From Myxococcota bacterium (lineage in GTDB: Bacteria; Myxococcota; XYA12-FULL-58-9; JALHOP01), in NCBI GenBank assembly GCA_041288095.1, contig JBGGMJ010000127.1, forward strand, positions 1 to 39,839: a stretch of 39,839 nucleotides of DNA, in the 5' to 3' direction. Positions within the stretch are counted from its first letter, which is position 1. Each line of letters opens with the position of its first letter. A program made the position numbers and the translations under genes. The notes beneath the pieces are model-generated. The model was not told the origin of the DNA and did not search any database. It saw nothing but the letters and a program-made list of their open reading frames with translations. Below are positions 1 through 39,839 of this stretch, piece after piece.

Positions 1-1305
1 GCCTCGGGCCTCACCGTGCTCGGCGGTGGCACGATGCTCGGGAGGCTGGCGCGCGCCGCCGCGACGCCGATCGCGCCCGCCGATCGTTATTTCATCTTCT
101 GTTATTTCGCGGGCGGCTGGGACATCCTGCTGTCGCTCGACCCGCGCGACCCCGCCCTCTTCAACGATGCCACCGCGGCGACCACCAAGATCAACCCGGG
201 CTACAACCAGCTGGCGCTGAAGAACCCGGTGACCACCCCGAGCGGTATCGTCTTCGGGCCGTACATCGGCGGACTCGCCGCGCACCACGACAAGATCTGC
301 GTCATCCGCGGCATGAGCATGGAGACGCTCACGCATGATGTCGGCCGGCGCCGGTTCCTTACCGGCAGGCCGCCGTCGGGACTCTCGGCTCGCGGTACCT
401 CGGCGGCATCGTGGCTCACCGCCAAGACCGGCGGTGAGGCGCACCCCCTGCCCAACATCGCCATGCGCGTCGAGAGCTACAACGTCGACGTGCCGAGCTA
501 CGCCACAGCCCTGAAGACGAACAGCGTCGCCGACCTGTTGCGGGCGCTGTCGGCGAGCGATCCGGCACTGGCGCCGCAGCTCGCGGACGCCATCGATGCG
601 CTGTTGTCCGCTCAAGCAGAGTGTCGCACGGCCTCGCCGATGCTCGTCGCCGCTGAAGCCAGCCGCAAACGCGCCGCGACCATGGCCCAAGGCGGCTTGA
701 GCTCGCTCTTCAACTTCGGCGCCAATACCCCGGAGATGGCCGAGCTGCGCAACTACTGGGGCTTCGGCGCCAACGACCTGGCGAGCGGCCCGGCCCAGGC
801 CGCGATGGCGGCGCGCGCCATCATGAACGGCGTCAGTCGCTGCGTCAGCATCCAACCCGCCGCCGGCCTCGATACCCACTCCGCCGAGTGGGTGACCGAC
901 CAAGGCCCGCGTCAGAAAGCCGGCTTCGACGCCGTCGCCAAGCTCATGGATACGCTTGCGGCCGAGCCGTACGACGACCATTCGAGCTGGCTCGATCACA
1001 CGACCATCGTCGGCTTCAGCGAGTTCAGCCGCACGCCGCTGATCAACGCCCGCGGCGGCCGCGATCACTCGCTCACCAATGCCTGCTTCGTCGCCGGCGG
1101 CGGCGTCCGCGGGGGCACTATCGTCGGACGTTCGTCGGACATCGCCATGACACCGACGACGATGAACCTCACGACCGGCCTCTACGAGCCCGACGGCGCC
1201 ATCATCCGCCCGGAGCACGTCTGGCAAGCAATCTACGAGTCTGTGGGTATGACCATCGAAGCCGATCTGCGAGTCCCACCGCTCAAGGCGGCATTCACCA
1301 CCTAG
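1..1305 (+). CDS. DUF1501-family protein (5' end probably outside the window; likely Tat-exported)
   Basis: Frame open from the window edge. Motifs YFAGGWDILLSLDP, GLDTH and FSEFSRTPLINARGGRDH are typical of DUF1501 proteins. The N-terminal remnant resembles the end of a signal peptide. Confidence 0.75.
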   Translation, partial: ASGLTVLGGGTMLGRLARAAATPIAPADRYFIFCYFAGGWDILLSLDPRDPALFNDATAATTKINPGYNQLALKNPVTTPSGIVFGPYIGGLAAHHDKICVIRGMSMETLTHDVGRRRFLTGRPPSGLSARGTSAASWLTAKTGGEAHPLPNIAMRVESYNVDVPSYATALKTNSVADLLRALSASDPALAPQLADAIDALLSAQAECRTASPMLVAAEASRKRAATMAQGGLSSLFNFGANTPEMAELRNYWGFGANDLASGPAQAAMAARAIMNGVSRCVSIQPAAGLDTHSAEWVTDQGPRQKAGFDAVAKLMDTLAAEPYDDHSSWLDHTTIVGFSEFSRTPLINARGGRDHSLTNACFVAGGGVRGGTIVGRSSDIAMTPTTMNLTTGLYEPDGAIIRPEHVWQAIYESVGMTIEADLRVPPLKAAFTT

Positions 1306-1339
1306 CGCGGCTCGGTTGAAATTGCTAAAGAGCCGCGCC

Positions 1340-2308
1340 ATGGGCGCTATCAAAGACTTCATCAAGCACAACTACCGGCACTTCAACGCGGCGGCCGTCG
1401 TCGACGCCGCTGAAGGTTGGGTGAAGCACCTCGAAGGTGGCGGCAAGATGCTGCTCACCATGGGCGGCGCCATGAGCACCGCCGAGATGGGCATCTCGAT
1501 CGCCGAGCTCATCCGCCAGGACAAGGTGCACGCCATCTCGTGCACCGGCGCCAACCTCGAAGAGGACATCTTCAACTTGGTCGCCAACAAAGAGTACCGC
1601 CGCGTCCCGCACTGGCGCGCGCTTTCGGCGGCGGACGAGCAAGAGCTCTACGACGGCGGCTACAACCGCGTCACCGACACCTGCATCCCCGAAGACGAGG
1701 CGATGCGTAAGGTGGAGAAGCCGCTCATCGAGCTCTGGCAAGAGTGCGACAAGAACAAGGAGCGCTTGTTCCCGTACGAGTTCTTCTACCGCATGCTCAA
1801 GCGCGGGATGCTCAAAGGAGAGTACCAGATCGACCCGAAGAACTCGTGGCTGATCGCGGCGTCCGAGAAGAACCTGCCGATCATCACGCCCGGCTGGGAA
1901 GACTCGACCTGCGCCAACTTCTTCGTCGCCCGCTACATCGAGAAGAAGTTCAGCTCGCTGCTCACCATGAAGAGCGGTGTCGAGCAGATGGAGTTCTTCT
2001 ACCGCTGGTACATGGAGACGAACGCCAAGCACTCGATCGGCTTCTTCCAGATCGGCGGCGGCATCTCGGGTGACTTCCCGATTTGCGTGGTCCCGATGAT
2101 CCGTCAGGACTTGAAGCACGACGCCAAGCTCTGGGGCTACTTCTGCCAGATCAGCGAAGCCGCTACCTCGTACGGCAGCTATAGCGGAGCGACACCCAAC
2201 GAGAAGATCACCTGGGGCAAGCTCGCCGTCGACACGCCGAAATTCGTCATCGAGAGTGACGCCACCATCGTCTTCCCGTTGATCGCGCAATACCTGCTCG
2301 ACGGCTAG
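1340..2308 (+). CDS. Deoxyhypusine synthase-like protein (probable homospermidine synthase)
   Basis: Motifs HFNAA, GGAMSTAE, TGANLEED, GGGISGDF, SYSGATPNEKITWGK (catalytic Lys region) and ESDATIVFPL. ATG at 1340 preferred over TTG at 1316. Confidence 0.9.
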   Translation: MGAIKDFIKHNYRHFNAAAVVDAAEGWVKHLEGGGKMLLTMGGAMSTAEMGISIAELIRQDKVHAISCTGANLEEDIFNLVANKEYRRVPHWRALSAADEQELYDGGYNRVTDTCIPEDEAMRKVEKPLIELWQECDKNKERLFPYEFFYRMLKRGMLKGEYQIDPKNSWLIAASEKNLPIITPGWEDSTCANFFVARYIEKKFSSLLTMKSGVEQMEFFYRWYMETNAKHSIGFFQIGGGISGDFPICVVPMIRQDLKHDAKLWGYFCQISEAATSYGSYSGATPNEKITWGKLAVDTPKFVIESDATIVFPLIAQYLLDG

Positions 2309-2313
2309 CCCGG

Positions 2314-3264
2314 GTGAAGCCGGCTCGGCCGTTCTTCGCGCTTACCGTCAACTGGTGCGTCGTGGCGCTTTTCTGCGTCGTGGCGTACATGGTCTGCTAT
2401 AGCGTCCCCCTGTCGGGGCTCGCGGCCGATCCGGACCTTGCGCGGTTCCACAACATCGCGCGCAGCATCGCCATGTTGCTGCTGACGCTCTCGACGCTGT
2501 CGGCGGTGCTCGCTGTCATAGGCGTCATCGCCTGCCTGCGCGATCCCTCGGTGCCCGGCGCCTACGTCGTCTGGGTTGGGTTTGCGAGCATCATGCCGTT
2601 TCTCGCTTACGTCGCCGTAAACCTGATGACCTGGCCGATGCACCGCCACGCGCTCGAACGAGCGGCCCTTCGCGGGGCCGAGGTCATCGCCACCATCGAG
2701 CGCCACGTCGCGGAGCATGGCGAGCCCCCCGAGAAGATCCCCGAAAGCCCTACGTCGCTCGCCGCCTATCCGATGTTCTCGTACACGCGCTTCTCCGCCA
2801 AGGACGCGCGTCGCACCTTGTGGTGGTACGACCTCGGCCCGCGTTACGGCCGCACCGGCACCGCCAACTGGGTCTATCCGGACGGCAACATCGCGCACGC
2901 CATCCTCGCGATCGAGCTCGACGGTGAAGACCACGTGGCGCGCGCCCGGGGCGACCGGACGAGCCTCGATATCCATGACTCGGCGTTCCAGCAGGACGCG
3001 TGGCGGGAGAAGACTGGGAACCGCCAGAACATGGTGGCGGCCATCGTCCATTCTCTCGAGCACGCCGGGGTCGACGAGGTCCGCGCCCTGCTCGGTCCTC
3101 CGGACGGCCAACGCCTCCTGGTCGACACGCCCTGGGAGCTTTGGGTACGAACTTGGCCGAAGGATATCGACCTGTTTTTCTACTGGCCCACGAAGCACTA
3201 CCCGCCGGCGTTGGACAACCGCTCCGTGATCGCGGTCGGAGAGTGGGCCTATGCCCGTGACTAG
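2314..3264 (+). CDS. Hypothetical membrane protein (about 3 N-terminal TM helices, soluble C-terminal region with an SmpA/BamE-like EVRALLGPPD motif)
   Basis: 316-aa ORF between dhs and solA-like genes, overlapping the latter; hydrophobic N-terminus. Confidence 0.7.
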   Translation: MKPARPFFALTVNWCVVALFCVVAYMVCYSVPLSGLAADPDLARFHNIARSIAMLLLTLSTLSAVLAVIGVIACLRDPSVPGAYVVWVGFASIMPFLAYVAVNLMTWPMHRHALERAALRGAEVIATIERHVAEHGEPPEKIPESPTSLAAYPMFSYTRFSAKDARRTLWWYDLGPRYGRTGTANWVYPDGNIAHAILAIELDGEDHVARARGDRTSLDIHDSAFQQDAWREKTGNRQNMVAAIVHSLEHAGVDEVRALLGPPDGQRLLVDTPWELWVRTWPKDIDLFFYWPTKHYPPALDNRSVIAVGEWAYARD

Positions 3265-4414
3265 CTCGAACAAGCGCTACGACGTCATCGTCGCAGGGGT
3301 CGGCGCCATGGGCGCCGCGACCTGTTGGCAGCTCGCCAAGCGTGGCAAGCGCGTCCTCGGGCTCGAGCGCTTCGACATCCCCCACGTGATGGGCTCGTCG
3401 CATGGGACGAACCGCATCATTCGGCTCGCCTACTTCGAGCATGCCTCCTACGTGCCGCTGCTGCGCCGCGCCTACGAGCTGTGGCGTGAGGCCGAAGCGC
3501 TCTGGGGCGAGCAACTCTTGTTCATCACCGGCGGAGTCGACGCCGGCCCCGAGGATGGCCGCGTGGTGCGCGGCGCTCTCGCCTCGTGCCATGAGCACGG
3601 CTTACCTCACGAGGTAGTGAGCGCGCAGGAGCTCACGCGACGCCATCCTGGATGGCGCCTCCCACAATCGCACGTCGCTGTGTTGCAAGCTGACGGTGGC
3701 TTCGTCGCCTCTGAACGCGCCGTCAGCGCTCACGCCACCCTCGCCATCGCCGCTGGAGCGGACATCCACGGCCGCGAAGCCATGCTCGATTGGCAGCCGA
3801 CGGCGGACGGCGTGCGTGTGCGCACCGAGCGCGGCACCTACGAAGCCGAGCGCCTGGTGCTCTCGACCGGTGCTTGGATTGGCGATCACGTCCCCGAGCT
3901 CGCCGGCAAAGCGATCCCGGAGCGCCAGGTCCTGGGATGGTTCCGCCCGCTCGAGCCTTCGCACTTCAAGGTCGGCCGCTTCCCGGTCGGCGTCATCGAC
4001 GACGCGAAGCTCGTGTATGTCTTTCCCGAATGGGGCGTGCCCGGGTTCAAGCTGGGCGTCTACAATCACCTCCGCGAGAGCGGACACGGCGACACCTTGT
4101 CGCGAGAGCCGAACGACAGGGACGAGCAACTATTGCGCGAAGCAGTGCGCCGCTACTTCCCGGACGCCGACGGCTCGGTGCTCGCCTTGCGCGTCTGCCT
4201 GTTCACGAATGTCGCCGACGAGCACTTCGTGGTCGACACGCTTCCCGGCGCGCCGCAGGTCGTGGTGGCATCGCCTTGCTCGGGCCACGGCTTCAAGTTC
4301 GCGAGCGTCATGGGCGAGGTGCTCGCCGATTTCGCGACCGGTGCGCGGCCCGCGTTCGATCTCGAGCTCTTTCGCCTCTCGCGTCTCTCAGCGCGACCCT
4401 CTACGCCACTGTAG
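3251..4414 (+). CDS. solA: N-methyl-L-tryptophan oxidase / monomeric sarcosine oxidase family flavoprotein
   Basis: FAD motif DVIVAGVGAMG, GSSHGTNRIIR, CLFTN (covalent-FAD Cys region), CSGHGFKFASVMGE. Confidence 0.85.
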   Translation: MPVTSSNKRYDVIVAGVGAMGAATCWQLAKRGKRVLGLERFDIPHVMGSSHGTNRIIRLAYFEHASYVPLLRRAYELWREAEALWGEQLLFITGGVDAGPEDGRVVRGALASCHEHGLPHEVVSAQELTRRHPGWRLPQSHVAVLQADGGFVASERAVSAHATLAIAAGADIHGREAMLDWQPTADGVRVRTERGTYEAERLVLSTGAWIGDHVPELAGKAIPERQVLGWFRPLEPSHFKVGRFPVGVIDDAKLVYVFPEWGVPGFKLGVYNHLRESGHGDTLSREPNDRDEQLLREAVRRYFPDADGSVLALRVCLFTNVADEHFVVDTLPGAPQVVVASPCSGHGFKFASVMGEVLADFATGARPAFDLELFRLSRLSARPSTPL

Positions 4415-4492
4415 ACAGGCATCGTGGCTTCGAGCCCACACGCTGACCCACCGGCATGTCGTGGTGTCATGATTTTTTGGGCTTTTTCGGCA

Positions 4493-4508
4493 TGGCACGG
4501 ATGCTGCT
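4493..4508 (+). promoter_or_regulatory. Putative sigma54 (-24/-12) promoter
   Basis: TGGCACGGATGCTGCT with exact GG-N10-GC spacing, preceded by T-tracts, just upstream of the DUF1592 gene. Confidence 0.6.
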
Positions 4509-4519
4509 CGCGTGCACCG

Positions 4520-6187
4520 ATGCTCATGTCCGCCGCCCCTCATAGAATAGTCGCGGTGCTCGCGGTGCTCGCGGTCAATGTCCGCTGTACCGGCGAGATC
4601 AGCGACGCTTTGCCCGGCGGGCCCGGTCCAGAGGTCGAGCAATGCGTCGCCGGACCGCTCCTGCCGTCGGCGACCCCGCTCGCCCTGCTCTCACCCGACC
4701 AGTATCTGCGCTCGGTGCGCGCCGTTTTAGCGGACAACGCCATCCAGGCCGAGCTCGACCCAGTCGCCGGCGACACGCTCACCCAGATCGCGACCGAGAA
4801 GCTCGCGGCGGCGGCCGAGGCCATCGTCGCCCGACCGAGCTTCGCGACGCTGCGCGCCGGCATCTGCGGCGGCCGGGCCCCCACGGCTTGCGCCGACGAC
4901 TTCATCGCGTCGTTTGCTCGTCGGCTGTTCCGGCGGCCGGCCTCCACGGAAGAGCTCGCTTGGTTGCGCGATCGCTTCGACAAGGCGGCCACCGACCTCG
5001 GCGCCGATGACGCCCTGAACGTGGTCGCCGAAATCATCTTGCAGGCTCCCCAGACCCTGTACCTCCGTGTCGACGGCATCCCGGGCGAAGGCGACCTGCG
5101 GTTTCTCGACGGCTACGAGCGCGCGGGCCGGCTTGCCTTCTTCCTCTGGGACGGCGCGCCCGACGACGCCCTCCTCGAGGCCGCGGCACAAGGGCTCGGC
5201 GACGACGAAGCCTTGCGTGCGCAGGTCGATCGCATGCTTACCGATCCAAGGGCGCGTGAGCCCATGGTGCAACGGTTCGTCGACTGGCTCGAGCTCGACG
5301 GCAGCAACCTCCACACTCCGCTAGAGCAGACGCGCACCAACCCCGACAAGTTCCCGGCGGACTCGGAAAGCCTGCGCGCCGCGATGCGCATCGAGACCGA
5401 AGCGTTGGTGGAGCGGGCGCTCTTCGAGCGCGACGGGTCCATCGACTGGTTGCTCAACACGCGCGACGCTTACGTGAACGGCGAGCTCGCTGACCTCTAC
5501 GGCGTCGCGCACCTCGCCGAGGACCCCGCGACCTTCGTGTGGACCGAGCTGCCCGCCAGCGAGCGCGCCGGTCTGTTCACCCGCGCCGCGTTCCTTTCGC
5601 TCTACGCCAACCCAAACGTGCAGTCGCCGATCAAACGCGGCGCCTTCCTCGTCAAGCGCACGTTGTGCGTGGCGCTGGGCGATCCACCGCCTAACGTCGA
5701 CGACCGGCCGATCGAAGGTGGCGCGAGCCCAGGCGTCGTCACCAGCACGCGCGAAGCGGTCACCAACAAGACCAAAGACGCGTCGTGCTCGGCGTGCCAC
5801 GCGTTCCTCAATCCGTTCGGCTACGCGCTGGGCACCTACGATGCGCTCGGTGCCTTCGCCACCAGTGAAACGGTGAACGCGAGTGATGGGACGCCGCATC
5901 AGTTCAGCATCGACGCCGCCGTCACGTTGCCGGGCGGCGAGGCGGGCCTCGCGGTCAACGGCCCCGTCGAGCTCTCGGACTACCTGGCGAACAACGAAGA
6001 GGTCTACCAGTGCTTCGCCAAGCGCTGGTTCGGGAGCGCCTTCGCGCGCGCGCCGTCCCGGGACGAGGAGTGCGCCTTGCGCGTCATGGGAGCGGAGCTC
6101 GCGTCGAGCAAGCGCTTGGGCGACTTCATCGTGGCGCTGGTACGCAGCGAAGCCTTCACCCAAACCCGAGTCGCGGAGCAGCCATGA
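4520..6187 (+). CDS. DUF1587/1595/1592/1588/1585-type (PSD) multidomain exported protein with one CxxCH motif
   Basis: FARRLFRRP, RLAFFLWDGAPDDALL, YVNGELADLYG, ERAGLFT, SPIKRG, CSACH; N-terminal hydrophobic signal/lipoprotein-like segment. Start is ATG 4520 or 4526. Confidence 0.85.
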   Translation: MLMSAAPHRIVAVLAVLAVNVRCTGEISDALPGGPGPEVEQCVAGPLLPSATPLALLSPDQYLRSVRAVLADNAIQAELDPVAGDTLTQIATEKLAAAAEAIVARPSFATLRAGICGGRAPTACADDFIASFARRLFRRPASTEELAWLRDRFDKAATDLGADDALNVVAEIILQAPQTLYLRVDGIPGEGDLRFLDGYERAGRLAFFLWDGAPDDALLEAAAQGLGDDEALRAQVDRMLTDPRAREPMVQRFVDWLELDGSNLHTPLEQTRTNPDKFPADSESLRAAMRIETEALVERALFERDGSIDWLLNTRDAYVNGELADLYGVAHLAEDPATFVWTELPASERAGLFTRAAFLSLYANPNVQSPIKRGAFLVKRTLCVALGDPPPNVDDRPIEGGASPGVVTSTREAVTNKTKDASCSACHAFLNPFGYALGTYDALGAFATSETVNASDGTPHQFSIDAAVTLPGGEAGLAVNGPVELSDYLANNEEVYQCFAKRWFGSAFARAPSRDEECALRVMGAELASSKRLGDFIVALVRSEAFTQTRVAEQP

Positions 6188-7644
6188 GCCCGAGGCCAAT
6201 GACACGTCGTGCGTTTTTGCGGACGGCAGGTGCGCTGACCGTGGCGTTGCCGGCGCTCGAGCTGACGCACGGGAAGGCCTGGGCGCAGGCGCCGGAGAAC
6301 ATCGCCAAGCGCTACGTGGGCTTCTTTTCGCACGGCGGCTACACCACGTCGCGGGGCGTCGATGGCCGCTTGCAATCGATTGGCTCGTTTTTCGGCCACG
6401 ATCTGTGGCGTCCGCCATACGAGACAGAGACCCTGACGACGCTGGGCGAGGAGATGCTGCCGCTCGAAGGCGCGGCGGACAAGCTCCTGATCCTGCGCGG
6501 CATGGTGAATCGCGCGGGGATCGAGCAAGGCGAATACGGCGGCGGGCACGGTTTCGCCAACGTCACCGCGCTCACCTCGAACAATGTCTCGGTGCTCACG
6601 CGTTCGAACGGCGAGACCTATCAGACCGCCGAGGGGCCTTCGATCGATCAGGTGATCTCGGATCGCTTGATGCAACGCACACCGACACCGTTCGCGCGCA
6701 TCGACCTCGCCGTCGACGGTCACAACTACGGCACACCTTTCTTCAGCGCCGCCCGCCAGCCCATCGAAGGGGAAGGGAACGTCCGCACCGCCTTCGATTC
6801 GCTGTTCACCGGCGTCTCGCCCGAGGAACCGTCGCCCGAGATGGAACGCTTGCGCCTGCGCAAGAAGAGCGTCCTCGACGGGGTGCTCGACGGCTTTGCC
6901 ACCTTCAAGCGCAACTTGAGCGTCGCCGACACCCGCCGCGTCGATGCGCACTTCGAGTTCATTCGCGCGCTCGAGCGCCGCATCAACGGGCTCGGACAAG
7001 TCGCCGAATGCACGGTACCGACGCGTAGCGATCCGCGCCCCGCGGAGTTCACGGGGCCGATCATGATCGATCTCATCGTGCACGCGTTCCGCTGCGGCCT
7101 CTCGAACGTCGCGACTTTCAATCTGGCGGACATCACCACGCCGTGGACCACGGCGCCCCTCTCCGACCGCGGCATGGTCGGCTACGACATCGGCCACTCG
7201 CTGCACCACTTCCTGCGCGACCTCGCGCCCGGCGGCGCCAACGACAACGACCGCGACCGCGCCGACTGGCGCACCGAGATGGTCGCGAACCGCCGCTGGC
7301 GCCTCGGCCTCTTCCGCCGCTTGATGGACGGCCTCGCCGAAAGTGGCGACGGGGCCGCCGGCTCGATGCTCGACACCAGCATCATCTACCTCACCAGCGA
7401 GTTCAGCCGCGGTGAGCAGCACACCTGCAACGAGCCGCCGGTGCTCATCGCTGGTGGCGGCGGCGGCACCATCCGCACCGGACGGCAGATCAACTACAAC
7501 GCCGCGGGCGCGGGCACGGGGCCGATGGAGACCGACGCCTCCCTGCACAACCTCTACACGACGTTCCTGCAGGCGTTCGGGGAGACCGACGAGCACTTCG
7601 GCAACGACGATGCTTGGCGCCGGGGGCCGCTCGATTTGACGTAG
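6184..7644 (+). CDS. DUF1552-family Tat-exported protein
   Basis: Twin-arginine signal TRRAFLR, GPSIDQVI, RKKSVLD, SMLDTSIIYLTSEF, PVLIAGGGGG. ATGA overlap with the upstream gene, the usual partner arrangement. Confidence 0.85.
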   Translation: MSPRPMTRRAFLRTAGALTVALPALELTHGKAWAQAPENIAKRYVGFFSHGGYTTSRGVDGRLQSIGSFFGHDLWRPPYETETLTTLGEEMLPLEGAADKLLILRGMVNRAGIEQGEYGGGHGFANVTALTSNNVSVLTRSNGETYQTAEGPSIDQVISDRLMQRTPTPFARIDLAVDGHNYGTPFFSAARQPIEGEGNVRTAFDSLFTGVSPEEPSPEMERLRLRKKSVLDGVLDGFATFKRNLSVADTRRVDAHFEFIRALERRINGLGQVAECTVPTRSDPRPAEFTGPIMIDLIVHAFRCGLSNVATFNLADITTPWTTAPLSDRGMVGYDIGHSLHHFLRDLAPGGANDNDRDRADWRTEMVANRRWRLGLFRRLMDGLAESGDGAAGSMLDTSIIYLTSEFSRGEQHTCNEPPVLIAGGGGGTIRTGRQINYNAAGAGTGPMETDASLHNLYTTFLQAFGETDEHFGNDDAWRRGPLDLT

Positions 7645-7662
7645 CGGTCCGTTGGGCTCTGG

Positions 7663-8655
7663 TCACAAGGCCAAGGTCCGCTGCTTCGCCGAGGGATCTC
7701 TTGCTCGACTCGCCGTGTCGACCAAGACCGCCCGGAGGATCTCCGGCGTGATCGACTTCGGCGCGACGAGCGCACCCTTCTCACGCAGCCCCCGCAAGCC
7801 GCTCGAGCTCTCATCGTGACGCACATAGACTGGTGCGAAGCGCAGCTTGTCGAGCTGTTCGACGGCACCCGACCAAGTGCCTCCACTCTCGAACGCGGAG
7901 CTTGCGACGAATGCGACGTCGGCAAAGGCATAGATGAGCTTGTTGCGCTGCATGGCATGACCAACGGTGAAGCCGGCAAGAGGATCGAAGGGCGACACAA
8001 GAGTGAGCCGCCGATCCCGCAGGTACGGGCGGTAAGCTTGGCTCACCACCGCGCGGCCCAGATTGTCGGCCAGGATTGCGATTGCTTTGCCGCCGCTCTC
8101 CAGCGCAGCGCCGACGCCAGCTTGATCGATGCCACGCGCGCCGCCCGAAACGACGGGCGCTTCGATTGCCGCCGCGCATCGGCCGACCTCGACCGCAAAC
8201 GCCGTTTCAAGCTCGCCAGCGTCGCGCGAGCCAACCACTGCGACACCACCCGCATCGAGAAGCACGCGGTCGCCGCAACCGTAAAGGACCGGCGGAGCAT
8301 CTTGGCCCAGCTTGGCCTTGAGGCGAGCCGGATACTCAGCGTCCGCCCGACTCATCACCCAGATCGACCGCGAAGCCCAAAGCTCGACCGCTTCACTCAA
8401 CAAGAAGCCTCGAGCCAACAGCGCGGTCAGCCGCTCGCGCAGTTCGTCCGTTTTAGCGAACCTGTCAATAAGCTCCGCGGAAGCCGATCCCAAAAGATCA
8501 GCGGGCTCGAGGCGAGCGGCCCGAAGCAGCCCCACGAGGCTCTTGTACTCCGCGAGGCTGAGCGGCTTCGCCAACGCAGTCTTCCTGGCGCCCGTGAGCA
8601 GCGGTGCCGCCAGCAGCAAGATGGCTTGCGTGTTTTGCGACAGTCGCAAGGTCAC
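7663..8655 (-). CDS. DprA/Smf-like (SLOG) protein, PsyrA/RqlI-type antitoxin
   Basis: YPARLK..APPVLYGCG, AVVGSR, VVSGGARGID, MQRNKLIY, GGTWSGA. Four-bp overlap with the upstream RecQ-PRTase gene. Confidence 0.85.
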   Translation of the reverse strand: MTLRLSQNTQAILLLAAPLLTGARKTALAKPLSLAEYKSLVGLLRAARLEPADLLGSASAELIDRFAKTDELRERLTALLARGFLLSEAVELWASRSIWVMSRADAEYPARLKAKLGQDAPPVLYGCGDRVLLDAGGVAVVGSRDAGELETAFAVEVGRCAAAIEAPVVSGGARGIDQAGVGAALESGGKAIAILADNLGRAVVSQAYRPYLRDRRLTLVSPFDPLAGFTVGHAMQRNKLIYAFADVAFVASSAFESGGTWSGAVEQLDKLRFAPVYVRHDESSSGLRGLREKGALVAPKSITPEILRAVLVDTASRARDPSAKQRTLAL

Positions 8656-10730
8656 TCGTCACCACCGCCGCGAATTGCCAGCACCAATGGGAACACCGCG
8701 CCTGCGCCGTGCGAGCGCAATAACCAGGCGGCCACGGTCAACGTCCACCGGGAGCTGACGATGTCATCGACCAGAAGCACAGGCCCCGAGGGTACCGCTC
8801 CAGCAACGGATAGGGAACCATCCAGGTTGCGGGCCTGCTGCTGTGTGTTCAGCATGGTTTTCTGCTCTGGTCGCGCTTCGGTTTGTATCAGCACGGGGTG
8901 AAACGGCAGCATCAGCCGCTCTGCAAGCAGTCTGGCGAAGTCTGGCACGAGGGTCGGCCGTCGCAGGGAAGGCACGCAGGCCACCCAACCAGGGGGCGGC
9001 TGTGGCTGCCATTCAGCCAAGAGCCGCGCACAGGCATCGACCAGGTCGTGGGACAAGCGTTCATCGACATACTTCCCGCGTTGGACAGCCGCCCCCCATA
9101 GGCCGTCCCCCCAATAGCCGAGCGCGCGTCCAGGCTCTGCCCGTAGGTGCTCGCGAATGACTCCCGCGACGCCATAGCGGGCCATGCCATCAGGCGGCCA
9201 CTTCTTGCGCAGCTCGAGCGGATAGCTGGACCTGCCGAGAAAACGTCGTGCATCGTCAACGACCTCTGCAGGCGCGGTGGCAGCGAGCAGCGGCATCGGG
9301 TCACCACTGGTGTGCGACGGTTCGCCATCCAGCGCGGCGATGAGGAAGCTCATGTGGCCCGTGGGCAACCGGGCATAGCGCTGCATCTCCTCCCACTCCT
9401 TGCGGCGCGTCTGATCGATCTGCTCGGCGCGGTGCCAGAAATCACCATCCAGGTCGGCGGGAGCGCGCATCCACTTCTTGTCGATCTGGACGAGCGGTGC
9501 GGGAGACTCGAGGGGAAGAAGCGTCAGGACCTTCTGCAGCCGAGAGAGTTTCAGATTCACCTGCGTCAACAACTGAGACTCGCTGAGTCCGTCAGGCGCC
9601 GCGGCGAGCGCTGCAAGTACTGCGTCGACCTCCGTAGGTGAAGGAAACGCGGTTCGGATGAAGTAGTCGTGAATGTCGTCGTCTTCGGCGCCACTCAACA
9701 AAACACCATACGCCTTGTTGTCATTGCGACCCGCGCGGCCGACTTGCTGGTAGTACGCTATGACGTTGCCGGGCGACTGATAGTGAACGACGAAGCCGAG
9801 GTCGGGTTTGTCGAAGCCCATCCCGAGCGCGGATGTCGCAACGAGAGCTTTCAACTCATTGCGCAGCAACGCTTGCTCGAGCTCGGGACGCACGCTGTTG
9901 TCACTGCTGCCGGTGTACGCGGCGACCTTCAGTCCGCGCGTCTTCAGCCAATCCGCGACGATTTCCGCGTCCCTCACGGTCAACACGTAGACGATGCCGG
10001 AGCCTGGCAGGTTGGGAAGCTGATGCGCCAGCCAGCCGAGCCGTGATGCACGGTCCGGCATCACCAGGGTTTGCAACGTCAGCGATGGCCGCGCGAGATC
10101 TCCGCGGACCACGTCGAGGTTCGGCCCGAGGAGCTCCTGGAGATCAGCAACGACGCGGTTGGTCGCGGTCGCCGTCGTCGCGAGGAAGCGGACGTTTTTC
10201 GGCAGGTTGGCCACGATGCGTTCGAGGCGCCGGTAGTCAGGTCGGAAGTCGTGGCCCCACTCCGAAATACAGTGTGCTTCGTCGACGACGAACAGTCCCA
10301 CCCGCTGGGCAATGACGGGTAGCACTCGCGCCGTGAAGCGGTCGTTCCTGAAGCGCTCTGGCGAGACCAGGAGAATGTCGACTTCGTCTCTAGCGATTTC
10401 GGCTTCGATCTCCGACCAAGCTTCCGCGTTGGAGGAGTTCAGAGTGCGAGCACGAACGCCCATGCGCTCCGCTGCTTCGATTTGGTTGCGCATGAGCGCC
10501 AGCAGCGGTGAAACGAGCAGCGCCGGACCGGCGCCCGCTTCTCGGAGCAGCTTGGTCGCGATGAAGTAGACGAAACTCTTTCCCCACCCGGTCTTTTGGA
10601 CGACGAGGAGACGGAGTGCGTCGCCGACGAGCTTGCGCAACGCGATATCTTGCCCCTCCCGGAAGGTCGCGGCGGGCGCTCCCGTGCCCACGCGCAAGAG
10701 CTCGAGAGCACGGTTCTGGTCGAAGGTCAC
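8652..10730 (-). CDS. RecQ-family helicase fused to a C-terminal phosphoribosyltransferase domain (PsyrT/RqlH-type)
   Basis: QKTGWGKS, DEAHCISEWGHDFRPDY, TATA, ALGMGFDKPD, QQVGRAGR and PRTase loop VLLVDDIVSSRWT. GTG at 10730 has GAGGAG upstream. Confidence 0.88.
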   Translation of the reverse strand: MTFDQNRALELLRVGTGAPAATFREGQDIALRKLVGDALRLLVVQKTGWGKSFVYFIATKLLREAGAGPALLVSPLLALMRNQIEAAERMGVRARTLNSSNAEAWSEIEAEIARDEVDILLVSPERFRNDRFTARVLPVIAQRVGLFVVDEAHCISEWGHDFRPDYRRLERIVANLPKNVRFLATTATATNRVVADLQELLGPNLDVVRGDLARPSLTLQTLVMPDRASRLGWLAHQLPNLPGSGIVYVLTVRDAEIVADWLKTRGLKVAAYTGSSDNSVRPELEQALLRNELKALVATSALGMGFDKPDLGFVVHYQSPGNVIAYYQQVGRAGRNDNKAYGVLLSGAEDDDIHDYFIRTAFPSPTEVDAVLAALAAAPDGLSESQLLTQVNLKLSRLQKVLTLLPLESPAPLVQIDKKWMRAPADLDGDFWHRAEQIDQTRRKEWEEMQRYARLPTGHMSFLIAALDGEPSHTSGDPMPLLAATAPAEVVDDARRFLGRSSYPLELRKKWPPDGMARYGVAGVIREHLRAEPGRALGYWGDGLWGAAVQRGKYVDERLSHDLVDACARLLAEWQPQPPPGWVACVPSLRRPTLVPDFARLLAERLMLPFHPVLIQTEARPEQKTMLNTQQQARNLDGSLSVAGAVPSGPVLLVDDIVSSRWTLTVAAWLLRSHGAGAVFPLVLAIRGGGDE

Positions 10731-10873
10731 TTGGGCAACTCCTCTGCGGGAGGGTCGCAGCAGACTGGATCCCGCTATGCCAGACACCTCCGACGACTCT
10801 TGCTTGCCCCGGCCGCAGTGCCGATAGAAGGCGTGTGGGAAACAGTCTCAACTACGACAGCCGTGGCGAAGGC

Positions 10874-11623
10874 ATGCACACCGTGCTCATGCTGCACGGC
10901 TTTCTCGGCTCCGGTCGCAACCTCCAGTCGCTCGCGCGGCGTTGGTCCGATCGCGAGCCGCGCCTGCGCCTGGTGATGCCGGACCTCACCGGCCACGGCA
11001 TGTCACCGGCACCGCGCGATCCCGCGACCATCGAGCAAGTGGCTCGCGACGTCATCGCTTTAGCGGACGAGGTCGGCGCCGACGACCCTCTCACCATCGT
11101 CGGCCACTCTTTCGGCGGCCGCACCGCCCTCGCCATGCGACTCCTCGAGCCGTCGCGCATCGGCCACATCGTGCTCCTCGACATCACCCCAAACGTGTTG
11201 CGCGGTGACGTCGGCGGGCTCGACCGCGTCCTCGAGCACGTGCTCGCCGCCCCCGCCCAGGTGGGCTCGCGAGAGGAGATGCGCACGCTCTTCTTGGGTC
11301 ACGGCATAAGCCCCGCCCTCACCGACTGGGTGCTCCTCAACCTGACCCAGGACGGCGACGTCCTGCGCTGGCGCTTCGACCGCGACAAGCTCAAGGCGCT
11401 GCACCTGGAATCATGCCGGCAAGATTTCTGGCCGGCCGTGGAGGCCCCTGGGGTCAAGACGACGCTCATCTACGGCAAGCGCTCGAAGTTCGTGGCCGAC
11501 ATCGATGTCGACCGCTTCGACGCTGCCGGTGCCGATGTCATCGCGATTCCGGACGCAGGCCACTTCTTGCACGTGGACGCCCAGGCCCAGCTGCTCGACG
11601 AGCTCGTGGCGCTCGGACTCTAG
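10874..11623 (+). CDS. Alpha/beta hydrolase (YbfF/ABHD11-like esterase)
   Basis: LHGFLGSGRN, DLTGHGMS, nucleophile GHSFGG, AGHFLHVD. Confidence 0.85.
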   Translation: MHTVLMLHGFLGSGRNLQSLARRWSDREPRLRLVMPDLTGHGMSPAPRDPATIEQVARDVIALADEVGADDPLTIVGHSFGGRTALAMRLLEPSRIGHIVLLDITPNVLRGDVGGLDRVLEHVLAAPAQVGSREEMRTLFLGHGISPALTDWVLLNLTQDGDVLRWRFDRDKLKALHLESCRQDFWPAVEAPGVKTTLIYGKRSKFVADIDVDRFDAAGADVIAIPDAGHFLHVDAQAQLLDELVALGL

Positions 11624-12711
11624 CCACTGATCGGCAGGTCGAGCACGAAGACGCAGCCCTTCGCCGGCAGGTTCTGCACGCGGATGCTGCCGCCGTGCGC
11701 ATCGGCGGCCTGCTTGGCGATGGCGAGCCCGAGGCCGAAGCCATCCTCGCTCTTTCCAAGGCGAACGAAAGGCGCGAACGCCGCCTCGACCTTTCCTGGT
11801 GGTAGTCCGCCACAGCAGTCTTCGATCTCGAAGATGGCGCGCCCATCGACGACGTTGCCGCGCATTTCGACGATGCTACCCGCCGCGGTGTATTTGACAG
11901 CGTTGCGGAGCAAGTTGCCGAGCGCCGAGCGCAACAGGCGGATGTCGAGGCTGAGCGACTGGTCGTTTGCAACGACCATGCGCAGCTCGACCTCGCGTGC
12001 TTCGGCTTCGGACGTTGCGCCGACCTGGAGGTCTTCGAAGAGATCACGGAGCGTCGTCGCCTGACGGCGCAGCTCGATGCCCGACGCGGCTCGCGCGACC
12101 TGCAAGGTCTCGTCGACGAGCTCACTGGTCCGCCGCAGCCCGCGTTCGAGCGCGGCCACCGACCGGCTGTCCGCGGGGAGCGCGCCTTTTGCCTCGAGCA
12201 GCCGAAAGGCCATGGTCGCCGAAGACAGCGGATCTCGCAGCTCGTGGGCGATGAACGCGAAATGCTCGTTGCCGAGGCGGAGGAGCTCGGCGTCGCGTTG
12301 GGCGGTGTAGCGCGTCACCGCACGGGCGATTCCGGAAACGATGGCTTCGAAGAGGACCGTGAGCTCGCGAAAGGTGAGCTCGGCGCCGGCGCCTCGCGCC
12401 GTGGCGATGATTGCGTCGTGCAAGGCTCCGTACTCACGCACGACGGAGTCGAGGCTGAAGCCCAAGCGCAGGCGTTGAACGCCGTGACCCGCGGCGGTCG
12501 AGGTCTCATCGGGTGACGGTCCCCCCGCAGGCAAACCCGCGTCGATACGCAGCGCGGCCAGGATCTCGTCGACGAACTCCGGGATGTGGTCGACCAGCTC
12601 GATGGCTGGCATCGCGTCGGGCGCGAGCTTTCCCTGCACACGCTCTTTCCACAGGCCAATGACCTCGGAGCCTCGAGTCGCAAGGACTTGGTGCAGGGCG
12701 GGACGCGGCAT
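11620..12711 (-). CDS. Cytoplasmic sensor histidine kinase (RsbRD_N-like helical input + HisKA + HATPase)
   Basis: H-box AHELRDPLS, N-box NLLRNAVKYT, F-box AFAPF, G2 GFGLGLAIA; no TM segments. Confidence 0.88.
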   Translation of the reverse strand: MPRPALHQVLATRGSEVIGLWKERVQGKLAPDAMPAIELVDHIPEFVDEILAALRIDAGLPAGGPSPDETSTAAGHGVQRLRLGFSLDSVVREYGALHDAIIATARGAGAELTFRELTVLFEAIVSGIARAVTRYTAQRDAELLRLGNEHFAFIAHELRDPLSSATMAFRLLEAKGALPADSRSVAALERGLRRTSELVDETLQVARAASGIELRRQATTLRDLFEDLQVGATSEAEAREVELRMVVANDQSLSLDIRLLRSALGNLLRNAVKYTAAGSIVEMRGNVVDGRAIFEIEDCCGGLPPGKVEAAFAPFVRLGKSEDGFGLGLAIAKQAADAHGGSIRVQNLPAKGCVFVLDLPISG

Positions 12712-12800
12712 GTGGTGGACAAGATCGGCCGCCCGCGGCCCGCGTCAAGGAGCGGACTGACCGTTGCCTGTCCGCATCCGGCCCGCTATGACGCTCGCCC

Positions 12801-14309
12801 ATGCGAAATCACCACGTCCGCGTTTACCCGTCGAAAGAGCACCTCCCGAAGGAAAAGCAGCTGGCTTGGGCCATGGCCGAGGTCGCCACCGACCCGGTCG
12901 CAATCGACCCCGCGACCAGCGAGATGATCGTCAACCGCGTCATTGACAACGCCTCGGTGGCCATCGCCGCAGCCAACCGCACCCCGGTCGCCAACGCCCG
13001 CTCGCAAGCCCTGACCCACCCGACGCCCGACGGCGCCACCCTTTTCGGTCTGCCGGAGGGCGTCCGTGTCTCGCCGGAATGGGCGGCCTGGGCGAACGGC
13101 ACCGCGGTGCGCGAGCTCGACTTTCACGACACCTTCCTCGCCGCGGACTACTCGCACCCCGGCGATAACCTGCCGCCGATCCTCGCGGTGGCGCAGCGCC
13201 TCGGCAAGAGCGGCGCGGACGTGATCCGAGGGGCCGCCACCGCCTACGAGCTGCACGTGAACCTGGTCAAGGCGATCTGCCTGCACAAGCACAAGATCGA
13301 TCACATCGCGCACCTCGCGCCGTCCGCCGCGGCGGGCATCGGCACGATGCTGAACCTGTCGACGGACGTCATCTACCAGGCCATCCAGCAAGCCGTGCAC
13401 GTCTCGTTTTCGACGCGCCAGTCGCGCAAGGGCGAGATCTCCTCGTGGAAGGCGCACGCGCCGTCGTGGGCCGGCAAGATCGCCATCGAAGCGGTCGACC
13501 GTGCCATGCGAGGCGAGAAGTCGCCGTCGCCGATCTACGAGGGTGAAGACAGCGTCATCGCCTGGATGCTCGACGGGCCGAAGGCGGAATACAACGTGCC
13601 GCTCCCCGAGAAGGGCGAGGCCAAGCGCGCCATCCTCGACACGTACACCAAGGAGCACAGCGCCGAGTATCAAGCGCAGGCGCTCATCGACCTCGCCTTC
13701 CGCCTCGGTGAGAAGGTCGGCGACGGCTCGAAAGTGAAGAGCATCGTGCTCCACACCTCGCATCACACGCACTACGTCATCGGCACCGGTGCCAACGATC
13801 CGCAGAAGATGGACCCCAAGGCGTCGCGCGAGACCCTCGATCACAGCATCATGTACATCTTCGCGGTCGCCCTGCAGGACCGCAGCTGGCACCACGTCAA
13901 GTCGTACGATCCCGCGCGCGCGCAGCGACCGGACACCGTCGCCTTGTGGCACAAGGTCTCGACCGTCGAGGACGCCGAGTGGACGCGCCGCTACCACGCG
14001 ACCGATCCCAAGGAGAAGGCCTTCGGCGCCAAGGTGGTGGTGACCATGAACGATGGGGCAACGATCACGGACGAGCTCGCTCTCGCGAACGCGAACCCCG
14101 CGGGCGCCAAGCCCTTCAAGCGTCCGGACTACATTCGCAAGTTCGAGACCCTGACCGAGGGCGTGCTGGACAACGCCGAGATCAAGCGCGTCATCGAGCT
14201 GACCCAGCGCCTGCCGCAGCTCGCGGCGGCCGACCTGTCGCGGCTTCACCCGGTGCTGCCGGCCGGCAAGCTCACCCACGCGACCCGCGACACCCGAGGC
14301 ATCTTCTGA
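12801..14309 (+). CDS. prpD: 2-methylcitrate dehydratase (MmgE/PrpD family)
   Basis: [50 protein letters not shown]. Confidence 0.92.
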
Positions 14310-15208
14310 TGTTGTTCGCGAGCGCTGATCCGAAAGCCAAGCGCGCAGCCTTCCGTGCGAAGCTGCGCGCCCCGGGACTCCTGCGATTCCCGGGCGCCTT
14401 CTCGCCGCTGGTCGCCATGATGATCGAGCGGCTGGGGTTCGAAGGCGTCTACATCAGCGGAGCGGTGCTCTCGAACGACCTGGGCTATCCTGACGTCGGC
14501 TTGACGACGTTGAGCGAAGTGGCGCAGCGCGGCCGCGTGATCGCACGCGTCACCGACTTGCCCGCGATCATCGACATGGACACCGGCTTCGGTGAACCGC
14601 TCAACGCCGCCCGCACCGTGCAAGAGCTCGAGGAGATGGGCATCGCCGGCGCGCATCTCGAGGACCAGGTGAATCCGAAGCGCTGCGGCCACCTCGAGGG
14701 CAAGGGCCTCGTCGAAACCGACGCCATGGTGAAAAAGATCGTCGCGGCGTCGAAAGCGAAGCGGGATGCGAACTTCCTCCTCATCGCCCGCACCGACGCT
14801 CGCGCGAGCGAGGGTCTCGACAAGGCCATCGAGCGCGCCAAGGCGTACGTCGACGCCGGCGCCGAGATGATCTTCCCCGAGGCGATGCAAGACGAGAAAG
14901 AGTTCGCGGCGATGCGCAAGGCGGTGAGCGTGCCGCTCCTCGCCAACATGACGGAGTTCGGAAAGTCGAAGCTGCTCGACGCAAAGCAGCTGACCGAGCT
15001 CGGCTACAACGTGGTCATTTATCCGGTGACCACGCTGCGCCTCGCCATGAAAGCGGTCGAAGACGGCCTCAAACAAATCGCCGCCGACGGCACGCAGGAA
15101 GCTCTTCTATCGCGGATGCAGCACCGCAAGGAGCTGTATGATCTGATTCGCTACGACGATTACACGACGTTCGATTCACAGGTCGCGGGCTTTCGCGCCA
15201 AAGAGTGA
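14309..15208 (+). CDS. prpB: 2-methylisocitrate lyase
   Basis: DMDTGFGEP, HLEDQVNPKRCGHL, ARTDA, LANMTEFGKS. TGATG overlap with prpD. Confidence 0.93.
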   Translation: MLFASADPKAKRAAFRAKLRAPGLLRFPGAFSPLVAMMIERLGFEGVYISGAVLSNDLGYPDVGLTTLSEVAQRGRVIARVTDLPAIIDMDTGFGEPLNAARTVQELEEMGIAGAHLEDQVNPKRCGHLEGKGLVETDAMVKKIVAASKAKRDANFLLIARTDARASEGLDKAIERAKAYVDAGAEMIFPEAMQDEKEFAAMRKAVSVPLLANMTEFGKSKLLDAKQLTELGYNVVIYPVTTLRLAMKAVEDGLKQIAADGTQEALLSRMQHRKELYDLIRYDDYTTFDSQVAGFRAKE

Positions 15209-15225
15209 GCGTGCTACGACGCGCC

Positions 15226-18066
15226 ATGCGTTTTGCGTGGCCGTTGGCTTCCCTCGTCCTCCTGATTTCCTGCTCGAAGTCGTCGAAAGCGCCGGTCGCG
15301 GATGAAGGCGCCCCCGTGGAAGCGCGCGCTCCCGACGCTGTCGCCAGCGACGACGTCCCCCGCCTCACGCTCGCCAAGTACGAGGTCGTCCCGCAAGACC
15401 GCGGCACGGAGAAGGTACTCGTCAACGCCGTGCTTCGCGATGCCGACGCTGTTTACATCCGTGGCCGGACCAACGACGCGTTCGAAGCCGGCCATGTCCG
15501 CTTCAACGTCCTCGGCGACGTGTACGGGCTGGTGAATACGGGCGACTCGGCGCCCGACAACTTCTACGCGCGCTTCCCAGGTAAGAACGTGCCTCAGGAA
15601 TTCGACGTTGCGTGGGAAGCCGTGCAGAGCGAGGGCGTCATCAGCGCCAAAGGCGTCCTGCACGTCCTCGTGCCGAAAACCGCGAAGAGCGTGAAGGCGG
15701 TGCGCGAGGAGTTCTTCGCGGGGCTGGCGCGCTGGTTCCAGAGCGCGGCGTACACCGTCTCCGGCGCGGACTCATTCTACACCTTTGCATCGGAACGGGC
15801 GCGCTTGACGAGCCGTCCCGCCGCGCGCCGCAACGACGTCTTTACCAACGACATCGACGACGCCATGGCGTTCTACACGGGCGCCGCCTCGCTGCGTGAC
15901 GCGATGCAGACTCAACGCGCGCTGCGCATCCGCCGGACCGGTAAGCGCACCGTGCCCATCGCGCAAGTCGAGGCGCTCGCCCTGCCCGCTCATCCCTGGG
16001 CTCGCCTCTCACAGGAGCTCGGCGCGAAAGCGAGCTTCGAGCCACTCGCCGCCGCGGTGCCCGCCGGGATGCTCTACATGCACGCAAGTAGCGCCAAGGC
16101 GCTGCACGCCACGGTCGATACGCTCACCGACCGCTTACTCGGTGTCGTGCAGGCCAGCGGCATCGACAGCGGCGGCGGCGACATCGTCAAGCGTTATGCG
16201 GATCAACTCGGCCTCGAGAGCTCACCGGCGATGAGCGTGCTCGCCGACACGGCCATCGACGGCATCGCCATCGCGTCGAGCGACCCGTTCTTCCGCGAAG
16301 GGACCGACGTCACGGTCGCGTTCCACGTCACCAACGCGGCTCTCTTGAAGACCGGGCTCGCGAAGAAGCTCGAGGACCTCAAGGCGCGCTTCACCACCAG
16401 CAGCTCGTCCTACAAGCTCGGCGCGCACGAAGTCGGCATGACCGCTTCGGCGGATGGAGCGGTGAATCGTCATCAACTCGATCTCGGCGACGTGATCCTC
16501 GTATCGAACAGTCGGGCCGCCCTCGAACGCTTCGTCGCCGTTCGCGATAGTGGAGCACCATCGATCGCCGCCGGCGGCGACTTCGCGTACATGCGCTCGC
16601 TCTATCCCTACGACCGCGCCGGCGAAGATGCCTTTGCCTTCATCGGCGACGCCTTCGTCGCGCACGTCACCAGTCCCGCGTTCAAGATCGCGTCGGCGCG
16701 TCGCGTCCAGGCGGCAGCCGACGTGCGGGCGGTGAGCTACGCGGCGCTGCTCTACGCCTGGCTCGAAGGCCACGCGCCCACTTCGGTGGATCAGCTCGTC
16801 AACAGCAAGCTCCTCGACAAGAACGAGCTCGTGCATGAAGGCGGCGAGCGCATCACCTTCGATCCGGCCACCGGCGCGCGCTCCCCATCCACGACAGGGT
16901 TCATGAAGCCCATCATCGAGACCGCGATCGACAAGGTGACGGCCGAGGAGCGCGACGCCTACGCCACCTTCCGCGGCGAATACGAGATGGTGTGGAGCAA
17001 GTACATCGACCCCGCGGCGCTTCGCGTCTCCTCGCGCGGCAAGGCGTTGACGCTCGACGTGCGCATGCTGCCGATCACCAACCGTGGCGACTATTCGGAT
17101 ATGGAGTCGCTCGCGGGGCCGGCACGCATCGCCGCGCCCGCCGTCCGCGACGGATTTTCGTGGGCCAGCGCCGTCGGTCCGGAAGCATCATTGCGGCGCG
17201 AGCTCGAAGGCACCGGCCGCAGCTTCATGGGCAACGATTTCTCGCTCGGCTGGCTCGGCACCTGGGTGACCGCGGGAGCGATGGACCGGGCCGGCCTCTA
17301 CGATCTGGTGGTCGCGAGCGGCAGCCTCGGCGAAGTAGAAAAGAAGGAGGACGACGAGCAGGTAGGCTTCGTACCTCCGGTATGGCGGACAGCGTTGCAA
17401 CGGGCCCCCCTGTACGTGGGCGCCGAGGTGAGAAACCCGGTGGCGCTGGCGGCCCTGCTCACCGGCGCGCGCCGCATGGTCGAGCAAGCGGCACCCGGCC
17501 TCGTCGAGTGGACGACCGAGGAGCCCATCGACGGCCAACCGGTGTCGGTGATCCGCGAAGGCGGTACGACGCCGGCCGATCAGCGCATCGCCATTCGCTA
17601 CGCCACGGCGCACGGCGCTTTCATGGCCAGCCTTTCGCGAGACGCCTTGGTCGCCCAGCTCGCGGCGCTCAAGGAAGGACGCGGCCCGAAAGCCGCGGCG
17701 AGCGAAACCAAACCCGTACCGAGCACCAAGGGCCTCGACGCCAGCACTCAGTCGGCGTTCGACTACGCTCCCGCAAGCGGCAAGTGGCTCACCAAGATCG
17801 TCGCCGGCCTCATCGAGCGTGCTCACACGGTCGCGCAACAGCGCGACGAGCTCGCGGACCGCGCCGTCGCGCCGTACGTGCGCAAAAACCCCGATGCCAA
17901 CGAGCGCGCCCGTATCACGGCCGCGTTGCTCGGCCACTCGACGGGCCGTGCGGACGTCTCGGCGACCGCGAGCGTCGCGCGCTTGCGGCAAATCGGCGCG
18001 CGCCTGTCAGTGGAAGGCGCCGGTGATCATCGCGGGCTGCACGCGGCGGTGACCTTCGGCGAATAG
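15226..18066 (+). CDS. Large hypothetical lipoprotein (about 946 aa)
   Basis: Long ORF with host-like codon usage; lipobox LLISC after a hydrophobic signal; no catalytic motif recognised. Alternative GTG start at 15205 overlaps the prpB stop. Confidence 0.8.
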   Translation: MRFAWPLASLVLLISCSKSSKAPVADEGAPVEARAPDAVASDDVPRLTLAKYEVVPQDRGTEKVLVNAVLRDADAVYIRGRTNDAFEAGHVRFNVLGDVYGLVNTGDSAPDNFYARFPGKNVPQEFDVAWEAVQSEGVISAKGVLHVLVPKTAKSVKAVREEFFAGLARWFQSAAYTVSGADSFYTFASERARLTSRPAARRNDVFTNDIDDAMAFYTGAASLRDAMQTQRALRIRRTGKRTVPIAQVEALALPAHPWARLSQELGAKASFEPLAAAVPAGMLYMHASSAKALHATVDTLTDRLLGVVQASGIDSGGGDIVKRYADQLGLESSPAMSVLADTAIDGIAIASSDPFFREGTDVTVAFHVTNAALLKTGLAKKLEDLKARFTTSSSSYKLGAHEVGMTASADGAVNRHQLDLGDVILVSNSRAALERFVAVRDSGAPSIAAGGDFAYMRSLYPYDRAGEDAFAFIGDAFVAHVTSPAFKIASARRVQAAADVRAVSYAALLYAWLEGHAPTSVDQLVNSKLLDKNELVHEGGERITFDPATGARSPSTTGFMKPIIETAIDKVTAEERDAYATFRGEYEMVWSKYIDPAALRVSSRGKALTLDVRMLPITNRGDYSDMESLAGPARIAAPAVRDGFSWASAVGPEASLRRELEGTGRSFMGNDFSLGWLGTWVTAGAMDRAGLYDLVVASGSLGEVEKKEDDEQVGFVPPVWRTALQRAPLYVGAEVRNPVALAALLTGARRMVEQAAPGLVEWTTEEPIDGQPVSVIREGGTTPADQRIAIRYATAHGAFMASLSRDALVAQLAALKEGRGPKAAASETKPVPSTKGLDASTQSAFDYAPASGKWLTKIVAGLIERAHTVAQQRDELADRAVAPYVRKNPDANERARITAALLGHSTGRADVSATASVARLRQIGARLSVEGAGDHRGLHAAVTFGE

Positions 18067-18073
18067 CCGGCGA

Positions 18074-18547
18074 CTAAGCCGCTTGGCTGTCGTCGCGCTG
18101 ATGACGGCGGCGGACGTTGGCCGCATCGACCGGTCTCAGCATGGTCATCGAGACCTCGCGCACCTTGCCGTCGACCACCACGGTGACGACGCATGGCACG
18201 GTCGCGCGCTCGGGCGTCTTGCGAACGTCAGCCTCGAGGCCGGCCCGGCGCAACATGCGGACGAACAAACGGGCCGCCGCGAAGGGGTTCGAGCGCATAC
18301 CCATCCGCATCGCGTTGGGTGATTTTTTCGTCTCGGAGGCGTTCTCGAGCATGCGCCAGGCAACCAGGGCGGCGCTGAATCGCTCACTGTCGCTGCGATG
18401 ACCAGCGGCGGTCGTTTCGTCGGCGCCGAAGAGGGCCAGGTCGACGCACGAGTCAGCACCAAAGCGGACCTGCCGTGGGCGAGAAAGCGAGTGTTTTAGG
18501 GGGGTTCGCGGCACGAAGGGCCACCATTGGGTGAAGACGAAACGCAT
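18074..18547 (-). CDS. Hypothetical basic protein
   Basis: Fills the gap between the lipoprotein and apaG; GAGGA precedes ATG 18547 (alternative start 18352); no family recognised. Confidence 0.45.
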   Translation of the reverse strand: MRFVFTQWWPFVPRTPLKHSLSRPRQVRFGADSCVDLALFGADETTAAGHRSDSERFSAALVAWRMLENASETKKSPNAMRMGMRSNPFAAARLFVRMLRRAGLEADVRKTPERATVPCVVTVVVDGKVREVSMTMLRPVDAANVRRRHQRDDSQAA

Positions 18548-18640
18548 AGCTTCCTCGAATCGACGTACACGTTCTCTCTCATCATCGGCTGACGGCCTTT
18601 GTCAGTTGCTAGCTCCGTCGCAAACGGGGTACCTGACGCG

Positions 18641-19012
18641 ATGGCGAAAGAGATGCAGGTGGAGGTCGAGTCGTTCTACGTCCCGGAACGCTCGAAGCCG
18701 GAGCGCGGCTATTACTTCTTCGCCTACCACATCACGATCACCAATCGCGGCGACGTCTCCGCGCAGCTCCTCACGCGCCACTGGGTGATCACGGACGGCA
18801 ACGGCCAGGTCCAAGAAGTACGCGGTGACGGGGTCGTCGGTGAGCAACCGCGCCTCGCCCCCGGCGAGAGCTTCGATTACACCAGCGCCTGCCCACTGCA
18901 GACGCCCTTCGGCACCATGGAAGGCAGCTACAACTTCGTGGCTGATACCGGCGAAGAATTCGACGCCACGATTCCGCTGTTCATGTTGGCGGTGCCATCC
19001 GCTTTGAACTGA
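18641..19012 (+). CDS. apaG: ApaG protein
   Basis: YFFAYHITITN, QLLTRHWVITD, VRGDGVVGEQP, YTSACPLQTPFGTMEGSY. Confidence 0.95.
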   Translation: MAKEMQVEVESFYVPERSKPERGYYFFAYHITITNRGDVSAQLLTRHWVITDGNGQVQEVRGDGVVGEQPRLAPGESFDYTSACPLQTPFGTMEGSYNFVADTGEEFDATIPLFMLAVPSALN

Positions 19013-19030
19013 CGTCGCGACTCAGCGCCC

Positions 19031-21550
19031 TCAGGTTCCGATGCGGACGAGAGAGAGGAGCGGCGCCTCGGGATCGCTCGCCTCGTCGAGATCGATCGCC
19101 CCTTCGATCATCCACTCATCCGTGCCCTCCGGGTCCACGAGCGTCTGGCGCACGCGGTACTGTCGCGGGCCTTCCTCGACGAGCTGAGTCCGCGTCGGTA
19201 GCCGCGCTTCGTGGTCGAAGCGGAGCTTGGCGTGTTGAGCCCAATACGGCGCCATGGCGTCGGCGATGGCCTTGTCGCTCCATTGATCGCTCGGGCGGAC
19301 GATATCGAGGACCGCCGCGTAGTGCCGAGACGCCAGCGCTTTGACGATCTGGTGCATCTCGCCGCGCACCCGGGCCGTGAAACCGCGCATGTCTTGGCGA
19401 GGGTCGAAGACATGATACCGCGGCGTCTGCGCGGGCTCGGCCGCGGAGGTGTCGGCTGGGTTGACGAGCTGCTCCCACTCGCGCACGAGCGAGTCATCGA
19501 CGCGCTCGAGCATGCCGCGAAAGTACACGGAGATCTCGAACAAGGCGTCGTCCTTGAACGAGTCGGGCACGGTCTGCGCCAGCGTCCTGTAGAAGTCGGA
19601 CAGATAGCGCAGCAAGACGCCTTCGCTGCGCTCGAGACCGTAATCGCGGACATACTCGTGGAAGGTGGCGATCTTCTCGTACATCTCGCGAGCAATGGAC
19701 TTGGGTCTGACGTTGTCCTCACCAGCCCATGGATGCTTCACGCGAAAGGCGTCGAAGCTCTCGTAGAGAAACTCGGCGAGCGGCTTGGGATAGTCGACCT
19801 TCTCGAGCTCCTCCATGCGCTCGTTGTATTCCATGCCTTGCGCCTTGAGCTCGGCGATGCGCTCACCCTTGGCACGGTCGAGCTGCTTCATGACGATGAT
19901 GCGCGGCGTCTCAAGGATGGACTCGACGAGCGACACGACGTCCAGGGCGTACGTTGGCGACTCCCGGTCGAGCAGCTTCAGCGCATCGAGCATGTACAAG
20001 GACAAGGTCTGATTCAGCGAGAAGTTGCGCTGCAGATCCTCGTTGATGACGACGCGCGCCGCTTTGACGCGATTGCGGACGACACTGACGATGCCGCCGG
20101 CCACGAGCGAACGAAACAGCTCGCGTGCTCGCCGCTTGTGGCGGGTACGCATGCCGGGACGCTCGTGCGAGCGCGCGATGATGCGGGCGAGGCGCCCATA
20201 ACCGCCACCGCGCTGCTCGGTCGGCTGCTGCAACAGTTGCAACAGCATGGCGTGGCTGACCACGAAACGCGACTCGAGCGGCTCCGGGTCGCGCTCGATG
20301 AGCAAATTGAACGTCTTGTCGTCCCACGGCACGAAGCCATCGGGCGGCTTCTTCTTCACCGCCTTTTTGCCGGCGCCGGCCTTGGCTTCGAGCTTGCGAT
20401 TCTCGATGACGTGCTCGGGTGCCTGACAGACGACGGTGCCTTGCGTGTCGAATCCACGGCGGCCGGCGCGGCCAGCCACCTGTTTGAAATCACGGACGGT
20501 GAGCAGCCCGGTCTTCTGGCCGTCGTACTTCGCCAACGCCGTGAACAAGACGGTGCGGATGGGTACGTTGACGCCGACACCCAGCGTGTCCGTGCCGGAG
20601 ATGACCTTCAGGGCACCCTGCTGTGCCAAGCGTTCGACGAGCAGGCGGTACTTCGGCAGCAATCCCGCGTGGTGCAGGCCAACGCCATGGCGGATGAAGC
20701 GTTGGATGTCCTTGCCGTAAGGCGTGTCGAAGCGAAAGCCGCGCACCACGTCGGCGATGCGGCTCTTCTCCTCGCGCGTCGAGAAATCCACGCTCAAGAG
20801 GTTCTGCGCCTGCTCGGCGGCATCGCGCTGTGTGAAGCTGACCAGGTAGATCGGCGCCTTGCCGCGTTCGACGAGCTTCTTGATGGCCTCGTGCAGGGCA
20901 TCCTCGCTGTAGACGAACTCGAGCGGGACCGGGCGATCGTTGCTCTTGACGACGGCGACCTCGCGGCCCGTCAGCTCGCTCAGGGATTTCTCGATGACGC
21001 TCGTGTCGCCCAACGTCGCGGACATCAAGAGGAACTGCGCCTGCGGCAAGGTGAGCAGCGGCACCTGCCATGCGACTCCGCGATCGCGGTCACCGTAATA
21101 GTGGAACTCGTCCATGATGACGTAGGCGACGTCCGCGTGCTCGGCGTCACGCAGGGCGAGGTTCGCGAGGATCTCGGCGGTGCAGCAGACCACCGGCGCC
21201 TGCGCGTTGATGCTGGCGTCCCCAGTGACCATGCCGACGTTCTCGGCGCCGAGCTCACGGCAGAGCGCGAAGAACTTTTCGGAGACCAGCGCCTTGATGG
21301 GGCACGTGTAGTAGGCGCGCTTCTTCTCGGCGAGCGCCTTGAGCTCGAGCGCCAGAGCGACGAGCGACTTGCCCGAGCCGGTCGGGGTGGCGAGCACGAC
21401 GTGTTTACCCGCCATCAGCTCGAGGATGGCCTGCTCCTGAGCTGGGTAGAGCTCGAGCCCCTGGCCCGAAACCCAGTCGAGGAAAGCGGCGAAGACGTCG
21501 TCCGCGGTCGGCTGCGCCGGCAGGTGTTCACGCAACGTCGCGGAGCTCAT
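19031..21550 (-). CDS. Ski2-like DEAD/DEAH-box helicase with DUF3516 C-terminus
   Basis: ATPTGSGKS, PIKALVSEKF, MDEFHYY, MSAT, GTDTLGVGVNVP, QVAGRAGRRG, RSEGVLLRYLSD. Confidence 0.9.
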   Translation of the reverse strand: MSSATLREHLPAQPTADDVFAAFLDWVSGQGLELYPAQEQAILELMAGKHVVLATPTGSGKSLVALALELKALAEKKRAYYTCPIKALVSEKFFALCRELGAENVGMVTGDASINAQAPVVCCTAEILANLALRDAEHADVAYVIMDEFHYYGDRDRGVAWQVPLLTLPQAQFLLMSATLGDTSVIEKSLSELTGREVAVVKSNDRPVPLEFVYSEDALHEAIKKLVERGKAPIYLVSFTQRDAAEQAQNLLSVDFSTREEKSRIADVVRGFRFDTPYGKDIQRFIRHGVGLHHAGLLPKYRLLVERLAQQGALKVISGTDTLGVGVNVPIRTVLFTALAKYDGQKTGLLTVRDFKQVAGRAGRRGFDTQGTVVCQAPEHVIENRKLEAKAGAGKKAVKKKPPDGFVPWDDKTFNLLIERDPEPLESRFVVSHAMLLQLLQQPTEQRGGGYGRLARIIARSHERPGMRTRHKRRARELFRSLVAGGIVSVVRNRVKAARVVINEDLQRNFSLNQTLSLYMLDALKLLDRESPTYALDVVSLVESILETPRIIVMKQLDRAKGERIAELKAQGMEYNERMEELEKVDYPKPLAEFLYESFDAFRVKHPWAGEDNVRPKSIAREMYEKIATFHEYVRDYGLERSEGVLLRYLSDFYRTLAQTVPDSFKDDALFEISVYFRGMLERVDDSLVREWEQLVNPADTSAAEPAQTPRYHVFDPRQDMRGFTARVRGEMHQIVKALASRHYAAVLDIVRPSDQWSDKAIADAMAPYWAQHAKLRFDHEARLPTRTQLVEEGPRQYRVRQTLVDPEGTDEWMIEGAIDLDEASDPEAPLLSLVRIGT

Positions 21551-21715
21551 CGCGGCGTGATCTATCACCGCCAACGAGGCGGCAAAACCCGGACGGCCCT
21601 TTTCATCGCGGCGTCCACTGTTTCATTAGGGTTCACTCACCCCCGGGTCGGCCACACCCCAGGTTTTTGACGGACCGTTCCTCCTTGAAACAGGGGGTTA
21701 CGGGCGATCCAGACC

Positions 21716-21731
21716 TGGCACCTGCCTTGCT
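21716..21731 (+). promoter_or_regulatory. sigma54 (-24/-12) promoter upstream of fliA
   Basis: TGGCACCTGCCTTGCT matches the consensus TGGCAC-N5-TTGCW; GGAGG RBS and ATG 21759 follow. Confidence 0.75.
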
Positions 21732-21758
21732 CAATAGGTCTGCGTGGAGGACGCGACC

Positions 21759-22571
21759 ATGAGTGCTTCGACCATCGAGCTCAACGAATCGACCCAGAGT
21801 GCCGTTTCTAAGAAGAACAACAAGTCGCGCCGGGCTCTCAGCGGCCGGGTTTCCGGAACCCAGGAGCTGACCACACCCTCCCCCAACTCCATCCCCCAAG
21901 ATGTGGAAACGGCGCGCGCCGTGGAGCGTGCTTGCACCGACCTGCAATGGCTGGTCATGCGTGAAGCACGCCGCGTCGCGCGCCGCGTTCCTTACTTTAC
22001 CGAGATCGACGACCTCATCGGCGCCGGCTCCCTTGGTCTCGTGACCGCGGTTCAGCGCCACATCGACCGCCCGGCGCCGATTCTTCAGCGCTTTGCGCAG
22101 CTGCGAATCCGCGGCGCCATCCTCGATCACCTCCGCATGAACGACCACCTCACCCGCCGGCAGCGTGCCGCGGTCGGTCAGCTCCGCAAGCAGACCGAGA
22201 AACTGAACCGCGAAGGTCAGACGGTGGACACCGATAGCCTCGCCCAGGCGATGGGCATGGGCCGTGCCCGCGTCGAGCGCATCCAGCACCAGCTCGCCGC
22301 GGTCCATGTGACCCACATCGAGGACGGCGAGCGCCTCCAGGGCGAAGATGACCCGAGCTCGTCGACCATGAAGAACGAGCTCCAGCAGCACGTCATGACC
22401 GCGCTCGCGACCCTGCCCGAGAAGATGCAGACGCTGCTAAGCCTCTATTACTACGAGAGTTTGTCGTATCGCGAGATTGGCACCGTGCTCGGCGTGACCG
22501 ACTCGCGGGTCTGCCAGCTGCACACCCAGGCCATGCAGACCCTGCGTCGCCGGCTTGCTCATTTGCGATAG
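21759..22571 (+). CDS. fliA: RNA polymerase sigma factor, FliA/WhiG (sigma28) family
   Basis: Region 2 DDLIGAGSLGL..RIRGAILDHLR; region 4 LSLYYYESLSYREIGTVLGVTDSRVCQLHTQA. Confidence 0.88.
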   Translation: MSASTIELNESTQSAVSKKNNKSRRALSGRVSGTQELTTPSPNSIPQDVETARAVERACTDLQWLVMREARRVARRVPYFTEIDDLIGAGSLGLVTAVQRHIDRPAPILQRFAQLRIRGAILDHLRMNDHLTRRQRAAVGQLRKQTEKLNREGQTVDTDSLAQAMGMGRARVERIQHQLAAVHVTHIEDGERLQGEDDPSSSTMKNELQQHVMTALATLPEKMQTLLSLYYYESLSYREIGTVLGVTDSRVCQLHTQAMQTLRRRLAHLR

Positions 22572-22575
22572 GCGC

Positions 22576-22602
22576 TCAAGTTTTGCCCACAAGCGCCGTT
22601 CT
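22576..22602 (+). promoter_or_regulatory. Putative sigma28 promoter for flgM
   Basis: TCAAGTTT-N11-GCCGTTCT versus consensus TAAAGTTT-N11-GCCGATAA; located 8 nt before the flgM ATG. Confidence 0.6.
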
Positions 22603-22610
22603 TCCTCTCG

Positions 22611-22853
22611 ATGGCTACTAAGCTCTCGAGAAAAGACGTCCCAGCCGCGTGGGCCACCTACCTCTCCGTTGGCGCAAAGGCAGCCTCGTCGGGGCAGGGT
22701 CGCCGAGACTCAGTCGAGCGGCAGCGCCGCATCGCCCAGCTCCGTGAGCTCGTCGCCTCGGGTACCTACAAGGTGAACCTCGAGCATCTGGCGGCGGCGC
22801 TCATCCGGCGCGGCGGTCTCATGCACGGCGGCGACGCTCACGCGGTCAACTAG
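22611..22853 (+). CDS. flgM: FlgM-like anti-sigma28 factor
   Basis: C-terminal RIAQLRELVASGTYKVNLEHLAAALI matches the FlgM sigma-binding motif; directly downstream of fliA. Confidence 0.75.
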   Translation: MATKLSRKDVPAAWATYLSVGAKAASSGQGRRDSVERQRRIAQLRELVASGTYKVNLEHLAAALIRRGGLMHGGDAHAVN

Positions 22854-23794
22854 GGCGCTAGCGCACCCTTGGGGATCACATAGAGCTCCGTCGGCTTGTC
22901 GACGATGACGTTGCTGTTGTCGGTCGCCACCAGCACGTCGCCGTCCTTGGTCCAGGCAATGCCTTCGAAGTTCGGCAGCGGCTGCACCAGCGGTAGCAAA
23001 TCGAGAGCGACGATCGCGGTGATGTCTTGCAGCTCACCGTCGGCTGGTACGTCAAAGCGGACGATGCGGCCGACGCCGAAGTGGCGCTCGATGGCGAGGA
23101 CCTGGATGCCATTGTCGTCGCGCGCCCGGCACTCGAAGGACGAGATCTTCCCGGCGTTGCTCGTGAGCCAGAGCCGGCCGTAGCTCCATGCGTGCGTGCC
23201 GAAGTCGTAGCGCGCGATCGGCGCGTAGCGGCGGCCCTTCTCGGAGACCACGACCTCGGTGCCGACGACGATGGAGCCCAGGGCGGCGCACATCGCTTCG
23301 ATGCCGTGGTTGATACCGGCACGCTGCCCCCAAGCGTTGTAGTCGAGATCCACTTCGTCAGTGACGTGGGCTTCGTTCTCGTTCACCTCGATGAGCAGCA
23401 AGGCGTCCTCGCGCCGGCTGTGATGCGTCTCGGTGCCGACGGCGAAGTGACCCGGCGACAGGAAGGCAATCGCTTCCGTGTCGAGGCCGTCGCGGACACC
23501 GGTGAGCGGGACGGTCTTCTCGACACGAAAGACCCCGCCCTCCTCGCGAAAACGGACGACGCTCCGCTGGCGCTCCGGGATGGCGACGTAGGCGCCGGTG
23601 TCGTCGACCGCGAGTCCCGAGAGTCCTTCGCTGGTCGCGCCCGCGAGCGTGCTACGGCGGATGCCTTGGGTCGCGGCCGCCTTGTTGACCTCGAGGACCT
23701 TGCCCTCGGCATTGTCTGGCTCGCGCGAGCAGGCTACGGCGCAGGCAAGGAACACCATCGCCAGTCGGCGACATGGAGGGACGCGGAAAACCAC
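22850..23794 (-). CDS. Putative lipoprotein, beta-propeller (phytase-like/SdiA-regulated-like)
   Basis: Lipobox AVAC; repeated blade motifs GLSGLA, DTEAIA, GIEAMC, NFEGIA, VATDN. Start uncertain. Confidence 0.7.
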   Translation of the reverse strand: MVFRVPPCRRLAMVFLACAVACSREPDNAEGKVLEVNKAAATQGIRRSTLAGATSEGLSGLAVDDTGAYVAIPERQRSVVRFREEGGVFRVEKTVPLTGVRDGLDTEAIAFLSPGHFAVGTETHHSRREDALLLIEVNENEAHVTDEVDLDYNAWGQRAGINHGIEAMCAALGSIVVGTEVVVSEKGRRYAPIARYDFGTHAWSYGRLWLTSNAGKISSFECRARDDNGIQVLAIERHFGVGRIVRFDVPADGELQDITAIVALDLLPLVQPLPNFEGIAWTKDGDVLVATDNSNVIVDKPTELYVIPKGALAP

Positions 23795-23813
23795 GCTCCC
23801 AGGTAGGAGAGCC

Positions 23814-24809
23814 GTGACGAAGGGTCAAGTGCTGGTTTCCGTGCTCATCCCGGCGCGCAACGCCGAAGCGACCGTCGAAGCCGCGGTCGCGAGCATGACG
23901 AGTCAGACCCTGCGCGAGCTCGAGGTCGTCGTCGTCGACGATGGTAGCAGCGATCGAACAGCCGCTATCGTCGCGCGCTTGGCCGCGGCGGACGGGCGGA
24001 TCCGTCTCATCCGTTGTGAGGCGCTGGGGCTTACGCCGGCGTTGAACCGCGCCCTGCAAGAGGCGCGGGCGCCATGGCTTGCCCGCATGGACGCCGACGA
24101 CATTGCCTACCCCGAGCGTTTGCAGCGCCAGATGTGTCTCACCACCGAGGCCGACATCATCGGCTGCGGAGTGCGGATCGTCGGGGCTGGCGAAGGCTAC
24201 GCGCGCTACGCCTCCTGGCTGAACGGTCTCGTCACCCACGAGGCGATGATGCGCGAGCGCTTCGTCGAGAGCCCCCTTGCCCACCCCTCGGTGCTGATGC
24301 GCCGCGCGACGGTGCGGGAGCTCGGCGGCTACCGCGACATGGGTTGGGCCGAGGACTACGACCTCTGGTTGCGCGCGGCTCGAGCCGGCGCGCGCTTCGC
24401 CAAGGCGCCACAGGTGCTGCTCGACTGGATCGATCGCGGCGATCGCACGTCACGGGTCGATGACCGCTATGGCGAGGAAGCCTTTTACGCATGCAAGGCG
24501 CATCACCTGCTGCAAGGGCCTCTTGCGGAGAAGCGATGCACCATCTGGGGCGCCGGTCCTGGCGGCACGCGGCTCGGACGCGCGCTGCGCCGGCAAGGCG
24601 TCACCATCACGCGCTACATCGACATCGACCAAAAGAAGATCGGCCAGATGCGTGGAGGCTCGCCTGTGATCGCCGTAGCGGACATCGATCGCTCGATAGA
24701 CGTCCCGATCCTCGCGGCGGTCGCGGTCCGCGGGGCGCGCGAGCTGGTGCGCGCCGAGCTGGTCTCACGCGGGTTCGTCGAGGCCACCGACTTCTGGTGT
24801 GTCGCGTAG
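23814..24809 (+). CDS. Glycosyltransferase family 2 with C-terminal Rossmann-like segment
   Basis: VSVLIPARN, VVDDGSSD, ARMDADD, AEDYDLWLR, TIWGAGPGG. AGGAG precedes GTG 23814. Confidence 0.88.
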   Translation: MTKGQVLVSVLIPARNAEATVEAAVASMTSQTLRELEVVVVDDGSSDRTAAIVARLAAADGRIRLIRCEALGLTPALNRALQEARAPWLARMDADDIAYPERLQRQMCLTTEADIIGCGVRIVGAGEGYARYASWLNGLVTHEAMMRERFVESPLAHPSVLMRRATVRELGGYRDMGWAEDYDLWLRAARAGARFAKAPQVLLDWIDRGDRTSRVDDRYGEEAFYACKAHHLLQGPLAEKRCTIWGAGPGGTRLGRALRRQGVTITRYIDIDQKKIGQMRGGSPVIAVADIDRSIDVPILAAVAVRGARELVRAELVSRGFVEATDFWCVA

Positions 24810-25997
24810 GGCGCGAGAGAGCGCCTCGTAGTCCGGGCGGTCGTTGTAGAGCTGCGCCGATACACGGAACCAGCGGCGCTCGGGCGACGGCCACGCGAAA
24901 ATCGGCACCTCGATGGCGTGCTCCGCGAAGAGCTTGGCGCCGAGCGGGTCGAAGCGCGACGCGGGCTGCTCACTCGCGGCGGCAAGATGCTCGGGCAGGG
25001 GCAAGGTCACCAGCGCGCCGACCATGCTCTCGGGCACCGGAGGCGTGAGACTCAGCGTCTCGCAGAGATGAGCGCGTGCCGCGAGCGCCATCGCATGGTT
25101 ACGGGCGCGCAACTCCGGCCAGCCGCCGGGGAGCAAGCTCGCCATCGTCTCGATGGCCTTGGGGATGCACAAGAAGCCGGTGCAGTCGTAGGTGCCGGGC
25201 CAGTCGTGGTCCCGACGAAAACCCGAGGTGCCGGGGAAGCCGCGAGCGATGACCAGCGGCTGAAAGCCCTTCTGCCGATCCGGGCGCACGTGGACGAACG
25301 CCGTCCCCTTCGGACTGCATAACCACTTATGCAAGTTGCCGACGTAGTAAGCCGCGCCGATCGCGTTCACGTCGAGCTCGAGCATGCCGGTCGCGTGCGC
25401 ACCGTCCACGAGGACGTCGATGCCCCGCGCCTCGAGCTTGCGGACGAGCTTCTCCACCGGCATGACGACGCCGGTCGGGCTGCTGACGTGATCGATGAGC
25501 ACGAGCCGCGTTTGCGAGCTGGTCGCGTCGACGATTCGCTCGATGACGGCGTCGCTATCGCGGAGAGGCAGCGGCACATCGGCGACCACGAGCCTGAGAT
25601 CCTGGCGTTCCGCGAGGTGCTCGAGCGCCATGCGGCACGAGGGGTAGTCGTGGTTGGTGGTGACGATCTCGTCCCCGGGCTCGAGATCGAGGTTCTTCAG
25701 CACGAGATTGACGCCGGTCGTGGCGTTGGTGACGAACGCAAGATCGTCCGCGCCGGCGTTGACGAAGCTCCCGAGCGCCTGACGCGCGCGCTCGAGCTCG
25801 GGGCCGACGTAGTGCAGGAAAAACTGCGACGGCTCGCGCTCCATGCGGGCGCGCAGCTCGTTCTGATGCTCCAAGACGGCGCGCGGCGTCGCCCCGAAAG
25901 CCCCATGATTGAGGTAGCGGACCTTCGGATCCAGCATCCAGAAGTCGCGCAATTTGGGCATTGACACAGGCCAAACCGGCTCAGAGGTCATTTTCAT
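24765..25997 (-). CDS. PLP-dependent class V aminotransferase (isopenicillin N epimerase / cysteine desulfhydrase-like)
   Basis: YLNHGAFGA, NATTGVN, LVDGAH, GNLHKWLCSPKG (PLP lysine), RVSAQLYN. Start may be ATG 25961. Confidence 0.85.
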   Translation of the reverse strand: MKMTSEPVWPVSMPKLRDFWMLDPKVRYLNHGAFGATPRAVLEHQNELRARMEREPSQFFLHYVGPELERARQALGSFVNAGADDLAFVTNATTGVNLVLKNLDLEPGDEIVTTNHDYPSCRMALEHLAERQDLRLVVADVPLPLRDSDAVIERIVDATSSQTRLVLIDHVSSPTGVVMPVEKLVRKLEARGIDVLVDGAHATGMLELDVNAIGAAYYVGNLHKWLCSPKGTAFVHVRPDRQKGFQPLVIARGFPGTSGFRRDHDWPGTYDCTGFLCIPKAIETMASLLPGGWPELRARNHAMALAARAHLCETLSLTPPVPESMVGALVTLPLPEHLAAASEQPASRFDPLGAKLFAEHAIEVPIFAWPSPERRWFRVSAQLYNDRPDYEALSRALRDTPEVGGLDEPA

Positions 25998-26014
25998 CTC
26001 CGCGCGAATCGCTC

Positions 26015-26042
26015 TTGCGCTCCGGCCGTCAATGCCTAGAAT
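26015..26042 (+). promoter_or_regulatory. Putative sigma70-type promoter of the histone gene
   Basis: TTGCGC-N16-TAGAAT, with AGGAG RBS at 26064-26068. Confidence 0.45.
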
Positions 26043-26077
26043 CGCCCGCGCTGTACCACTTTCAGGAGATTTGAACG

Positions 26078-26272
26078 ATGGCCGAGCAGAAGAAAGAGCG
26101 TGAAGTCGTGGTCGTGGGCTCGAAGCTCAAGGACGCCGTGAAGGCCGCTGGTTGCCAGAGCTCGGGCGACTTGGTCGAGGCAGTTTCGGAGAAGGTCCAC
26201 GACATGATCATCGCGGCGGTCGAGCGCGCCAAGCAGAATGGCCGCGCCACGGTTCGTCCTTACGACCTCTAA
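26078..26272 (+). CDS. Bacterial histone-fold protein (singlet, Bd0055/HLp-like)
   Basis: 64 aa: VVVGSKLKDAVK (alpha1), SSGD loop, long alpha2, then RAKQNGRATVRPYDL (RxTxxxxD clamp with truncated alpha3). Good RBS. Confidence 0.85.
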   Translation: MAEQKKEREVVVVGSKLKDAVKAAGCQSSGDLVEAVSEKVHDMIIAAVERAKQNGRATVRPYDL

Positions 26273-26285
26273 TTCGTGTCGGCGC

Positions 26286-26320
26286 CGTCGGGCGTCTCTC
26301 CGTGAGGAGAGGCGCCGACG
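26286..26320 (+). terminator. GC-rich stem-loop downstream of the histone gene
   Basis: CGTCGGGCGTCTCTCC-GTGA-GGAGAGGCGCCGACG (one bulge, one G-U pair, GNRA loop); no U-tract. Confidence 0.5.
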
Positions 26321-26345
26321 AACGTCGGCTAGCAGCAACGCTTAG

Positions 26346-26367
26346 AAGGCCTCATCCGAGGCCTTTT
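26346..26367. terminator. Probable bidirectional intrinsic terminator between convergent genes
   Basis: AAGGCCTC-ATCC-GAGGCCTT followed by TT. Confidence 0.6.
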
Positions 26368-27346
26368 ACGTTTTCGTCCAGTCGATCACGATCTTGCCGA
26401 AGGTGTCGTTTCGCTCGAGGCGCTGATGCGCTTCGCGGATGCCCGCGGGGGCAATGAAGCTGTCGACGACCGGCTTCAACGTGCCGGCCTCGAAGCTGGG
26501 CACGAGGTGTTCCTCCACCGCTCGCGCAAGCCGAACTTTTTCGGCGAGCGGCCGCGTTCTGAGGACAGTGCCGCGCAGGATGATGCGCTTGCTGAGCAGC
26601 CGGCCGAGGTCGAGGTCGACGGTGGTGCCGCCGGTCAGGCCAATGAGCACGTGGCGTCCGCGATCGCGTAGGAGACCGAGAGTCGACGACACGAGCTTGC
26701 CGCCGACCAGGTCGATGACCACGTCGATGCCTTCGGGCGCGAGCTTCTTCACCGCGTCCGGCCAGTCGCTCTCGGTGACCACGCCACCGGTGAGCCCGAG
26801 TGGGCTCGCCTTGACCAGCTTGTCGGCGTTGCGGGACGTGCCGATGACACGAGCGCCGGCTTGCTTCGCGAGCTGCACGGCGGCGGTGCCGACCCCGCTA
26901 CCAACCGCGTGGATGAGTACCGTCTCGCCAGTCTTCAAGGCGCCCTCGTTGAAGAGGCCGTCGTAGGCGGTCATGAATGCTTCGGGTATGGCGGCCGCGT
27001 GCCGCAAGGAGAGGCCGGTCGGCGCGCGCATGACCTCGTCGGCGCCGACGATGACCTGCTCGGCGTATGCACCGCCACCAACGATGCCCATGACACTGTC
27101 ACCGACCCGAAAGGAGGTCTCGGTGCCGACGGCGTCGATGACACCAGCGTACTCGAGCCCGAGGATGTCGGTCGGTGAGCCCTTCGGCGGCGGGTAGTGA
27201 CCACGGCGCTGCAACAGGTCGGCGCGGTTGAGTCCGCTACCGTGGACACGTATGCGCACCTGACCTTCGCTCGGCTCCGGCGTCGGTCGCTCTTCGAGTC
27301 GCAGCACATCGGTGCCCCCCGGCGCGTCGAAGACGATGGCTCGCAT
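26366..27346 (-). CDS. NAD(P)H:quinone oxidoreductase (PIG3/zeta-crystallin MDR family)
   Basis: GLNRADLLQRRGHYPPP, ILGLEYAG, AAIPEAFMTAY, VLIHAVGSGVGTAAVQLA, FGKIV. Confidence 0.9.
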   Translation of the reverse strand: MRAIVFDAPGGTDVLRLEERPTPEPSEGQVRIRVHGSGLNRADLLQRRGHYPPPKGSPTDILGLEYAGVIDAVGTETSFRVGDSVMGIVGGGAYAEQVIVGADEVMRAPTGLSLRHAAAIPEAFMTAYDGLFNEGALKTGETVLIHAVGSGVGTAAVQLAKQAGARVIGTSRNADKLVKASPLGLTGGVVTESDWPDAVKKLAPEGIDVVIDLVGGKLVSSTLGLLRDRGRHVLIGLTGGTTVDLDLGRLLSKRIILRGTVLRTRPLAEKVRLARAVEEHLVPSFEAGTLKPVVDSFIAPAGIREAHQRLERNDTFGKIVIDWTKT

Positions 27347-27347
27347 G

Positions 27348-28169
27348 TCAGGCGCCTATCTGCTGCAGCAGGGCCTGCAGCTGGCCGAAGCCGCGGAGGC
27401 GAAAACCATAGCGTGGATCTTCCGGCCAGGCACCGGCTCCACCGAGCAGCAAGGTCACGCCGTGCTCTTGGCATGCGGGCGCCAGTCGTTCGACCTGGCG
27501 AGCGAGCAGCGAGAGGTCGGTGGAAGTCGCCGACGCCGAGAGCGCCACCATGCGAACACCGCCGGCGCGGACGAAACGCGTGAGCTCCTCGGTAGGCGTG
27601 TTGCGGCCGGCCCAGCGCGGCAGCCAGCCGGCCTCGCGCAGGCAAAGCTCGAGCAACGACAAGCCGAGCGTGTGATCTTCGTTCTCGGCGGTGGCGAGCA
27701 AGCACCGTGGTGCGTCATCGCGGATGGGCAAGGACTCGACCAGCATGGTGAGCCCGCGCTGCAGGACCTCGCTTGCCAGATGCTCCTCCACGACCGTCAA
27801 GCGGCCCTCCGACCACCTTCGGCCCGCGGCCTCGAGCACTTGGCCTATCGCCTCGGCGACGCGCCACCAGCAGCCACGAGCCGCGCGCTCGGTGAGCAAG
27901 GCCGCTTGCACTTCGTAGGCGCCGACATCGTTGGTGAGCAGCGTGAGCCAGCGGTCGATGTGCTCCGGCTGCGCGACGCCGCCCTTCTCTAGTCCGTTAC
28001 GGCGGGCAAACGCCAGGACTGTCGCGCGCGCGAAACGCCGGTGGCCGCCCAGCGTCTTCACACATTCGAGCTCGCCGCTCTGGGTCCAACGTTTGACCGT
28101 CGATGGGCCGACCCCCAAGGTGAGCGCGACCTCGCCGCTGGTCAAAAGCTCCAGGGAATCCTCGCCCAT
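27348..28169 (-). CDS. MerR/excisionase-type HTH + cobalamin-binding regulator (CarH/LitR-like)
   Basis: HTH LTSGEVALTLGVGPSTVKRW..KTLGGHRRF; W-x9-EH (WSEGRLTVVEEH); ExHxxG (EDHTLG); C-terminal LLGG. Confidence 0.85.
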   Translation of the reverse strand: MGEDSLELLTSGEVALTLGVGPSTVKRWTQSGELECVKTLGGHRRFARATVLAFARRNGLEKGGVAQPEHIDRWLTLLTNDVGAYEVQAALLTERAARGCWWRVAEAIGQVLEAAGRRWSEGRLTVVEEHLASEVLQRGLTMLVESLPIRDDAPRCLLATAENEDHTLGLSLLELCLREAGWLPRWAGRNTPTEELTRFVRAGGVRMVALSASATSTDLSLLARQVERLAPACQEHGVTLLLGGAGAWPEDPRYGFRLRGFGQLQALLQQIGA

Positions 28170-28200
28170 GAGGCTGAAAGCTGGCCGTTTTGGGCGTTTC

Positions 28201-28243
28201 TGTCAATCTTGGACGTTGACAATCCGGCCGAAACGCCTAGTTT
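28201..28243. promoter_or_regulatory. Divergent promoter/operator with inverted TTGACA boxes
   Basis: TGTCAA-N9-TTGACA palindrome; plus strand TTGACA-N16-TAGTTT-N6-ATG(28250). Confidence 0.6.
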
Positions 28244-28249
28244 TGCCGC

Positions 28250-29734
28250 ATGCGCGTCGTCATTAGCGGTGCCACTGGTTTCCTCGGACGGGCCTTGGTT
28301 TTGCGCTTGCTGCGCGATGGCCATCAGCTCACTGCCCTTGCCCGCTCGCCTCAGGCAGCGGCTTCGCGCCTCGGCGGTGACGTGCGCGTGGTCGACGTCG
28401 GTAATGCCTCGGCGGTGCAAGCCGCGATGGCGGACGCCGAAGCGGTGGTGAATCTCGCGGGCGAGTCGGTCGCGCATCGTTGGACCGCCAAGCGCAAGGC
28501 GGCTTTGCGCGCGAGCCGGATCGACACGACCAAAAACCTCATCGACAGCGCCGAGCGCGCGGGGTCATCGCTCCGCGTTTTCGTTTCGGCGAGCGCCATC
28601 GGCATCTATGGCGATACCGGGGACGATACGGTCGACGAGACAGCCGCTCCAGCGGACGACTTCCTCGCGGCCCTCTGCGGAGAGTGGGAAGCCGCCGCGC
28701 GCGATGCCGAGAAGCTGAGCGCTCGCGTCGCCATCATGCGCTTCGGTGTCGTGCTGGGTGAAGGAGGCGGCGCACTCGCCACCTTGCTGCCGATGTTCAG
28801 GAGCGGCGTCGGCGGCAAGCTGGGAGATGGCCGCCAGTGGTTCTCCTGGGTTCACTTGCTGGACGCCTGCGAAGCCATCGCGCAAGCCCTGACCGACGAC
28901 CGCTATCACGGCGCGATGAACGTGACCGCGCCGACGCCGGTCACCAACGCCGAATTCACCCGCACGCTCGGCGAGATTCTCAGTCGGCCGACGATGCTCA
29001 CGACGCCGAAGATCGCCGTGAAGCTCGCGCTCGGCGAAGCGGCGTCGGCGGTCCTTTCCTCGCAACGCGTCGTCCCGGCGCGCCTCACGCAGCTTGGTTT
29101 CACCTTCGCGTACCCTGAGCTCGACGGTGCTCTGCGGGAGATCACGCACGCCAGCCCCACCGTCACGGTGCGTCCTATAGGAGGCGAGCTTCCAGCCCAT
29201 CCTTACGTCGCGGCGCGCCGACCTACGCATGTGTTATCGCAGCGCACCGTGATCGACGCGCCGCTCACCGAGGTCTTGCCGTTTTTCGCCAAAGCCGAAA
29301 ACCTCGGCGCCATCACACCGCCGGACATGGCGTTCACCATCACCACAGCGGTGCCGCTCACGATGGCCAACGACCTGGTCATCGACTACCGCATCGTCAT
29401 CGGCGGCTTGCCTCTCAAGTGGCGGACCATCATCGAAGAGTGGCGGCCCGGCGAGGGCTTCACCGACGCGCAGCATCGCGGCCCCTACCGGTCGTGGTTC
29501 CACGAGCACCGCTTTCGCGCGGACGGCAACCGCACCATCATGGAGGACCAGGTCTGGTACGCCCTGCCCTTCGGTCCGCTCGGGCGACTGGTGAACGCGC
29601 TGCAGGTGCGCGGGATGCTGCGCCGCATCTTCGAATACCGCGCTACGCGCATCGCGTTACGCTTCGGCGGAGGTCACGCGAAGCAAGCGCGCGCCACCGC
29701 GACGACGCTCTCACCGAGCGCCAGCGTGTCGTAA
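28250..29734 (+). CDS. TIGR01777 (YfcH/SDR39U1-like) NAD-dependent epimerase fused to an SRPBCC domain
   Basis: [41 protein letters not shown]-terminal [24 protein letters not shown]. Confidence 0.88.
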
Positions 29735-30582
29735 CCACCCTCGAGCACGAACGCCACCGGAGTGGCGCCGGCGCGACGCAAGATGCGCTCCGCCATGGCG
29801 GCGTAGCCTTCGGTGCTGACTTCACAGCTCGCCAAAGGGTCGCGGGTATGCGCATCGAAGCCGGCGCTGACGATGACGAGCTCGGGCGCCACGTGCGCGT
29901 AGAAGTCGCCGGTCGCCTCGTCGATGGCGGCCAAATACTCGGCGTCGCCGCTGCCGGCGCGCACCGGGTGGTTGAGAGTCGCGCCCACGCCTTCCCCCGC
30001 GCCGCGCTCGTCACGCGAGCCGCTACCCGGGTAGAGCGGCCACTGGTGCACCGAGAAGTAGCCGACGGTCGCGTCGTGATAAAAGATGTCCTGCGTGCCG
30101 TTACCATGGTGCACGTCCCAATCGATGATCAGCGTGCGCTTACCCGAGGCGCGCGCCGCGATGGCGACGTTGTTGAAGAGACAGAACCCCATGGGCTCTT
30201 TGGCCGTGGCATGGTGGCCGGGTGGGCGTAGCAGCGCGAGGCCGCGCTTGGCCTCACCCTCTATGAGCCGTGTCGTCAGCTCGACGGTACTGCCGGCGGC
30301 CCGCCGCGCGATGTCGTACGACTCACGCGTGACGTAGGTGTCGGCGTCGATGGAGCCGCCACCCATCCCGGCGACGCCTTGGACGAGCTCGATGTGCTGA
30401 GGCGTGTGCACCGCGGATAGCTCCGCGTCGGTACACGAACGTGGCTCGATCTCGGTGAAGGGCAACTTCACCTTGGCGAGCGCCTCGTCGATGGCGAGGA
30501 GGCGCTCCGGACGCTCGGGATGTCCTTGCGGTCCGCGATGCCGGACATGACTCGAATCACGGACCAAGAGGACCGTGGTCAC
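29674..30582 (-). CDS. Zn-dependent histone deacetylase family protein (HDAC/AcuC/AphA)
   Basis: [45 protein letters not shown]. Confidence 0.92.
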
Positions 30583-30920
30583 GCCTTGGAGCCAATCTTC
30601 AACCGGTTGAGCTCACGCCCGAGGCGGCCGGTGAGCGCCAGGAACAGCATCTTCCAGTCGCCCATGAACGACCAGACCGGATAGGTGAAGGTCGCTGGCC
30701 GGTTCTTCTCGATGGTGAAGTGCGAGAGCCAGGCGAGGCCGTACGAGGCCACGAGCGCCGCCGGAACCAGGGCCCAGCGCTGGGTCACGATGGCGAAGAC
30801 GAAGAGCGCCGCGCCCACCGTCGTGCCGACGAAGTGGATGACCCGGGTCGACCCCCGGGCATGCTCTCCCAGGTAGTAGGGCCAGAACTCACCAAAGGTG
30901 CGATAGCGCTCACCCGCCAT
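30579..30920 (-). CDS. DUF962 (Mpo1-like) membrane protein
   Basis: [36 protein letters not shown]. Confidence 0.88.
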
Positions 30921-30984
30921 GCCGAAGATCCTAATGGCGCATTCCCCCGTTTGGCAATCGCCTCCGGGGCGCTATCTTGGGCCC

Positions 30985-31770
30985 ATGGGATTTCTGGAAG
31001 ATACGATTCTCGAGCCGAGCCGCAAGCGTCCTGTCCTCGTCGACTTTTGGGCGCCTTGGTGCGGCCCGTGCCGAACGCTGGGTCCGGTCCTCGACCGGGT
31101 CGCGGCGAAGAACCCGACGCGCTTCACCCTCGTGAAAGTCGACACCGATCAGCACCAGGACATCGCGGCGCGCTTCCGCGTCCAGAGCATCCCCGCGGTG
31201 AAGCTGTTCGATCAAGCGAAGGTCATCGCCGAGTTCGTTGGCGCGCTGCCGGAGCGCGAAGTCCTTGCGTGGCTCGACCGCGTGTTGCCAACCGACGAAG
31301 GTCGCGCGCTCGCCGCGGCGAAGGAGGCCATGCACAAGGGAGACCGGGCCGCCGCCCTCGCGGCACTGCACGGGCGCATCCACGAGGATACGAAGTCCTC
31401 GGAGGCACGCGCCTTGTACGCGGTCCTCGCCTACTTCGAGCACCGCGAGCACGCGCTGGCGCTGGCGGCCACCGTCCGCGAAGGCGACGTCGGCTTCGAT
31501 CTGGCGAGCGCCGTGACCGAGCTGGATGGGTTGGATGACAAGGTGGAGGGAAAGCCCGAAGCGGTTGCGAGCTACCAGCGCGGGATCGCGAGCTTCAAGG
31601 CCGCGAACTTCGGCGAGGCAGCCGCCGCCTGGATCGAGTCCATGAAGCTCTCGCGGCAGGTGGCGCAAGACGGCGCCAAGCGCGCGCTCATCGCCCTGTT
31701 CAAGCTCCTCGGCGAACAAGACCCCGTCACCCTCGAGTACCGCCGCGCCTTCGCGTCCGCGCTCTACTGA
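30985..31770 (+). CDS. Thioredoxin-TPR chaperedoxin (YbbN/CnoX-like)
   Basis: VDFWAPWCGPC, VQSIPAV, helical C-terminus ending YRRAFASALY. Confidence 0.88.
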   Translation: MGFLEDTILEPSRKRPVLVDFWAPWCGPCRTLGPVLDRVAAKNPTRFTLVKVDTDQHQDIAARFRVQSIPAVKLFDQAKVIAEFVGALPEREVLAWLDRVLPTDEGRALAAAKEAMHKGDRAAALAALHGRIHEDTKSSEARALYAVLAYFEHREHALALAATVREGDVGFDLASAVTELDGLDDKVEGKPEAVASYQRGIASFKAANFGEAAAAWIESMKLSRQVAQDGAKRALIALFKLLGEQDPVTLEYRRAFASALY

Positions 31771-32393
31771 GCAGGGAGAAGCGCGGCGCGCACCGGCGAG
31801 GCGTCGCCCTCGGCGAGCCGAAGTGGCAAGGCGATCAGCGTGTACGCCCCCGCTGCCACATGGGCGAGGACGATGGCTTCGAGCACCGCCATGTCGTGGA
31901 ACTGCACGGCGTTGTGCGCCAGCAGCTCGCGGTCGGCGAAGGGGTCGACCGAGGGAGTGTCGATGCCGATGAGGCGGACGCCTCGCGCCGCGAGGTAATC
32001 GACGAGCTCCGGCGACAAGCTCGCGAAGTCGGTGTTGAAGACGTTCGGGTCGGGGAAGGTACCGGTCTTGAGCAAGACGCGGGGCGAAGTGATGCGAGCG
32101 CCCGCGAGATGGCTCGACGAGATGCGCTCACCCCGAGCAACGTTCACGTGCACGACGTCGCACGCACCGTAGTAGAGCTCGAGGTCCCGCTCGCCGATCG
32201 CCGCGCCGTGGCGACCATAATGGCTCGGCGCATCGGCATGAGCGCCGATGTGCAGCGTCGTGGTGATGGCCGACAAGGTGAGGTTGTCGCCCTTCTTCAT
32301 GTCGAGCGCCACCGCCCGCGAAAACGGCACATCGCCGGGCCAGACCGCCGTAGCGGACGAGAGCACCGGCGAGATGTCGATGAGCTTCGTCAC
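31764..32393 (-). CDS. kynB: Cyclase family protein, kynurenine formamidase-like
   Basis: IDISP..AVWPGD, HIGAHADAPSH, GIDTPSVDP, DASPVRA. GTG 32393 overlaps the upstream stop (GTGA). Confidence 0.8.
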   Translation of the reverse strand: MTKLIDISPVLSSATAVWPGDVPFSRAVALDMKKGDNLTLSAITTTLHIGAHADAPSHYGRHGAAIGERDLELYYGACDVVHVNVARGERISSSHLAGARITSPRVLLKTGTFPDPNVFNTDFASLSPELVDYLAARGVRLIGIDTPSVDPFADRELLAHNAVQFHDMAVLEAIVLAHVAAGAYTLIALPLRLAEGDASPVRAALLPAQ

Positions 32394-33289
32394 CGGTCGA
32401 GAACGTTGCGGTCGCCGCGGTAGACCTCGACATCGTCTTCGTCGAACTCCACGTTGGTGGCGCCCCGCTCCACCGGCTTCAACGACACCACAGCCGAGCC
32501 GGTACCCCAGATGGGCTCGTACGCCAGCACACGACCCTCGTAATCGTTGTTCTGACCCATGAGGGCCGCGAGCCACCAGACCGCCTTGAACCTCTGGTCG
32601 GCGTTCGCCTCGCGGAAGAACTGGCGCGCCAGCTGTGACACGTCTTCGAGACGTCCGTTCCCCAGGAACTCGAGGATCTTCCGGTTCCACTCGTCGTCTT
32701 TCAGCGACGAGATGCGGTCGCTCTTCGGCTCGATGAACTCGGTGACCATGCGGTTCGAGAGCTGCGTGACCGCGATAGCGACCACCTTCTTACCGAGTTG
32801 CATGGCGGCATCGCGCGCCGCCTTGCCGAGGACGATGGTTTCGGCGCGGTCCGCGTACATGTTGCACGAGACCACGCACGCGGGGATGCGGTTCTCCGGA
32901 TTGAGCAGCTTCAAGGCCGTGATGGTGCCCGTGTCGATTGGAAAGCCTTTGTACGCCACGGTCCGCGCCGTCAGGCCGCGCTTCTTGGCCGCGGCTTCGT
33001 ATGCCGCGGCGTACTCGGCATCGATGGAGAAGCTGTACGGGATCTCGCCCAAGTCATGCCATTCGTGATCGACGTGCACCCAGGTTGGCGAAGGGTCCGC
33101 CTGGATCTGGTGGCCGATCACCGACAGCCACTTGGTGCTGTAGATCATGATGAGATCGGCATCCGACGCGGCGATCTCCTCGCGCACCGTGCCGAACGCA
33201 TCGGCGAGCTTGCGATAGCCCGGCGCCGCATCGGGTGTGAGCAACGGCTGCGGCTTTCCCGGAACGATGTAACCACGCACGACGCTCAT
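32390..33289 (-). CDS. amnA: 2-aminophenol 1,6-dioxygenase alpha subunit-like (LigB fold, non-catalytic)
   Basis: YSTKWLSVIGH, HVDHEWHDLG, GFPIDTGT, YEPIWGTGSAVV. ATG 33289 overlaps the beta-subunit stop. Confidence 0.8.
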   Translation of the reverse strand: MSVVRGYIVPGKPQPLLTPDAAPGYRKLADAFGTVREEIAASDADLIMIYSTKWLSVIGHQIQADPSPTWVHVDHEWHDLGEIPYSFSIDAEYAAAYEAAAKKRGLTARTVAYKGFPIDTGTITALKLLNPENRIPACVVSCNMYADRAETIVLGKAARDAAMQLGKKVVAIAVTQLSNRMVTEFIEPKSDRISSLKDDEWNRKILEFLGNGRLEDVSQLARQFFREANADQRFKAVWWLAALMGQNNDYEGRVLAYEPIWGTGSAVVSLKPVERGATNVEFDEDDVEVYRGDRNVLDR

Positions 33290-34170
33290 GCGGCCTCCAT
33301 GTCCCAGCTGACGACAGCGTTGCCGGTACCGATGACCGTGCCGTAGGCGTGCACCTCGGCCGGATGCGTGGGGAAGCCCATCGCCGACAACAAGAACGTG
33401 AGCGATCCCGCCCGCGCCTCGCTCACCGACTGGTCGATGAAGTCGGGCATCTCGTCGAGGAGCTCGCGCGCCTTCCCGGCCTTGAGCAGCTTCACCACGT
33501 GCATGTCCCAGAGGTACTGGTTGTGGTTGTAGATGCGCTCGTACGACATGTCCTCGGGGACACCGGGCTCGGTCGTGAAGTGGCGGTGCGACAGCGAGCA
33601 CGAGGAGATGACGAGCGCCCTGCGCCCGAGCTTCTCGACGGCGCGCCGCGCGGCCTGCCCCAAGGCGATCATCTGGCGGTCGCCGACGTCGTTGCCGAAG
33701 TAGTCATAAGCCGCGTTAGCGGACACGCCGACGATGGGCTTGTCCCAGTCGGGGTTCACCATGTGGCAGGCGGTCACGGTGCCGTAGTCGATGCGGAACT
33801 TGGGGTTGCGCATCATCTTGGTGACCAGGCCCTGCGAGGCCGCTTCAGCGCACATGGCCTCGGCGAGCGGGACGTCGACCTTCAGGTCGTAGTGGAAGCG
33901 AAAGAGGTTGGGAAAGATCGGATCGACCGACAAGCTCTTGAAGTGCGGCACACCCAGGAAATGGTGGCCAACCACGGTCCGCCAGTGGGGCGAGTGGACG
34001 ATGATGACGTCGTAATCTTTCTTCTTCAGCTTGGCGCGAAGCGCGTCATAGCCCCAGCGCAGGACTTCCCAGCCGCCCTCGGCGCGCGGCTCGTTCTGCT
34101 TGGGGTTGTCGGCGTACACCAGGTGCGGCGGGTGCGGGGCGAGAGCCCCCATGACGATGCGTCCACTCAT
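33286..34170 (-). CDS. amnB: 2-aminophenol 1,6-dioxygenase beta (catalytic) subunit
   Basis: LAPHPPHLVY..NEPRAEGGWEVLRW, HSPHW, SVDPIFPN, MMRNPKFRIDYGT, LSHRHF, YGTVIGTGNAV closely follow AmnB/CnbCb. Fe-ligand His/His/Glu and catalytic Tyr/His positions appear present. Confidence 0.88.
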   Translation of the reverse strand: MSGRIVMGALAPHPPHLVYADNPKQNEPRAEGGWEVLRWGYDALRAKLKKKDYDVIIVHSPHWRTVVGHHFLGVPHFKSLSVDPIFPNLFRFHYDLKVDVPLAEAMCAEAASQGLVTKMMRNPKFRIDYGTVTACHMVNPDWDKPIVGVSANAAYDYFGNDVGDRQMIALGQAARRAVEKLGRRALVISSCSLSHRHFTTEPGVPEDMSYERIYNHNQYLWDMHVVKLLKAGKARELLDEMPDFIDQSVSEARAGSLTFLLSAMGFPTHPAEVHAYGTVIGTGNAVVSWDMEAA

Positions 34171-35603
34171 AAGGCCACACAAACGTTACGGGCCTCGCTG
34201 AAGGTCTCGAGCGAATACACTCCGCCTTCGCGGCCGAGGCCACTGTCTTTCATTCCACCGAAGGGTACGCGCAGATCGCGCATCATCCAGGTGTTCACCC
34301 AGACCATGCCGCTGTCGATGGCGGCGGCGACCCGATGCGCGCGTGACAGGTCGCGGGTCCATACCGACGCGGCAAGCCCGTAGCGCACTTCGTTGGCCAT
34401 GCTGATGGCGCGAGCGTCGTCGTCGAATGGATGCACGGTGACGACCGGCCCGAAGATCTCCTCGGTCGCCGCGCGCGCCTTCGACGACAGGCCGGTGACG
34501 ATGGTCGGCTCTAGGAAGAAGCCGTTGGCGAGCGCCCCCGCGAGCTTTGGTCTGCCACCGCCATGAACGATCTTACCGCCCTCTTCCTGCGCCAGCTTGA
34601 TGTAGCCTTCGACCTTCTCGCGGTGCGCGGCGGACACCAGAGCACCGAGCTGCGTCGACGGGTCTTTGGGATCACCGACGCGCATCTTGGCGAGACGGTC
34701 GACCATGCCCTGCACGACCTCGTCGTGAATCGACTGCTCGACCAACACGCGTGAGCCGCACAGGCAGATCTGTCCCTGATTGGTGAACCCCGAGCGCACC
34801 GCGCCTTCGATGGCTTTTGCTCGGTCGGCGTCGGCGAAGATGAGCGTCGGGTTCTTACCGCCGAGCTCGAGCGACGTCTTGCGGAAGGAAGCAGCGGTGG
34901 CCTCGGCGACCTTGGCGCCGGTCGACGTCCCGCCGGTGAACGAGACGAGCTTCACATCGCGATGGCGGACCAGCGCGTCGCCAGCTTCCGCGCCGTAACC
35001 GTGCACGACGTTGAACACGCCCGGGGGCAAGCCGACATCACGCACGATGTCCGCTAACGCGTGCGCGGTCAGCGGCGTGAGCTCGCTCGGCTTGCAGACG
35101 ACGGTGTTGCCCATCGCCAATGCGGGCGCGGCCTTCCACGACAGCAGGTACAACGGCAGGTTCCACGGCGTGATCAGCGCGCAGACCCCGACCGGCTTGC
35201 GCAACGTGTAGTTGATGGCGGACTGGTCGACGGGGTGAAAACCCGGATTGTCGTGCAACACCGCGTTGGCGAAGAAGCGAAAGTTCGCGATGGCACGCGG
35301 GATGTCCATGCTGGCCGCCAGCGCGACCGGCTTCCCCGTGTCGAGCGACTCGAGGTTCGTGAGCTCCTCGGCGCGGGCTTCGAGCTTCTCGGCGATGCGC
35401 AGCAGATACCGCGAGCGCTCCTGCGTCGAAAGGCGCGCCCAACCTGGCTGGGCCTCGCGCGCCGCGGCCACGGCGGCGTCCACTTCGGCTTGGCCGGAGC
35501 GCGGTACCCAAGCGATCACCTCACCCGTCGCGGGCGAGACGTTGTCGATGCTCGCGGCGGTGCTCTTCCACTCGCCACCGATGAAGTTTCGAATCTCACG
35601 CAT
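34167..35603 (-). CDS. 2-aminomuconate/2-hydroxymuconate semialdehyde dehydrogenase (AmnC/ALDH8-like)
   Basis: DIPRAIANFRFFA, PWNLPLYLLSWK, LELGGKNP, NQGQICLCGSR, EEIFGPV, WMMRDLRVPFGG. Confidence 0.88.
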   Translation of the reverse strand: MREIRNFIGGEWKSTAASIDNVSPATGEVIAWVPRSGQAEVDAAVAAAREAQPGWARLSTQERSRYLLRIAEKLEARAEELTNLESLDTGKPVALAASMDIPRAIANFRFFANAVLHDNPGFHPVDQSAINYTLRKPVGVCALITPWNLPLYLLSWKAAPALAMGNTVVCKPSELTPLTAHALADIVRDVGLPPGVFNVVHGYGAEAGDALVRHRDVKLVSFTGGTSTGAKVAEATAASFRKTSLELGGKNPTLIFADADRAKAIEGAVRSGFTNQGQICLCGSRVLVEQSIHDEVVQGMVDRLAKMRVGDPKDPSTQLGALVSAAHREKVEGYIKLAQEEGGKIVHGGGRPKLAGALANGFFLEPTIVTGLSSKARAATEEIFGPVVTVHPFDDDARAISMANEVRYGLAASVWTRDLSRAHRVAAAIDSGMVWVNTWMMRDLRVPFGGMKDSGLGREGGVYSLETFSEARNVCVAL

Positions 35604-35612
35604 AGAACGACC

Positions 35613-36788
35613 TCACAGCGCGTTACCGCCGCCCTTCATCGAGTCCCAAGACGACGAACCAAAGCCTTCACCCGGCCCGCTGATGCCGAACTGCTCCGAC
35701 TGCGCTTGCCAGTCGTAGTACCAACGGTCGCGATCCGGATCCCACTCGTCCCAGGTCGGAATCCTCTCGAGCGCCGAGAGCCGGTCCTTGGGGACGACGC
35801 CGGGCACGATGAACGCCTTCTGCTTGTAGAGCGGATACGGATTGCGCAGCTCGAAGCCGAGCACACCCAGCACGGCGCGCGCGATGTACCAGGTCGCCTG
35901 CGGGTTCCACCCATGAGCGATCTTGATCATGACGCCGAGACCATCCGGGTAGTCGGGATGAATGATGCTCAAGGCGAGCAAACCGTCGGCGCCTTCCTTG
36001 GCGATGACCTTGCCGCCGCACGCCTTCATGACCGTGCTGTCCAGGCGGTTGAAGCCGCCGACGAGATCCGGATGCTCGATCATCGAGGCCCAGATCCAAT
36101 CTTCGTCACGCGTCGCCGCGAGTCCGGCGAAGACCTTGGCGAGCTCGCCGACGGTCATCGACACGGTGGGAAAGCCGTCACCATCGCGCGCGACCCGCAG
36201 CGGCTGCCAGTCGGTCCCGAGAAAGCGGCGGACCTGCTGCATGTACGCCTGGAAGAAGGGATGGCGCGGCAGCGTGTAACCGACGCGGCTCCAGTTCTTC
36301 AAACGGCAGCCCCTCAAGATGGCGGCGTGCTGCCCCGAGCTGTTGTTGTACCAGCGGCGCGGCCGGCGGACCTGCCGCCCGAACTGCACCAGCGGCACAT
36401 CGAGCGGTGTCTGCATGAGACCCCACTCGGACGGGTCGAGCAACGACTGCGCGGCGGCGACATGCTCGGCGGTGCCGTTGTGCGAGGCGACCGCGATAGC
36501 ACGCTGCTGTGAATTGGTGATCGGCTCGAGATCCTTCGCGAAGACCTTGAGCATCACCGGCTTCATGCAGCTGCGGCCGTAGCAGAGGACGTTGCCGCCG
36601 AAGGAATGGATGATCTCGTTGCCCGATGCCCAGGCGACCGCGCCGTGGATGGTGGTCTCGGAGACACCGTTACGCCGATAGTCGACCAACGGCTGCCATT
36701 CGACGTCACGCCCAGTGGGGATGCGCGCGTCGGAATCACCGAGTGGTGAGGTCGGGTAAACGTCTCGGCCGACGGTAGGCATGGTCAT
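35613..36788 (-). CDS. Class 3 (Rhizobium-type, asparaginase II) asparaginase-like hydrolase with altered metal site
   Basis: RSCMKP, ASHNGTAEH, NNSSGQHA, RDGDG, AKEGADG. ATG 36788 overlaps the upstream stop. Confidence 0.78.
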   Translation of the reverse strand: MTMPTVGRDVYPTSPLGDSDARIPTGRDVEWQPLVDYRRNGVSETTIHGAVAWASGNEIIHSFGGNVLCYGRSCMKPVMLKVFAKDLEPITNSQQRAIAVASHNGTAEHVAAAQSLLDPSEWGLMQTPLDVPLVQFGRQVRRPRRWYNNSSGQHAAILRGCRLKNWSRVGYTLPRHPFFQAYMQQVRRFLGTDWQPLRVARDGDGFPTVSMTVGELAKVFAGLAATRDEDWIWASMIEHPDLVGGFNRLDSTVMKACGGKVIAKEGADGLLALSIIHPDYPDGLGVMIKIAHGWNPQATWYIARAVLGVLGFELRNPYPLYKQKAFIVPGVVPKDRLSALERIPTWDEWDPDRDRWYYDWQAQSEQFGISGPGEGFGSSSWDSMKGGGNAL

Positions 36789-37993
36789 TTGCGTTCGACC
36801 TTCGGGATGACGGCCTCGACGAAGTGCTTCATGTTGTCGATGACGCGCGCGTTGTCGTGGTTGAAGAAGTCGAACCAAAGCATCAAGCGGTCGTCGGGGT
36901 GAAAGCGCGTCTTCATCTGCTCGGCGATGGTGTCGGGATCCCCGATCAAGGCGTTGTCGGCCGCGTTGTCGACCTTCTTGGGATCCAGCGTGCCTTCCAG
37001 AGCGGTCCAATAGGCACCGAGCGCGTGCTTGGCGGCCTCCTGCGCCTTCGCTTTGTCCTTGTCGATGAACACGAAGGTGGTGCGCGGCATGTACCAGCGC
37101 TTCCATTCGCCGCCATTCGGATGAAACGCTTGCTTCAAACGTACGTGCGTTTGCTCGATCACTTCCGGCGCGGTGATCGAGAGGTTGAAGACGTGCGCGG
37201 GCATGAACTTGTTGGCGAGCTCTTGCGACGCGGCGTCGTGGCTGCCGACGACTAGCTGCAACAGCCTCCGGTCGAAGTGCTGCGGGATGATCTTCAGCTG
37301 CTCGAAGGTCCAGCGGCGCGGCAGCACGAACGCGTCGCCCTGCTCCTCGAAGTTATCGGCGCGCGCCGCGGTGACCACCCTCTGCCAGTCCTCGTCCTTG
37401 CGGAAGAGCGAGCGCGTCAGGAGCGGCTGCGTGACCTCGTCGCTCGACAGGACGTCACCGCGCAGCAAGCGGCAGAAGACCTCGACCGCTTCGGCGAACA
37501 CGAGGCCCTTGACCACCGGCCACGCCGCCTTCTCGGTGGCGTTGCGCGGCATGATGCCATAGGCGCGGTTCATGAAGTCGAAGCGTCCGGCCGAAAAGCC
37601 GACGTTGAGCTTGCGCTTCTCGCCGGCGCGCAGCCCGTGCAGCGCCGTGAAGTAAGCGATACGCTCGGCCGCCGCGACGGGTCCGCCATTGCAGACGATG
37701 TTCATGACGGCGCTGCCGACCTCGATCGTCTTGGTGCGCGCGAACACTTGATGCGCGAGCTGCGTGATGTCGCAGTTCAAACCGACCTCACCGCGCCAGT
37801 GAGGAATGACGGGCTCGCGGTTCTTCTTTTGTACCTCGCTCGAGAGATGCGACTCGGCGACCCACGCGGTGCCGAAGCCCAAGGCGTCCGCCGCCTCGAC
37901 CTGCGCGAAGAAGCTCTTGAACATCTCGGCTTCGCTGGGCGCCTCGCCATCGACGGGGGTCTGACTGATCGAGAAGAAGACGTCGTAGCGCAT
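36785..37993 (-). CDS. Luciferase-like (LLM class) flavin-dependent monooxygenase
   Basis: ADALGFGTAWVAESH, RTKTIEVGSAV, AERIA, LIGDPDTIAEQM, NMKHFVEAVIP. Confidence 0.85.
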   Translation of the reverse strand: MRYDVFFSISQTPVDGEAPSEAEMFKSFFAQVEAADALGFGTAWVAESHLSSEVQKKNREPVIPHWRGEVGLNCDITQLAHQVFARTKTIEVGSAVMNIVCNGGPVAAAERIAYFTALHGLRAGEKRKLNVGFSAGRFDFMNRAYGIMPRNATEKAAWPVVKGLVFAEAVEVFCRLLRGDVLSSDEVTQPLLTRSLFRKDEDWQRVVTAARADNFEEQGDAFVLPRRWTFEQLKIIPQHFDRRLLQLVVGSHDAASQELANKFMPAHVFNLSITAPEVIEQTHVRLKQAFHPNGGEWKRWYMPRTTFVFIDKDKAKAQEAAKHALGAYWTALEGTLDPKKVDNAADNALIGDPDTIAEQMKTRFHPDDRLMLWFDFFNHDNARVIDNMKHFVEAVIPKVERK

Positions 37994-38004
37994 GGCCAAA
38001 ACCC

Positions 38005-38787
38005 CTAGATGCTCTGGAGACGGCCGCCGTCGGCCGCGAGACTGACACCACGGATGAAGGAAGCGAGCGGTGAGCCCAAGAAGACGATGGCGGCGGCGAT
38101 CTCGTCCGGCGTGCCCAGCCGCTTTTCGGGGACGGAGGCGAGCCACTCGCCCAGCACCTGCTCACCCGAGATACCCCGGCGCTTGCCGGCACCCTCGCGG
38201 AGCTCGAGCATGCGCTCGGTGTCGGTGTAGCCCGGCAACACGTTGTTGACGGTGATGCCCGGCGGCAGCTCGCGCGACAGGGTCTTCGCCCAGCCGGCGA
38301 CGGCCGCGCGACAGATGTTGGAGACCCCGAGCCCGGCGATGGGCTCCTTCACCGAGGTGGAGACGACGTTGATGATGCGCCCGTAGCCGGCGCTGACCAT
38401 GCCGGGGACGACGACCTTGGTGATGGCGTGCGGCGTGAGCACGAGGCGGCCCATGGCCTTCATGATGGCGGCCTCGTCGGCTTCGATGAGCGGCCCCCCA
38501 GGCGGACCGCCGGTGTTGTTGACCAAGACGTGCACGACCCCGCGCGCAACGACGCTCTTCACCTTCTCGATGGTCGGTTCGCGCTCGTCGAGGTCGGCAA
38601 CCAAGGTGTCGACGCCGGCCGCGCCCGCGGCGGTGAGCTCCTTGGCGAGCTCGTCGAGCGCCTCTTTACGGCGGGCGACGATGGTGAGCGTCGCCTTGCC
38701 GGCGGCAAAGCCAAAGGCAGCGGCGCGACCGATGCCGCGGCTCGCGCCGAAGAGCAACACGTGCTTCCCGCCGAAGTCCATCTGCAT
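38005..38787 (-). CDS. Short-chain dehydrogenase/reductase
   Basis: GASRGIG, VLVNNTGGPPGG, GRIINVVS, ITVNNVLPG, ADGG; the catalytic YxxxK is replaced by SNICR. Confidence 0.88.
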   Translation of the reverse strand: MQMDFGGKHVLLFGASRGIGRAAAFGFAAGKATLTIVARRKEALDELAKELTAAGAAGVDTLVADLDEREPTIEKVKSVVARGVVHVLVNNTGGPPGGPLIEADEAAIMKAMGRLVLTPHAITKVVVPGMVSAGYGRIINVVSTSVKEPIAGLGVSNICRAAVAGWAKTLSRELPPGITVNNVLPGYTDTERMLELREGAGKRRGISGEQVLGEWLASVPEKRLGTPDEIAAAIVFLGSPLASFIRGVSLAADGGRLQSI

Positions 38788-38799
38788 GCCGCCCGCGGT

Positions 38800-39435
38800 C
38801 TATCCCGTCAGGATGGTCTCGGCAATCTCTCGCGGGTGGCCAACCAGGTGGTCGGCCCCCGCCTGCTCGAGCTCGTCCCGGCCACGGATCCCATAGGTGC
38901 AGCCGATGGTCCGGGCCCCGTAGGCCTTGCCGGTCATGACGTCGACGGCGCTGTCGCCGACCATCCACACCTTGCCGAAGGAGCGTCCCCCGACCAGGTG
39001 GGCGATGACGTCCGGCGACGGCTTCTTGAAGGCGAAGGTGTCGCCACCAATGGCCACCTCGAAACGCGCGAGCATGCCGAAGTGCTCGAGCATCTGGGTC
39101 ACGAAGCGCTCCGACTTGTTGCTGGCGACGGCGAGCGGCCGCGGGCCCAGGGCGTCGAGCATGGCCCCGACGCCTTCGTAAGGCTTCGAGGTGTCGAACA
39201 TCATCGTCGCGTAACGCTCCCGGTAGCGGCGCTTGAGGTCGGCGTGCTGCGCGCCCTTGGGCAGCGCCTCCTGGATGAGGTGGTCGAGCCCCTCGCCAAT
39301 CCAGCCGCGCACCGTCCCGGCGTCGACCGGGTTGCCGCCCAGGTCCACCCGCGCCGCCGACAACGCCGCGGCGATATCGCCCAGGGTATCCACGAGCGTC
39401 CCGTCAAAATCGAAAATCACCAGCTCGTTCGCCAT
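38800..39435 (-). CDS. HAD-superfamily phosphatase (phosphoglycolate phosphatase-like)
   Basis: FDFDGTLVD, VASNK, KKPSP, MVGDSAVD. Confidence 0.88.
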   Translation of the reverse strand: MANELVIFDFDGTLVDTLGDIAAALSAARVDLGGNPVDAGTVRGWIGEGLDHLIQEALPKGAQHADLKRRYRERYATMMFDTSKPYEGVGAMLDALGPRPLAVASNKSERFVTQMLEHFGMLARFEVAIGGDTFAFKKPSPDVIAHLVGGRSFGKVWMVGDSAVDVMTGKAYGARTIGCTYGIRGRDELEQAGADHLVGHPREIAETILTG

Positions 39436-39444
39436 CACGTCCCC

Positions 39445-39489
39445 AAAAGCAAAGGCCCCCGCTCACTTCGCTCAGAGTGAACGGGGGCC
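39445..39489 (-). terminator. Rho-independent terminator after the TonB-dependent receptor
   Basis: Minus strand GGCCCCCGTTCACT-loop-AGTGAGCGGGGGCC followed by TTTGCTTTT. Confidence 0.8.
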
Positions 39490-39512
39490 CCTATACGCGC
39501 TACGCGCTGCTT

Positions 39513-39839
39513 TTAGAACGTGTAACGCAAACCGAGCTGCGCGCTGAGCGGCGCCTGGTACTGCGTCGGCTGGCGGTAGTTCGGATTCACGCGCGCCGGC
39601 ACACCGTCGATGGTGCGCAGGTGGCGGAGATCCGAGCGACGGCCGTTGACGATCGGGTCGACGAAATCGACCGTGTAGCGATCGTCGACCTGCGTGGCGC
39701 CCTGATTGTTCGTGACGTTGAAGACGTCGACCGTGAGCTCGAACGCCTGCAGCGCCTGGATGTTATAGCGGAAGCCGGCATGGACATCGGCGCTCCAGAT
39801 CCACGACGTGCGACCACCCTCGCCGCGGCGAATGAGGAA
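39513..39839 (-). CDS. TonB-dependent outer-membrane receptor, Oar-like (C-terminal fragment; absent from the ORF track)
   Basis: Manual translation of an open frame from the window end: ..GRTSWIWSADVHAGFRY..ELTVDVFNVTN..NPNYRQPTQYQAPLSAQLGLRYTF*, ending in a beta-barrel terminal Phe. Confidence 0.85.
   Translation of the reverse strand, partial: FLIRRGEGGRTSWIWSADVHAGFRYNIQALQAFELTVDVFNVTNNQGATQVDDRYTVDFVDPIVNGRRSDLRHLRTIDGVPARVNPNYRQPTQYQAPLSAQLGLRYTF

Follow-up and report, generated by a model that had tools for sequence, protein, structure and literature searches.

A reading frame of 64 codons, set between two genes of the opposite strand on a contig of the Myxococcota, raises the question of whether this bacterium encodes a true histone, to which structural class such a protein would belong, and what it might do in a cell that also carries classical nucleoid proteins. 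The window analysed here (39,839 nt, the whole stretch) forms contig 127 in an assembly of 5.85 Mb that comprises 212 contigs and is 90 % complete. An earlier note, made from the letters of the window, had read the frame as a stand-alone histone gene with signals of its own, whose product would fall into the short-alpha3 face-to-face (FtF) class. FtF histones in this phylum have already been reported bioinformatically: Schwab et al. (2024, PMC11390915) place those of bacteria predominantly in Spirochaetota, Planctomycetota, Bdellovibrionota and Myxococcota, a statement repeated in PMC12701072, and in this regard the present protein is expected and not surprising. On the experimental side, PMC12701072 names only two bacterial histones as studied, HBb (Bd0055) of Bdellovibrio bacteriovorus and HLp of Leptospira perolatii. 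The latter (PDB 9QT0, 9QT1, 9QT2; Hu et al. 2025, PMC12701072) is the first characterised bacterial FtF histone, described there as a tetramer in solution that wraps about 60 bp of DNA and reorganises the nucleoid of E. coli; MNase protection with HLp yields irregular fragments of 35-72 bp. A full-text literature search returned no experimental study of a myxobacterial histone, the results being bioinformatic papers and unrelated reviews, and the supplements of PMC11390915 and PMC12701072 may already list the family.

In a window with 66 % GC there are many overlapping reading frames of similar size, including a 100-aa antisense ORF at 26036..26338, so that the frame could in principle be a chance ORF of GC-rich DNA and no gene at all. 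This explanation is hardly credible. A word-indexed search retrieved 80 homologues at 66-100 % identity, and an exhaustive one 337 representatives at E <= 0.001; a homologue of solved structure is matched as well, and both the ribosome-binding site and the promoter are kept in orthologues. Moreover, when 56 codons were compared with three congeners, synonymous and non-synonymous differences numbered 6/0, 10/2 and 7/1, an excess of synonymous changes in the histone frame that the antisense ORF cannot explain. The histone gene is thus shown to be real and under purifying selection. A hint of transcription, and no more, is given by three metatranscriptomes, each of a different study, in which contigs of 151, 215 and 156 nt match the histone ORF (26069-26283) and nothing else of the query, at 94-97 % identity; these contigs derive from relatives, cannot rank expression and match the stretch of the query that is best conserved anyway. 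Its GC3 (0.815) is not different from that of the neighbouring genes (0.817-0.861), and there is therefore no codon-level mark of high expression.

The features of the locus are collected in Table 1. The ORF encodes exactly the residues given in the earlier note, and the ORF list together with Pfam places both flanking genes on the opposite strand, one divergent and the other convergent. This gene order is kept in three congeners, and the convergent oxidoreductase is also found near the histone gene in two more distant loci; nothing in the neighbouring genes links the aminotransferase or the oxidoreductase functionally to the histone.

Table 1. Features of the histone locus, in positions of the window.
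Feature	Coordinates	Strand	Remarks
Class-V aminotransferase gene	24765..25997	-	Upstream, divergent; Pfam Aminotran_5, E 1.2e-29
Intergenic promoter-leader between aminotransferase and histone genes	25998..26077	+	80 nt; almost invariant within the genus
Sigma-70-type promoter (predicted)	26015..26042	+	-35 TTGCGC 26015-26020, 16-nt spacer, -10 TAGAAT 26037-26042
Shine-Dalgarno AGGAG	26064..26068	+	9 nt 5' of the ATG
Histone ORF	26078..26272	+	ATG start; 64 aa + stop
First downstream hairpin	26278..26329	+	Long GC-rich stem; kept in congeners
Second hairpin with U-rich tail, intrinsic terminator (predicted)	26337..26378	+	Hairpin 26337-26372, core stem 26343-26368
Zinc-type alcohol dehydrogenase / quinone oxidoreductase gene	26366..27346	-	Downstream, convergent; ADH_zinc_N, E 3.2e-25

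The signals for expression were equally borne out, the promoter by comparison. A strict consensus scan of positions 25800-26600 returned no promoter-like site, and it misses the histone promoter because the -35 box matches the consensus at only three of six positions. The 110 nt 5' of the histone start were then compared with those of 11 orthologous loci with a start codon. The window carries the pattern TTGNNN-N16-TANAAT 5' of its histone gene, and so do 10 of these 11 loci (the exception is L007); the pattern agrees across upstream regions that otherwise cannot be aligned. These 11 sites are the sole matches in 253,716 nt (both strands of all these sequences), a count that illustrates and does not test the motif, since the pattern was picked after the sequences had been viewed. 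From the end of the -10 box to the histone ATG the distance is 32-59 nt among these sites, and for the window transcription is predicted to start near 26049-26051. All 11 orthologous loci carry GGAG within 20 nt 5' of the start, in line with the ribosome-binding site that had been claimed for the window.

Both of the hairpins described downstream were recovered. The 116 nt after the histone stop (folded as 26270-26385) reach -59 kcal/mol with z = -5.0, and none of 200 shuffles was as stable. A terminator scan found one site, the second hairpin, against 0.8 expected in shuffles, so that the scan alone is not above chance; in several histone orthologues, too, the gene ends with a GC hairpin and a run of T behind it. 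The core stem of the second hairpin overlaps the stop codon of the convergent oxidoreductase gene. Altogether, the histone gene is confirmed as a monocistronic unit with its own signals.

The product is a protein of 6.9 kDa with a single fold, and the question of its kind was addressed by sequence and by structure. Against the sequences of solved structures, HLp (9qt0) came out best (E 2.8e-10, 43 bits, about 40 % identity over the 60 residues 4-63), followed by HBb (8cmp, 8fvx; E 5.6e-05) and by the archaeal FtF histone HTkC of Thermococcus kodakarensis (9f2c; E 0.4). A family profile built from 35 relatives, chosen from the 80 homologues to span the identity range, kept this order and gave E 1.7e-18 for HLp (69.5 bits), 1.1e-09 for HBb (41.3 bits) and 3.6e-07 for HTkC (33.2 bits). 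The AlphaFold2 monomer (pLDDT 78.9) has the helix-loop-helix layout of histones, with helices at residues 14-23 (alpha1), 29-53 (alpha2) and 61-63 (alpha3): in this model alpha2 has 25 residues and alpha3 only three, the chain ending at residue 64, while loop 1 contains Q27-S28-S29-G30-D31 and loop 2 contains R56-x-T58. Foldseek on the monomer placed HLp first (probability 1.00, E 1.7e-03, TM 0.53/0.60), then HBb, HTkC and HMfA/B, so that its top rows are all histones, with no match at E <= 0.001 for this 64-residue monomer; VIA likewise listed histones in its top rows, with no chain at Z >= 5 and a best Z of 4.1, a monomer of 64 residues being too small for a strong score. These structural matches are consistent with a histone fold but weak, and it is the sequence evidence that carries the assignment.

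The profile libraries speak less clearly. Of the two Pfam families that the earlier note had named for a check of the fold, DUF1931 (PF09123) is the best match but lies marginally above its cut-off (22.0 against 21.8 bits), over 33 residues at model positions 21-53 of 138, whereas CBFD_NFYB_HMF (PF00808) stays under its own (16.1 against 21.4 bits); no NCBIfam family matches the protein. A nucleosomal histone of the archaeal or eukaryotic type (PF00808) was accordingly rejected, the score being below the cut-off and alpha3 truncated, and so was a DUF1931 pseudodimer, given one fold of 64 aa that matches so small a part of the model. The claim of a histone fold with a short alpha3 was upheld by the sequence matches and by the predicted monomer. 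In public annotation, relatives of the protein are called 'histone H3/H4' in 7 of 80 rows, and one close relative is entered as 'DUF1931 family protein'.

Membership in the FtF class was examined residue by residue, with the numbering of the query equal to that of HLp plus one (relative to the PDB chain, the residue numbers of the HLp paper are shifted by two). In passages of Schwab et al. (2024, PMC11390915), the alpha3-truncated histones are characterised by an alpha3 of 3-4 residues, an alpha2 shorter than in nucleosomal histones and an RxTxxxxD motif. The query has this motif as R56-A-T58-V-R-P-Y-D63, which includes the equivalent of the RD clamp of HLp (R55-D62, here R56-D63). The residues R49, N53 and R55 of HLp, called conserved among tetrameric bacterial FtF histones in PMC12701072, correspond to R50, N54 and R56, and all seven hydrophobic positions of the HLp dimer core are hydrophobic in the query. 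Among the nine DNA contacts of HLp (A13, S14, K15, K17, K21, T27, G29, T56, T57), six recur unchanged in the query, two have conservative replacements (G14, S28) and T56 is lost (here A57); the alpha1 lysines K16, K18 and K22 align with the contacts K15, K17 and K21. In the 35-sequence alignment R50, N54, R56, T58, D63, K16 and K18 are invariant (K22 is present in the query), and in 189 histone domains from the 149 best representatives R50, N54, R56, T58 and D63 are found 170, 169, 180, 161 and 178 times. The claim of the earlier note that the protein resembles the short-alpha3 face-to-face class agrees with this picture, in which HLp is the closest relative and the motif, the three-residue alpha3 and the R50/N54/R56 triad are all present. 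In sequence the query fits everything by which the FtF class is recognised, and the ring tetramer that defines this class is proposed for it.

The charge of the protein deserves a comment. It is nearly neutral, with pI 7.9, a net charge of +0.6 and 11 K+R against 10 D+E, and its N-terminal tail MAEQKKERE has a net charge of zero, where many relatives have lysine-rich tails. The aligned stretch of HLp contains 11 K+R against 9 D+E and reaches only about +2, so that a near-neutral charge does not disqualify the query.

Taking this evidence together, we consider it likely that the protein is an alpha3-truncated bacterial FtF histone, an orthologue in kind of Leptospira HLp, that acts in the following manner. 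Two chains would form a histone-fold handshake dimer through the hydrophobic residues of alpha1 and alpha2, and two such dimers would close into a ring tetramer in which R50, N54 and R56 contact the C-terminal Y62-D63-L64 turn of the opposite dimer, a tetramer that residue conservation predicts. The rim of the ring may bind DNA irrespective of sequence through S15, K16, K18 and K22 at the start of alpha1, S28 and G30 in loop 1 and T58 in loop 2, and about 60 bp would be wrapped, as in HLp. The gene would be transcribed alone from the conserved sigma-70-type promoter up to the intrinsic terminator, and the product would be an abundant nucleoid-associated protein next to HU/IHF. That the protein forms tetramers, wraps DNA, is abundant and serves in the nucleoid is thus proposed by analogy with HLp. 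Histone-based nucleoid organisation, which the earlier note had suggested, is likewise an inference, and with four HU/IHF genes in the genome the histone is not necessarily the chief organiser.

Two other explanations accept the histone fold and differ in what the protein does with it. It might resemble HBb/Bd0055, a histone that remains a dimer and in this form bends DNA in the manner of HU/IHF, with no wrapping tetramer. HBb is indeed the second-best solved match both by sequence and by profile, its alpha3 is likewise truncated and it has the RD clamp too, and three of the six interface residues of HLp are substituted in the query (S52 to Q53, T61 to Y62 and F63 to L64). On the other hand, the profile score to HLp exceeds that to HBb by 28 bits, and the decisive columns differ, since HBb carries S and D where the query has R50 and N54; lacking these two dimer-dimer residues of FtF histones is, according to Schwab et al. 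(PMC11390915), the sequence mark of the 'bacterial dimers', and both are kept throughout the aligned relatives. We regard a dimeric histone as unlikely. The protein could also be a histone-fold protein without a packaging role, a specific regulator or a protein-protein adaptor, comparable to the DUF1931 pseudodimers that lack DNA-binding residues. The first place of DUF1931 among the Pfam matches, the net charge near zero and the HU/IHF genes of the same genome would all be in line with such a role, which we nevertheless hold to be quite improbable: the DUF1931 model describes two folds and the query is a singlet that covers a fraction of it, eight of the nine DNA-contact positions of HLp are identical or conservative with two of the lysines invariant, and a gene that stands alone behind a strong, conserved promoter is in keeping with an abundant structural protein.

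The preferred reading, that of an HLp-like FtF histone, can be set against the known systems in some detail. HLp and its L. interrogans homologue are close in length (63 aa against 64 aa in the query), and HLp shares with the query the truncated alpha3, the RD clamp, the R/N/R residues of the tetramer, the SGD of loop 1, the TVRP..D ending and a single histone gene in the genome. Unlike HLp, the query has a neutral tail; its neighbours are an aminotransferase and an oxidoreductase where the HLp gene has SMC and methionine aminopeptidase, and it coexists with four HU/IHF genes, whereas Leptospira is reported in PMC12701072 to be without any. HBb/Bd0055 (PDB 8CMP, 8FVX, 9EZZ; PMC10627809, PMC11317129) is also an alpha3-truncated singlet with the RD clamp and the alpha1 lysines, and it coexists with HU in its host, as described in PMC12701072; it differs from the query in the columns mentioned above and stays a dimer. 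HTkC (PDB 9F2C; PMC11390915) belongs to the FtF class with a ring tetramer predicted, and it is found by Foldseek with a probability of 0.98, but it comes from an archaeal cluster, has no tail and is more distant (27 % identity in Foldseek). The DUF1931 pseudodimers (Thermus 1WWI and Aquifex 1R4V, as listed in PMC12701072) have the histone fold, as the Pfam cross-match reflects, but contain two folds per chain (about 138 positions) and are described as lacking the DNA-binding residues, which the single fold of the query keeps.

The histone gene is single-copy in the assembly: no further histone gene was found there, the other matches being weak (E 0.75 and E 0.169), while four genes of the HU/IHF family score above the Pfam cut-off. 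Of 41 relatives, 25 have a homologue, as do 12 of the 14 near-complete genomes from the order and 80 of the 301 genomes sampled from the phylum (74 of 292 of high quality; 53 of 126 genera), with a patchy distribution across families. The presence of the histone across the order is thereby shown. A set of 43 loci, selected by two peptide patterns that would bias a tree, divides by identity into 12 at 61-98 %, from records of metagenome-assembled genomes labelled Myxococcota, Polyangia, Myxococcales, Deltaproteobacteria or 'uncultured Bdellovibrionales', and 31 at 38-54 %, which are mostly from DPANN archaea, Planctomycetota and Saccharibacteria. The names on the closest records agree with a lineage within the Myxococcota. 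One locus of the Myxococcales (L016, 5001-5129) matches residues 22-64 only, with no in-frame start upstream, and may represent a truncated or frameshifted histone gene.

Some of the related proteins have other architectures. Two histone folds per chain occur in 40 of the 149 best representatives (P0081, P0083, P0084, P0086, P0088, P0100 and others), and 13 of these 40 start with a hydrophobic N-terminus that resembles a signal peptide by a crude pattern, which suggests that tandem histone-fold proteins may be exported; the words 'signal peptide', 'secreted' and 'periplasm' are absent from the main text of PMC11390915. Weaker second histone matches in the genomes G112, G015 and G024 were set aside as ZZ-finger histone fusions, which have no bearing on the question. 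These fusions (L052 2008-2772 on the minus strand, L053 1563-2156 and L054 703-2238 on the plus strand) join an N-terminal cysteine-rich ZZ-type zinc finger to one histone fold, or to two in L052, and belong to the known category of the 'ZZ histone'; none was found in the assembly to which the window belongs.

A distinct aspect of the locus is the conservation of the 80-nt intergenic promoter-leader, which is 100, 98.8 and 96.3 % identical to that of the congeners L010, L005 and L006, against an identity of 73-82 % in the flanking genes and of 89-96 % in the histone ORF of the same congeners. The 28-nt promoter and the ribosome-binding site account for only about a third of this region. The leader and start region of the histone mRNA are less structured than shuffles (z = +1.41), which fits the expectation for an efficiently translated mRNA, and an RNA element behind the invariant region was rejected because the leader has no stable fold. 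Rfam matched 25850-26500 only with Mcr7, whose 17 bits, where the gathering score is 380, amount to chance. The remaining conservation possibly reflects a promoter of the divergent aminotransferase gene or an operator. As to this neighbour, its first ATG (25997) is not kept in L010 and L005, where CAT is replaced by CGT on the plus strand; the one at 25991, two codons into the ORF, is kept, and the aminotransferase therefore probably starts there.

On the other side of the histone gene lies a regulator of the CarH/LitR-like type (MerR/HTH_17 plus B12-binding; 27348-28169, minus strand), placed between the quinone oxidoreductase and a divergent TIGR01777-family oxidoreductase fusion (28250-29734, plus strand); the histone gene, with its own signals, stands just outside this group.

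The features that are particular to this histone are its short neutral tail, the four coexisting HU/IHF genes and the unusually invariant promoter-leader. A wider proposal, which we put forward as rather doubtful, is that the FtF histone serves this uncultured order as a core chromatin protein, inherited vertically and expressed at a high level, beside HU/IHF, and that the 80-nt promoter-leader carries in addition a control element, for instance for autoregulation or for coupling to growth phase or development. If this were true, histone dosage would come under regulation in a bacterial lineage noted for its developmental cycles. A single-copy FtF histone beside four HU/IHF genes is the opposite of the situation in Leptospira, where the histone stands alone, and makes this protein suited to asking how a wrapping histone and the classical nucleoid proteins share a bacterial chromosome. 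For such work the conserved promoter TTGNNN-16-TANAAT offers a handle for expression studies, and some complete genomes of the phylum contain homologues, a sign that there are cultured models.

Follow-up and report, generated by a model that had tools for sequence, protein, structure and literature searches.

A conserved gene cluster in a Myxococcota bacterium and a candidate route from kynurenine to 2-aminomuconate through free 2-aminophenol

Results

The window analysed here is a 39,839-nucleotide stretch of DNA from a Myxococcota bacterium (contig JBGGMJ010000127.1, positions 1 to 39,839). Between positions 31764 and 38787 it carries seven tightly packed genes, all on the minus strand. They are listed below as the minus strand is read, preceded by the neighbouring HAD-family gene.

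38800..39438, minus strand: HAD-family phosphoglycolate-phosphatase-like gene (Pfam HAD_2, 1.3e-29; NCBIfam PRK13222, 143 bits with the cutoff at 225)
38005..38787, minus strand: atypical SDR, 260 aa (Pfam adh_short; adh_short_C2, 8.5e-34)
36785..37993, minus strand: divergent LLM flavin monooxygenase, 402 aa (Pfam Bac_luciferase, PF00296, 1.9e-11)
35613..36788, minus strand: Asparaginase_II-like Ser-Lys hydrolase of the class-3 asparaginase fold, 391 aa (PF06089, 3.1e-45; ReAIV 8cly, 6.9e-15)
34167..35603, minus strand: ALDH, 2-aminomuconate-6-semialdehyde dehydrogenase type, 478 aa (Pfam Aldedh; PDB 4u3w)
33286..34170, minus strand: AmnB-like 2-aminophenol 1,6-dioxygenase beta subunit, predicted catalytic, 294 aa (Pfam LigB, PF02900; 3vsg_B)
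32390..33289, minus strand: AmnA-like 2-aminophenol 1,6-dioxygenase alpha subunit, predicted non-catalytic, 299 aa (Pfam LigB, PF02900; 7txy_A)
31764..32393, minus strand: KynB-like protein, probable kynurenine formamidase, 209 aa, GTG start (Pfam Cyclase; PDB 4cog)

The first-pass annotation had described seven co-directional genes that mostly overlap or lie 9-11 bp apart; its coordinates are correct, and the families were confirmed by Pfam and PDB matches. From the SDR to KynB the successive junctions are an 11-bp gap, an ATGA in which the asparaginase-like start overlaps the LLM stop, a 9-bp gap, two further ATGA overlaps and a GTGA, by which KynB is translationally coupled to AmnA.

The asparaginase-like protein is encoded in at least 594 genome stretches of a species-level genome set, and 80 loci were fetched for comparison of gene neighbourhoods. 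All six core genes lie within 5.8-10.8 kb in 44 of the 80, and most of the other 36 are interrupted by contig ends. Such recurrence in related loci places the arrangement far beyond chance, and the expectation that the cluster would prove to be conserved is borne out: clusters with the full core come from several bacterial phyla as well as from Poseidoniia archaea. The carriers are predators, oligotrophs and abundant marine archaea, not pollutant degraders. AmnB and AmnA adjoin in every locus that has both (62/62) and the SDR adjoins the LLM in 55 of 56, while the LLM adjoins the asparaginase-like gene in just 45 of 64. A tree of the asparaginase-like protein has three clades that agree with three gene orders. 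Partial loci also occur, with AmnB-AmnA-AsnII only (L057 and L061) or without AmnBA (L054, L062 and L075). The HAD-family gene, 12 bp upstream of the SDR start on the same strand, may be co-transcribed with the operon; it is outside the conserved cluster, a homologue in the same position being found only in L001 and L002 among the fetched loci.

The best PDB matches of AmnB are 2-amino-5-chlorophenol 1,6-dioxygenase beta (3vsg_B, 5.7e-109), 8ihg_A (4e-107) and 7txy_B (1.3e-100), and that of AmnA is 2-amino-5-chlorophenol 1,6-dioxygenase alpha (7txy_A, 1.2e-54). These matches point to a two-subunit LigB-type dioxygenase, beta gene before alpha, whose predicted activity is that of a 2-aminophenol 1,6-dioxygenase. 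The two window subunits are 28% identical. AmnB has the same residues as CnbCb (3vsg_B) at aligned positions 13 (H), 62 (H), 129 (Y), 195 (H) and 251 (E); His13, His62, Glu251, His195 and Tyr129 are what we take to be the Fe(II) ligands of CnbC/AmnB and its catalytic His and Tyr. At the positions of beta His13, His62 and His195, AmnA has Gly, Lys and Asn. Judged by the alignment, the Fe(II)-ligand and catalytic positions are intact in the beta subunit and lost from the alpha subunit. The seven best solved relatives of the ALDH are all 2-aminomuconate 6-semialdehyde dehydrogenases (including 4u3w, 1.4e-150, as well as 4i1w and 7bzv), and its score with TIGR03216 (2-aminomuconate/2-hydroxymuconate semialdehyde dehydrogenase) is 610.1 bits against a curated equivalog cutoff of 693.25.

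According to a preprint, the bacterial 2-aminomuconate deaminase belongs to the RidA family, IPR006175/PF01042 (bioRxiv 10.64898/2026.06.05.730449). A RidA/YjgF-family gene, separate or, often, fused to AmnA, is present in 60 of the 80 loci, and in 13 relatives the AmnA reading frame runs on into the RidA domain. The window AmnA is without this domain and tblastn gave no match to RidA in the window; the lineage of the window (the window, L001 and L002) is without RidA. The window had been described as devoid of kynU, kmo, nbaC and ACMSD as well as of lower-pathway amn genes, and a Pfam scan of its 35 ORFs (with tblastn for RidA) agrees: none of the first four was found, nor a deaminase, 4-oxalocrotonate decarboxylase, hydratase or aldolase. 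The decarboxylase, hydratase and aldolase families do not recur among the scanned neighbouring ORFs of the 80 loci either, and the only amn lower-pathway genes in the relatives are of the RidA type. The Aminotran_5 gene of the window (24765-25997) was considered as a kynureninase and rejected, as it matches SufS and PvdN-type models instead.

A TDO homologue is present in 28 of the 80 loci, 18 of them archaeal and 10 bacterial, either upstream of the SDR or downstream of the asparaginase-like gene, or else in divergent orientation; the window itself has none. KynB occurs in 15 loci, in three of which (L048, L056 and L078) it forms a divergent pair with the LLM, and an alpha/beta hydrolase lies between ALDH and AmnB in six; KynB or another formamidase candidate is found in just 21. 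The available sequence of 41 loci has no TDO, KynB or alpha/beta hydrolase. The window KynB matches the arylformamidase model TIGR03035 over its full length with 216.8 bits (curated equivalog cutoff, 223.05) and the solved kynurenine formamidases 4cog, 4cob and 4cz1 with 2.7e-46 (4cog) to 1.6e-42. Kynureninase (Aminotran_5), KMO (FAD_binding_3), HAAO (3-HAO) and ACMSD (Amidohydro_2) gave no match in 237 neighbouring ORFs (16 + 150 + 71) of the 80 loci; as these are cluster neighbourhoods, the genomes may have a gene for kynureninase or KMO at another place. The link to tryptophan that the first-pass annotation had drawn is thus supported by TDO at varied positions and orientations and by KynB, and the kmo, kynU, nbaC and ACMSD families are lacking from the scanned neighbouring ORFs.

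Residues R72, S73, K76, S102 and K264 of the asparaginase-like protein, equivalent to ReAV Arg47, Ser48, Lys51, Ser80 and Lys263, are invariant in all 81 sequences, and the window protein therefore has both Ser-Lys tandems and the Arg47 of class 3 L-asparaginase. Alanine mutants of ReAV at these five residues are inactive, Ser48 being the nucleophile and Arg47 holding the substrate alpha-carboxylate (PMC12292245). The ReAV zinc site (Cys135-Lys138-Cys189) is not kept; the window has Ser150, Gln153 and Asp204, the two Cys positions are Ser/Asp in 62 and Cys/Cys in 19 of the 81 sequences, and at Lys138 the sequences have Q, H, E or L and in no case K. A conserved extension of about 80 residues follows the Pfam domain at the C-terminus. 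At 72-80% identity across phyla and domains, this is the most conserved protein in the cluster. Three AmnA-AsnII fusion proteins were found. They share the same position as the AmnA-RidA fusions, an arrangement that would also fit a pair of alternative deaminases.

The LLM gave no match to PDB sequences. Its AF2 model is a confident TIM-barrel (pLDDT 91.1) whose nearest folds are the bacterial luciferases 8cbb and 1luc, with 13-17% identity to any solved LLM. The type II Baeyer-Villiger monooxygenase (BVMO) 3,6-diketocamphane monooxygenase (4uwm) ranks 29th in the fold search, which does not separate BVMOs, since luciferases, RslO1, SsuD, RutA and F420 enzymes score alike. More than 5,000 homologues exist, all with generic names. 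The classical SDR catalytic motif is Ser...Tyr-x3-Lys. The cluster SDR has no tyrosine between residues 140 and 186, the catalytic region, and S143, N157, R160 and K168 do not vary among 26 orthologues; Asn157 and Arg160 occupy the expected Tyr and Lys places, a departure from the classical ketoreductase motif. Its nearest solved structures are uncharacterised SDRs (5va8, 9.9e-45). No canonical flavin reductase was found in the cluster, and the adjoining SDR is only a candidate for that function.

Discussion

We suggest that the seven genes are an operon for tryptophan/kynurenine catabolism that reaches 2-aminomuconate via free 2-aminophenol and so bypasses KMO, kynureninase, 3-hydroxyanthranilate dioxygenase and ACMSD, a reading whose chances we regard as evenly balanced. 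KynB would deformylate N-formylkynurenine made by a TDO that is presumably encoded elsewhere in this genome, whereas many relatives have it within the cluster. The LLM, proposed to be an FMN-type kynurenine Baeyer-Villiger monooxygenase, would then oxygenate kynurenine at the bond that joins the ring to the side-chain carbonyl, with migration of the aryl group, the adjoining SDR probably giving the reducing power. The product would be the 2-aminophenyl beta-ester of L-aspartate, which could pass by an O-to-N shift into N4-(2-hydroxyphenyl)-asparagine. We propose that the asparaginase-like Ser-Lys protein is a beta-aspartyl aryl ester or anilide hydrolase that would split this derivative into L-aspartate and 2-aminophenol, whose ring AmnBA would open to 2-aminomuconate semialdehyde for oxidation by the ALDH to 2-aminomuconate. 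In most relatives the RidA-family deaminase would follow; the window has no RidA, and here deamination would be spontaneous or the enzyme encoded elsewhere. The gene identities, the conservation of the cluster, its linkage to TDO and RidA and the intactness of the catalytic residues are observed; we infer which compounds the LLM and the hydrolase act on, how the first two steps are ordered and what the SDR does. The SDR may be either an NAD(P)H-dependent partner (flavin reductase) of the LLM or a reductase of a product derived from 2-aminomuconate. Our literature search found no precedent for a Baeyer-Villiger reaction on kynurenine and no description of a route from kynurenine to aspartate and 2-aminophenol.

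The scheme of the first-pass annotation shares the conservation and the TDO/KynB linkage. It has the LLM hydroxylate kynurenine, or a compound derived from it, on the ring to a substituted o-aminophenol (for example, 3-hydroxykynurenine), AmnBA cleave, the ALDH oxidise, the asparaginase-like protein deaminate or hydrolyse and the SDR reduce towards 2-oxoadipate. Its tryptophan link stands, and the roles that it gives to the LLM and the asparaginase-like protein are probably wrong. Ring hydroxylation would leave the alanyl side chain stuck, as the cluster has no enzyme for the alanyl/aspartyl side chain of ring-cleaved 3-hydroxykynurenine, whereas a Baeyer-Villiger reaction followed by beta-aspartyl hydrolysis leaves no gap; AmnB, moreover, is very close to enzymes that act on small 2-aminophenols. 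The lack of RidA in the window, L001 and L002 does leave room for a deaminase, a role that the asparaginase-like protein may have in this lineage, and the AmnA-AsnII fusions are placed where other lineages have AmnA-RidA. Against a general role as deaminase, RidA and the asparaginase-like gene occur together in 60 of the 80 loci and so are not alternatives, and the acyl-transfer Ser-Lys machinery is retained along with the arginine for the alpha-carboxylate. For the SDR the role as terminal reductase is uncertain, because it lacks the canonical catalytic tyrosine and adjoins the LLM in all but one of 56 loci, tracking the LLM and not the lower pathway. We consider this scheme as a whole unlikely.

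The core might instead degrade another natural N-aryl or aminophenol compound, with TDO and KynB as neighbours since both routes converge on 2-aminomuconate. The 41 loci with no TDO, KynB or alpha/beta hydrolase in the available sequence would fit, as would the loci reduced to AmnB-AmnA-AsnII and those without AmnBA. Many of the TDO-less loci are, however, short contigs, TDO occupies three different places with respect to the cluster and occurs in both domains, and the window KynB is coupled to AmnA; we judge this explanation improbable. A third possibility, in which an unlinked kynureninase makes anthranilate, the LLM oxidatively decarboxylates this to 2-aminophenol and the asparaginase-like protein is an accessory amidase with no part in releasing the ring, would still feed AmnBA and the ALDH and could draw on a kynureninase beyond the scanned neighbourhoods, yet it too is improbable, as the kynureninase family is absent from all 237 neighbouring ORFs against TDO in 28 loci, a merely accessory role leaves the most conserved protein of the cluster unexplained, and no LLM is known to us to catalyse decarboxylative hydroxylation.

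Returning to kynurenine cleavage by the LLM and the hydrolase, we tentatively put forward, at a little short of even chances, that a mobile cluster encodes a third, unrecognised kynurenine route, in which an LLM BVMO and a re-purposed hydrolase of the class-3 asparaginase fold split kynurenine and AmnBA, ALDH and RidA lead on to 2-aminomuconate. The "xenobiotic" aminophenol dioxygenase would then also have this as its natural function. That AmnBA has a natural role at all, as was first suggested from the sequence, is supported, since the cluster is conserved and tied to tryptophan by TDO and KynB. If the proposal is true, no fewer than 594 species-level genomes would encode the route, those of marine Poseidoniia (MGII/MGIII), Bdellovibrionota, Myxococcota, Planctomycetota and Acidobacteriota among them.

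Comparison with known systems

The hap pathway of Pseudomonas fluorescens ACB, of which a gene-by-gene account was reportedly given by Moonen in 2008, differs from the cluster in that its BVMO is a single-component type I flavoprotein and not an LLM, its esterase and dioxygenase are of different families, and it acts on a substrate other than an amino acid. The logic is the same, from aryl ketone by Baeyer-Villiger oxidation to aryl ester, phenol, ring cleavage and semialdehyde dehydrogenase; in the breakdown of 4-hydroxyacetophenone, 4-hydroxyphenyl acetate and hydroquinone are the intermediates before such a dehydrogenase acts (PMC3727088). The LLM model shares the TIM-barrel fold of type II two-component LLM BVMOs and bacterial luciferase, LLM structures filling its top matches, although its identity to solved LLMs is low and it has no sequence-level PDB match; its BVMO activity is putative. 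Diketocamphane monooxygenases are flavin-dependent two-component monooxygenases (PMC6352141), and the match to 4uwm indicates that they are luciferase-like in fold. ReAIV and ReAV, the class 3 L-asparaginases of Rhizobium etli (PF06089), share the fold family and the five catalytic residues (PMC12292245); the cluster protein differs in having no Cys-Lys-Cys zinc site, in its C-terminal extension and in its aromatic-catabolism context.

The amn/cnb/nba operons of nitrobenzene and aminophenol degraders (AmnBA, AmnC and AmnD) and the actinobacterial ARO microcompartment locus resemble the cluster in a beta-then-alpha LigB dioxygenase next to a 2-aminomuconate semialdehyde dehydrogenase and, for most relatives of the window cluster, in a RidA-type deaminase. 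The window cluster has no genes for 4-oxalocrotonate decarboxylase, hydratase, aldolase or acetaldehyde dehydrogenase, and adds the LLM, the atypical SDR, the asparaginase-like hydrolase and the linkage to TDO and KynB; its hosts are predators, oligotrophs and marine archaea in place of pollutant degraders. The ARO paper gives the natural upstream source of 2-aminophenol as unknown (PMC10470539). The classical kynurenine pathway (TDO, KynB, KMO, KynU, HAAO, ACMSD, AMSDH and AMD) likewise opens with TDO, then kynurenine formamidase, and its last enzymes are also 2-aminomuconate semialdehyde dehydrogenase and, by the preprint, a RidA-family 2-aminomuconate deaminase (bioRxiv 10.64898/2026.06.05.730449). 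Between these ends, KMO, kynureninase, HAAO and ACMSD are missing from the window and the scanned neighbourhoods, and the LLM, the hydrolase and AmnBA stand in their place; the side chain would leave as aspartate, not as alanine plus CO2.

Results

The cluster in the window

Pfam and NCBIfam confirm the family of each of the seven minus-strand genes at 31764-38787, and their coordinates and junctions match the first-pass annotation exactly.

Genes of the cluster, with their junctions and closest solved structures
38787-38005, minus, short-chain dehydrogenase/reductase (SDR); 11-bp gap to LLM
37993-36785, minus, luciferase-like flavin monooxygenase (LLM); ATGA overlap with AsnII; no sequence match among solved structures
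36788-35613, minus, Asparaginase_II-like protein (AsnII); 9-bp gap to ALDH; Rhizobium etli class-3 asparaginase 8cly, 6.9e-15
35603-34167, minus, aminomuconate-semialdehyde-type dehydrogenase (ALDH); ATGA overlap with AmnB; 2-aminomuconate 6-semialdehyde dehydrogenase 4u3w, 1.4e-150
34170-33286, minus, AmnB-like dioxygenase beta subunit; ATGA overlap with AmnA; 2-amino-5-chlorophenol / 2-aminophenol 1,6-dioxygenase beta 3vsg_B, 5.7e-109
33289-32390, minus, AmnA-like dioxygenase alpha subunit; GTGA overlap with KynB; dioxygenase alpha subunit 7txy_A, 1.2e-54
32393-31764, minus, KynB-like protein; kynurenine formamidase 4cog, 2.7e-46

A HAD-family gene on the same strand ends 12 bp upstream of the cluster, and the downstream border is a convergent thioredoxin-TPR gene. 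Nothing exceeded the shuffled background in a promoter and terminator scan of 31000-39839. The first-pass annotation had noted the lack of kynureninase, KMO, HAAO, ACMSD and the amn lower-pathway genes, and outside the cluster the window indeed has none of them. One gene with an Aminotran_5 domain (24765-25997) was rejected as a kynureninase because its best models (SufS, PvdN and EgtE) all fall far under their cutoffs and no kynureninase model is among the 21 matches listed at E <= 1e-5.

Elsewhere in the window, the gene at 3251-4414 (+), some 27 kb from the cluster, is a further tryptophan-related gene, scoring 455 bits (cutoff 257) with the equivalog model for N-methyl-L-tryptophan oxidase, NF008425. 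A series of DUF1501, DUF1592/1588/1595/1585 and DUF1552 genes occupies 1-7644 (+), and at 1316-2308 comes a deoxyhypusine-synthase-like gene. At 12801-15208 (+), a gene of the MmgE/PrpD family and, after it, one of the PEP-mutase/isocitrate-lyase family form a pair reminiscent of the methylcitrate cycle. A CarH-like light-/B12-responsive regulator, with its MerR-type HTH joined to B12-binding domains, is encoded at 27348-28169 (-).

Conservation and gene order

Proteins that share 72-80% identity with AsnII are very numerous, in Myxococcota, Planctomycetota, Latescibacterota and other groups, and at least 594 stretches of the species-level genome collection that we scanned encode it. Eighty loci were retained from these; 24 are archaeal records, mostly Poseidoniia (MGII/MGIII), and the bacterial sources are Bdellovibrionota, Myxococcota, Planctomycetota, Acidobacteriota, Krumholzibacteriota, Latescibacterota and Eisenbacteria. 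The first-pass annotation had proposed looking for the cluster elsewhere, and SDR, LLM, AsnII, ALDH, AmnB and AmnA lie together within 5.8-10.8 kb in 44 of the 80 loci; contig ends interrupt most of the remaining 36. Genuine variants are five loci without SDR (L004, L033, L042, L049 and L076), three without AmnBA (L054, L062 and L075) and two with AmnB-AmnA-AsnII only, L057 and L061, the latter in Sulfidibacter corallicola M133. L001 shares 87% nucleotide identity with the window over the cluster.

Three gene orders are found: that of the window, common to archaea and several bacterial phyla; that of Bdellovibrionota, with AsnII placed after AmnA; and one in which KynB-LLM is divergently transcribed. 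They agree with the three main clades of the AsnII tree, obtained by a quick maximum-likelihood search on 80 of the 81 sequences (one fragment left out; the careful search is unfinished). One locus labelled Flammeovirgaceae (Bacteroidota), L013, has the archaeal gene order and an AsnII nested in the Poseidoniia clade beside L009 and L010; it is probably a mis-binned contig.

Genes that travel with the cluster

Tryptophan 2,3-dioxygenase (TDO) homologues were found by blastp, with an L034 ORF as query, in 28 of the 80 loci (18 archaeal, 10 bacterial); Pfam confirmed a representative (PF03301, 2.9e-57). The gene may lie upstream of SDR, downstream of AsnII or in divergent orientation. KynB is encoded in 15 of the 80 loci, and six archaeal loci have an alpha/beta hydrolase gene between ALDH and AmnB. 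A Formyl_trans_N-like gene (243 aa) comes after RidA at L029:7227-7958 and in 15 other archaeal loci, and is itself followed by M48 peptidase and MoCF-like genes; most loci that have it are without KynB or the alpha/beta hydrolase. Speculatively, its product might deal with the formyl moiety of N-formylkynurenine.

A RidA/YjgF-family ORF is present in 60 of the 80 loci (verified by Pfam and NCBIfam on four) and is missing from the window, L001 and L002. It is either a separate gene after AmnA or AsnII or, in 13 loci, an in-frame continuation of AmnA (L003, L004, L007, L008, L020, L033, L038, L042, L049, L063, L065, L074 and L076). Three database proteins of 719-736 aa (P0241-P0243) fuse AmnA to AsnII instead. 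Given the apparent RidA fusions and these AsnII fusions, the non-catalytic AmnA subunit may scaffold adjacent enzymes of the pathway. RidA/YjgF is the family of the validated bacterial 2-aminomuconate deaminase (bioRxiv 10.64898/2026.06.05.730449). We have down-weighted AsnII as a 2-aminomuconate deaminase because of the frequency with which RidA accompanies it.

Among 16 + 150 + 71 neighbouring ORFs scanned, there were no kynureninase-, KMO-, HAAO- or ACMSD-type families. The scans left out ORFs overlapping assigned genes; beyond 3 kb of the cluster they took in only ORFs whose family recurred in at least two loci. From the second batch, 35 singletons (100-149 aa) lying nearer than that were omitted, and the 71 ORFs were scanned at E <= 1e-12.

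The asparaginase-like hydrolase, LLM and SDR

The equivalents of Arg47, Ser48, Lys51, Ser80 and Lys263 of ReAV, a class-3 asparaginase of R. etli, are invariant in all 81 AsnII sequences. In the ReAV study (PMC12292245), alanine mutants of all five are inactive, the beta-acyl-enzyme forms on the nucleophile Ser48 and Arg47 anchors the alpha-carboxylate of the substrate. The zinc site of ReAV is not retained in AsnII: its two ligand cysteines co-vary among the orthologues, being Ser and Asp in 62 of 81 (including the window) and Cys and Cys in 19, and the position of its lysine is never Lys in the 81 sequences. Past the Pfam domain, AsnII also carries a C-terminal extension (residues about 313-391) that is strongly conserved, rich in Trp and Asp, and missing from the alignment with ReAIV, another R. 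etli class-3 asparaginase.

The predicted model of LLM is confident (pLDDT 91.1). Bacterial luciferases are most alike in a fold search, with 3,6-diketocamphane monooxygenase (type II Baeyer-Villiger) at rank 29; the search confirms the fold but cannot tell LLM sub-functions apart. A PDB sequence search gave no usable match and an ESM Atlas search only LLM's own family. SDR (38005-38787, -) lacks the canonical catalytic motif, Tyr-x3-Lys; the catalytic position is without tyrosine, and in 26 orthologues residues 157 and 160 are invariably Asn and Arg. It adjoins LLM in 55 of the 56 loci with both, as tight a pairing as AmnA-AmnB (62 of 62). SDR is a candidate for the NAD(P)H-dependent partner of LLM or, alternatively, for the reductase of a product derived from 2-aminomuconate.

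Discussion

As 3-(2-aminobenzoyl)alanine, kynurenine belongs to the aryl ketones. We suggest that LLM would insert oxygen by flavin-peroxide Baeyer-Villiger chemistry, with migration of the aryl group, giving the 2-aminophenyl beta-ester of L-aspartate, which would be prone to an O-to-N acyl shift to N4-(2-hydroxyphenyl)asparagine. Since ester and anilide are both beta-aspartyl derivatives, the bond class of asparaginase-type Ser-Lys hydrolases, we propose that AsnII would cleave either form to L-aspartate and 2-aminophenol. AmnBA, ALDH and RidA would then work as in known aminophenol pathways, and deformylation could come before or after oxygenation. Such a route, Baeyer-Villiger step and beta-aspartyl hydrolysis included, would give each conserved gene a step without the need for kynureninase, and would account for an 'asparaginase' showing the highest conservation in a cluster for aromatic ring cleavage.

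The first-pass annotation instead had LLM hydroxylate the ring, followed by ring cleavage and deamination by AsnII. The cluster that it recognised and its conservation stand, and its order of steps, a less likely reading, is most plausible in the RidA-less lineage of the window; the assignments of LLM and AsnII are weakened by the co-occurrence of RidA with AsnII, by the acyl-hydrolase character of the AsnII active site and by the side chain, which would be left unremoved. It is possible that an unlinked kynureninase makes anthranilate and LLM decarboxylates it, but no neighbourhood examined supports this. A substrate unrelated to tryptophan is argued against by the linkage to TDO, which recurs in differing arrangements.

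If the kynurenine route is correct, it is a new branch of a very well studied amino-acid catabolic pathway, in which three enzymes take the place of four textbook ones and the side chain is regained as aspartate, not as alanine plus CO2. It would provide AmnBA-type dioxygenases with a natural source of 2-aminophenol, whose natural upstream source is stated as unknown in the 2023 ARO microcompartment paper (PMC10470539). Functions would follow for two large, generically named groups (more than 5,000 homologues of LLM were scored, and over 1,500 of the 'asparaginase'), and the class-3 asparaginase fold would gain new chemistry. The route would also bear on how tryptophan is recycled by predatory bacteria and by the heterotrophic archaea that are abundant in the sea.

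We found no description of a route from kynurenine to aspartate and 2-aminophenol in the literature; its novelty is provisional, as most subscription journals lay outside the search. The cluster combines known kinds, the kynurenine pathway and aminophenol meta-cleavage, and what is new would be two candidate enzyme activities. The proposed chemistry is paralleled by the 4-hydroxyacetophenone route, which runs via 4-hydroxyphenyl acetate and hydroquinone (PMC3727088).

Follow-up and report, generated by a model that had tools for sequence, protein, structure and literature searches.

Class 3 L-asparaginases ReAV and ReAIV of Rhizobium etli (PDB 7os3, 9g66, 8cly, 8ori) are the closest described relatives of the protein considered here, AsnII, with which they share Pfam family PF06089, the fold, and the catalytic residues. 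According to PMC12951835 and PMC12292245, the Zn of ReAV merely anchors the α-amino and α-carboxy groups of the substrate, and Arg47 positions L-Asn; therefore, the scaffold is one built for β-aspartyl substrates. AsnII is set apart from both rhizobial enzymes by an identity of only 20–25%, by replaced Zn ligands, by extensions, and by its place in a tryptophan/aminophenol operon.

Two groups of described pathways resemble that operon. The 2-aminophenol meta-cleavage clusters (amn of Pseudomonas sp. AP-3, cnb of Comamonas, nbz of P. pseudoalcaligenes, and the ARO microcompartment loci of Actinobacteria) share with it AmnB, AmnA, and an AmnC-type dehydrogenase, and their AmnD-type Rid deaminase is also present in most of the related loci described below. 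Unlike this operon, they are without TDO, KynB, a luciferase-like FMN monooxygenase (LLM), and a PF06089 gene. PMC10470539 gives the natural precursor of 2-aminophenol in the ARO pathway as unknown. The canonical bacterial kynurenine pathway (TDO, KynB, kynureninase, 3-HAO, ACMSD, AMS dehydrogenase, and Rid) has in common with the operon TDO, KynB, the aldehyde dehydrogenase (ALDH), Rid, an SDR oxidoreductase, and the operon scaffold, whereas LLM and AmnBA replace kynureninase, 3-HAO, and ACMSD; the two sets never occur together in the genomes examined.

The AsnII Protein and Its Metal Site

The locus lies in a stretch of 39,839 nucleotides from a Myxococcota bacterium, hereafter the window. 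The asnII gene (35613..36788, minus strand) is open throughout and encodes 391 residues; its start overlaps the stop of the LLM gene immediately upstream (ATGA). The sole Pfam match of the product is PF06089, Asparaginase_II (E 3.1e-45; 155 bits, with the cut-off at 25; residues 35–313), and phmmer against the PDB finds ReAIV (8cly, 6.9e-15) and ReAV (7os3, 3.9e-12). The AF2 model has a pLDDT of 90.8, and its top Foldseek matches are ReAIV and ReAV at TM 0.62–0.73. Every match with E ≤1e-16 is a ReAIV or ReAV chain, and AsnII is confidently predicted to adopt the ReAV-type two-domain fold. This fold differs from the PLP-dependent class V aminotransferase fold of kynureninase, and there is no match to the Rid/YjgF family (PF01042).

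In the alignment to ReAV, Arg47, the Ser48–Lys51 and Ser80–Lys263 pairs, His139, and Asp187 are kept as R72, S73, K76, S102, K264, H154, and D202. The segment RSCMK (36561..36575, minus strand; residues 72–76) contains the equivalents of Arg47, the nucleophile Ser48, and Lys51, with roles assigned after PMC12292245 and PMC12951835. The motifs RSCMKP, ASHNG (Ser80), and AKEGADG (Lys263) can all be read in the translation, together with His139 and Asp187-Gly188, so the retention of the Ser/Lys motifs noticed at the outset is confirmed. AsnII is, therefore, a relative of the rhizobial class 3 asparaginases with the catalytic set kept. Its clade also has N- and C-terminal extensions relative to ReAV and ReAIV, in which the motif WDEWDPD is conserved, as well as 73 clade-specific invariant positions, of which many are aromatic.

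None of the three Zn ligands is present. Cys135, Lys138, and Cys189 of ReAV correspond to Ser150, Gln153, and Asp204, as the printed phmmer alignment displays directly: NNCSGKH is paired with NNSSGQH, and TDGCSIPT with RDGDGFPT. The family motif NCSGKH thus reads NSSGQH (36327..36344, minus strand; residues 149–154), with His139 kept, and DGC reads DGD (36177..36185, minus strand; residues 202–204), with Asp187 and Gly188 kept. Both the replacement and its recomputed coordinates agree with the initial annotation. Among ReAV orthologues, Cys135 and Cys189 are 99% conserved and Lys138 97%, by the figures given in section 4.1 of PMC11024299, and across the 98 family members that we aligned, all three replacements invariably come together, as Ser/x/Asp. 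For these two reasons the change in the Zn site is not chance drift.

It had been expected that the variant motif would accompany amnBA. In one direction it does, since Amn genes are found in 15 of 16 loci with the Ser/Gln/Asp (S/Q/D) state and in 43 of 44 with Ser/His/Asp (S/H/D). However, orthologues at 60–97% identity in the same operon may be S/Q/D, S/H/D, C/E/C, or the canonical C/K/C: Amn genes accompany 15 of 20 C/E/C members, and the C/K/C orthologues L086 and L102 are located in the same operon. Because C/E/C and C/K/C orthologues share the operon, the replacement does not define the job of the enzyme, and the proposal that it marks either the operon or the function is not supported. 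By its context, including the Amn linkage, the protein is not an ordinary asparaginase, and to that extent the earlier suggestion of a hydrolase with a new substrate is supported. A metagenome scan for distant S/H/D relatives returned just two loci, one of which, L086, is the C/K/C member of the main clade already mentioned. On a quick tree (FastTree, local supports, rooted at the midpoint), the Ser/x/Asp state arose twice. It is plausible that AsnII is metal-free or re-liganded.

The Operon and Its Distribution

The general gene order is (TDO)-SDR-LLM-AsnII-ALDH-AmnB-AmnA-(Rid)-KynB, and all genes of the window described here are on the minus strand. At the head of the row is a HAD phosphatase-like gene (38800..39438), common only to the three closest relatives. 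It is followed by the SDR oxidoreductase (38005..38787; Pfam), which probably acts in the lower pathway; homologues at 34–36% identity occur in four of the five canonical kynureninase operons fetched (L152–L154, L156), and the SDR is without a step in the scheme proposed below. The divergent LLM (36785..37993; PF00296) has 402 residues counted from the ATG at 37993. Its AF2 model (pLDDT 89.1) has bacterial luciferases and other LLMs as nearest folds in Foldseek, and the matches include, at rank 40, the type II Baeyer–Villiger enzyme 3,6-diketocamphane monooxygenase (PDB 4uwm); such fold matches make LLM a candidate, not an established, Baeyer–Villiger enzyme.

Downstream of asnII is an AmnC-like aldehyde dehydrogenase of the 2-hydroxy/2-aminomuconic semialdehyde dehydrogenase type (34167..35603), scoring 610 bits with TIGR03216, under the cut-off of 693. 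AmnB, the catalytic β subunit of 2-aminophenol 1,6-dioxygenase (33286..34182; 3vsg_B 6e-109, 8ihg_A 2.9e-107), and AmnA, the α subunit (32390..33289; 7txy_A 6.6e-55), are strongly homologous to solved 2-aminophenol dioxygenases, and the amnA ATG at 33289 overlaps the amnB stop. The last gene encodes a kynurenine (aryl)formamidase of the cyclase family, KynB (31764..32393; PF04199), whose GTG at 32393 overlaps the amnA stop; its 215 bits with TIGR03035 are close to, but under, the cut-off of 223. The decarboxylase, hydratase, and aldolase genes of 2-aminophenol meta-cleavage are absent from the window operon.

The operon occurs in Myxococcota, Bdellovibrionota, Acidobacteriota, Planctomycetota, and marine archaea. 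By tblastn, 80 related loci, in two different gene orders, contain LigB2/AmnA (73), LigB1/AmnB (69), ALDH (62), LLM (57), and SDR (56), with TDO inside the locus in 17. In 25 S/H/D loci LLM is not adjacent to AsnII. AsnII itself is 70–97% identical across bacteria and archaea, more than any operon partner. Membership in the operon is understood here as an orthologue of at least 60% identity that has the C-terminal extension with WDEWDPD and lies next to LLM, AmnBA, or both in a genome without kynureninase; AsnII of the window has this extension, lies beside LLM and AmnBA, and comes from such a genome. One genome, G537, has the LLM–AsnII pair alone beside a transporter, with TDO in the genome and neither a LigB-family gene nor kynureninase found. 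A literature search, with subscription journals outside its coverage, returned no paper tying kynurenine to 2-aminophenol via an LLM or a PF06089 enzyme. The TDO-LLM-AsnII-AmnBA tryptophan operon is widespread and previously undescribed.

In the genomes examined, the operon and kynureninase are mutually exclusive. The window's own genome (90% complete) has TDO, outside the window, and no kynureninase match (TIGR01814) over the cut-off, nor has any of 45 other genomes with this clade. In the same phylum, ten other genomes with the asnII gene have TDO (10/10) and no kynureninase (0/10), and a genome of the same order without asnII has TDO and a true kynureninase; five carriers from other phyla have none (0/5). 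Of 301 Bdellovibrionota-type genomes sampled, 30 have the AsnII clade, all with TDO, and 67 have kynureninase, with no overlap; 104 of the 200 TDO-positive genomes in this sample have neither. LLM is present in 30 of 30 clade genomes, in 14 of 14 kynureninase-less genomes with the fusions described next, and in none of the 29 genomes with kynureninase that were examined, which makes 44 against 29 genomes without overlap. These counts come from groups chosen in part by the features counted, with many incomplete MAGs and relatives that are not independent. On one operon scaffold (Rid-ALDH-FAA1-FAA2-...-AsnII/KynB-TDO), LLM and AmnBA alternate with kynureninase, 3-HAO, and ACMSD. A 3-HAO search of the own genome gave no match, and the control for that search was likewise without a match anywhere.

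A distant PF06089 subfamily, about 30% identical to the AsnII clade, is fused to KynB; in many of its loci the next gene is TDO. This fusion is found in eight verified kynureninase-positive genomes without LLM, with all ten catalytic and Zn residues intact. Relative to the KynB domain, the AsnII domain is conserved at a ratio of 0.835 in kynureninase-positive fusion genomes against 0.843 in 11 LLM-positive ones. Because the fusion is equally conserved in kynureninase operons without LLM, part of the PF06089 family works independently of LLM, and the fusion subfamily, at least, therefore has an LLM-independent role.

A Proposed Kynureninase Bypass

We propose, with a probability of roughly 40%, that AsnII is the hydrolase of a two-enzyme kynureninase bypass, releasing L-aspartate and 2-aminophenol from LLM-oxidised kynurenine. 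TDO, encoded elsewhere in the genome, and KynB would produce kynurenine. LLM would put an oxygen between the ring and the side-chain ketone in a Baeyer–Villiger or Dakin-type reaction, yielding the β-(2-aminophenyl) ester of aspartate, from which N4-(2-hydroxyphenyl)-asparagine may form by rearrangement. The Ser-Lys hydrolase would then split the β-aspartyl bond, as its relatives do with asparagine, and AmnAB and the aldehyde dehydrogenase would open and subsequently oxidise the ring. In this lineage, the Zn anchor would be replaced by direct substrate contacts of Ser150, Gln153, and Asp204 along with the retained Arg72. A Baeyer–Villiger/esterase pair acting on an aryl ketone is known in 4-hydroxyacetophenone monooxygenase and 4-hydroxyphenyl acetate esterase, the former belonging to a flavoprotein class other than that of LLM; the likeness would lie solely in the proposed logic, by which an aryl ketone becomes an aryl ester and then a phenol and an acid.

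The initial annotation suggested that AsnII stands in for kynureninase. Replacement of kynureninase by the module as a whole is supported by its distribution. The suggested route is not: for a Ser hydrolase to cleave the C–C bond of kynurenine directly, with no prior oxygenation, is chemically implausible, as there is no stabilised leaving group.

The distribution also contains facts that count against the bypass, namely the many sampled genomes with TDO and neither the clade nor kynureninase, the S/H/D loci in which AsnII and LLM are not neighbours, and the fusions in kynureninase genomes without LLM. The fusions lead to the alternative that survives best, in which the PF06089 enzymes of tryptophan operons share one hydrolytic job common to the kynureninase and LLM routes, near the TDO/KynB steps, with LLM alone yielding 2-aminophenol. 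The substrate would be an α-amino-γ-oxo acid, such as N-formylkynurenine, kynurenine, or a side product. The full catalytic set and equal constraint of the fusions in both route types, and the identity of the fusion partner and the neighbouring gene, agree with such a job. However, no reaction can be named for it, the fusion subfamily is only distantly related to the AsnII clade, and the clade itself has been found only in kynureninase-less, LLM-positive genomes. We regard it as unlikely, if worth keeping in mind.

A second alternative, which takes up the C–C hydrolase of the initial annotation, leads to the same products through the same pathway logic: LLM would make 3-hydroxykynurenine, and AsnII would be a C–C hydrolase of the retro-Friedel–Crafts type forming aspartate and 2-aminophenol via a β-aspartyl-enzyme, so that the acyl part is again β-aspartyl. 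LLMs, however, work through a nucleophilic flavin peroxide and do not typically hydroxylate rings, C–C cleavage has no known precedent in the PF06089 fold, and the fusions in kynureninase genomes are as troublesome here as for the bypass. This makes the second alternative improbable.

The initial annotation also offered AsnII as the missing 2-aminomuconate deaminase. Deamination comes after ALDH in both route types, and CnbZ, an amidase-type 2-aminomuconate deaminase, provides a precedent. Moreover, tblastn with the Rid protein found no Rid gene of the cluster type in the window or its three closest relatives, and the sole Rid-family gene of the own genome is just 39% identical to that type. 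Nevertheless, a Rid-family gene (PF01042/TIGR00004) is present in 62 of the 80 related loci, within 300 nt of AsnII in 35 of these, at 47–68% identity to the Rid of canonical kynureninase operons. Since most related loci have such a gene, the deamination step is already covered. Rid is also found in 9 of 19 verified fusion loci, and the idea that AsnII displaced Rid in fusion operons was rejected on the tblastn results from both groups; in fusion-less kynureninase operons, Rid sits between ALDH and 3-HAO. Against a deaminase role there is also genome G537, which has the LLM–AsnII pair and in which no ring-cleavage enzyme was found; such a role would, in addition, leave the conversion of kynurenine to 2-aminophenol without a hydrolase. 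The claim is therefore weak and the role very improbable.

Equally hard to credit is an ordinary L-asparaginase co-transcribed with the operon by chance: every class 3 catalytic residue is kept, Zn ligands excepted, but according to PMC11024299 nearly all of the seven Zn-sphere muteins of ReAV lost their activity on L-Asn, the operon linkage persists across phyla and gene orders, the identity across bacteria and archaea exceeds that of all operon partners, and 8 of 30 carrier genomes hold a separate canonical-type PF06089 gene.

Implications

It is our tentative view that LLM and AsnII together form an undescribed two-step replacement of kynureninase, by which many uncultured bacteria and marine archaea would catabolise tryptophan via L-aspartate and free 2-aminophenol. 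In its most novel and equally tentative form, this reading would have the Zn anchor of an asparaginase scaffold discarded twice independently, Cys/Cys to Ser/Asp, inside the kynureninase-replacing route. This could have come about because 2-aminophenol, the product, is a metal chelator whose quinone-imine attacks thiols. Be that as it may, the clade offers, on a single scaffold, a natural series of four anchoring sites (Cys/Lys/Cys, Cys/Glu/Cys, Ser/His/Asp, and Ser/Gln/Asp), useful for the question of what Zn does in class 3 asparaginases. Sulfidibacter corallicola (L023), a cultured carrier with a complete genome, makes the bypass testable.

If the bypass is real, tryptophan catabolism includes an unrecognised branch that ends in aspartate rather than alanine, proceeds via free 2-aminophenol, and uses two enzyme families never before tied to tryptophan. 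The branch would be widespread both among predatory and protein-degrading bacteria and among Marine Group II/III archaea. It would also provide the 2-aminophenol dioxygenase pathways with the natural substrate source that has long been missing and would explain why these dioxygenases, known chiefly from nitroaromatic degraders, are so common in nature.

The hydrolase and its zinc site

The AsnII gene (window 35613-36788, minus strand) is an uninterrupted frame of 391 codons, and its ATG overlaps the stop codon of the gene upstream. The 391-aa product matches PF06089 (Asparaginase_II) at E 3.1e-45, as well as the solved class 3 asparaginases of Rhizobium etli, ReAIV (8cly, 6.9e-15) and ReAV (7os3, 3.9e-12). 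In the alignment with ReAIV, NNCSGKH corresponds to NNSSGQH and TDGCSIPT to RDGDGFPT, so the ReAV zinc-ligand positions Cys135, Lys138 and Cys189 are occupied by Ser150, Gln153 and Asp204 (S/Q/D). The equivalents of ReAV Arg47, Ser48, Lys51, Ser80, Asn134, His139, Asp187, Gly188 and Lys263 are all retained. The initial annotation had described a class 3 asparaginase homologue with all three zinc ligands replaced; the profile match, the alignment and the retained catalytic residues bear this out, and arithmetic on the translation places NSSGQH and DGD exactly where they had been put (36327-36344 and 36177-36185). The AlphaFold model, built on an alignment of 98 rows, has a mean pLDDT of 90.8; in Foldseek, every match to it at E of 1e-16 or better is a ReAIV or ReAV chain (TM 0.62-0.73), with glutaminases far below in the ranking.

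According to section 4.1 of PMC11024299, Cys135 and Cys189 are 99% conserved among ReAV orthologues and Lys138 97%; the replacement of all three therefore sets this protein truly apart from its family. The same paper reports seven ReAV muteins of the zinc sphere, almost all inactive on L-Asn. The metal is described in PMC12951835 as non-catalytic, anchoring L-Asn via its alpha-amino and alpha-carboxy groups, and PMC12292245 assigns substrate positioning to Arg47 and the role of nucleophile to Ser48.

The operon in the window

The gene is part of a tightly coupled row on the minus strand: an HAD phosphatase-like gene (38800-39438), an SDR (38005-38787), a luciferase-like FMN monooxygenase, LLM (36785-37993), AsnII itself, an aldehyde dehydrogenase (ALDH) of the muconic-semialdehyde type (34167-35603; TIGR03216, 610 bits), AmnB (33286-34182; 6e-109 to the solved beta subunit of 2-aminophenol 1,6-dioxygenase), AmnA (32390-33289; 7e-55 to the alpha subunit) and the kynurenine formamidase KynB (31764-32393; TIGR03035, 215 bits against a cut-off of 223).

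The window is an entire contig of a genome of 5.85 Mb, 90% complete, and its remainder holds housekeeping genes unrelated to the operon. Downstream of the operon, a few genes away, lies a MerR/HTH regulator with B12-binding domains, of the CarH-like light sensor type (27348-28169, minus strand), which is also present in the related locus L004. On the plus strand, an open frame of 953 codons without a Pfam match (15205-18066) comes after two genes, one PrpD-like (12801-14309), the other of the PEP-mutase/isocitrate-lyase family (13946-15208). A Planctomycete-type row of DUF genes (DUF1501; DUF1592/1588/1595/1585; DUF1552) spans 16-7644 on this strand; a deoxyhypusine synthase-like gene and one for a DAO-family oxidase are interspersed in it.

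Conserved linkage and recurrence of the zinc-site variants

Of 8000 candidates from a word-index search with the AsnII protein, 1574 reached an E of 1e-3 or better, and the best 120 are all 72-97% identical to it. A genome scan confirmed 326 stretches, and 80 loci were kept for neighbourhood counts. Their hosts are Myxococcota, Bdellovibrionota, Holophagae and other Acidobacteriota, Planctomycetota, Krumholzibacteriota and Marine Group II/III archaea, and include the cultured Sulfidibacter corallicola, with a complete genome. AsnII is the most conserved member of the operon (median identity 73%, against 46 to 63% for its partners). By tblastn, LigB2/AmnA is among its neighbours in 73 of the 80 loci, LigB1/AmnB in 69, ALDH in 62, LLM in 57, SDR in 56 and a cyclase in 19, counts to which many contigs that end short contribute; TDO, the tryptophan 2,3-dioxygenase, lies within 17. 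The operon is found repeatedly in two arrangements, SDR-LLM-AsnII-ALDH-AmnBA and SDR-LLM-ALDH-AmnBA-AsnII; therefore, the linkage survives rearrangement.

The zinc site is S/Q/D in 16 of these loci, S/H/D in 44 and C/E/C in 20, with Amn genes adjoining in 15/16, 43/44 and 15/20, respectively. Further orthologues from the same operon, at 60-63% identity, have C/E/C (L097-L101) or the canonical C/K/C (L086 and L102). Thus, the expected co-occurrence of the variant motifs with amnBA holds, but the operon is not tied to these motifs. In a FastTree phylogeny of 95 family members (local supports, midpoint root), the Ser/x/Asp state requires two origins. The first falls inside the clade of C/E/C operon members (13 rows, support 95); the second concerns three shorter, distantly related proteins (support 98). 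In the genome G537, the distant-group gene directly follows an LLM 47% identical to that of the window. Because C/E/C and C/K/C occur in the same operon and Ser/x/Asp has two origins on this tree, the ligand replacement is an alternative way of building the anchoring site that has recurred, and not the origin of the new role.

LLM and kynureninase are alternatives

In the genome of the window, TDO lies on a different contig from the operon, and no kynureninase over the cut-off was found in this 90% complete assembly (best match 25 bits, cut-off 246). Among 301 genomes of the same phylum, 11 have the AsnII gene, and the ten other carriers have TDO in 10/10 and kynureninase in 0/10. Of seven genomes of the same order without the gene, one has TDO and a true kynureninase, one (86% complete) TDO only, and five neither. 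In five carriers from other phyla, kynureninase was likewise found in 0/5.

A second sample comprised 301 genomes (Bdellovibrionota-type), drawn from the phylum to which a Bdellovibrionaceae carrier belongs. Unfused orthologues, the main clade, occur in 30 and kynureninase in 67, with no genome having both; the probability of zero overlap by chance is 3e-4, or 2e-6 among TDO carriers, figures that overstate the case because relatives are not independent. TDO is found in 200/301, including 30/30 clade carriers and 66/67 kynureninase carriers. The remaining 104 of the 200 TDO-positive genomes lack both; at least 14 of them carry an AsnII-KynB fusion and LLM, the others being unexplained or incomplete. 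LLM is present in 30/30 main-clade carriers and 0/20 further kynureninase genomes. Overall, 44 genomes have LLM, 29 have kynureninase, and none has both: the two are strictly alternative in the genomes examined.

Proposed reaction

In operons of the LLM type, TDO and KynB are accompanied by a bona fide 2-aminophenol dioxygenase, but by no known enzyme that leads from kynurenine to 2-aminophenol. Only LLM, AsnII and the SDR lack an assigned step. Since homologues 34-36% identical to the window SDR end four of the five canonical kynureninase operons fetched (L152-L154 and L156; e.g., L153 16943-17671), the SDR probably acts in the lower pathway, downstream of 2-aminomuconate, rather than in the LLM step.

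Kynurenine corresponds to asparagine whose amide nitrogen is replaced by a 2-aminophenyl group, and a nucleophilic flavin peroxide is the usual chemistry of LLMs. We propose that the LLM peroxide would attack the aryl ketone of kynurenine, giving a 2-aminophenyl ester of the aspartate beta-carboxyl. This ester may shift to the anilide, as esters of this type can, and AsnII, as a beta-aspartyl hydrolase on an asparaginase scaffold, would yield L-aspartate and 2-aminophenol. With S/Q/D at the site, the substrate's ammonium could be held by Asp204, and its carboxylate by Ser150, Gln153 and Arg72 (the Arg47 equivalent). To oxygen insertion by LLM followed by hydrolysis by AsnII we tentatively assign a probability of about 0.4. 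The AlphaFold model of LLM (pLDDT 89.1) finds its matches among bacterial luciferases and other LLMs, one of them a type II Baeyer-Villiger enzyme; these matches are compatible with Baeyer-Villiger chemistry without discriminating.

In G537 (L096 6364-9433), a Vut_1-type transporter gene and LLM are followed directly by a short S/H/D PF06089 gene. This genome, which may be incomplete, has TDO, and neither a LigB-family gene nor kynureninase was found in it; the stand-alone pair favours a step before ring cleavage, and its end products may be 2-aminophenol and aspartate.

AsnII-KynB fusions and the deaminase alternative

The main evidence against the LLM/hydrolase reading as the whole story comes from fusions in kynureninase genomes. 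A PF06089 profile search of the second sample matched 82 genomes and revealed three types: the main clade, a canonical 340-aa type, and a third in frames of 500-590 codons, in which Pfam identifies AsnII at the N-terminus and KynB at the C-terminus of one fused protein (L134 6214-7815, plus strand; L133 1187-2764, minus strand; 17 further loci among L135-L151). The fused AsnII domain is ~30% identical to the window hydrolase, and all ten catalytic and zinc residues are retained in 19/19 verified fusions. The fusions lie in Bdellovibrionota-type genomes, in canonical kynureninase operons as well as in those of the LLM type, on a common scaffold, Rid-ALDH-FAA1-FAA2-[X]-AsnII/KynB-TDO, where X is either 3-HAO-ACMSD-kynureninase or LLM, the latter with AmnBA upstream. 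L133-L151 thus display a natural module swap on a shared scaffold (compare L134 with L136, L146 and L148). Among 23 putative fusion carriers (19 verified, four judged by frame length or partial match), LLM occurs in 0/9 with kynureninase and 14/14 without, and it adjoins the fusion gene in 9/11 verified loci of the LLM-positive genomes. AsnII-domain identity divided by KynB-domain identity gives 0.835 where kynureninase is present and 0.843 where LLM is; the fused AsnII domain is present alongside either enzyme and equally constrained in both settings.

There is a small probability that AsnII is instead the missing 2-aminomuconate deaminase, as the initial annotation had suggested. The gene cluster in the window and those of its three closest relatives have no Rid gene, and the only Rid-family gene elsewhere in the genome of the window is 39% identical (contig C76 12174-12539). 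Against this, Rid homologues of 47-68% identity occur in 62/80 main-clade loci, within 300 nt of AsnII in 35 of the 62, so most operons already provide for the deamination step. Where canonical kynureninase operons lack PF06089, ALDH and 3-HAO flank a Rid-family gene of 137 aa. That AsnII has displaced Rid is not borne out, given these main-clade loci and the 9/19 verified fusion loci that also have Rid homologues.

A tryptophan operon with a novel asparaginase homologue

Our full-text literature search found no description of a kynurenine to 2-aminophenol route of the LLM/AsnII kind. At actinobacterial loci, the natural precursor of 2-aminophenol is stated as unknown in a passage of PMC10470539, and a preprint shows that steps beyond 2-aminomuconate continue to be uncovered (bioRxiv 10.64898/2026.06.05.730449). 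Of the initial annotation, the observation is upheld and the interpretation supported in part. The operon is apparently an undescribed, widespread tryptophan operon, within which the AsnII gene, as judged by its sequence, represents a novel form of a known enzyme family.
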